Part shown: piece by piece, positions 1 through 29,914 of the stretch
Numbering within the stretch: position 1 is the stretch's first letter
Layout: each line of letters starts with the position of its first letter
DNA from: a virus
Direction: 5' to 3' (one strand)
Length of the DNA: 29,914 bases
IMG/VR virus record: IMGVR_UViG_3300045988_063342
Span: 1-29,914 of that record
Notes under the pieces: model-generated
What the model was told of the DNA's origin: nothing
What the model saw: only the letters and a program-made list of their open reading frames with translations
Databases searched by the model: none
Made by a program: the position numbers and the translations under genes

Positions 1-739
1 GCGGCCATATGGTCACGTCCTCTGCGGCCTTCAGTTCCGCGGCCTTCAGTTCCGCGGCCTTGGCCTCGCTCATCAGATAGCCGCCGCCGAAGATGGTCTT
101 CTTCACGGCCTTCTGCGAAGCGAGCCTAGCCGTGAATGCAACGTCCGAAGCCTTGACACGGAACTCGACCTGCTTGCCAATCTTCCCGAGCCTGCTCACG
201 GTAAGCAGTTCACGCGGATACGCGTATTTCGGCGGATGCCTGCGATGCTCTTTCCTGACGCGCTCCACGGTCTCGTCTATCGCATTGGCCAAGTCCGGCG
301 CGGTGCGGATCAGATCATCGCCGAAACTCGTCACGAAGCTGGTGTTGACCTGCGCGCCGTTCGCGTATTCGATGGTCGAATTCGTGACGATCATGTGCGC
401 TCCGTTGCGTGACGTGCTGGAGAAAATCGTGAGATACGGAGCGAACAAGAAGAACGGAATACCACGGTCGCGGTAGAACGTGCATATCTTCGCCAGAATC
501 GAGAACGGCGGATTATCCACGACCACCTTGCCGTCCGAATAGTCGAACCGTTCGTAGTCGCCGCCCGGGTAGAAGGGGCGCACAATCTTAGCCGGGTCGA
601 TACCGTATTCACTGCATGCCCAGTTCTTTATCGTCTCATACACTGCGGGGGGTGTATAGCAGTCGTCCGTGGTTTTCTTCGGCTTGAATTTCTCCACGAA
701 TCCGTCATAGTCTTCGAAGGTGAGTTGTCTTGATGTCAT
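1..739 (-). CDS. DNA N6-adenine methyltransferase, N-terminal 246 codons. The ORF leaves the window at base 1 and continues at 29859..29795 across the circular junction (267 aa in total).
   Basis: I translated this by hand because the ORF track omits it (no in-window stop). ATG at 739 follows GGAGGA. The frame is open down to base 1. Translation: MTSRQLTFEDYDGFVEKFKPKKTTDDCYTPPAVYETIKNW...GKVVVDNPPFSIL...FFLFAP. The D-NPPF motif is the catalytic motif IV of amino-methyltransferases. Confidence 0.7.
   Translation of the reverse strand, partial: MTSRQLTFEDYDGFVEKFKPKKTTDDCYTPPAVYETIKNWACSEYGIDPAKIVRPFYPGGDYERFDYSDGKVVVDNPPFSILAKICTFYRDRGIPFFLFAPYLTIFSSTSRNGAHMIVTNSTIEYANGAQVNTSFVTSFGDDLIRTAPDLANAIDETVERVRKEHRRHPPKYAYPRELLTVSRLGKIGKQVEFRVKASDVAFTARLASQKAVKKTIFGGGYLMSEAKAAELKAAELKAAEDVTIWP
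24..63. repeat. 15-bp tandem repeat gcggccttcagttcc, 2.6 copies, inside the methyltransferase CDS (encodes the KAAEL repeat)
   Basis: Copies at 24..38 and 39..53, with a partial copy at 54..63. The contig end falls inside this repeat. Confidence 0.9.
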
Positions 740-876
740 TCGTGTCCTCCTGTTTGACTTAAAAAAGTGATGCGGTAAAGCAGATACGAGCGGCAGTTAG
801 GACACTTGAGCATGAGGCGGATACTATGCTCCGTCTCGCCTAAAAACCTTCCGCACTTCTTGCACTTGATTTCCAT
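736..876 (-). CDS. com: Com-like zinc-ribbon protein (46 aa), Mu Com family
   Basis: Found by hand; it is below the ORF-track size cutoff. Sequence: MEIKCKKCGRFLGETEHSIRLMLKCPNCRSYLLYRITFLSQTGGHE. It has CxxC-x16-CxxC spacing and IxCKxC / LKCPxC contexts like Mu Com. The ATG lies 3 nt after the portal stop, and its TGA overlaps the methyltransferase ATG (ATGA). Confidence 0.65.
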   Translation of the reverse strand: MEIKCKKCGRFLGETEHSIRLMLKCPNCRSYLLYRITFLSQTGGHE

Positions 877-878
877 TT

Positions 879-3023
879 TCACGCCACCTCGTAAGTCTGC
901 GTGCACCGGCACCTAGGATGCGCCGCCGCCGTGGTCATGCTCACGTAATCATTGGTGAAGGTCTCACCGTCAATATCCACGGAATCACCCTCGTCCATGA
1001 AGCTTTCCGCGAGGCCTACCACCTTGCCGTTCATATGCTCGCAAAATGGGCACGGCTTCTGCTCACTGCCAGCGTCAAGACCGCTAGTGTGCCAGACCTT
1101 TTTCAAGGTCACACCGGTTTTCTTACTTAGATTCTGCGCACTGTAGAGATTTCCCAAGCGTTCAGCATTCCGCAGTTCGTTCCCGGCCAAGAGTTCGGCT
1201 CGGTCATCGTCAAGCAACCCGTACAACTGGTGCACAAGTTCCTTATAATCTAGCTTATCCTTGATGCCTTGCGCGATAATCTTGGCAATGCTCTTATTGG
1301 CTGTACCCGTCACAGCGGCCACAGTCTTGGTCAACTGCTTCCGGTACGCCTGCTCGAACGTTTCCGGCAGAGTCTCCCAGCCGACAAGTTGTGCAATCTG
1401 CGAGGGCGTCCAAGCGTCCAAAATCTTGGCAATGTCCGGGTTAGTCTTAGCCAATTCCTGCATGGCTTGAATAATCGTCTTGCCGGTAGCGTTGGCGTAT
1501 GCGATTATCTCAGGCTCGTACACCTCAAACAGGCCGTCCACGAGTTCTGCTTGAATCTCACCACTGTCCACTTCAGCCTTGGCGAAACTGTGTGCCGCTA
1601 GATTAAGGTCAATTAGGTCACGATAGTATTTGCGGACTAGCTTGGTCGCCTTGCTTACGGTTGATTCTTCCACGTCCGGTTTCACCGGTTCCGTCTTAAC
1701 TTCATCATCTTTCGAGGCCTGGATCTGCGGCACAATCTGCGGGACAACCGGTGTCTCATCCTTGTGGAACAGTGATGGGGTGGCCGGTTCCAATTCAAGC
1801 GCGTTATATTCATCAGGTAAGTGCAATGCCTTCACAGCGGTTTCCACGCTCGCCCCAGCATTGATAAGCTTGATAAGAGTATCAACCTGCACGGCTTGAG
1901 TATCGGCCTGAACTTTGCGCACATCCGTCTGCGCTGGAACATCCAAAGTGAAATTAATGCCGTAGCCGAGTCCGCCGGTAATGCGGTCAAGCTCGAACTG
2001 GAATTTGTCCCACACCGTCATGCACAACGGTTTCAGCGTGTTTTCAATGAATGCGCGTTCGGCCTGCTCCGCATTGGCATAGGTCTGCCCGTTATCGATA
2101 CCGCGCACAATATCCGGCACGGCCAAAGCGCTTGCAAGTCGATTGTTTACCACATCGTTAAGACTCGCCAAGTCAAGCGAATTATTAGCCTGCTGGAAAG
2201 GCACCCACACAAGTTTCCCCGTATCGGACGGTTTGCCACTCAGAGGGTCTACCGGAATCATGTTATAGACCACGCCATTATTTCGTCCGGCGCCCTGGAA
2301 CGCTTGCTCAAGCTGATTCTTGGTGCGGGTGAAATCGTCGGCGGTAGCGGACACAATGCCCATCATGCCAGCCGGGACAGCGCCGTTGGCGAAGAAGCCA
2401 CGCTCGTAATCCGCTATCATGTCATCGACGTTCGCCCACTTGCGGATGGTCTGCGCGGGACTTATGCCACGTGACGGGTCAAGAGGGTGAGCGGAATAGC
2501 TGAGCGCGATAGTCTCATTCCGGGTAAAAGTACGGGTCTCCAAACGTCCGTTAATGGTCATGGTGACGCGATGAGTCCAAGTCGTATGACTGCTATCCCA
2601 CTGTCTGCTATCTTGTGGCAGGAACGTATAGCCCGCGATATTGTCCGCAGTAATTTCGCCGCCAGGCTGAATATATCCGCCTTGATTCGTCCACACCAAA
2701 ATATCAAGATGCGACTGGGTGAGAATGCTATTGGCAATGAATTTCAGGAATTCAAGGCAAGAGAATTGGTCATTAGGCGCGTACAATGCTTTAAGCGCCG
2801 GTGGTGCCGGGTTGATACGCTCGCCCTGAGCGTCCACCGCATAAGGGACGATAGTGGCGAAACGTCCCGCAATCGCGTTGGAATATGGGAAAATCTGCGC
2901 GTACGCATCATACGGTGGAATCACTTGCGTTCCACTGCCGCTAACCCTAGTCCATCCTTCAGTCAATGCTGGGGACGTTGGGCGCGTGAAGAAACTTCTG
3001 ATTTTATATCCGAGTTTAGACAA
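879..3023 (-). CDS. Portal protein fused to a MuF/SPP1 gp7-like minor head protein domain (714 aa)
   Basis: It sits directly downstream of terL. The N-terminal ~440 aa are portal-like, followed by an acidic/Pro linker (PQIVPQIQASKDDEVKTEPVKPDVEE). The C-terminus carries the MuF hallmark WHTSGLDAG..KPCPFCEHMNGKVV...AAHPRCRCTQTYE. TTG start at 3023 is preceded by GAAAGACGG. Confidence 0.75.
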   Translation of the reverse strand: MSKLGYKIRSFFTRPTSPALTEGWTRVSGSGTQVIPPYDAYAQIFPYSNAIAGRFATIVPYAVDAQGERINPAPPALKALYAPNDQFSCLEFLKFIANSILTQSHLDILVWTNQGGYIQPGGEITADNIAGYTFLPQDSRQWDSSHTTWTHRVTMTINGRLETRTFTRNETIALSYSAHPLDPSRGISPAQTIRKWANVDDMIADYERGFFANGAVPAGMMGIVSATADDFTRTKNQLEQAFQGAGRNNGVVYNMIPVDPLSGKPSDTGKLVWVPFQQANNSLDLASLNDVVNNRLASALAVPDIVRGIDNGQTYANAEQAERAFIENTLKPLCMTVWDKFQFELDRITGGLGYGINFTLDVPAQTDVRKVQADTQAVQVDTLIKLINAGASVETAVKALHLPDEYNALELEPATPSLFHKDETPVVPQIVPQIQASKDDEVKTEPVKPDVEESTVSKATKLVRKYYRDLIDLNLAAHSFAKAEVDSGEIQAELVDGLFEVYEPEIIAYANATGKTIIQAMQELAKTNPDIAKILDAWTPSQIAQLVGWETLPETFEQAYRKQLTKTVAAVTGTANKSIAKIIAQGIKDKLDYKELVHQLYGLLDDDRAELLAGNELRNAERLGNLYSAQNLSKKTGVTLKKVWHTSGLDAGSEQKPCPFCEHMNGKVVGLAESFMDEGDSVDIDGETFTNDYVSMTTAAAHPRCRCTQTYEVA

Positions 3024-3076
3024 TGTTACCGTCTTTCAATAGGCTTATTGATAACGGTTCCCATTATACTAGGAAA

Positions 3077-3099
3077 GCCCCCGCAATCACTGCGAGGGC
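3077..3099 (-). terminator. GC hairpin after terL, a possible attenuator
   Basis: gcccccgca/tgcgagggc pairs at 8 of 9 positions with a 5-nt loop. On the minus strand it is followed by TTTCCT and then TATAAT. The U-tract is weak. Confidence 0.25.
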
Positions 3100-3157
3100 G
3101 TATCCCAGTCAACCAACCGCCGGCAAAGAAAAAGGACCAAAGCTTTACCGGCATTCT

Positions 3158-4435
3158 CTATAATACCTCAACATCCCAACTAGTCAACTTAACCGGCGTG
3201 TACACACTCAACAGTGTAGCGTCCGCAAGGTCAGGCGAACCCATATTATTAGCCGCCTTGTAATCCGCTTTCGCTTGCACCTGACGTTGGTTCTTCGTGG
3301 TGAGTTTCCACTCGCGCGTGCTCAATTCCTCGAACAAAGCGTTTTTCTCTGGGAGTGTTTGTAGGAAATGAAGCTCACCGGAAACGATTCTCTCCGCGAA
3401 AGTAAACCACATCTCACTATTAACGTTGGGATATTTCGCATTGTCTTTGGCACGTGACGCGGAATTAATCGGCTGGACGGGCAACCCATCCGCAATAAGC
3501 ATGTCGGTCAGGCCACCGCCAACACCGCAATCATCAATATTAATGGCGACTGGATTGTATCGGTCTGCCAGTTGTCTAATGGTCTGCGCCGAGTCAGTTA
3601 GTCGCGTGTGGTTCCAGCTAATTAAATCTATGATGGTGCCGCCCTTGTTGACTGCTACTGCTGTCCGGTCTGCTCCCAGTCGTGCGACGTCAACGCCGAA
3701 GGTTATGCCACCGTCAGGCATGATGGTGGTTTCAGCCGACTGCAATTGTTGCCACGACATAATGCGATTAAGCACGTTATCGGTCGGTTTGCCCTCCCAG
3801 ATGTGCGCGAAGTCGGGAGACCCTTTAGCCTCTTGGACTTGTTGCAATACTTCCCGCGGTAGTAGTCCGGCCTTGAGCGCTGTACGGTAGGTGACGTGCT
3901 TATGGATGGTTCGCGCCTTGACTTGTTCGTTCGCATTCCACACGAAGCGTTGCATGACCTCGTCTTTAGGGGTCAGCGGGTTCATGGCGAAAATAATCGT
4001 ACTGTTTTCCTTGCGGATAGTCGGCAGAAGAATGTCCAGCGAGTGCTTCGAGATGAATTGCGCTTCATCGATGAAACACACGTCAATACCTTCCAAACCT
4101 TTAACGGTGGTTTCGGGGTCATTATGCAAGCCCTTGAACACGAAACTGGTGCCATTTTCATGCTCTATGGAGTCTTTTGTAATACTGTATCCGCCAAGGT
4201 TAAGCAGTTGTATCGAGTCCTCTAGACTCTTCTTCACTGATTCATTAATCGAGTTTTGAAACTCACGCGCACATAGAACACGGATAGGCTTGACTGCGCC
4301 ACGCAATACTAACGACTGGCATATGGTAGTGGTTTTGCCTGAACTACGGCCACCCTCGAACACGTAATAGCGTGCTGGCGGGGCGGGCGAGTGAGTCCAC
4401 CAGAAAAGGCTAGCGTAAGCGTCTGGAATCTTCAT
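3158..4435 (-). CDS. terL: Terminase large subunit
   Basis: Walker A (FEGGRSSGKTT), Walker B-like (VCFIDEAQ) and a C-terminal nuclease-like region (GVDVARLGADRTA ... NIDDCGVGGG). It lies upstream of the portal gene. Confidence 0.9.
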   Translation of the reverse strand: MKIPDAYASLFWWTHSPAPPARYYVFEGGRSSGKTTTICQSLVLRGAVKPIRVLCAREFQNSINESVKKSLEDSIQLLNLGGYSITKDSIEHENGTSFVFKGLHNDPETTVKGLEGIDVCFIDEAQFISKHSLDILLPTIRKENSTIIFAMNPLTPKDEVMQRFVWNANEQVKARTIHKHVTYRTALKAGLLPREVLQQVQEAKGSPDFAHIWEGKPTDNVLNRIMSWQQLQSAETTIMPDGGITFGVDVARLGADRTAVAVNKGGTIIDLISWNHTRLTDSAQTIRQLADRYNPVAINIDDCGVGGGLTDMLIADGLPVQPINSASRAKDNAKYPNVNSEMWFTFAERIVSGELHFLQTLPEKNALFEELSTREWKLTTKNQRQVQAKADYKAANNMGSPDLADATLLSVYTPVKLTSWDVEVL

Positions 4436-4466
4436 ATAACGTATTCTAGTAATTGATATGGAAACG

Positions 4467-4492
4467 CCCCTCTAGTCGCGCGATTAGAGGGG
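4467..4492. other. Near-perfect 13-bp-arm palindrome/hairpin, 32 nt upstream of the terL start
   Basis: cccctctagtcgc / gcgattagagggg with one G:T position. The plus strand continues GATTTTACTTT and the minus strand continues CGTTTCC. Confidence 0.4.
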
Positions 4493-4629
4493 CTGTGATT
4501 TTACTTTACATGCCATGAGATTATCACACGCAGAAGTTGCAATCTCATGCCAGCCAGTGCTTCAGACTGGGAGCATTTCGGCGCATTCCATTATCGCTCA
4601 TGCCAATAATGTTCATAGGCGCTCAGCTC

Positions 4630-4702
4630 GGGGGCTGACGGGATTCGAACCCGCGACATACGCTAACCGAAGCTAGCCGTTCTACCACTGAACTACAGCC
4701 CT
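4630..4702 (-). tRNA. tRNA with a non-canonical anticodon arm, tentatively Arg(UCG); possibly a pseudo-tRNA or specialised tRNA
   Basis: Hand-folded cloverleaf: acceptor AGGGCUG/CAGCCCC (A1.C72 mismatch), D arm GUUC-AGUGGUA-GAAC, T arm GCGGG-UUCGAAU-CCCGU. The anticodon arm GCUA-GCUUCGGU-UAGC gives a 4-bp stem with an 8-nt loop, or 5 bp with a 6-nt loop. The CU-UCG-G core suggests anticodon UCG. Confidence 0.6.
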
Positions 4703-4756
4703 ACCACCTGCTAGGCAGATGGAACGCGGCAGACACCTGACCTCTACCGCGTCTCG

Positions 4757-4828
4757 CTTCCCCGTCTGGACTCGAACCAAAACAGGCAGTTCCAAAGACT
4801 GCCGTGCTACCCATTACACCACGGGAAA
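4757..4828 (-). tRNA. tRNA-Gln (anticodon UUG)
   Basis: Hand fold: acceptor UUUCCCG/CGGGGAA, D arm GUGU-AAUGGGUA-GCAC, anticodon arm GCAGU-CUUUGGA-ACUGC, T arm UUUGG-UUCGAGU-CCAGA. No CCA is encoded. Confidence 0.8.
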
Positions 4829-4888
4829 ATTGGTTGGCTTGGATATTAGCGCGTTACCGCCGCATCCTATCGACCGCCAACCGTTGAG

Positions 4889-4973
4889 CGGAACGTGAGG
4901 GATTCGAACCCCCGAACCGTTGCCAGTTAGCACCTTAGCAGGGTGCCCGCTTAAACCACTCGCGCAACGTTCC
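4889..4973 (-). tRNA. tRNA-Ser (anticodon GCU), type II with a long variable arm
   Basis: Hand fold: acceptor GGAACGU/ACGUUCC, anticodon arm GCACC-CUGCUAA-GGUGC, long variable arm, T arm GGGGG-UUCGAAU-CCCUC. Confidence 0.8.
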
Positions 4974-5057
4974 AGCCCCGTCTAGAACGGAACAAAAGAA
5001 AACCTAGACGGGAATTAAATTATATATAGATGGACGTCAATCATGTTGACAAGAAAT

Positions 5058-5086
5058 AATATACATTGTATTGCGCGATAATGCAA
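5058..5086 (-). promoter_or_regulatory. Candidate sigma70-type promoter driving the tRNAs and terL
   Basis: The minus strand reads TTGCAT (5086..5081), a 17-nt spacer, then TATATT (5063..5058). It lies in an AT-rich gap upstream of tRNA-Ser. Confidence 0.4.
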
Positions 5087-5105
5087 CTCAGCGTGTCGCA
5101 AAAAA

Positions 5106-5384
5106 TCAGCTGATATAACGGCGCCTGGAATCTTTCTCCCTCCATATCATGTACAGACGGAGTATATACGCCTTTTGGCTACGCGGGTATGCTTTCATCA
5201 ATCCAGACCGCACACCATTGATATTGCGTCTCACCATACTGACAGTCTTCGAGCCGCGCGTAAGCCGCCAATTATCCCACAGGAACCGGCCAAAACGAAC
5301 CGTGGCATAGCTCATGTCTTCCGCTGGATGCTGGACGAATTCAAGCCATTCCCGCACAGTCCAAAAATCATTCTTCATCTTCAT
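5106..5384 (-). CDS. Hypothetical protein (92 aa; alternative start at 5378)
   Basis: The ORF overlaps the terS stop. AAGGG lies 8 nt upstream of the ATG at 5378. The longer 123-aa version lies inside terS and was rejected. Confidence 0.5.
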   Translation of the reverse strand: MKMKNDFWTVREWLEFVQHPAEDMSYATVRFGRFLWDNWRLTRGSKTVSMVRRNINGVRSGLMKAYPRSQKAYILRLYMIWREKDSRRRYIS

Positions 5385-5742
5385 CGCCCTTGACAAACTC
5401 AATATTGATTGTGGGTGGCACGTATCCGTTAACCGTCTGTTCGACCGGTTGCAAAGCCTTGCCGTCAACACGGTCAACAGTATCTACAAGCTTCTTCCAT
5501 CCTTCCTTTTTCTGCATGTCCAGCACTGTCTGCAAGGCGGCGCGCTGGAATTGCGTAAGCTCCCCGCCCTTAGCCTGCAATATGACCTCTTGCAGTTCAA
5601 TGTCGGTCATGCGGCCATACTTATTGACATTGTACGTATAACTGTCTTCCTTGCGCCACCTACCATGACACGCGTTCTCGGGATGGTCTCCGAAACCGCC
5701 CTTGCCGGTCGGATTGTTGACCATTCCTTTCTTAACACCCAT
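5368..5742 (-). CDS. terS: Putative terminase small subunit (124 aa)
   Basis: The N-terminus MGVKKGMVNNPTGKGGFGDHPEN resembles the NPxGxGG motif of several small terminases. RBS GGAGA lies 9 nt upstream of the ATG at 5742. It sits in the packaging module upstream of terL. Confidence 0.55.
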   Translation of the reverse strand: MGVKKGMVNNPTGKGGFGDHPENACHGRWRKEDSYTYNVNKYGRMTDIELQEVILQAKGGELTQFQRAALQTVLDMQKKEGWKKLVDTVDRVDGKALQPVEQTVNGYVPPTINIEFVKGDEDEE

Positions 5743-5887
5743 CGTCAAAGTTCTCCAATTCCATTTGCACACTATGCGACTTACGGAATTCCACAATCAT
5801 GCGTTTTATTTCAGGGTCATTCAAATCAATCGGCGTCGAATTATGAGGAATACTAAACGCTTCCAACTGCTTCCACGTCAAGCTCAT
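5732..5887 (-). CDS. Hypothetical small protein (51 aa)
   Basis: Found by hand: MSLTWKQLEAFSIPHNSTPIDLNDPEIKRMIVEFRKSHSVQMELENFDDGC. Its start overlaps the upstream stop (ATGA) and its stop overlaps the terS start region. Confidence 0.45.
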   Translation of the reverse strand: MSLTWKQLEAFSIPHNSTPIDLNDPEIKRMIVEFRKSHSVQMELENFDDGC

Positions 5888-6021
5888 AAGCCTAACACCT
5901 TTAAAATGAGTCGAACCAGCATGACACAGGCAAGAAGCATCACCAACGCAAAATCCACCAGCACTAGCACGGCCGCGATACTGCCAATGATATGGCCGAT
6001 ATTATGCTTAATCTTCCTCAT
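5884..6021 (-). CDS. Small membrane protein (45 aa)
   Basis: Found by hand: MRKIKHNIGHIIGSIAAVLVLVDFALVMLLACVMLVRLILKVLGL. GAAGGG lies 7 nt upstream. It overlaps the rusA 3' end. Confidence 0.45.
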   Translation of the reverse strand: MRKIKHNIGHIIGSIAAVLVLVDFALVMLLACVMLVRLILKVLGL

Positions 6022-6433
6022 GTGCTAACCCTTCCACTGTGATATGCGCGCCAACATGGATACCGGACGAGTAGATTTTTGTTGCCCCCAAGTCAACCAC
6101 CTGACTATCATCCACCCACACTCCCGCATCGGTCAAGGCGTCCAATACGGCACGGCACAGCTTGTCAATGTCCGGCGGGACGGTAGGCATATGACGTTTC
6201 ACGGTTTTGGGGCGCGGCATGAGAAAAGTGATACGCACCGACACGGGCACGTCCCTGGCGAACTGCGTGAACTTTTCCCGAGCCATCGCAATACGCGCAT
6301 TATCAGCCACTAGACCACGCCATGGCTTCTCCCTTTTGCTCATGGGGATGGCGTGCCCCCGCACGAACCGGTAGCTACCCTTGGGTGCGGGAGTCATGCC
6401 ATACGCATTAAACGTCAGCGTTTTGGTTTTCAA
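6008..6433 (-). CDS. rusA: RusA-family Holliday junction resolvase
   Basis: PPDIDKLCRAVLDALTDAGVWVDDSQV matches the RusA catalytic Asp motif region. The TTG start overlaps the ssb stop. Confidence 0.8.
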   Translation of the reverse strand: MKTKTLTFNAYGMTPAPKGSYRFVRGHAIPMSKREKPWRGLVADNARIAMAREKFTQFARDVPVSVRITFLMPRPKTVKRHMPTVPPDIDKLCRAVLDALTDAGVWVDDSQVVDLGATKIYSSGIHVGAHITVEGLAHEED

Positions 6434-6861
6434 AATGCTGTGTCACCCCAAGCGTCACTATTCCCAAAATCGTCGAAATTGGCCGGGCTATTAGGTGCCT
6501 GCTGTTGCTGGGTCTTCGGCGGACGGGGCGGGTACACGGTAAGCTTGGGGAATCGAGCATCGAAATACACTCGTGGTTGCCCGTTCTGGTCGGTACCGCA
6601 AGAGTATGTGAAAGCGGTTTCCAAACGCACCTCGCTGCCCTTGTGCAAGACTTTTTGCAAGGCTTGCACGCGGTTGACGTCCCATTCCGTGCAGCGAATG
6701 AAAATCTGGCAGTCGTCCACATACTGGCCTGTCTGCTTATCCTTATGGCTACCGTTACCGGCCACGGTGAATTGAAGAATCTGCTTACCTGTCTTAGTTG
6801 TCTTCATTTCAGGGTCGCCGGTGAGTCGTCCGTGTTCAATCAGCATAATAGGGTCGTTCAT
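6430..6861 (-). CDS. ssb: Single-stranded DNA-binding protein
   Basis: OB-fold-like N-terminus (GRLTGDPEMKTTKTGKQILQFTVA), a Gln/Pro-rich linker and an acidic aromatic tail (DDFGNSDAWGDTAF). Confidence 0.75.
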   Translation of the reverse strand: MNDPIMLIEHGRLTGDPEMKTTKTGKQILQFTVAGNGSHKDKQTGQYVDDCQIFIRCTEWDVNRVQALQKVLHKGSEVRLETAFTYSCGTDQNGQPRVYFDARFPKLTVYPPRPPKTQQQQAPNSPANFDDFGNSDAWGDTAF

Positions 6862-7181
6862 TTGTTTTGCTCCAATCTTTTCGAACGCTTATATTCGCGT
6901 ATCTGCGCTAAGCGTTCCTCGTATTTCCTGGGATATTCTTTTTTGATTCGCGCGTATTGTTCGCGTTCATGCAGTAACCGTTCCTCGCGGTGGGCTTGAT
7001 AGTAGCGGCGTTTACGTGCACGTTCAAGCTCTCGCTGGTGGGCGGTTAGTGGACGTTTGCGTTTAGGTTTCCGGAATGCCTCTATCTGCTCTTGCAGTGG
7101 GGTAAGGTCGTAGTCCTGCATCTGGGTGATGTGCGCTTTCAACGCGCATTCAATTTCCCCTTCAGCGGTTAACCTACTCAC
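6858..7181 (-). CDS. Hypothetical, highly basic Arg/Lys/Glu-rich protein
   Basis: 107-aa ORF, start/stop-coupled on both sides. Confidence 0.55.
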   Translation of the reverse strand: MSRLTAEGEIECALKAHITQMQDYDLTPLQEQIEAFRKPKRKRPLTAHQRELERARKRRYYQAHREERLLHEREQYARIKKEYPRKYEERLAQIREYKRSKRLEQNK

Positions 7182-7355
7182 TTACTCCGCCTTAAATACA
7201 GCTCGGTCTTTAGCCTCTATGGCTTCGACCGGGATACGGTAGTCCCTTTTAACCTTGATTGCGGGAATTTCACCGTCTTTGATAAGGCTGCGGACGGTTT
7301 GCGCTGTTACTGCGTAATGTTCGGCGACTTGTCGCACTGTGTAATATTTCGTCAT
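7182..7355 (-). CDS. Excisionase/MerR-family HTH DNA-binding protein (57 aa)
   Basis: MTKYYTVRQVAEHYAVTAQTVRSLIKDGEIPAIKVKRDYRIP is the typical excisionase-family HTH. I preferred the internal ATG at 7355 because the 94-aa version reads through the repeat array and promoter. Confidence 0.65.
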   Translation of the reverse strand: MTKYYTVRQVAEHYAVTAQTVRSLIKDGEIPAIKVKRDYRIPVEAIEAKDRAVFKAE

Positions 7356-7362
7356 ATCCCAT

Positions 7363-7391
7363 AGCATACACGGCATTTCGACAAATTGCAA
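7363..7391 (-). promoter_or_regulatory. Leftward promoter, probably giving a leaderless mRNA
   Basis: The minus strand reads TTGCAA (7391..7386), a 17-nt spacer, then TATGCT (7368..7363). The ATG at 7355 starts 8 nt after the -10. Confidence 0.45.
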
Positions 7392-7428
7392 CCATATCGC
7401 AAAAGTATGGGAAATATCGCTCATATGT

Positions 7429-7494
7429 CTACCCTGCACCACATGCAGTACTACCCTGCACCACATGCAGTACTACCCTGCACCACATGCAGGG
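7429..7494. repeat. Three tandem 22-bp repeats, each with an internal palindrome CTGCA-N5-TGCAG
   Basis: ctaccctgcaccacatgcagta occurs at 7429..7450 and 7451..7472. The copy at 7473..7494 ends in gg. Confidence 0.95.
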
Positions 7495-7496
7495 AT

Positions 7497-7543
7497 AAGT
7501 ATAACCATAGTAAAAATAACCAATGGAAGTATAACCATAGTAA
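7497..7543. repeat. Two direct 17-mers, aagtataaccatagtaa, spaced 30 bp start to start, followed by an A-rich tract
   Basis: Identical copies at 7497..7513 and 7527..7543. The tract 7544..7572 is A/T-rich. Confidence 0.9.
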
Positions 7544-7572
7544 GAAAAAGAAAATACTAAAAGAAAAAAATT

Positions 7573-7601
7573 TTGCAACGTCGTCAATCTTGTGTTATAG
7601 T
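7573..7601 (+). promoter_or_regulatory. Rightward early promoter
   Basis: TTGCAA (7573..7578), a 17-nt spacer, then TATAGT (7596..7601). The ATG at 7609 lies 7 nt downstream, so the mRNA is possibly leaderless. Confidence 0.5.
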
Positions 7602-7608
7602 GTTATCT

Positions 7609-8373
7609 ATGCAAGATATTCAAGGTTTTTGTGCTATGCGCCACTGGGTCATCAGAGGAAAGCACTTTGACAACACTTTGGAAAAACTCGTCTACATCGT
7701 TCTTGTAGACCACACTGACGATAACGGGCAGTGCTTCCCGTCAGTGGGCACGATAGCCGCAGAAGCAATGTGCGGAGAACGTAGCGTCTATACCGCGCTG
7801 AAATCGCTAGAGGCCAAAGGGCTTATTACTCGTGAGCCAAGATATGCGGCAAATGGCGTGCGTAAATCAACCGTCTACCATGTGACCGCCGAAGAACGCA
7901 ATGTCCAGCCTGATTCCTATAAGCCTGATACGCTTGATAAAACGCTTTGCCAAGCTCCAGAATCGACTACCACAGTAGAACCCGAACGCGAACCCGCACC
8001 GACGGAACCCGCGCCACATAAGCGCGAGGAATACCCGACAGCGTTCGAGCAACTGTGGACAATCTACCCGAAGCATGTAGCCAAGATGGCCGCTTACAAG
8101 GCGTGGCGTAAAGCAAAAGTAGGCATGAACAGCGCCTTCCTCCTGGCCAAGGTGCAGTCATTCGCCGCCCAGTGCGCCAACACGGAAACCCGATTCATCC
8201 CGAATTTCGCCACATGGCTCAACGGGGAAAGATGGAACGATGAATACCGTCCAGACCCGCCGCAAGCCCGTAAGCCCGCCACGAACGCGGAACGGAATAT
8301 GCGGAATCTCGCTCAGGCGATGCAGTCGCAAACTGACCTCTTCGGCTTCCAGATTGAGTCCGGTGTGTCGTAA
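7609..8373 (+). CDS. HTH-domain replication initiation/organiser protein (start 7609, or 7636)
   Basis: A winged-helix segment (CFPSVGTIAAEAMCGERSVYTALKSLEAKGLITRE) is typical of phage replication initiators, as is the C-terminal FEQLWTIYPKHVAKMAAYKAWRKA motif. It lies next to the repeat array. Confidence 0.55.
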   Translation: MQDIQGFCAMRHWVIRGKHFDNTLEKLVYIVLVDHTDDNGQCFPSVGTIAAEAMCGERSVYTALKSLEAKGLITREPRYAANGVRKSTVYHVTAEERNVQPDSYKPDTLDKTLCQAPESTTTVEPEREPAPTEPAPHKREEYPTAFEQLWTIYPKHVAKMAAYKAWRKAKVGMNSAFLLAKVQSFAAQCANTETRFIPNFATWLNGERWNDEYRPDPPQARKPATNAERNMRNLAQAMQSQTDLFGFQIESGVS

Positions 8374-8422
8374 GCAAAACTGTTGTATTATGTAATTACC
8401 GACCAATGAAAGGACAAAGAAA
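8360..8422 (+). promoter_or_regulatory. Repeated early element A, copy 1 (promoter-like plus leader/RBS)
   Basis: ccggtgtgtcg-N10-tgttgtattatgtaattaccgac..gaaaggacaaagaaa then ATG. GTGTCG is followed by 15 nt and then TATTAT. Confidence 0.55.
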
Positions 8423-8752
8423 ATGACCACCGCAACCTATAACCAAATCGCAGAAGCCATTGGCAGGCGCAAAACCTACTCCATTAACGACAATCTCAAC
8501 GTGTACACCACGCGCGGAGAAAAACGGGGAAAAGTCTTCCGCGTCCAGTGGGAAACGCTCAACTATCCGACACCGCAAGAATATTCTAAAGCGCGTCACG
8601 AAGCCCGGCGTGAAGGGCGTAATGTTTGGATAACATCCTTTCATTCGGTGGACTTCGAGTTCACCGAAGCCGGATACGAGGAAGCCTTAAAATACGTCGA
8701 GACGGTAAAGCACCATAACGACGAAATATCCAATTTCCGCCAAGCAATCTGA
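8423..8752 (+). CDS. Hypothetical protein, paralog family 1 (109 aa)
   Basis: It follows element A1. It shares NDNLNVYTTRG..FRVQWE and FTEAGYEEALKYVE with the ORF ending at 11343. Confidence 0.7.
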   Translation: MTTATYNQIAEAIGRRKTYSINDNLNVYTTRGEKRGKVFRVQWETLNYPTPQEYSKARHEARREGRNVWITSFHSVDFEFTEAGYEEALKYVETVKHHNDEISNFRQAI

Positions 8753-8759
8753 CGTTATC

Positions 8760-8781
8760 GCCCCGCCTCCAAGGGCGGGGC
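8760..8781 (+). promoter_or_regulatory. Element B, copy 1: GC hairpin without a U-tract, followed by a conserved RBS
   Basis: gccccgcc-tccaag-ggcggggc, then cacccaacgaaaggaaaataaaATG. Confidence 0.6.
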
Positions 8782-8802
8782 ACCCAACGAAAGGAAAATA
8801 AA

Positions 8803-9228
8803 ATGCTGACACTATTCAACGACATTCCCCCGTACGACATGCATTCCGTCGTGGAATGCGACAAGACAAAAGACACGGCAATATTCGAAACCGCACTAAC
8901 CATACAAGACAACCATAAAATAGCCCGCTACCGAGTATGGCTATCAGCCTGGAAAGGCTTAGAAAACCGGCAGAGAAGCGGAGCCAAATCTAAAAGTTAC
9001 ATGATGGACGTCGTAGCCCCATCAGACTGGACGATTGATAAAGTCCACAACGCTATACTCTCGTACCTAGCTGGCATCAAGTGGGTGAAAATGTCGAGTG
9101 GCATACAATGGTGGAGTGGCATACAATGGTGCCACGCTGACTACCAGCCACAAGCCCACGACTCCCTCCAAGAAGACTACATCCTTTACCTTGACGACTT
9201 TCTGGACTCAATCACACCAAACTTCTGA
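8803..9228 (+). CDS. Hypothetical protein (141 aa) with an internal perfect 18-bp tandem duplication
   Basis: RBS GAAAGGAA. The duplication gagtggcatacaatggtg lies at 9096..9113 and 9114..9131. Confidence 0.65.
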   Translation: MLTLFNDIPPYDMHSVVECDKTKDTAIFETALTIQDNHKIARYRVWLSAWKGLENRQRSGAKSKSYMMDVVAPSDWTIDKVHNAILSYLAGIKWVKMSSGIQWWSGIQWCHADYQPQAHDSLQEDYILYLDDFLDSITPNF

Positions 9229-9236
9229 GAGGGAAT

Positions 9237-10157
9237 ATGAAATACATAAGCCTTTTTAGCGGTATCGAAGCCGCGAGCGTCGCGTGGAAGCCATTAGGCT
9301 GGGAGCCTATAGCATTCTGCGAATTTGATAAAACACCCTCAAAAGTCCTAGCAAAAAACTTTCCGAACGTTCCCAATCTGGGAGACGTCACCAAAGTAGA
9401 TTGGAATAGATACCATGGAACAGCTGACATTGTGGTCGGAGGAAGCCCATGCCAAGCATTTTCAGTCGCAGGCGCACGAAAAGGGCTTAATGATTCGCGC
9501 GGCCAGCTCATGCTCGAATATCTCCGAGCTTGCGCAGAAATTGACCCGGAGTGGATTATCTGGGAGAACGTTCCAGGTGTATTCTCTTCCAATGGTGGCA
9601 GAGACTTTGCAACATTGCTTAATTCCGTTTCAAAACTCTGGGGTGCTCGCGGGGGAGGGGGGGCATGGCGAGTGCTTGACGCTCAATACTTCGGAGTACC
9701 CCAACGACGTAAAAGAATCTACCTTGTCATCAATACTCACGACTGGAGACGTGCCGTCAACGTGCTTCATGACAGTGCAAGCTTGCAGGGGGATACTTGC
9801 AAGGCTGGACAAAAAGCCGAAGCTCTCAGAGCCAGCAGGCTTGAGAGACGCTTGTCAGGAAGTAATAAAGTCCAATGTCGCATAGACACACAGTCTTCTG
9901 CGCCAACAATGAGCGACGCTTGCCCGACATTGCTTCGCCATAATCGCAATGACCCGCCCTACATTTGGGGGGTGAACGGGTATCCTTTCAGGCGGCTTAC
10001 TGCTGAAGAGTGCGAAGCGCTCCAGGGTTTCCCGCCTGGATGGACTGACTGTCTGAGGTACCGTGAGCGAATCGGCGTGTTAGGTAATTCCATGGCCGTG
10101 CCGGTTATGCGTTGGCTCGGTAGGAGAATTGACACCATATCAAAGGGAGCAAAATGA
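9237..10157 (+). CDS. DNA (cytosine-5)-methyltransferase
   Basis: Motif I (LFSGIEAAS), motif IV (GGSPCQAFSVAG), motif VI (ENVPG), motif VIII (QRRKRIYLV) and motif X (GNSMAVPV). Confidence 0.9.
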   Translation: MKYISLFSGIEAASVAWKPLGWEPIAFCEFDKTPSKVLAKNFPNVPNLGDVTKVDWNRYHGTADIVVGGSPCQAFSVAGARKGLNDSRGQLMLEYLRACAEIDPEWIIWENVPGVFSSNGGRDFATLLNSVSKLWGARGGGGAWRVLDAQYFGVPQRRKRIYLVINTHDWRRAVNVLHDSASLQGDTCKAGQKAEALRASRLERRLSGSNKVQCRIDTQSSAPTMSDACPTLLRHNRNDPPYIWGVNGYPFRRLTAEECEALQGFPPGWTDCLRYRERIGVLGNSMAVPVMRWLGRRIDTISKGAK

Positions 10158-10570
10158 ACACTATCAATCATCCAGAACACTACACCGACAGCACGAAGCC
10201 TTGCGAATGCATCGAAGTCGCGCAATATCACAGCTTTTGCGTAGGCAACGCGATAAAATACGTGTGGCGGCACCGACTCAAGGGGCGCCCCCTCGAAGAC
10301 TTGCAGAAAGCGGAATGGTATCTACAGAGGGCTATCGACAATGGCGAGAAATGCCGTCTGCAAATCGATGGCGACCCATTGGACGCGCACAATCCCATGC
10401 AAGTGGGGAAGTGCTGTCTCTATATGGACACCCTGTTTGATATTGCTAGGCGCGCTGCGACCTACCGTGAAGGCTTTTTCTGGATGTACCTGCGTAAAGG
10501 TGATTTGCAAAACATGTTGCGAATCGTGAAAATGATGCAAGCGGAATATAAGGGGCACGAGGATGAATAA
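10154..10570 (+). CDS. DUF3310-family phage protein
   Basis: HPEHYT...CIEV...GNAIKYVWRHRLKGRPLEDLQKAEWYL is the characteristic DUF3310 pattern. It has an ATGA overlap with the upstream gene. Confidence 0.6.
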   Translation: MNTINHPEHYTDSTKPCECIEVAQYHSFCVGNAIKYVWRHRLKGRPLEDLQKAEWYLQRAIDNGEKCRLQIDGDPLDAHNPMQVGKCCLYMDTLFDIARRAATYREGFFWMYLRKGDLQNMLRIVKMMQAEYKGHEDE

Positions 10571-11003
10571 ACTGCAAGTTCAAGCGCTCCTAACCTATGC
10601 CAGCGCCTTTGATAACCGTCTTGTAACCGATATCCAGGTGGCCGCATGGACGGAAGCGTTAGCCGCGGACATGCGATTAGACGTGGCGAAGGAAGCGATA
10701 CGCCAATTTTTCGCAAGCCCGGAATATGTGAAGAAGCGTCCGTATCTCATGCCCGCCGACCTGAACGCGTTTTGGCGCAGATGGAAGCGAGACCATAATC
10801 CATCCGAAGGCGACATTATGCATGAGATGCGTGCGTTAGGCCTCGAAGGTGATGCAAGTTGGGAGTACCGGCGCAACCGGCTGAGCGGGCGGACGATTGA
10901 AGAGTCCGCGCAGGCCGCTAAGAGGTTCAGGGGTATCGACAATGCGCGTGGGTTGAGTCGTTTGGGTGAGATTCTGCCACGTCCGGCGTGTCGCCACGAA
11001 TAA
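10563..11003 (+). CDS. Hypothetical protein (146 aa)
   Basis: ORF in operon context. Its 3' end contains the GGCGTGTCG box of element A2. Confidence 0.6.
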   Translation: MNKLQVQALLTYASAFDNRLVTDIQVAAWTEALAADMRLDVAKEAIRQFFASPEYVKKRPYLMPADLNAFWRRWKRDHNPSEGDIMHEMRALGLEGDASWEYRRNRLSGRTIEESAQAAKRFRGIDNARGLSRLGEILPRPACRHE

Positions 11004-11044
11004 TGTTGTATTATGTAATTACCAACAAACGAAAGGACAACAAA
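10983..11044 (+). promoter_or_regulatory. Repeated early element A, copy 2
   Basis: ccggcgtgtcg-N11-gttgtattatgtaattaccaac..gaaaggacaacaaa then ATG at 11045. It has the same 15-nt GTGTCG-to-TATTAT spacing. Confidence 0.55.
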
Positions 11045-11091
11045 ATGCCACCGCAAACCTCCGATTCAACCTCTTCGAAATCTTCGATAAC

Positions 11092-11343
11092 ATGATGGGC
11101 GACAAGAAGAAGCTCCGCATCACAAACAACCTCGACGTGTACACTACCCGCACGGGAGACATTCACAGAGTAATCCGCGTCCACTGGGAAATCAAGAAGA
11201 CCGACGAAGAACTCCGCAATGACTACCGCAAGCGCGGCAACCACTATCCGCATCACTGCTATGAGAAGCTTTTCCCCTACACCACTGAGGGACTGTATGC
11301 GGCAATTGACTACCTCGAAAAGCTCCCCGAAAACGCAATCTGA
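11092..11343 (+). CDS. Hypothetical protein, paralog family 1, second copy. The N-terminus is displaced by a 1-nt frame difference.
   Basis: ITNNLDVYTTRTGDIHRVIRVHWE and YTTEGLYAAIDYLE align with the 8423 ORF. The element-A ATG (11045) is out of frame and opens a 16-codon uORF whose TGA overlaps the in-frame ATG at 11092. Confidence 0.55.
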   Translation: MMGDKKKLRITNNLDVYTTRTGDIHRVIRVHWEIKKTDEELRNDYRKRGNHYPHHCYEKLFPYTTEGLYAAIDYLEKLPENAI

Positions 11344-11350
11344 CCCCCAC

Positions 11351-11370
11351 CCCCGCCCACGCGGGCGTGG
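11351..11370 (+). promoter_or_regulatory. Element B, copy 2 (GC hairpin)
   Basis: ccccgccc-acgc-gggcgtgg with one mismatch, then aaccattaatgaaaggaacaacaATG. Confidence 0.5.
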
Positions 11371-11393
11371 AACCATTAATGAAAGGAACAACA

Positions 11394-11987
11394 ATGAAAC
11401 TCGAAGAAAAATATATGGCAGTCCTCAACGAAGTACCGAACTTCGTCACCGACCTCACCGCCAACGCCGGACAACGCACCTACAAGTACCTCAACCTATC
11501 CACCATCCTCAAGACCATCAAGCCTATTTTCGCCAAGTATGATTTAGCCTTCCGGCAGGTGGTGCGCATGGGCGCGGTAGGCGACAAAGTGAGCTACGGC
11601 ACTGTAGAAACAATCATTTTCGACGCTGAAAAAACCCTGCACGTGGGCGACTATCCATTCATTGTGGTACCCGACCCTCAGGCAATCGGCTCCGCAGTAA
11701 CCTACGCGCGACGCTACTCCCTCTACGCCGCCCTTGGCATCTTCCCCGACAAGGACGATGACGGAGCCGCCATGCGCGACTATTCCACCCCAAAACAGCC
11801 ACGCAAGGCCACAGCACAGGAAGTCAACGACCTTAACGACATGGCCCAGGCCGCTGGAACAAATCTGGGGTTCTACGTCAACGCTTTGGCATCGCAGTTC
11901 GGCCATGAGGTGCGTAGACCGCAGGACTTGACCGAACATGACGTCATGCTTCTGCGCCAGGCCATCAGCAAGGGCGGTAACAAGTGA
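11394..11987 (+). CDS. erf: ERF-family single-strand annealing protein
   Basis: YKYLNLSTILKTIKPIFAKYDL...QAIGSAVTYARRYSLYAALGIFPDKDDDG is the ERF signature. I chose the ATG at 11394 by analogy with the conserved RBS spacing. Confidence 0.8.
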   Translation: MKLEEKYMAVLNEVPNFVTDLTANAGQRTYKYLNLSTILKTIKPIFAKYDLAFRQVVRMGAVGDKVSYGTVETIIFDAEKTLHVGDYPFIVVPDPQAIGSAVTYARRYSLYAALGIFPDKDDDGAAMRDYSTPKQPRKATAQEVNDLNDMAQAAGTNLGFYVNALASQFGHEVRRPQDLTEHDVMLLRQAISKGGNK

Positions 11988-12151
11988 AAAAGGTTGCTAT
12001 ATTCTGCGGTTTCTTGGCGCTTACGATTGTGTCCGCTGTCGTTTTGGGAGTGGCATTTCAATGCGATGATAGGCCCATGATTCTTCTCGCATTGGTTACC
12101 ATCCTTATTGGGTTGGCGGGCATGGGTTTCGTTGTCATGGATTATCTCTAG
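11984..12151 (+). CDS. Small two-TM membrane protein (55 aa, GTG start)
   Basis: Found by hand: VKKVAIFCGFLALTIVSAVVLGVAFQCDDRPMILLALVTILIGLAGMGFVVMDYL. The GTG overlaps the erf stop (GTGA). Confidence 0.45.
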   Translation: MKKVAIFCGFLALTIVSAVVLGVAFQCDDRPMILLALVTILIGLAGMGFVVMDYL

Positions 12152-12152
12152 T

Positions 12153-12215
12153 CCGGTGTGTCGTAACCGAAACTGTTGTATTATGTAATTACCGACCAAG
12201 GAAAGGACAAAGAAA
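12153..12215 (+). promoter_or_regulatory. Repeated early element A, copy 3
   Basis: ccggtgtgtcgtaaccgaaactgttgtattatgtaattaccgaccaaggaaaggacaaagaaa then ATG. It is nearly identical to copy 1. Confidence 0.55.
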
Positions 12216-12410
12216 ATGAACATCAACCTCAGCACAGCAGAAGGCTACATCATCGACTATCTTGAGAACAGCGGACAGGATGACGGCCAATGGGACACCT
12301 ACGGAGCCGCGAAAGACCTCCGCTTCATCTGCGACATGAACGGGTACACCGATTATGAACAGGTGGACCCCGACGAGTTCACCGAACTGCTCAAGGAACA
12401 CGCACTCTAA
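12216..12410 (+). CDS. Small, strongly acidic protein (64 aa)
   Basis: 15 Asp/Glu against 3 Lys/Arg. It is the first gene after element A3. Confidence 0.65.
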   Translation: MNINLSTAEGYIIDYLENSGQDDGQWDTYGAAKDLRFICDMNGYTDYEQVDPDEFTELLKEHAL

Positions 12411-12420
12411 ACCACCCACC

Positions 12421-12442
12421 GCCCCGCCCGCAAGGGCGGGGC
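12421..12442 (+). promoter_or_regulatory. Element B, copy 3 (9-bp GC stem, GCAA loop)
   Basis: gccccgccc-gcaa-gggcggggc, then accactaatgaaaggaatgacaATG. Confidence 0.6.
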
Positions 12443-12464
12443 ACCACTAATGAAAGGAATGACA

Positions 12465-12743
12465 ATGAAAGAAACAATAACAATTGACCAATACGTCAGA
12501 TTCCTCAAGGAAACACTAACCCAGCTTGAAAAAGTAGCCAAAGAAGCACCAAATCTTGAATTGAAAGACTACACGCCGCAAATCGCAATCTACCCCAATT
12601 CCAGAGAGAACGCACTTGACTTGCTCTACCTGGCTGGAATCGAACCGACGATCTACAAAAATATCGTGCGAGGACGATTCAACACCGTCAACGGAATCGC
12701 CTACGTCCACTATGAAGAAGAGATTGCGGGAGAGGATAAATGA
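12465..12743 (+). CDS. Hypothetical protein (92 aa)
   Basis: The ATG at 12465 has the conserved GAAAGGAA spacing. Confidence 0.6.
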   Translation: MKETITIDQYVRFLKETLTQLEKVAKEAPNLELKDYTPQIAIYPNSRENALDLLYLAGIEPTIYKNIVRGRFNTVNGIAYVHYEEEIAGEDK

Positions 12744-13150
12744 GAATCACACTATGGCCGGGAGCCATGCCCATCACGTTCAAAACCGTCGCTGGAGACC
12801 GGGAATACAGAATCATGAAAGGCGTTTACGGACACCTCATTCAATCCAAGAACGGCAACCTGTTCACCTTGGACAATGGAAACAACTTGCGCGTAGTTGA
12901 TACTTGCAACGTCCAATATTTGCAATCATTGACAGACGGGGAACGTCTAAAATTCCTCCGCAACACGTTCGGCATCAGCCAACGAGAACTAGCCAGAATG
13001 TACGGCGTCCGGCAAGCAATGGTAGCGCACTGGGAAGCAGACTACAGGCATATCGCCCCGAAACGCTTCGAACAAATCGAAGCCACACTATTCAACGCTT
13101 ACATTCGCACAGCATCTAGAGCCGGGCTTCCGGTAGGAAAGGAAAACTAG
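12740..13150 (+). CDS. Protein with a C-terminal XRE/Cro-type HTH domain
   Basis: LRNTFGISQRELARMYGVRQAMVAHWE. It has an ATGA overlap with the upstream gene. Confidence 0.6.
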   Translation: MRITLWPGAMPITFKTVAGDREYRIMKGVYGHLIQSKNGNLFTLDNGNNLRVVDTCNVQYLQSLTDGERLKFLRNTFGISQRELARMYGVRQAMVAHWEADYRHIAPKRFEQIEATLFNAYIRTASRAGLPVGKEN

Positions 13151-13151
13151 A

Positions 13152-14039
13152 ATGAGGATTCTGAACGTTTCGCAAACGCAGGACACGCAAGCATGGTTAG
13201 ACGCCAGGATTGGCAAAATCACTGGTACCAAAGCCGGAACACTCGCGCTCGAACATTACGCCCAAAAGGACGTAGCCAAGCTCGAAGCCATGGCAGACAA
13301 GGCAAAGACCGAGGAAAAGGCCGAAGAGTATCGGGAGAAAGCACGTCAGGCCAAGCGAGATAACGCACGGTTGAAAGTCAACCTCGACTTTTGGCAGTTC
13401 CTCGCTGACATGATCGCGGAACAGCCGGACGGGGAACCGCCAATGGAACGCGGCCACCGTTTGGAAAACACTAACATCATGATGGCGTGCGAGAAACTCG
13501 ACATTTCGCCAGACGTCGTGGAATTCGACACTGGCATGTGGGTAAGTGACGTGGATGACCGTATTGCGGTCAGTCCTGACGCTCACGCCAAGCCGCAAAT
13601 CGATATTAACGGGCTGGAATATAATCCCACGTTCGCGTTCGAAGCGAAAAGCCTGGGCACGAAATACCATTTGCAGACGGTTGTTCCGTTCCGAGTATTC
13701 CAGATGCTCTACGATTCGGAGACCCCGAATAGTCAACGTGATGAATTGCGGTCGTTGGCGCTCAAACTCTTCCCGGAGATTTTGGAATCGCGTCGAGAGT
13801 TCGACTTCATCCCCGAACAGTATCAGGCTCAAGTGCTCCAGTATTTTGTCGTCAACCCTGACTTGCAGACAGTGTATTTCACCATGTACGACGACAGGGT
13901 GTATAGTAGTCTGCGACATGAGGTGTTCGAAGTTGACCGGCGGAGTGTCGCAAGTGAAATCGAAGCACAGGAGACAAAGGAATTACAGACATTGACACTT
14001 ATTGACGAACTGCAAAAACTGGGAGGTGTGGACTGGTGA
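13152..14039 (+). CDS. YqaJ/lambda-Exo-like recombination exonuclease (PD-(D/E)XK)
   Basis: N-terminal WLDARIGKITGTKAG, AVSPDAH and FEAKSL (D...ExK). It sits in the same block as the ERF gene. Confidence 0.7.
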   Translation: MRILNVSQTQDTQAWLDARIGKITGTKAGTLALEHYAQKDVAKLEAMADKAKTEEKAEEYREKARQAKRDNARLKVNLDFWQFLADMIAEQPDGEPPMERGHRLENTNIMMACEKLDISPDVVEFDTGMWVSDVDDRIAVSPDAHAKPQIDINGLEYNPTFAFEAKSLGTKYHLQTVVPFRVFQMLYDSETPNSQRDELRSLALKLFPEILESRREFDFIPEQYQAQVLQYFVVNPDLQTVYFTMYDDRVYSSLRHEVFEVDRRSVASEIEAQETKELQTLTLIDELQKLGGVDW

Positions 14040-14314
14040 GCATTTCACGACGTGTCATTTACGCGGTGTTCGACGATTGCGCGGGATGCAAACACCGTGA
14101 ATTGATTGACGAACTCCGAAAAATGGTGTTGCGCATCAAGAAGAAAACCGGCGTCATGATTGCGCTCATGGTCGTCCAGCCGGGCAATAGCCGTTACTGG
14201 ACACTGCGCAAGTCTCACAAGTATTCTAATGCGCCTTTTTTCGTGTTCGACGGCGTGTGTTATCGCCATGTGGATGCGCTTGAGGTGCAGTGCTTGGCGT
14301 ATTGCTCTCGCTGA
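14036..14314 (+). CDS. Hypothetical protein, possibly a thioredoxin-fold protein (CxxC)
   Basis: VIYAVFDDCAGCKH ... PFFVFDG resembles the glutaredoxin/NrdH layout. GTG start. Confidence 0.4.
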   Translation: MSISRRVIYAVFDDCAGCKHRELIDELRKMVLRIKKKTGVMIALMVVQPGNSRYWTLRKSHKYSNAPFFVFDGVCYRHVDALEVQCLAYCSR

Positions 14315-14319
14315 TAAAA

Positions 14320-14360
14320 GGGGAATCTACGAATGAATTTCGTTGGTTCCCTTTTTTTAT
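14320..14360 (+). terminator. Intrinsic terminator
   Basis: Hairpin GGGGAATCTACGAA-tgaat-TTCGTTGGTTCCC followed by T7 (14352..14358). Confidence 0.6.
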
Positions 14361-14362
14361 TT

Positions 14363-14425
14363 TCGGCGTGTCGTGTCCGCAAGCAGTGTATTATGTAATT
14401 ATCAACCAAGAAAGGGCAAATTAAA
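14363..14425 (+). promoter_or_regulatory. Repeated early element A, copy 4
   Basis: tcggcgtgtcg-N11-agtgtattatgtaattatcaaccaagaaagggcaaattaaa then ATG. Confidence 0.55.
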
Positions 14426-14659
14426 ATGAAATACCAAGCGACAATAGAACTCAACAATCCGGACAAAACCATCAAAATAACCCTCGAAGACGAAAAAGAA
14501 CCATACACATTCAGCTTCGGACACGCATACACCCTCAAAGGATTGCTAAAGCGCGGCACAGCGCAACTCAAAAAGGAAACGGGAATCAATCTCGAATGTC
14601 CAGTCTTCGCACATCGCAACAACACGACCGACTTCTACACAGTCCTATACACTCACTGA
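14426..14659 (+). CDS. Hypothetical protein (77 aa)
   Basis: First ORF after element A4. Confidence 0.6.
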   Translation: MKYQATIELNNPDKTIKITLEDEKEPYTFSFGHAYTLKGLLKRGTAQLKKETGINLECPVFAHRNNTTDFYTVLYTH

Positions 14660-14670
14660 AAGGCCAAGCA

Positions 14671-14817
14671 ATGAAGAAAACAGACGGATTCGTGACAATA
14701 CTCTTTATTTTCGGATTCGTATTATCCGCAAATGAAGAAATAAACTTCATCAATATTATCGGTGTCGCGTGCGTGTTTTCGGCACTCTACATCTACCGCA
14801 AAGGAGCGAAGAAATGA
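14671..14817 (+). CDS. Small membrane protein (48 aa)
   Basis: MKKTDGFVTILFIFGFVLSANEEINFINIIGVACVFSALYIYRKGAKK. RBS GAAAGG. Confidence 0.5.
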   Translation: MKKTDGFVTILFIFGFVLSANEEINFINIIGVACVFSALYIYRKGAKK

Positions 14818-15176
14818 ACAAAGCAGTCCAGGCCGGACTAGTCGCCGGATACCTCAACACTTGCGTCCAGCTCACGGACGGGTACGGACTGAAATTAAGA
14901 ATCATGCGTGAAAGCTGGAAAATGGCGTGCGACAAAGTAGCCGACCATTACGAAAAATTCGCGCAATCCACGGACGATAACCGCAACCACTGTGTGGCGG
15001 TAGGGAAAAAGGCACAGGCGGAAAGCTTGAAGAATCTTGCCGTGTGCGGTTGGTGTCTCGCACCCTTCATCACTTTCCCAGTGTGGGTTCTCATGGCGAG
15101 GAAGACGGGTTTACGTGGCTATCTGACGGCCGTCAGCGTATGCGCGTTCACCAGGCATATCGCGGAAATGTATTAG
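14814..15176 (+). CDS. Hypothetical protein with a C-terminal hydrophobic segment (120 aa)
   Basis: AAGGAG lies 7 nt upstream of the ATG at 14814. It has an ATGA overlap. Confidence 0.55.
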   Translation: MNKAVQAGLVAGYLNTCVQLTDGYGLKLRIMRESWKMACDKVADHYEKFAQSTDDNRNHCVAVGKKAQAESLKNLAVCGWCLAPFITFPVWVLMARKTGLRGYLTAVSVCAFTRHIAEMY

Positions 15177-15185
15177 GGGGATACG

Positions 15186-15464
15186 GTGAAATATAGGAAC
15201 GTTGATGCTTACGACTATCGCGTGCAGTCTCATTATTCGGAAAACGGTGTCGTATGGGAGGTGTATGAGAGGACTAGCGACGGTTGGGAGAAACGTAAAC
15301 GCGGTTACGACAAGCGGGTTGCCGAAGCAAGGGAGAGAGCGCACGCGGTTATCGTTCGGCTTGCTGAAGTGCGTTATGGCGCTGATTATCGCGTGTCCAG
15401 GTTGGTGCCATTGAAGTATCCGATGTGTTGGGGTGTGTTTGTCGAACGTCGGCGTGTCGCATAA
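15186..15464 (+). CDS. Hypothetical protein (92 aa, GTG start)
   Basis: GGGGGA RBS. Its 3' end contains the GGCGTGTCG box. Confidence 0.5.
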   Translation: MKYRNVDAYDYRVQSHYSENGVVWEVYERTSDGWEKRKRGYDKRVAEARERAHAVIVRLAEVRYGADYRVSRLVPLKYPMCWGVFVERRRVA

Positions 15465-15480
15465 CCAAGTATTGCATGAA
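15449..15480 (+). promoter_or_regulatory. Degenerate element A, copy 5, fused directly to element B copy 4
   Basis: tcggcgtgtcgcataaccaagtattgcatgaa. The GTGTCG box is intact and the AT-rich core is diverged and shortened. Confidence 0.35.
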
Positions 15481-15496
15481 GAACTCTGCGATAACC

Positions 15497-15518
15497 GCCC
15501 CGCCCGCAATGGCTGGGC
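15497..15518 (+). promoter_or_regulatory. Element B, copy 4 (GC hairpin, one mismatch)
   Basis: gccccgccc-gcaat-ggctgggc, then acacttaacggaaggaataaaacATG. Confidence 0.5.
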
Positions 15519-15541
15519 ACACTTAACGGAAGGAATAAAAC

Positions 15542-15697
15542 ATGTATACGGTTCGTTTTAACGGCATCGAATATGTATGTGACACATTCAGACAAGCCGT
15601 AGCCATGGCAAGAATAGCAGTGACGCACGGAGACGTCGCGACCATTCTTGATGATGAAGGCGAAGAAGTCGCATCATTTCACCCAATGGAGGAATAA
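15542..15697 (+). CDS. Hypothetical small protein (51 aa)
   Basis: Found by hand: MYTVRFNGIEYVCDTFRQAVAMARIAVTHGDVATILDDEGEEVASFHPMEE. The TAATG overlaps the HNH gene start. Confidence 0.5.
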   Translation: MYTVRFNGIEYVCDTFRQAVAMARIAVTHGDVATILDDEGEEVASFHPMEE

Positions 15698-16038
15698 TGC
15701 TAGCGAAAGAAGGCAAACCAAAAGAGAAGAACCCGACCGAAGGAACCCGCCAACTCGTGTTGGAACGTGACCACTACCGTTGCGTGAGGTGCGGACGGGA
15801 CATAAGATACACGCCATTCGGCTACTCCATCCACCACCGTAGGCTACGCTCGCACCCCTACGCTGAAATGCATTCCAGTCCAAACCTCATAACCCTCTGC
15901 GGGTCAGGCACCACAGGTTGCCACGGTTGGGTGCATGAGAACGTGAAGGAAGCCGAACGACTGGGATTAATCGTTTCAGGCTTCGCACGACCCGAAAGCA
16001 TTCCAGTGCAAACGTGGAACGGTTTGAAAGACATTTAA
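15697..16038 (+). CDS. HNH endonuclease
   Basis: RDHYRCVRCG...SIHHRRLRS...NLITLCGSGTTGCHGWVHEN (Cys pairs plus the H-N-H core). Confidence 0.85.
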   Translation: MLAKEGKPKEKNPTEGTRQLVLERDHYRCVRCGRDIRYTPFGYSIHHRRLRSHPYAEMHSSPNLITLCGSGTTGCHGWVHENVKEAERLGLIVSGFARPESIPVQTWNGLKDI

Positions 16039-16047
16039 AAAAAGGAG

Positions 16048-16079
16048 AAGCCGCACGGTTTTCTTTCACCGTGCGGCTT
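16048..16079. terminator. Convergent terminator between the two transcription blocks
   Basis: 11-bp stem aagccgcacgg/ccgtgcggctt. An A-run at 16036..16044 gives a U-tract for minus-strand transcripts. The plus-side tail is weak. Confidence 0.65.
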
Positions 16080-16133
16080 ATCAATGACAGCACTAAAAGT
16101 CAATCGCCAAAACTTTCAGCACTCCACATTATA

Positions 16134-16433
16134 CTAGGCCAACGTATTTTCGTCAACAAACGTTTTGCCAAGCTTGCCGCCCATCACTTGATTAACAGCA
16201 GTATAAACCGTCTGCGACACACCAATCACAGCAACAAGCAGTACACCCCACGTATAACCGTGGTTGAAACCGCCCACAGCCGCGATAGCCAACATGCCCA
16301 GCACGACACTGACCGCGAGACTAAACAAGGCGGTCATGTTATCCGGCAGAATAGGCTTGACCACCTGCACGAACACGGGAGCAACCAAACCGACAATAGC
16401 AACCGCGATAGTCTCAGCCTGAGTAATATCCAT
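16134..16433 (-). CDS. Holin candidate (99 aa, about 3 TM segments)
   Basis: Three hydrophobic stretches. It lies immediately downstream of the endolysin. GGAG RBS. Confidence 0.6.
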   Translation of the reverse strand: MDITQAETIAVAIVGLVAPVFVQVVKPILPDNMTALFSLAVSVVLGMLAIAAVGGFNHGYTWGVLLVAVIGVSQTVYTAVNQVMGGKLGKTFVDENTLA

Positions 16434-16445
16434 AATTTACTCCAA

Positions 16446-17684
16446 TCACCAATACAAGATTTCGCCCGGATAAATCACGTTAGGATTGCCCGAACGATAA
16501 CCCTTAATCTGACTTGCATTAATCTTATATCGCGCCGCGATACCGCTCAAAGTGTCACCAGACTGGACGGTATAACGACGTGCTCCCCCCGTGGAAACGC
16601 TAGACCCGCGACGGCAAACACGCTCACCAGCATAAATGATGTTCGGATTGCCGGAACGGTAGCCAGTCCACTCAGTCCAACTGCAACCATAACGGGAGGC
16701 AATCGAACTCAACGTGTCACCAGCCTGGACGTAAACACATTGCGCAGAGGATTGAGCCGTACCACATCCAAGACGATTATTAACAATCCGCATGACCGAA
16801 TCATAATACCCGCCCAGCAAAGCCTTGCGTGTCGCGCCATTACCGTATCTGCCCGCGATAACGTCGTTCGCCATCTGATTAACGTCACCGTTAGGGGTGG
16901 TGTTCGGCGTATCATGTTTCACCGTAGTAGTGGTGCCTGTCTGCGCGAACGAATTAGGCACGCACCCACTACGCTCACCACAGGCAATACGCCCCCACGC
17001 GGTCTTATCCCCGAAGAACAAGTCAAGGTCAAGGAACCCACCATACCCATTCAACACACCGTGAGATGTGTATTGCAACATGCCCTCGCCGGCACTGCCA
17101 GCATTCCAAGGCTGAGACTGATAGCCAGTCGGCGCATTACTCGCATACTGCGCTTTCCACAACATGCAATGTTGGCGCACGTCCTGCGGAATCTGCCACA
17201 CGGCGGACGCTTGCACGTAAACCACCGGCCAGACACCAGTACGCTCATGCACTCGATTGACCCAATCGCGCACCCAATTCCCGTTACCCCATGACGAGTT
17301 ACGGTAGCTCTCCCAGTCCAACACGAGCATGGAACGGCCAACATACGAGCCGATAGTGTTCACGAAATAGTCGGCTTCCGCAATCGCGTTGCCACCATTC
17401 GCGTAATGGTACAACCCATGAGTCTTTCCGGTTTCGATGGCGCCAGTAATCTGGCTAACCCACGAAGTGTTAGTGAAGTCCACACCCTCGGTTGCCTTGA
17501 CGATAGCGAAATCAGCCGGAATGGTGCGCGTGATGTTCGCGGGTTGCCAACCGCTCACGTCCACTCCATCCATGTTCGCCAACGCGACACCAGGTGACAG
17601 CATGATAGTCGAACTCAACGCCAAACCGGCAACCGGCCTGACCATGCTTCGCTTGATACGCTTATGTTTAGGTGTTCGTTTCAT
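16446..17684 (-). CDS. Endolysin: signal peptide, GH25 muramidase, CW_7 (Cpl-7-like) domain and 2 LysM domains
   Basis: N-terminal MKRTPKHKRIKRSMVRPVAGLALSSTIMLSPGVALA. GH25-like DVSGWQ...ATEG...FTN. The CW_7-like motif is ANDVIAGRYGNGATRKALLG. The two LysM motifs are YVQAGDTLSSIASRYG and YTVQSGDTLSGIAARY. Confidence 0.85.
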   Translation of the reverse strand: MKRTPKHKRIKRSMVRPVAGLALSSTIMLSPGVALANMDGVDVSGWQPANITRTIPADFAIVKATEGVDFTNTSWVSQITGAIETGKTHGLYHYANGGNAIAEADYFVNTIGSYVGRSMLVLDWESYRNSSWGNGNWVRDWVNRVHERTGVWPVVYVQASAVWQIPQDVRQHCMLWKAQYASNAPTGYQSQPWNAGSAGEGMLQYTSHGVLNGYGGFLDLDLFFGDKTAWGRIACGERSGCVPNSFAQTGTTTTVKHDTPNTTPNGDVNQMANDVIAGRYGNGATRKALLGGYYDSVMRIVNNRLGCGTAQSSAQCVYVQAGDTLSSIASRYGCSWTEWTGYRSGNPNIIYAGERVCRRGSSVSTGGARRYTVQSGDTLSGIAARYKINASQIKGYRSGNPNVIYPGEILYW

Positions 17685-17980
17685 TTTTCCCCCTTACTGC
17701 TTGCGCAAGTACGAATCTTGTTAGTCATCTCAGTGCCCACACCATTACCCCCAAGCGCATGGTAGGCGGTGTAGACACGTTCCACGGTTTCCTTATCCGC
17801 GATGGGCACGAACCCGTTACGTTCCCGTTGTTCGTCGAACTGCTTCAGTTTGCAGAACAAGAGTTCTTTCACACCCTCGCGTAATGGGTTGCGTTTCGCG
17901 TCGATTCTATTCAACACCCATTGCACGAGGATAGTCACCGTCTGACTTCCGAGAATGGCGCAAATAACAGCGGTTTCCAT
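17681..17980 (-). CDS. Lysis-associated, holin-like protein with one N-terminal TM (alternative start 17992)
   Basis: METAVICAILGSQTVTILVQWVL followed by a charged tail. It has a TAATG overlap with the upstream gene and an ATGA overlap with the endolysin. Confidence 0.45.
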   Translation of the reverse strand: METAVICAILGSQTVTILVQWVLNRIDAKRNPLREGVKELLFCKLKQFDEQRERNGFVPIADKETVERVYTAYHALGGNGVGTEMTNKIRTCASSKGEK

Positions 17981-19236
17981 TAATTGTCCCATTCGATAGG
18001 CGGCATGGTGAAATCATAGGTGATTTTCATTGTCTGCCGGCTGTTCTTCGTCACGGGATTATCCAATCTTGCGCGGCTGAAGTACTGCGTCCCCAAGTCC
18101 AAACCCAAGTAATAGTTATCGAGTAGGAAGTCACCCATGAAACAACCATGGAAACTATTGTTGGCGTAAGTGGCAAACCATTTCTGGCGGGGTTGCAACA
18201 TGTTCGTGTTATCGTCAATGTCGAACACTTGCCCGCCGATGATGATTGAATCTTCTTCGGGCAAAGCCGCCAAATCGTTACTACTAGTGGGAGTACTGGG
18301 GATATCGAAAGTGCGAAGCTGTGCGAAAGCCGTGGAATACTCCACAAGCTTACTAGTACCCGATACGTATTCGCGGGTGAAGAACGTGTCACGCTTAGGA
18401 TGCCAGCAAATCGAAGACACGTTATTAGCGGTCGTGACTTTCGTCGGGTTCGCCAAATCTGATAGCGGAGCATGATACACGTAACGCGCGGACGATGGTG
18501 CCCACCACAGTTCCCCCTGCCGTAACGCGATACGCGAATTGTAGTTGTTGAACTCACGTAAAGGATGGTCGGTGGAAACCGCTGTACCTCCCTGAAGCCA
18601 ATTGATGAACTCATCAACCGTCATAATGGTTACGCCATTGTTCTGCCCGTAAATCAAAGTCATTCCGTCATTGACCACACCAGGGGTAACATTCTTGTTG
18701 GATATATAAAGCAGTGGAGACTTATAAATGTAGGTGAGATTCTCAGACTGCATGGTTGTATAGACGCTCTGGAAACTGCCGTTAGCCTGAGTGGTAGAGA
18801 AATCATACACGAAACGTTGCGAGTTCGCCCTCTGATAGCTCTCGGCAGGATTGAACGAACCCTTATCGTTAGCGCTACTGCTTGCACCATACCCGCCATA
18901 GGCCAGCGCGTTACCGTGGATTACACGTTCGCGTTCGTTCGCCACGCCAGCGTAATCCGTCAAGGTCAGGCCGGTGTTAAGCCCCTTATCCATGTAGATA
19001 CTGTTGTGGATATTGGCAAGGCCGGTGGTCACAGTCGTACTAGTGTTGTCTACGTGTTGCAGTTGCATGAAACGACTGTTCGTGACCTTACGCAACGCAC
19101 CATACACAAACGGGCTCACGTAATTGTCGTGCTCCTCGCATTGCGCGAGACTCCCGTCATTGTTTCTTACTTCCACCTTGACATGCCCGTGCACCTTGAA
19201 ATCAGGGTCTACACGTGACACCACATCACACATCAT
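17980..19236 (-). CDS. Tail tip / receptor-binding protein candidate (418 aa)
   Basis: Called by position, between Tal and the lysis genes. GGAGGA RBS. I recognised no motif. Confidence 0.45.
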   Translation of the reverse strand: MMCDVVSRVDPDFKVHGHVKVEVRNNDGSLAQCEEHDNYVSPFVYGALRKVTNSRFMQLQHVDNTSTTVTTGLANIHNSIYMDKGLNTGLTLTDYAGVANERERVIHGNALAYGGYGASSSANDKGSFNPAESYQRANSQRFVYDFSTTQANGSFQSVYTTMQSENLTYIYKSPLLYISNKNVTPGVVNDGMTLIYGQNNGVTIMTVDEFINWLQGGTAVSTDHPLREFNNYNSRIALRQGELWWAPSSARYVYHAPLSDLANPTKVTTANNVSSICWHPKRDTFFTREYVSGTSKLVEYSTAFAQLRTFDIPSTPTSSNDLAALPEEDSIIIGGQVFDIDDNTNMLQPRQKWFATYANNSFHGCFMGDFLLDNYYLGLDLGTQYFSRARLDNPVTKNSRQTMKITYDFTMPPIEWDN

Positions 19237-19248
19237 TATGTCTTCCTC

Positions 19249-21039
19249 CTAGATTGTAACGGTAACGCCCACATTTAATTCTACAATTGTCAGCCTGTAC
19301 GTGCCCGATTGGACTCCCTGCACGGTTGAAACATCCAGACTCGTAGACCCGCCAGCCACTGGCGGCATTCCAACAGTCCAAGACGAATCATCGTTCGCAA
19401 GCGTGAACACAGTACCATCCTCAGCATTAGACAAGGTGATAGTGTGCTTATCATCAGCAAGCCACACGAACGGCTGAAGCGTATCCGACACGGTACGCAT
19501 GGACTCCACGAAACGCTCAACCGTGTCAGACACGGAAAGCTCCGACAACTCCGGGAACGAAACAGTAGCCAAATCGGACACGTTACGCAACGGCCCCATG
19601 AAACGGCTGACTGCATCCACCACGCGCGTATCCGGACGCTCATTAGTGATGCCACCATACGCGCCACGAGCGCGAATGAACACCTGACCATCATTCTTCG
19701 CGATACTACCGGCTCCAGTATGCGACAGGTAAAGGTCAAGCGTCAGCGAATCATTGGCCGAAACGTTGGTAATCAGGAACGGCAGGCCGATAGTCACCCA
19801 ACCGACCTCGCAAGCCTGCTGGATACGAGCACCCGCCCTCTCACCATTAAGCAGCCAATACCCGTCCAGCTCACCCGCCGTCGTGGTCTTGACATTAAGA
19901 CAGGCGTACACCTCAAGCCACGTGTCAGCATACACGTCCAATTGCACCGGGAGCACACGCTGCGCCGTCCTACCAAGCGCGAAATCATCCATAGTGAAAG
20001 CCTGAAAAACAGACTCCTGCTCCGTATTGTCCGTATCACCTGACAGTGGGTCAGTCGCAACCGTGAATGACGGCGGCACATAATCCAACGTCACACTATC
20101 ATCATCATGGCCGCTACTATGATGGATGACCGAGACCTTCGTGACCACCTTTGCCTGCAACGGCTCATCCCACACGGCGACAATCTCACCCAAACGCAAG
20201 CCCTGAATATCATCAACCGCGGTAAGGTCATACGATATAGTCGGATACGCGGTAACAGCAAGCTTCTTCCTCGCGTCAGCGAGCAGGTTGGCGGCGACAG
20301 TGTAGCGTTCGTCCTGCCATTCCTGCCGTTTCGTGTACCGTTTGCGTGCTTCGGTTTCGCTCAAGCCCAGCCCGACGTACCAGCCGAAGTCCTCCACGAG
20401 CTCGCTGTCATTGTTCACGCCGCGCACTGTCAGGCCGTTAGCGCCGACCGGGTGCAGGACGGTACACGTTGGCGGTGTCTCCGTCTTCTTGATGTCATCC
20501 AGATTATCGCCATACGTGAACACGCGCGACGGAGTGGACGGCAACGGCCGGAGGAAATCAACCACTCGGTTGTACGAGTCGAACGCTAAACGCAGGTCGG
20601 CAAGATTCGCCAACCATTGCAACAGTTCAGTGACCTTCTTGCCCTGCAAATCGGCATACACACGCCTATCGGTTTCGATAGTGCCCACAGTCCACAACGT
20701 CGGTGCAAGCACCTTACTGACAGCATCCGCGAAGCGGAGGTTCTCGCACTTGAACGTCTCAAGTTCGATATTAGCCATCTCCGACTGGCATTCGTCCGCG
20801 GTAAGTTCCGCGATACCATCGCCACGGGCACGGTCAACCTGAGTCACCACATACCGGCGACAGTTGAACACTAGCTCCATGTCGCTCACGATGTCGCGCG
20901 CTTCGGCAAGCGACGTGTCAACGATAAGCCGGTTAGTTGAGTCGATACGCTCGTCCACTGTCCAATCGGACACGTCGTTTACCGCGCGAATCGGCTTACC
21001 ATCCAACCCGAAAAGATATGCAACCTCACTAGCCTGCAT
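19249..21039 (-). CDS. Tail-associated protein (Tal / prophage-tail endopeptidase-like)
   Basis: 596 aa, directly after Dit. Called by synteny with siphovirus tail tip modules. Confidence 0.6.
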   Translation of the reverse strand: MQASEVAYLFGLDGKPIRAVNDVSDWTVDERIDSTNRLIVDTSLAEARDIVSDMELVFNCRRYVVTQVDRARGDGIAELTADECQSEMANIELETFKCENLRFADAVSKVLAPTLWTVGTIETDRRVYADLQGKKVTELLQWLANLADLRLAFDSYNRVVDFLRPLPSTPSRVFTYGDNLDDIKKTETPPTCTVLHPVGANGLTVRGVNNDSELVEDFGWYVGLGLSETEARKRYTKRQEWQDERYTVAANLLADARKKLAVTAYPTISYDLTAVDDIQGLRLGEIVAVWDEPLQAKVVTKVSVIHHSSGHDDDSVTLDYVPPSFTVATDPLSGDTDNTEQESVFQAFTMDDFALGRTAQRVLPVQLDVYADTWLEVYACLNVKTTTAGELDGYWLLNGERAGARIQQACEVGWVTIGLPFLITNVSANDSLTLDLYLSHTGAGSIAKNDGQVFIRARGAYGGITNERPDTRVVDAVSRFMGPLRNVSDLATVSFPELSELSVSDTVERFVESMRTVSDTLQPFVWLADDKHTITLSNAEDGTVFTLANDDSSWTVGMPPVAGGSTSLDVSTVQGVQSGTYRLTIVELNVGVTVTI

Positions 21040-21741
21040 TTACAACCACCTCATGATATAGCGGAACTGTCCGCCGCTAATGTTTTCGGTTTCGATGTGA
21101 TTCACATCACGCAGGCGGGGGAACACGCCCGACACTTCGGACACCAGCAGGTTATTACCATTGTCCATGACCTGATTATGCTGACTGTCAATCACACCAC
21201 CCGTGAGCGTCTTGTCAATGCTCAGTGTTTCCCCGTTGACCGTGATTGACGGCTTGCCGGTAGCGGTAAAAGTGAGGACAGGCAGGATAGTGCAATTGGT
21301 GTCGATGTTGATTGTCTCCGCTAAATCAACCTGCTGCGCTTCCCCGTACCGGTACGGGTCATAGCAGTTAAACACGAACTCGCCTTTGCAATAGGTGGGC
21401 TTATCATCCGACAGGCTCACCGACGAAACAATACCGGTATAATACCCGGGCTGGTCGCTGAAGCGTATAGTGCTCGGCTGCTCGATATTAAGGTAATGGG
21501 TCAGCTTGGCCTGCATGTCAAGCAGCCGGCAGGAGAACATGGTGAAAGATACGGTAATCTCGCGCACGGGGAGGCGACGGCTCACGAACCTACCACCGTC
21601 ACCACCCTTGTAGTCCACTCCGGTAACGTCGGGCCCCAGCAGGCCCCGGCCGGTAATATCCTCAATCCACAATGTCATACCATCAGCCGCGAACAGGTTG
21701 GCAAGGCTCACATTGTTGTAGTAAACATCTACCATACTCAA
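21040..21741 (-). CDS. Distal tail protein (Dit)
   Basis: 233 aa, with an ATGA overlap to the tape measure stop. Canonical position. Confidence 0.6.
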   Translation of the reverse strand: MSMVDVYYNNVSLANLFAADGMTLWIEDITGRGLLGPDVTGVDYKGGDGGRFVSRRLPVREITVSFTMFSCRLLDMQAKLTHYLNIEQPSTIRFSDQPGYYTGIVSSVSLSDDKPTYCKGEFVFNCYDPYRYGEAQQVDLAETINIDTNCTILPVLTFTATGKPSITVNGETLSIDKTLTGGVIDSQHNQVMDNGNNLLVSEVSGVFPRLRDVNHIETENISGGQFRYIMRWL

Positions 21742-24137
21742 GCCCTCCGCATATCACGCTTCTGCAAACGGTTCAATTCCTGCGCGATCAGTCGAATATC
21801 ATTATCAGAACGCACCTGCATACTCTGAATAACAATACTAGTCTGCGGAATCGCAGACGTGACACCACTAGCAGAACTCTCAAACACCGGCAGTGAGCCA
21901 GTAGTAGTAGTCGGCACCTTAACCGCGTCAACCATATCCAAGCTCAACGAGTCCAACGAGTCCATCAAACCACTAGTATTAGCCTTGATACCCATTTCGA
22001 TACCGGACGGAATATACTTGCCGACCTCTTCGGCCATGACACGCGACGGGGAGTGAATTCCCAACGCCTGTTTAGCCCAATTGACGATGTGTCCACCGAA
22101 ACCGAGAATATTATTCTTGACCCAATTGAACATGTCGCTGATGCCATTCCACAGGCCGCGAACGATATTACCGCCAGCATCCTTAAGCCAGTGCACCGCG
22201 CCATTGAAACAATCCCTGATTTTCCCGGGGATACCCTTCACGAAGTCAACAGCATCATTGAATTTGTTCACAATAGCGTCCTTGGCTTCCTGGAACTTGC
22301 TCCCGAACCATGCGCCAATATCACTAAAGAACCCCTTGATTCTACCGGGGATACCGCTAAACCAGTCGGTGACGGCATTCCAAGCGTTTTGGATGTTCGT
22401 CCCGGCGTCCGTGAAAAACTTGGTGATACTATCCCAGATGTTTTGGAAGAAGTCGCAAAGTTTTTGCCACAAGTCTTGCATGGTCTTGCAGAAGTCCTGC
22501 CATGCTTGCTTACCCGCGTCAGTCTGCGTGAAAAAGTAAACCAAACCAGCTATAAGCGCCGCCAACAGGGTGATGACCAATATAATCGGATTAGCCGCCA
22601 TAGCCGCGTTAAACAGCCATTGCGCTACCGTAGCGGCAGACTCCGCAATACTGAACGACTTAAGAAAAGCGACCACGCTACTGATGATTTGCGCGGTCTT
22701 GAACACAGCAAAACCGGAGCCGATACCAACAAGTGTTGAAACAATCCACGTACTATTCGCACTAAACCAGTCGGAGAACATTTTAAGCAAATCCAATGCG
22801 GGTTGAATCGAATTACCAATAACAGTGAACACGCCACCAATGGAATTGCCAAGACTACCCAAAATACTAGCGAGTCCGCTCCAATCAGTATTGTTCACGA
22901 AGTCGGTAAACTTTTTCGTCATATCGGTCAATCCAGATAGGAATTCTTTCACAAACGGTGTGAAAGCGTCACCCAGTGTGCCAGCCATAGTGCGTTTGAA
23001 CGCTTCCCACTGTTGACCAATGCCCATGGTGCTATCTGCCGCCTCATCGGTCGCGCCCTTGATATTCTCATAAGAATTCGGCACGTTGCCGAGAGCTTCA
23101 ATCATGCCAAGCGCATTATCCTCACCAAGACTAGACCAAAGCGTTGACGCTAGACTGGCTTCCTTGGTCTTGTCGGTCATGGTGCCCATCTCACCAATGA
23201 CCGCATTCAACACGTCTTCCGCAGTTGCCTTGCCGGCCTTGAAGTTGTTGAAAACGTCCTGGGTGCCCTTCGAGAACTCTCCAATACTCTGCTCGATACG
23301 ACCGTCCGTAAGTGAGGTGAGGAATTCGTTCAGGAAGTCGCCCACCTTGTCCAATTGGTAGGCTCCACTATCCACGCCGGCCTGGAGCAGGCTGAAGTAT
23401 TCTTGCGCGCTGGTGCCGGCTTCAGCCCAACGGCCAGAATACTCGCTCAGGTTGTCAGCGAGTTCGTCGGTGTAGTTCAGACCATTCTGCATGCCCTTGG
23501 TCATGAGGTCGGTTGCGTCCTGAGCGCTCAGCCCGAACTTCTCCATAAGGACTTTCACGCCACGCACGGATTCGCCAGCGTCCGCGTCGAACGTTTGCGC
23601 CCACACTTCCGTAGCCTTCGTGACAGTGTTCAAGTCACCCTCACCGATATCACGAATCACCTGGCTGACGTTAGACGCGACATTAGCCACGTCCTCCAAA
23701 CTCTCGCCCCAGCCCTGCCGGTAAAGTTCTCCAGCTACCTTGCCAGCATTCTGTGCGGCCACACTACCCTTACCCAACTGGGCTTCCAAAGTGCCTTGCA
23801 CATCAATCTGACTAATAGCCGTGTCAATACCAGTCTTGAACACGCCACCAACAGCGGCAAGCGCGCCACCAATACTCGCGACCTTCACAAGCTTGCTAGG
23901 CAGACTCAACCCTAACCCGTCCGCGAGTTCGCTAATCCCGTCGAACGTTTTGCTGAATGCGTCCTTAATACTGGGCGCGTTCTTGCCACCGTTCTTGCCA
24001 ACGTTTTCGGTGGCCTTGTCCGCCTGCTCCGCTGACTCTTTAATATCGTCTGTGGCGTTCTGAATATTCTTAACGCCCTTCTCATAGCCGCTAGTGTCTA
24101 TAACGGCATCGAAACGGATTTCACCCGCTTGCGCCAT
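21738..24137 (-). CDS. Tape measure protein
   Basis: 799 aa. The N-terminal half is alpha-helical and Ala/Gly-rich. Hydrophobic segments lie in the central region (LVGIGSGFAVF, IILVITLLAALIAGLVYFF), followed by W-rich repeats. It lies after the two chaperone genes. Confidence 0.85.
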   Translation of the reverse strand: MAQAGEIRFDAVIDTSGYEKGVKNIQNATDDIKESAEQADKATENVGKNGGKNAPSIKDAFSKTFDGISELADGLGLSLPSKLVKVASIGGALAAVGGVFKTGIDTAISQIDVQGTLEAQLGKGSVAAQNAGKVAGELYRQGWGESLEDVANVASNVSQVIRDIGEGDLNTVTKATEVWAQTFDADAGESVRGVKVLMEKFGLSAQDATDLMTKGMQNGLNYTDELADNLSEYSGRWAEAGTSAQEYFSLLQAGVDSGAYQLDKVGDFLNEFLTSLTDGRIEQSIGEFSKGTQDVFNNFKAGKATAEDVLNAVIGEMGTMTDKTKEASLASTLWSSLGEDNALGMIEALGNVPNSYENIKGATDEAADSTMGIGQQWEAFKRTMAGTLGDAFTPFVKEFLSGLTDMTKKFTDFVNNTDWSGLASILGSLGNSIGGVFTVIGNSIQPALDLLKMFSDWFSANSTWIVSTLVGIGSGFAVFKTAQIISSVVAFLKSFSIAESAATVAQWLFNAAMAANPIILVITLLAALIAGLVYFFTQTDAGKQAWQDFCKTMQDLWQKLCDFFQNIWDSITKFFTDAGTNIQNAWNAVTDWFSGIPGRIKGFFSDIGAWFGSKFQEAKDAIVNKFNDAVDFVKGIPGKIRDCFNGAVHWLKDAGGNIVRGLWNGISDMFNWVKNNILGFGGHIVNWAKQALGIHSPSRVMAEEVGKYIPSGIEMGIKANTSGLMDSLDSLSLDMVDAVKVPTTTTGSLPVFESSASGVTSAIPQTSIVIQSMQVRSDNDIRLIAQELNRLQKRDMRRA

Positions 24138-24138
24138 G

Positions 24139-24486
24139 TCACATCCCCCGTTCCAACTGCTTCACGTATTGTCTCAACACTTTGTCACCCTTTTTCGCTT
24201 GCGCCGCACCGACCGCAACATACATGTCGTTCACGCGCAGTATGCGGTCACGGATAGCAAGACTCCTGCCAGCATTCAATAAGGCTATGAAAGTCTCGTA
24301 ACTCACTTCGTCAGCCAGCACGTCACGGATAGCCTGCCAGCCATAATATTTGCCGAACTCGGCTAGGAGTAGCTCGTCATCACGAAAAAACGCCGAAGCT
24401 TTAGCCTTGCTCTCAGCCTCCCGCATGGCTTTAAGCTTTGCTACCTGCTCCGGCGTAAAATCGTCAATGACCTTATGCACCGTCAT
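24139..24486 (-). CDS. Tail assembly chaperone, second ORF
   Basis: Called by position, between the major tail protein and the tape measure gene. Confidence 0.55.
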   Translation of the reverse strand: MTVHKVIDDFTPEQVAKLKAMREAESKAKASAFFRDDELLLAEFGKYYGWQAIRDVLADEVSYETFIALLNAGRSLAIRDRILRVNDMYVAVGAAQAKKGDKVLRQYVKQLERGM

Positions 24487-24499
24487 TGACTACCCCACT

Positions 24500-24853
24500 T
24501 TAGAAATACGTTTTACCGAACACGAAACGCATAATCTGACGCATGACCGCCTGATATGCTAGCGGGTATTTCTGTTCCGCTTCCTCAGCCCACGTTTTAA
24601 ACTCGTCGGTCGGGGAGACGAGTGGAATAAGCAGATTACACAAGTCGGTTTGAATCTTCAAAAGTTGCTTACTGCTCATGTCCTGAGAGTTCAACGCCTG
24701 AAGGGTTTTCACCTTGTCCATGAACTTCAGATACGTGCCCGCGCCCATAGGGTTCACAGTGAACACGGTGCCTTCTGGATTCGCGGAGGTAATCAGTTTG
24801 AAGGTGTGTTCCTCGGTCTGCTCGCGAGTATCGATAGTGACGATTTCAGACAT
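24500..24853 (-). CDS. Tail assembly chaperone, first ORF
   Basis: Called by position. AAGGAG RBS. Confidence 0.55.
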   Translation of the reverse strand: MSEIVTIDTREQTEEHTFKLITSANPEGTVFTVNPMGAGTYLKFMDKVKTLQALNSQDMSSKQLLKIQTDLCNLLIPLVSPTDEFKTWAEEAEQKYPLAYQAVMRQIMRFVFGKTYF

Positions 24854-24881
24854 GGTTTAGTCTCCTTACTCCTGAACGGTG

Positions 24882-25433
24882 TCAGCCGTTCACCACGTCA
24901 ACATACTTCTGCTGTTCCGGGTCATACTTGGTGCGCTTAGACGGGTCGGAGCAACCGAAGTTCACATAACCCTTCTCATCCGGAAGCATGGTAACGTTAA
25001 GCTCGATAGTCACCGGGTCACTCGTGCTACCGATGGTGAACTCGCCACCATTCTGAATCAGGGCGGCGGGGATGTACACGTCGTTCGTACTATCCGCGTC
25101 ACAAGTGTTGTGAATTACGATAGGCTCGCTAGTGATGGCCGTGCATTCTCCAGCACCGAACGTGACCTTGGTGCCTGCCGTGCCCTTGGTAGCCAAGCTT
25201 GGGAAGATGCGGCCAAGCACTGCCATGTTCGGAATGATGAGTGGGATAGTTGCGCTGATTTCGCTATAGGTGCCGGTGGGGACGCTAATGGTTCCGGCTT
25301 GAGATTCCACGTCCACCGTGTTCGGGGTGAGGGTGATGGTGATGCCATCGGAGCCGACCAACTCGGGGGCGAATTCTTCCTGGCCGATGTATACGGTTTT
25401 CTTGCCGATTAGGCTGTAGTCTGTGGTGGCCAT
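24882..25433 (-). CDS. Major tail protein
   Basis: 183 aa, AAGGAG RBS, directly upstream of the chaperone pair. No sheath gene is present. Confidence 0.65.
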   Translation of the reverse strand: MATTDYSLIGKKTVYIGQEEFAPELVGSDGITITLTPNTVDVESQAGTISVPTGTYSEISATIPLIIPNMAVLGRIFPSLATKGTAGTKVTFGAGECTAITSEPIVIHNTCDADSTNDVYIPAALIQNGGEFTIGSTSDPVTIELNVTMLPDEKGYVNFGCSDPSKRTKYDPEQQKYVDVVNG

Positions 25434-25479
25434 ATTGTGTTACTCCTTATTGAGAATGATTATCATTTTTCCTTGGTTT

Positions 25480-25920
25480 CTAGTTTATCACTTTTACCCC
25501 GTTTAAGTCTGGTAGTGGATAGGTTATGGTGAAGTGGACGCTTTTCACGTAGTGGCCTTCGCTGTCTACCGCGTCTAGGTCTATACTGCTTGCGGGGCTT
25601 ATGGTGAGCTTGTTGTAGACTATTGGGCTTTCGGGTTGACAGCTTAGCGTGCATTGGTCTACGAGTGTGGTGTTGATGTATTCCATGAGTTTTAGAAGGT
25701 ATTCACCTTGGTGGATTACATCGTAGAAGCGGGTGCTTATGGTGAGTTGGTCAGTGTAATGGCCGTTGCCGTTGCTCACGGTGGTTGAGGTTATCCATAT
25801 GCCATCTTTGCTACTTACTGCTCCCGTATCGAGGATAGGCGACTCGTTTACAAATATGGTTTCCCCATAGGTTCCGAAGCCGTGTTCCGCTAGGTCTAAT
25901 GCTACTGCCAGTTCAATCAT
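25480..25920 (-). CDS. Tail terminator / tail completion protein candidate
   Basis: Called by synteny. ATGA coupling. Confidence 0.45.
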   Translation of the reverse strand: MIELAVALDLAEHGFGTYGETIFVNESPILDTGAVSSKDGIWITSTTVSNGNGHYTDQLTISTRFYDVIHQGEYLLKLMEYINTTLVDQCTLSCQPESPIVYNKLTISPASSIDLDAVDSEGHYVKSVHFTITYPLPDLNGVKVIN

Positions 25921-26261
25921 TTGAGTATCCTTTGGAAATAGTTGTCCGCGTGTGCTTGGGCTTTGGCTACTGCCCGATGCAGGTAGAGTCTTGTGCCTGG
26001 GTGTCGATGGTTTTCGTATTCTCGGCGTTTGGCGTATGGGACTCTGCCGCCACCGAAGGAGACATAGCCTTTCATGCCTTGGAGTTTGAAACGCCCTGAA
26101 GCTTTCAATAATCCGGGGTGTTTGTCTTCGGGTGCTTTACCGATTGGCGCGTTGGCTACTGCATCCTTGTGGATATCGGTGAGCATGTGGGCTAACCCGG
26201 TACGCATGGCTTGACGGCCTTGCTCATACACGCCTTTATTGATTGTGACGTGTAGGCTCAT
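25917..26261 (-). CDS. HK97 gp10-like head-tail joining protein
   Basis: DIHKDAVANAPIGK...GLLKASGRF...VPYAKRREYENH resembles the gp10 family pattern. ATGA coupling. Confidence 0.5.
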   Translation of the reverse strand: MSLHVTINKGVYEQGRQAMRTGLAHMLTDIHKDAVANAPIGKAPEDKHPGLLKASGRFKLQGMKGYVSFGGGRVPYAKRREYENHRHPGTRLYLHRAVAKAQAHADNYFQRILK

Positions 26262-26623
26262 AGTGTGCTCCTCCCGTATGGTTGAGCGTAGACTGTGAGG
26301 AACCGTGTTTCCCCGGTGGTCATGTCGTCACCTTGGCTTGCTTGAGTGATTTTGAATGCTCTAGCCCTGGTTTTGACTATCAGGTCTAACAGCATGTCGG
26401 GGTCGCGCAGGTTTGCGGGTATGTCTTCGGCTCTTAGGTGGAATCGGCGCGTGGCTATGCGGGTCCCGTAGTCTCCGAATGCGTCGGAGTTGGTTGAACG
26501 TTTGATTATCGCGTGTACGTCCGCTAGCTTCTTGTTGTTTCGTTCACTGCTCGCATACTTCCACAGTTCCACGGTCTCCACCTGCTCGGGGAATAGCTCG
26601 AAGGGGTCACACGTCAAGGCCAT
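26258..26623 (-). CDS. Head closure / adaptor protein candidate (alternative TTG start 26635)
   Basis: Called by synteny. GGGGA lies 5 nt upstream of the ATG at 26623. Confidence 0.45.
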   Translation of the reverse strand: MALTCDPFELFPEQVETVELWKYASSERNNKKLADVHAIIKRSTNSDAFGDYGTRIATRRFHLRAEDIPANLRDPDMLLDLIVKTRARAFKITQASQGDDMTTGETRFLTVYAQPYGRSTL

Positions 26624-27248
26624 CACCGTCCCCAATCCAATACGGCACTACTGGCAGTGTGTTGGGTGTCGCGATACCTCCGACGCCTAACGGCTTCTCG
26701 CAGAGACTCCACATGTTGATAACGGTTAGATATGGTTGGATTGCTTGAGTGAGCGTGTCGGTGGCTGTGTTTCGCTGGTAGGACACGCTAACGTCTTCGA
26801 TGCTCTTGCTGGTGATTATGTCCGTTTCGTCCGCGTGGCGTTGCATCGCACTGACCATACCGGATACCACAGCTTGCAAACTAATTGGGAGAATTTCGAA
26901 ACCGTATGTTCCTTCGACGGTTACTACAGTGCCCGGCTCAAGCTTGGTGTCGAGGGTGAGCGTGTTGCCGTACATTTGTTCGACTTGGCCGGTAGTGTAA
27001 TCCATATCACCCGTGGTCGGGTTGAATGTGAATGCGATTGTGGTATCGTTAACCGTCACTCTGGCAATACTGCTATACCATGCGGTTAAAGCAATTGTTT
27101 GTCCATCTTCACTCACGATGGCTGGGTTGACTCCGGTAGCTTGAGACACCATTGCGCCGCATAAAAGTTTCTGCAATGCGGGCAGGATGGTCGGCAACCA
27201 TTTACGAGCGTTCTCACCGCCAATATTCTCAATCGGGATAAAAGACAT
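26607..27248 (-). CDS. Head-tail connector candidate (213 aa)
   Basis: First gene after the capsid-module terminator. GGAGGA RBS. Confidence 0.45.
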   Translation of the reverse strand: MSFIPIENIGGENARKWLPTILPALQKLLCGAMVSQATGVNPAIVSEDGQTIALTAWYSSIARVTVNDTTIAFTFNPTTGDMDYTTGQVEQMYGNTLTLDTKLEPGTVVTVEGTYGFEILPISLQAVVSGMVSAMQRHADETDIITSKSIEDVSVSYQRNTATDTLTQAIQPYLTVINMWSLCEKPLGVGGIATPNTLPVVPYWIGDGDGLDV

Positions 27249-27257
27249 TTTTCCTCC

Positions 27258-27292
27258 AAAAAAAGAATGGGGACACCCTTAACGAGTGTCCC
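27258..27292 (-). terminator. Intrinsic terminator after the capsid and head-fibre genes
   Basis: On the minus strand: GGGACAC-9 nt loop-GTGTCCC followed by CATTCTTTTTTT. Confidence 0.6.
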
Positions 27293-27362
27293 TACAATCT
27301 TACGACATCAGTCGATACCACCGATTAACGGACTATTAAGCCCAGTGCCGGTGATTGCCCGT

Positions 27363-27866
27363 TTACTGTTCAGCTGTGGTTTTCACGGCGTTCAAAATCT
27401 CGTTAACTTTGTTAATCACGTCGGTAAGCTCGGCTGAGCTGTCAAGCGTGCTAATTGCCGCAAGTGCTGGGATGGCAGGAACCGTAAGGGCCTCGATACC
27501 TCCAGAAAGATGTTGCTTTGACAGTCCTCTGTTATTCTCATACATAAGACTAAGGTTGCCGGAAGAATTTTTGCAGAGTTCCAATGGGGTTGTTGGGATT
27601 ACGTTATCGGGAACGTTGTTTTTGTATCTAAGGTTATCCTCGGTCAGCGTCCCGGCTTTTGCAATCTTACTGTTGGTATCGTCTGAGAGCTTCAGCGGGT
27701 TGTCTGTGGTGCCGGTTCCGGCGAGTGTTGCATCTGTGTGAATCTCAGCCGTTCCTCCTCCGCCGATGTCGATGTGCTTGCCGGTCTCGTCCACGAAACT
27801 TGCCGTGATTGCGGTCTGCGATTCCGGTTTGTCGGTGTCGGTCAGGCGCACGTAAGTGGTTGTCAT
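27363..27866 (-). CDS. Head fibre / capsid decoration protein candidate
   Basis: Directly after the capsid gene. It has Gly/Thr-rich segments and a C-terminal helix (AELTDVINKVNEILNAVK) like head-fibre proteins. Confidence 0.4.
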   Translation of the reverse strand: MTTTYVRLTDTDKPESQTAITASFVDETGKHIDIGGGGTAEIHTDATLAGTGTTDNPLKLSDDTNSKIAKAGTLTEDNLRYKNNVPDNVIPTTPLELCKNSSGNLSLMYENNRGLSKQHLSGGIEALTVPAIPALAAISTLDSSAELTDVINKVNEILNAVKTTAEQ

Positions 27867-27966
27867 GGTTGTTAATCCTTAGTGTGTTGTGTGTTCCATT
27901 ATGAGGTAGGGGGCGGACGTTTGTCCACCCCCCTAGTCTAGTCATGCTCGGAGGATACCGGGCGTG

Positions 27967-29730
27967 TCACTCGGCCTTCGGATTGAGCACGCCAGCACTC
28001 TTGACCTTGGTCAGAGCACCACCGGCGAAAATCTCGCTCAGATACTCCTGCTCGTTGGACTTGAGCGCGAAGTTCGTGAACGCGCTGATGGACGTATCAC
28101 CGACCACACCATACGCCTCCGGGACGATGATAACGGCGCGGGTATTCGCGTCATCCGCGTCAGTCCACCAGTCCGGGGTGATGACCTTATCGACACCGAG
28201 GTAGGCGGCGAGGTTGTCGTTGCCGTAGCCGACGAGCGGGCGGCCGATACCGTCCGCTGCGGTGATGACGTCGACCTTGGTCTCGGGGCTCATGACGAGT
28301 ACCTTGGTGCCGGTGGCGGTAATCTTGGCTGCGAGTCCCACAACGTCGAGGACGAGGTTGGCTCGGTCGCCTTCGGTTGCGGAGAGCACGAAGTTCTTGC
28401 CGGCGAACTCGCTGCTGTTGTCAGTCGCGTCGGTCTGCACGCTGCGGAAGAAGTCCATGTCGGTGTAGCCGCCGAGGATAATCTGGCGGTCGATGGCGTG
28501 CAGAATGTAGTTAGGCATCTCGGCCAGCAGATACTTGACGAGTGCGCCCGGCTTATCGGTGCGTCGAATGTCGCCCTTGTTGAGCACGGCGTACTTGACG
28601 ACGAAGTCTGCGGCGAGCTTGCGTTCGACCAGGTTGAACTTCTGGGTCCTCTTGCTGGTTCCGTAGTTCGCGACCTTGTAGCCGTGTGCGCGGGTGTCAT
28701 CGGTCAGGCCGGCCAGCTGAGCGCCAACAGTGAAGCTGTCCACATCCAGCTTACGGTACAGCGGCCACAGTTCGCTGGCCTTGTTGAGCGCGTCCTCGAT
28801 TTCGGTGATAACGCTGGTCGGGACAAGCTTGGCCACGCTTGCTTCATCGATGCTGGAATTGTCGGAGTAGGCGTGGCGGGCAAGCTCTTCACGCCACGCG
28901 GCCCTGAAACCGCGAACCCCCTGATTGTCGGCCTTCCACAATGCCTGCTCGTAAGCCTTGGTCGCGTCCTCGCTCTTCAGCCATTCGCCCAGCGGGTCAC
29001 TGGTCTTGGCGAGAGACTGACGCGCACCACCCGCGCTGTTGATGATGATATTGGTACGACCATTAGCCACGGTCCCCTCCTTACTATCCTTACTATTTTC
29101 TGCCTCATTGGACTGCACCGGCTCTTCCGGCTCGGTATTGTCAGATTCCTTTTCGGTCAGTCCATTGATAGCGTCCGTGATTTGGTCAATCAGGGATTGC
29201 GCTTCATCCTTGGTGAGATTGTTCTTGAGTTCCATTATTTTCCCTTCGATATTGTTTAGACTGCGGAATACGGCTTTACTGTCGGCACCTCGATAGACCA
29301 CGCTGATTTCGACGAGTTCGGCGTTATGGATTACACCGTGTTCGTCGGGGTCATTGTCGAAATCGATCGTGATACTGAACGAGTTCGTTAGCATTCCTTC
29401 GCTTGCCAACTTTTGCACGTTCTGGCCTTGCTCATTGTCGCTTAGTCGAGCCTGAGCCATTAATCCGTCATCATCAACCCAAAGTCTCTCGACGATGCCG
29501 ACTTGCGCCGTGATGCTCGGCATATGGTCGAGCAGTAGCGGCAAAGTCAGTCGGTCAGAGTCGGTCAGGTCGGTGACGAGCTTGAGTTGGCCGTCATTCA
29601 CGGGGGCTTGCAGTGTTGCAAGGTCTACCGTGTAGCCATTGGTCATGCGCGTACCGGAGTTGGCAAGGAACGTCAACGTGTGGCCGTCACTGCTGACAGT
29701 GTTAGCGTCGCAGGTGAGTGTCTGTTGCAT
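27967..29730 (-). CDS. Fusion of an HK97-type prohead protease, a scaffold-like linker and the major capsid protein (587 aa)
   Basis: The N-terminal ~160 aa show S78-like His (LLLDHMP) and Ser (TNSFSI) contexts. Residues 165-235 form an acidic helical linker. The C-terminal ~350 aa are HK97-fold capsid-like. AAGGAAACAGGA RBS. Confidence 0.7.
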   Translation of the reverse strand: MQQTLTCDANTVSSDGHTLTFLANSGTRMTNGYTVDLATLQAPVNDGQLKLVTDLTDSDRLTLPLLLDHMPSITAQVGIVERLWVDDDGLMAQARLSDNEQGQNVQKLASEGMLTNSFSITIDFDNDPDEHGVIHNAELVEISVVYRGADSKAVFRSLNNIEGKIMELKNNLTKDEAQSLIDQITDAINGLTEKESDNTEPEEPVQSNEAENSKDSKEGTVANGRTNIIINSAGGARQSLAKTSDPLGEWLKSEDATKAYEQALWKADNQGVRGFRAAWREELARHAYSDNSSIDEASVAKLVPTSVITEIEDALNKASELWPLYRKLDVDSFTVGAQLAGLTDDTRAHGYKVANYGTSKRTQKFNLVERKLAADFVVKYAVLNKGDIRRTDKPGALVKYLLAEMPNYILHAIDRQIILGGYTDMDFFRSVQTDATDNSSEFAGKNFVLSATEGDRANLVLDVVGLAAKITATGTKVLVMSPETKVDVITAADGIGRPLVGYGNDNLAAYLGVDKVITPDWWTDADDANTRAVIIVPEAYGVVGDTSISAFTNFALKSNEQEYLSEIFAGGALTKVKSAGVLNPKAE

Positions 29731-29782
29731 TCCTGTTTCCTTACGTTTTGAGCGTCCTTACGGGGCTTATTGCTCTACAATG

Positions 29783-29791
29783 ATTCTAACA
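29783..29791 (-). promoter_or_regulatory. Possible extended -10 (TGTTAGAAT) upstream of the capsid gene
   Basis: The minus strand reads TGTTAGAAT, 53 nt upstream of the ATG at 29730. No -35 is recognisable. Confidence 0.25.
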
Positions 29792-29794
29792 CTA

Positions 29795-29914
29795 TTAATG
29801 GGAATCATTCTCATTAAGGTGGCCCAATGAACTGACTATGATTTTTTCCCGGTCGCTGAGCGGCCATATGGTCACGTCCTCTGCGGCCTTCAGTTCCGCG
29901 GCCTTCAGTTCCGC
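29795..29914 (-). CDS. C-terminal end of the junction-spanning N6-adenine methyltransferase (same gene as 1..739)
   Basis: The reading frame continues from base 1 (= 29860) as ...IWPLSDREKIIVSSLGHLNENDSH and ends at TAA (29797..29795). Confidence 0.7.
   Translation of the reverse strand, partial: AELKAAELKAAEDVTIWPLSDREKIIVSSLGHLNENDSH
29860..29914. repeat. 55-bp terminal overlap identical to 1..55 (circular closure)
   Basis: Direct comparison of both ends gives an exact 55/55 match. Confidence 0.95.

Follow-up and report, generated by a model that had tools for sequence, protein, structure and literature searches.

Five fixed slots in the early operon of a family of ~30-kb human-gut phages: small orphan genes between a promoter-like element and an RNA hairpin

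Related cassettes and repeats in other phages

The closest described systems to the locus presented here, in which a promoter-like element (A) and an RNA hairpin (B) bracket small orphan genes at five fixed slots of the early operon in a family of ~30-kb human-gut phages, are the morons and the promoter/stem-loop cassettes of T4-type phages (PeSLs). The morons of lambdoid phages reportedly go back to Juhala and Hendrix in 2000. In a moron, a small accessory ORF is preceded by its own promoter and followed by a stem-loop, and it lies between genes that are adjacent in relatives; the A-ORF-B unit has the same layout. Morons, however, differ from one another, have sigma70 promoters and true terminators and are often expressed from the prophage. 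Here one and the same pair of elements recurs around the ORFs, its hairpin has no U-tract, and the phage shows no lysogeny module. The middle promoters of T4 combine a MotA box at -30 with a TAnnnT -10 and are read via MotA/AsiA appropriation of sigma; there are many per phage and they form a later class than the sigma70-type early promoters. They share the geometry of A (a good -10, no -35 hexamer and a conserved box of 9-10 bp at fixed spacing), but their box is unrelated in sequence, no MotA or AsiA homologue was detected here and a factor dependence of A is hypothetical.

The PeSLs, or promoter-early stem-loop cassettes, of T4-type myoviruses are repeated promoter and stem-loop cassettes on the flanks of ORFans, whose shuffling they mediate (Arbiol et al. 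2010, PMC2839356; Comeau et al. 2014, PMC4122927). As at the present locus, repeated intergenic motifs next to ORFans join an early promoter, a G/C-rich stem-loop, an SD and a start codon, and the insertions, deletions and replacements between related genomes coincide with these motifs, which were proposed as recombination homology; the terminator hairpin abutting A at slots 1 and 4 in our phage family makes up the same composite terminator/promoter. The differences lie in the carrier, here a small siphovirus of a Gram-positive, probably actinobacterial, host; in the putative A promoter, which has an invariant box and no sigma70 -35; in the usual presence of two separate elements around the ORFan (5' A, 3' B) in place of a single composite; in B, which has no U-tract and stands at a fixed distance ahead of a conserved core gene; and in the number of sites, only five fixed slots as against ~50 motifs in hyperplastic regions. 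The activity of A and B is, moreover, predicted from sequence. An earlier sequence-only reading of this DNA had recognised no described system in the arrangement; the order of promoter, small ORF and stem-loop is nevertheless that of a moron, and repeated promoter and stem-loop cassettes around orphan genes are described as PeSLs (PMC2839356, PMC4122927).

Two further groups of repeats are comparable in part. Cluster K mycobacteriophages, which are actinobacteriophages, carry SAS and ESAS repeats (Pope et al. 2011, PMC3203893). The SAS is a short conserved sequence including the SD just 5' of start codons, often preceded over a variable spacer by an inverted repeat (ESAS), in one orientation and before genes of different families (PMC3203893), a layout that matches B and its leader. 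Their sequences are other ones, the ESAS arms are 17 bp long and imperfect, the 11-19 sites are genome-wide, and no link to swappable ORFs or to a partner promoter element is reported (PMC3203893). Finally, in halovirus HF2, intergenic repeats of 58 bp and 29 bp, whose sequence and position are conserved throughout the virus genus, are promoters by reporter assay (Russ et al. 2021, PMC8707807). They resemble A as promoter-bearing intergenic repeats, a role that is predicted for A; HF2 is, however, an archaeal virus with an archaeal promoter type, and neither a paired hairpin element nor cassette exchange is described for it (PMC8707807).

Architecture of the early arm and its two repeated elements

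The window (the whole stretch of DNA analysed, 29,914 nt) is the genome of a human-gut siphovirus, assembled as a circle of ~29.9 kb; the host is probably a Bifidobacterium-like actinobacterium. No integrase or lysogeny module was found in the phage genome. The rightward early arm (7609..16038) is split into units by A and B, and each non-coding gap of more than 11 nt within it is an A, a B or the terminator at 14316..14362. The genes of an ERF recombinase and of YqaJ both lie inside this arm, and the phage encodes HTH proteins of the XRE type (12740-13150) and of the HTH_17 type (7182-7466). The features are as follows:

7573..7601, + strand: sigma70-type promoter TTGCAA-17-TATAGT, TGn in correct register (scan and sequence reading); kept in two relatives
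8361..8422, + strand: element A1; box 8361-8370, 13-nt spacer, core 8384-8398, TATTAT 8386-8391
8423..8752, + strand: cassette ORF C1, 109 aa, family 0; ORFan, found in no IMG/VR relative of this phage family
8760..8802, + strand: element B1; hairpin 8760-8781, leader CACCCAACGAAAGGAAAATAAA, then ATG 8803 of a conserved 141-aa gene; -23.8 kcal/mol, z = -4.4
10984..11044, + strand: element A2; box 10984-10993, core 11007-11021
11045..11343, + strand: cassette ORF C2, family 0; paralogue of C1, frameshifted just after ATG 11045
11347..11393, + strand: element B2; one-mismatch hairpin 11347-11370, then leader and SD ahead of the ERF ATG 11394; -16.5 kcal/mol, z = -2.2
12154..12215, + strand: element A3; box 12154-12163, core 12177-12191
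12216..12410, + strand: cassette ORF C3, 64 aa, acidic (pI 4.1), family 1
12421..12464, + strand: element B3; hairpin 12421-12442 (GCCCCGCCC-GCAA-GGGCGGGGC), leader and SD before ATG 12465; -23.9 kcal/mol, z = -4.4
14316..14362, + strand: canonical intrinsic terminator, interrupted ~17-pair stem and TTTTTTTATTTT, ending 1 nt before the A4 box; z = -5.65
14364..14425, + strand: element A4; box 14364-14373, core 14387-14401, SD AAAGGG
14426..14659, + strand: cassette ORF C4, 77 aa, family 14; unique to the window among the relatives compared, no B after it
15450..15541, + strand: fifth unit, a deletion remnant (alignment with intact cassettes)
16048..16079, no strand assigned: 12-bp hairpin at the convergence of the two arms, T-tract in the - direction only

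Element A consists of CGGYGTGTCG-N13-TGTATTATGTAATTA followed by a leader, an SD and an ATG. The sequence-only reading had counted four near-identical copies and a decayed fifth, and this count holds: the 15-mer TGTATTATGTAATTA has exactly four matches in the window, all on the + strand (8384, 11007, 12177 and 14387), with 0.41 expected even at three mismatches allowed, and the box CGGYGTGTCG is exact at 8361, 10984, 12154, 14364 and, in the remnant, 15450. The repeats are real and far beyond chance. The 15 nt given between box and TATTAT are likewise exact, since the box ends 13 nt before TGTATTAT in every copy; the palindrome GTAATTAC, placed in an invariant core, is intact in three of the four copies and broken in A4 (GTAATTAT). 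At A1, the box overlaps the final codons of the rep gene, the SD is GAAAGGA (8408-8414) and transcription is predicted to start near 8398. Across ~30 related ~30-kb human-gut phage genomes we collected 105 distinct copies of A, only 4-7 per genome and all in one arm. The box CGGCGTGTCG is kept in 101 of them and the core TGTATTATGTAATTA in 97, the variant cores TGTATTATAAAACTA and TGTATAATCGATAAT retain the box and TGTATWAT, and the 13-nt spacer occurs in 42 variants of constant length; A appears to be a two-block motif under selection. It shows no RNA structure (z = -0.85), and no copy was found in large bacterial contigs.

Element B is a G+C hairpin of 9 bp, usually with the loop GCAA, located 6-11 nt past the stop of the small ORF and 20-24 nt ahead of the next ATG, with family matches in the window at 8757, 11347, 12418 and 15494. 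Hairpins without U-tract had been announced for three units, and they are indeed present, B1 and B3 at ~-24 kcal/mol and B2 with its mismatch; B5 is decayed (z = -1.0). Paired cells make up 95.6% of the B alignment (35-54% in slid controls), and covariance across related genomes, which had been suggested as a check, was found as compensatory changes in three pairs, matched by 0/500 shuffles, a signal of 5 cells in closely related sequences that a DNA hairpin would fit equally. Unit 4 of the window has A and no B, so B is not obligatory. Since the phage has ordinary U-tract terminators elsewhere, B, a real structured element, would fit a role as attenuator or in stability rather than as strong terminator. 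Among the functions first proposed for it (attenuation, stability or processing, antitermination), attenuation or stability would agree with the missing U-tract and the compensatory changes.

The scan gave a single canonical sigma70-type promoter for the arm, at 7573..7601, and as the rep ATG (7609) is 7 nt past its -10, the rep transcript would be leaderless or nearly so. In Bifidobacterium, promoters normally have both a -35 and a TATAAT element, and leaderless transcripts make up ~15% of the total (PMC4782308). A has a good -10 (TATTAT) and, instead of a sigma70-like -35, the invariant 10-nt box at -37..-28, as the proposal of a separate promoter class had anticipated; with only one canonical promoter, before rep, two promoter classes are plausible in this genome. 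In all genomes slot 4 has a U-tract terminator ending 0-2 nt 5' of the A box, and relatives have one so placed at slot 1 as well, so that transcription must restart at A; the slot-4 terminator is found in all relatives with compensatory stem changes. With A and B filling all sizeable gaps and terminators directly adjoining the A box at two slots, the reading that fits A best is a phage-specific promoter and its leader. The late arm would be terminated at 16048..16079, where the T-tract is in the - direction only.

Turnover of the small ORFs among relatives

In all genomes compared, the core genes after B stand in the order 3-2-5-4-6; they are 80-95% identical in ~45 loci, none of which has C1 or C4. 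Between A and B lies an ORF from one of ~10 unrelated orphan families, which change slot from genome to genome, are deleted or occur in unrelated phages; C3 is the only occupant identical in kind across all genomes. C1 shares ~94% DNA identity with a gene of a phage-like contig that is unrelated and at least 137 kb long, the homology beginning in the A leader and ending just past the B hairpin, and a contig of different backbone bears A with a family 1 cassette. Exchange breakpoints lie in the A leader and just after B, and genome comparison shows that the small ORFs have been swapped, lost and passed between phages exactly at A and B. Judged in this way, what varies and is exchanged is the small ORF, and what is conserved is the gene after B (the payload). 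The conserved order of the genes after B, beside an ORF exchangeable with breakpoints at both elements, is newly found; this division and the terminator abutting A4 were absent from the sequence-only reading.

A short ORF was said to follow each A at once, which is the case for C1, C3 and C4. After A2, a 1-nt deletion against all homologues (ATG-CCACCGCAA vs ATGACCACCGCAA) has put the ATG (11045) out of frame, and this ATG opens 16 codons only, the family reading frame being 11047..11343; C1 and C2 are paralogues with 29% identity. The fifth unit contains the box (15450-15459), most of the spacer, a damaged -10 (TTGCAT) and the last ~17 nt of a family 8 ORF, then the decayed hairpin B5 (15497-15518), the leader and ATG 15542. 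The suspicion that an ORF had been deleted there was well founded: the unit is a cassette that has lost ~255 nt internally; two relatives have this cassette intact, and a third has the same deletion.

Proposed mechanism and competing explanations

We propose, as probable though well short of assured, that A is a promoter, that B is a barrier or attenuator and that both act as homology arms for cassette swapping. A would be a promoter specific to this phage family, joined to a standard C/A-rich leader of 25 nt that carries a strong SD. Its TATTAT -10 would be read by the host primary-sigma RNA polymerase, the box CGGCGTGTCG at -37..-28 substituting for the -35 hexamer, most likely as the target of a factor, for instance a DNA-binding protein that the phage makes early; with a factor-bound box, A would form a second, later class than the canonical promoter before rep. 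Among the proteins scanned we saw no sigma factor, nothing like MotA/AsiA and no other obvious activator; the factor reading the box is hypothetical, and the box might alternatively be kept for recombination or read directly by the host polymerase. Each A would drive a small orphan gene, and 6-11 nt past its stop B would fold in the RNA into 9 G-C pairs which, lacking a U-tract, would let most polymerases pass on into the conserved core gene, which has its SD at a fixed distance 3' of the hairpin. B would most likely be an RNA decay barrier or partial attenuator, and would uncouple expression of the core gene from whichever orphan gene is upstream. Being near-identical at five slots and between co-infecting phages, A (~60 nt) and B (~45 nt) would serve as homology arms, and recombination, plausibly via the phage ERF/YqaJ pair, would swap, move or delete orphan genes and leave the core genes unharmed.

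A could instead be an ordinary strong host-sigmaA promoter needing no extra factor, with the TATTAT -10 and its flanks being enough and the box and the rest of the core kept by recombination homology or gene-conversion hitch-hiking. We find this somewhat unlikely: gene conversion would have evened out the spacer as well, whereas 42 spacer variants stand beside a box invariant in 101/105 copies; clear TTGACA/TTGCAA -35 hexamers occur in the same genome and in the related Bifidobacterium phage BlindBasel1; and the TG in A is outside the extended -10 register. In its favour, the -10 is near consensus (5/6) and at the right distance from the leader, actinobacterial promoters tolerate weak -35 regions, and no activator or sigma gene was seen among the proteins scanned. 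For B, U-tract-less terminators have been proposed in actinobacteria, and B-like hairpins might terminate in such a host; if B were an intrinsic terminator of this type, A-ORF-B would be a closed moron-like unit and the core genes would be expressed mainly via read-through from elsewhere. B directly follows the stop codon, is very stable (~-24 kcal/mol) and completes the promoter, ORF and hairpin order of a moron, and PeSL stem-loops terminate efficiently (PMC2839356). This is nonetheless unlikely in our judgement, given core genes that have no promoter of their own after B and rely on transcription through it, canonical U-tract terminators used where termination is clearly needed, and a constant B-to-SD/ATG distance suggesting that B belongs to the 5' region of the downstream gene.

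Highly doubtful, in turn, is a stoperator-type operator, at which a phage repressor or regulator on the box or the GTAATTAC palindrome would block or modulate elongation along one long early transcript. The asymmetric elements, uniformly oriented relative to transcription and in short intergenic regions, would suit it, as would the encoded XRE-type and HTH_17 proteins. Terminators abutting A at two slots, however, leave the downstream genes untranscribed unless A initiates; the near-consensus -10 keeps a fixed distance from box and leader; the sites number just 4-7 per genome, in one arm; and neither an integrase/lysogeny module nor a copy in a large bacterial contig was found. Operator and promoter roles are not exclusive, and the palindrome could be an operator overlapping the promoter. 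Lastly, the idea that the repeats are functionless by-products of a recent duplication of coding sequence in one genome, named by the sequence-only reading as the case against itself, is refuted by the comparative data and keeps virtually no probability. One duplication did occur, as the C1/C2 paralogues attest, but A and B are conserved in ~30 genomes with core genes 80-95% identical, they flank ~10 unrelated ORF families, and B carries compensatory changes.

Layout of the early arm and probable host

The first and last 55 nt of the window (1-55 and 29860-29914) are identical, which indicates a circularly assembled or terminally redundant genome of about 29,859 bp. The rightward arm (7609-16038, + strand) encodes a replication initiator (rep; HTH_36/DnaD-like), a C5 methyltransferase, a DUF3310 protein, ERF, an XRE-type HTH protein and a YqaJ exonuclease, and its last gene specifies a 113-aa protein that is HNH nuclease-like by eye and has no Pfam match. 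The leftward arm (- strand) begins at about 7466 with genes for an HTH_17 protein, SSB and RusA, and carries further on three tRNAs, the terminase, portal, capsid and tail genes and a GH25-CW_7-LysM lysin ending at 16446. Scans of the window proteins revealed neither an integrase nor a lysogeny module. Genes of the rightward arm overlap or lie no more than 11 nt apart; the exceptions are at the promoter-like element A, the hairpin element B, a terminator and the remnant of a fifth unit.

Features between and around the two arms, and larger gaps of the rightward arm
4630-4973, - strand: three tRNA genes upstream of the terminase gene (Gln-TTG, Ser-GCT and a third that ARAGORN left unassigned, with an abnormal anticodon loop)
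7182-7466, - strand: HTH_17 ORF, 94 aa as listed, which overlaps the tandem repeats; starting at an internal ATG near 7354, the likely true start, it would encode 57 aa resembling an excisionase
7429-7494: three tandem 22-nt repeats (CTACCCTGCACCACATGCAGTA), between the divergent arms and adjoining rep
7497-7513 and 7527-7543: two copies of AAGTATAACCATAGTAA, in the same region adjoining rep
7573-7601: promoter TTGCAA-17-TGtTATAGT, 5' of rep, the sole canonical one
Gaps at A, + strand: 49, 43 and 64 nt
Gap at the terminator and the fourth A, + strand: 111 nt
Gaps at B, + strand: 50, 50 and 54 nt
Gap at the fifth remnant, + strand: 77 nt

The HTH_17 gene opens the leftward arm and is a candidate early regulator. 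The region holding the CTACCCTGCACCACATGCAGTA and AAGTATAACCATAGTAA repeats is kept in at least two relatives, and the repeats are probably origin iterons or operators. The rep ATG (7609) lies only 7 nt past the TATAGT -10, so that its transcript would be leaderless or nearly leaderless, as would fit an actinobacterial host. Bifidobacterium promoters mapped by Cappable-seq have a -35 and a TATAAT element, and about 15% of starts are leaderless (PMC4782308); the promoter at 7573 fits this pattern, which makes the missing -35 of A notable.

Pattern scans of viral contigs identified about 30 viral genomes of ~24-31 kb with 3-7 copies of A each, and a metagenome scan for A with its 13-nt spacing gave 39 loci, all on ~30-kb human-gut contigs or fragments and none on a large bacterial contig. 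In a DNA search, cultured phages matched in methyltransferase fragments only and include no close relative. By protein similarity, the nearest cultured phages are those of Bifidobacterium asteroides (terminase 53% identity, lysin 35%), and the rep protein resembles Arthrobacter phage proteins; the large terminase searched against bacterial genomes has distant relatives only, in Methylococcaceae, Methylobacterium and Spirochaetia. The likely host is an actinobacterium, probably Bifidobacterium-like.

Element A as a candidate promoter

The 15-mer core TGTATTATGTAATTA occurs exactly four times in the window, always on the + strand (8384, 11007, 12177 and 14387), when 0.41 matches would be expected by chance even allowing three mismatches. 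The box CGGYGTGTCG is exact at 8361, 10984, 12154, 14364 and 15450, which bears out the four copies, and a decayed fifth, reported in the sequence-only reading. The end of the box is always 13 nt from TGTATTAT, equivalent to the claimed 15 nt before TATTAT, and this distance is constant in every copy; the palindrome GTAATTAC, described as part of an invariant core, is broken in the fourth.

Among 105 distinct A copies of the relatives, the box reads CGGCGTGTCG in 101, the core is TGTATTATGTAATTA in 97 and TGTATTATAAAACTA in the other 8, and the spacer takes 42 different sequences at a constant 13 nt. A third variant, CGGCGTGTCG-N12-TGTATAATCGATAAT, is present after rep of relatives. The constant parts are thus the box, the spacing and TGTATWAT, which argues for a two-block promoter signature and not for homogenisation by gene conversion.

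With TATTAT set as -12 to -7, the box falls at -37 to -28 and transcription is predicted to begin with the final A of the core, after which comes a C/A-rich leader of 25 nt containing GAAAGGA. TATTAT is a good -10, and the -35 position, GCGTGT or GTGTCG, agrees with the host sigma70 consensus at no more than 3 of 6 bases and at a non-standard spacing. The earlier description of a -35 position that is not sigma70-like is upheld. None of the A elements was called by a promoter scan. The scanned window proteins include none recognised as a sigma factor, as an RNA polymerase or as MotA/AsiA-like, and no single one stood out as the putative binder of the box.

The sequence-only reading had overlooked a canonical terminator at 14316-14362, directly abutting the fourth A. 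At this place, slot 4 of the five fixed cassette positions of the arm, every genome has a stem of 10-14 pairs and a T-tract ending 0-2 nt before the A box; the same arrangement is found at slot 1 in many relatives, and the stems vary by compensatory changes. No other upstream signal serves the genes that follow these terminators, so transcription would have to begin anew at A. By the same evidence, the host polymerase terminates at ordinary U-tracts, which sets B apart. We suggest that A would be a second promoter class, probably dependent on a putative factor that reads the box. The alternative that A acts as a structured RNA was rejected on its fold (z = -0.85); there is no Rfam match in 7000..16500 at E <= 1, and at gathering score the whole window yields three tRNAs only.

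Two observations concern A-like sequence at other places. The box CGGCGTGTCG recurs without any core farther along relatives (L001 at 10097, L028 at 3027 on the reverse strand, L085 at 8927) in conserved sequence (…CGGCGTGTCGCCCCATTGCCATATTTCCCGGC…) that is probably inside a gene, and no exact copy of the box is present at this site in the window. In addition, a phage fragment that has only a lysin-like gene in common with the window (L016, IMGVR 3300045988_089037) carries at 177-250, after a T-rich tract, one A-like element of the form GGGCGTGTCG-N14-TGTATTATGTAATTA, so the motif is present outside the core family.

Hairpin B and the turnover of cassettes

The hairpin family lies at 8757, 11347, 12418 and 15494. 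B is a 9-bp inverted repeat, GCCCCGCCC, followed by a leader GAAAGGA(C/A)AA...; it has no U-tract, and its loop is usually GCAA or ACGC. The stem mostly begins 6-11 nt after the stop codon of the upstream ORF and stands 20-24 nt before the next ATG. The first and third copies fold at about -24 kcal/mol (z = -4.4), the second has one mismatch (z = -2.2) and the copy of the fifth unit is decayed (z = -1.0). In an alignment of 40 distinct copies, 95.6% of the cells of the nine-pair stem are paired, versus 35-54% with a slid partner. Double changes occur at three pairs (G-C to A-U, C-G to A-U and C-G to U-A), a number matched by 0 of 500 shuffles, with the covariation resting on few events. On this alignment the hairpin is under structural selection. 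Functionally, B would mostly be read through and may act as an RNA decay barrier or an attenuator, insulating the core gene against the variable ORF upstream of it.

The core segments show 80-95% identity across the ~45 related loci, and the gene order after B is the same in all genomes (a 135-141-aa protein, ERF, a ~90-aa protein, a 48-aa membrane protein and a 51-53-aa protein). The ORF enclosed by A and B belongs to one of about 10 unrelated families, without matches in Pfam or PHROGs, and one family can occupy different slots: family 0 is found in slots 1, 2 and 5, family 11 in slots 2 and 4, and family 8 in slots 2 and 5. Slot 3 alone has a constant occupant, the acidic 64-aa family 1, and the window's first and fourth cassette ORFs (C1 and C4) have no counterpart in the ~45 loci. 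Comparison of these genomes shows two conserved elements bracketing a variable ORF at fixed slots. In the window, unit 4 has no B, and the ATG after the second A is out of frame. The ORF after the second A (C2) is a family 0 gene that a 1-nt deletion directly after the ATG (11045-11095) cuts to 16 codons, whereas it is intact (99 aa) in all relatives; the frameshift could reflect a genuine pseudogene or an error of assembly. Among the side observations, the C5 cytosine methyltransferase gene (9237-10157) has a DNA match in 2 of the ~45 loci (94% and 73% identity) and is an insertion in the otherwise conserved first core block, flanked by neither A nor B.

Losses and exchanges have their limits at the same elements. 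In contig 048955 the slot 1 ORF is missing and a promoter variant stands directly 5' of the core gene; the window and two relatives have lost the slot 5 ORF; and the fifth unit, which had been read as an ORF deletion, is indeed a family 8 cassette, intact in two relatives, that has lost ~255 nt. Chimeric junctions were found adjoining B. Homologues of C1 elsewhere have 83-93% protein identity, and some of them sit on a phage-like contig, at least 137 kb long, with genes for topoisomerase IV-like, DnaB-like and ligase proteins. Aligned as DNA, the C1 cassette and this large contig share ~94% identity between the A leader (…GGACAAAGAAAATG) and a point just past the B hairpin (…GGGCGGGGCACCCAA), and are unrelated beyond. 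Likewise, a 22-kb contig with a different backbone (L206, Ga0326512_10001043) has one exact A and a family 1 ORF at ~3250-4200 on the reverse strand. Judged from these breakpoints, exchange and deletion break at the A and B elements, which would serve as homology arms for recombination, plausibly via the ERF/YqaJ pair of the same arm.

Some details of these two contigs may be added. The large, unrelated phage-like contig (L209/L210/L212, ENA, up to 137 kb) has its C1-type family 0 gene at ~9000-10400, with a family 11 homologue and a pentapeptide-repeat ORF as neighbours; the family 0 gene is whole in L212 and carries a frameshift at an A-run in L209/L210. Between these genes stand G/C-rich hairpins of the contig's own, each with a similar leader behind it, and such junctions are confined to its cassette cluster and are not general in the contig. 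In L206 the family 1 ORF is followed by a different 18-bp hairpin and then by a family 11 ORF. The AlphaFold model of the family 0 protein (8423-8752; pLDDT 89, pTM 0.75) is mixed alpha/beta with a long helix at the end, and its best Foldseek hits in PDB and BFVD (E = 0.17 and 0.2, TM below 0.4) fall short of significance.

Known systems and a further reading

The arrangement had not been recognised earlier as a described system; systems of its kind have been described in PeSL cassettes and morons. The nearest described system is the PeSL cassettes of T4-type phages, in which repeated promoter, stem-loop and SD motifs adjoin ORFans and mediate modular shuffling (PMC2839356, PMC4122927). The intergenic PeSL motif is a composite of early promoter, stem-loop, SD and start codon; here A comprises a promoter-like box with a -10, leader and SD, a terminator hairpin abuts it at slots 1 and 4, and at the other slots the stem-loop is the separate element B, 3' of the ORF. 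ORFan adjacency with indels and replacements at the motifs is also found here (varying occupants, the slot 5 deletion, inter-phage breakpoints), but the host sigma70 promoter with -35 and -10 that PeSL cassettes carry is absent from A. The virus and host type, the non-sigma70 box, the split into 5' and 3' elements, the U-less hairpin before core genes and the few fixed slots also differ. Morons have the promoter/ORF/stem-loop layout in common with the A-ORF-B cassettes, and their insertion between genes that are adjacent in relatives is matched by the slot 1 ORF missing in contig 048955 and by the slot 5 deletion. A moron has its own promoter and a factor-independent terminator; here the 5' element is promoter-like and the 3' element lacks the U-tract of the phage's other terminators.

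Other families share less. The stoperators of Cluster A mycobacteriophages are 13-14-bp asymmetric repressor sites, at least 20 in number, in both arms and oriented with transcription; A was not assigned to them, having only 4-7 sites in one arm, and no repressor was identified. In the SAS/ESAS of Cluster K mycobacteriophages, a 13-bp consensus, GGGATAGGAGCCC, overlaps the SD downstream of 17-bp inverted repeats (PMC3203893); the leader and 9-bp repeat of B differ, and the likeness is one of layout only, an inverted repeat and then a conserved SD region. T4 middle promoters (MotA/AsiA, with the MotA box TGCTT at -30) have a geometry in common with A, but the box of A is unrelated in sequence and no such Pfam domain occurs in the scanned window proteins. 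Proven repeated promoters in a virus genus are known from the HF2 intergenic repeats (PMC8707807). As several defining features of each known family are lacking, we set the present case apart and do not count it as a member of any.

A further reading, which we put forward as rather unlikely, is that A and B would jointly make up a dedicated system for the exchange of small early genes as cassettes (probably for host takeover or counter-defence) in phages of one gut actinobacterial host. An early phage protein would bind at the box and thereby redirect the host polymerase, a middle-promoter class resembling sigma appropriation and not yet described for actinobacteriophages; what passes between unrelated phages would be exactly the predicted transcript, from the A start to the 3' end of B, and the repeats would be homology arms for the phage's own ERF/YqaJ. 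If so, the five slots would be a phage analogue of an integron cassette array.

Apart from this reading, should a phage factor read the invariant box, actinobacteriophages would have a new promoter class. Five fixed slots followed in ~30 sequenced genomes illustrate how small phages gain and exchange orphan early genes with their essential operons unbroken. Exchange has been narrowed to a predicted promoter/leader of ~60 nt and a hairpin/leader of ~45 nt, so that the PeSL idea, hitherto linked with T4-like phages of Gram-negatives, becomes open to test in gut phages of Gram-positive hosts. The ~10 orphan slot families, one with a confident fold and no structural relative, are candidate anti-defence or host-takeover proteins. 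A and B could also serve as portable expression and insulation parts, and their slots as safe insertion sites for engineering Bifidobacterium-type phages.

BlindBasel1 (L120), a distant cultured Bifidobacterium phage relative, has a common layout with the window in a different sequence. It has no A-type repeat family; its equivalent arm carries sigma70-type promoters (TTGACA-17-TATACT) and U-less hairpins directly 5' of GAAAGGAA ribosome-binding sites. One of its early intergenic regions (2227-2260) opens with GCGTGTCG, which has 8 of the 10 box bases and lies 17 nt 5' of a TTGACA -35, a likeness that may be due to chance.
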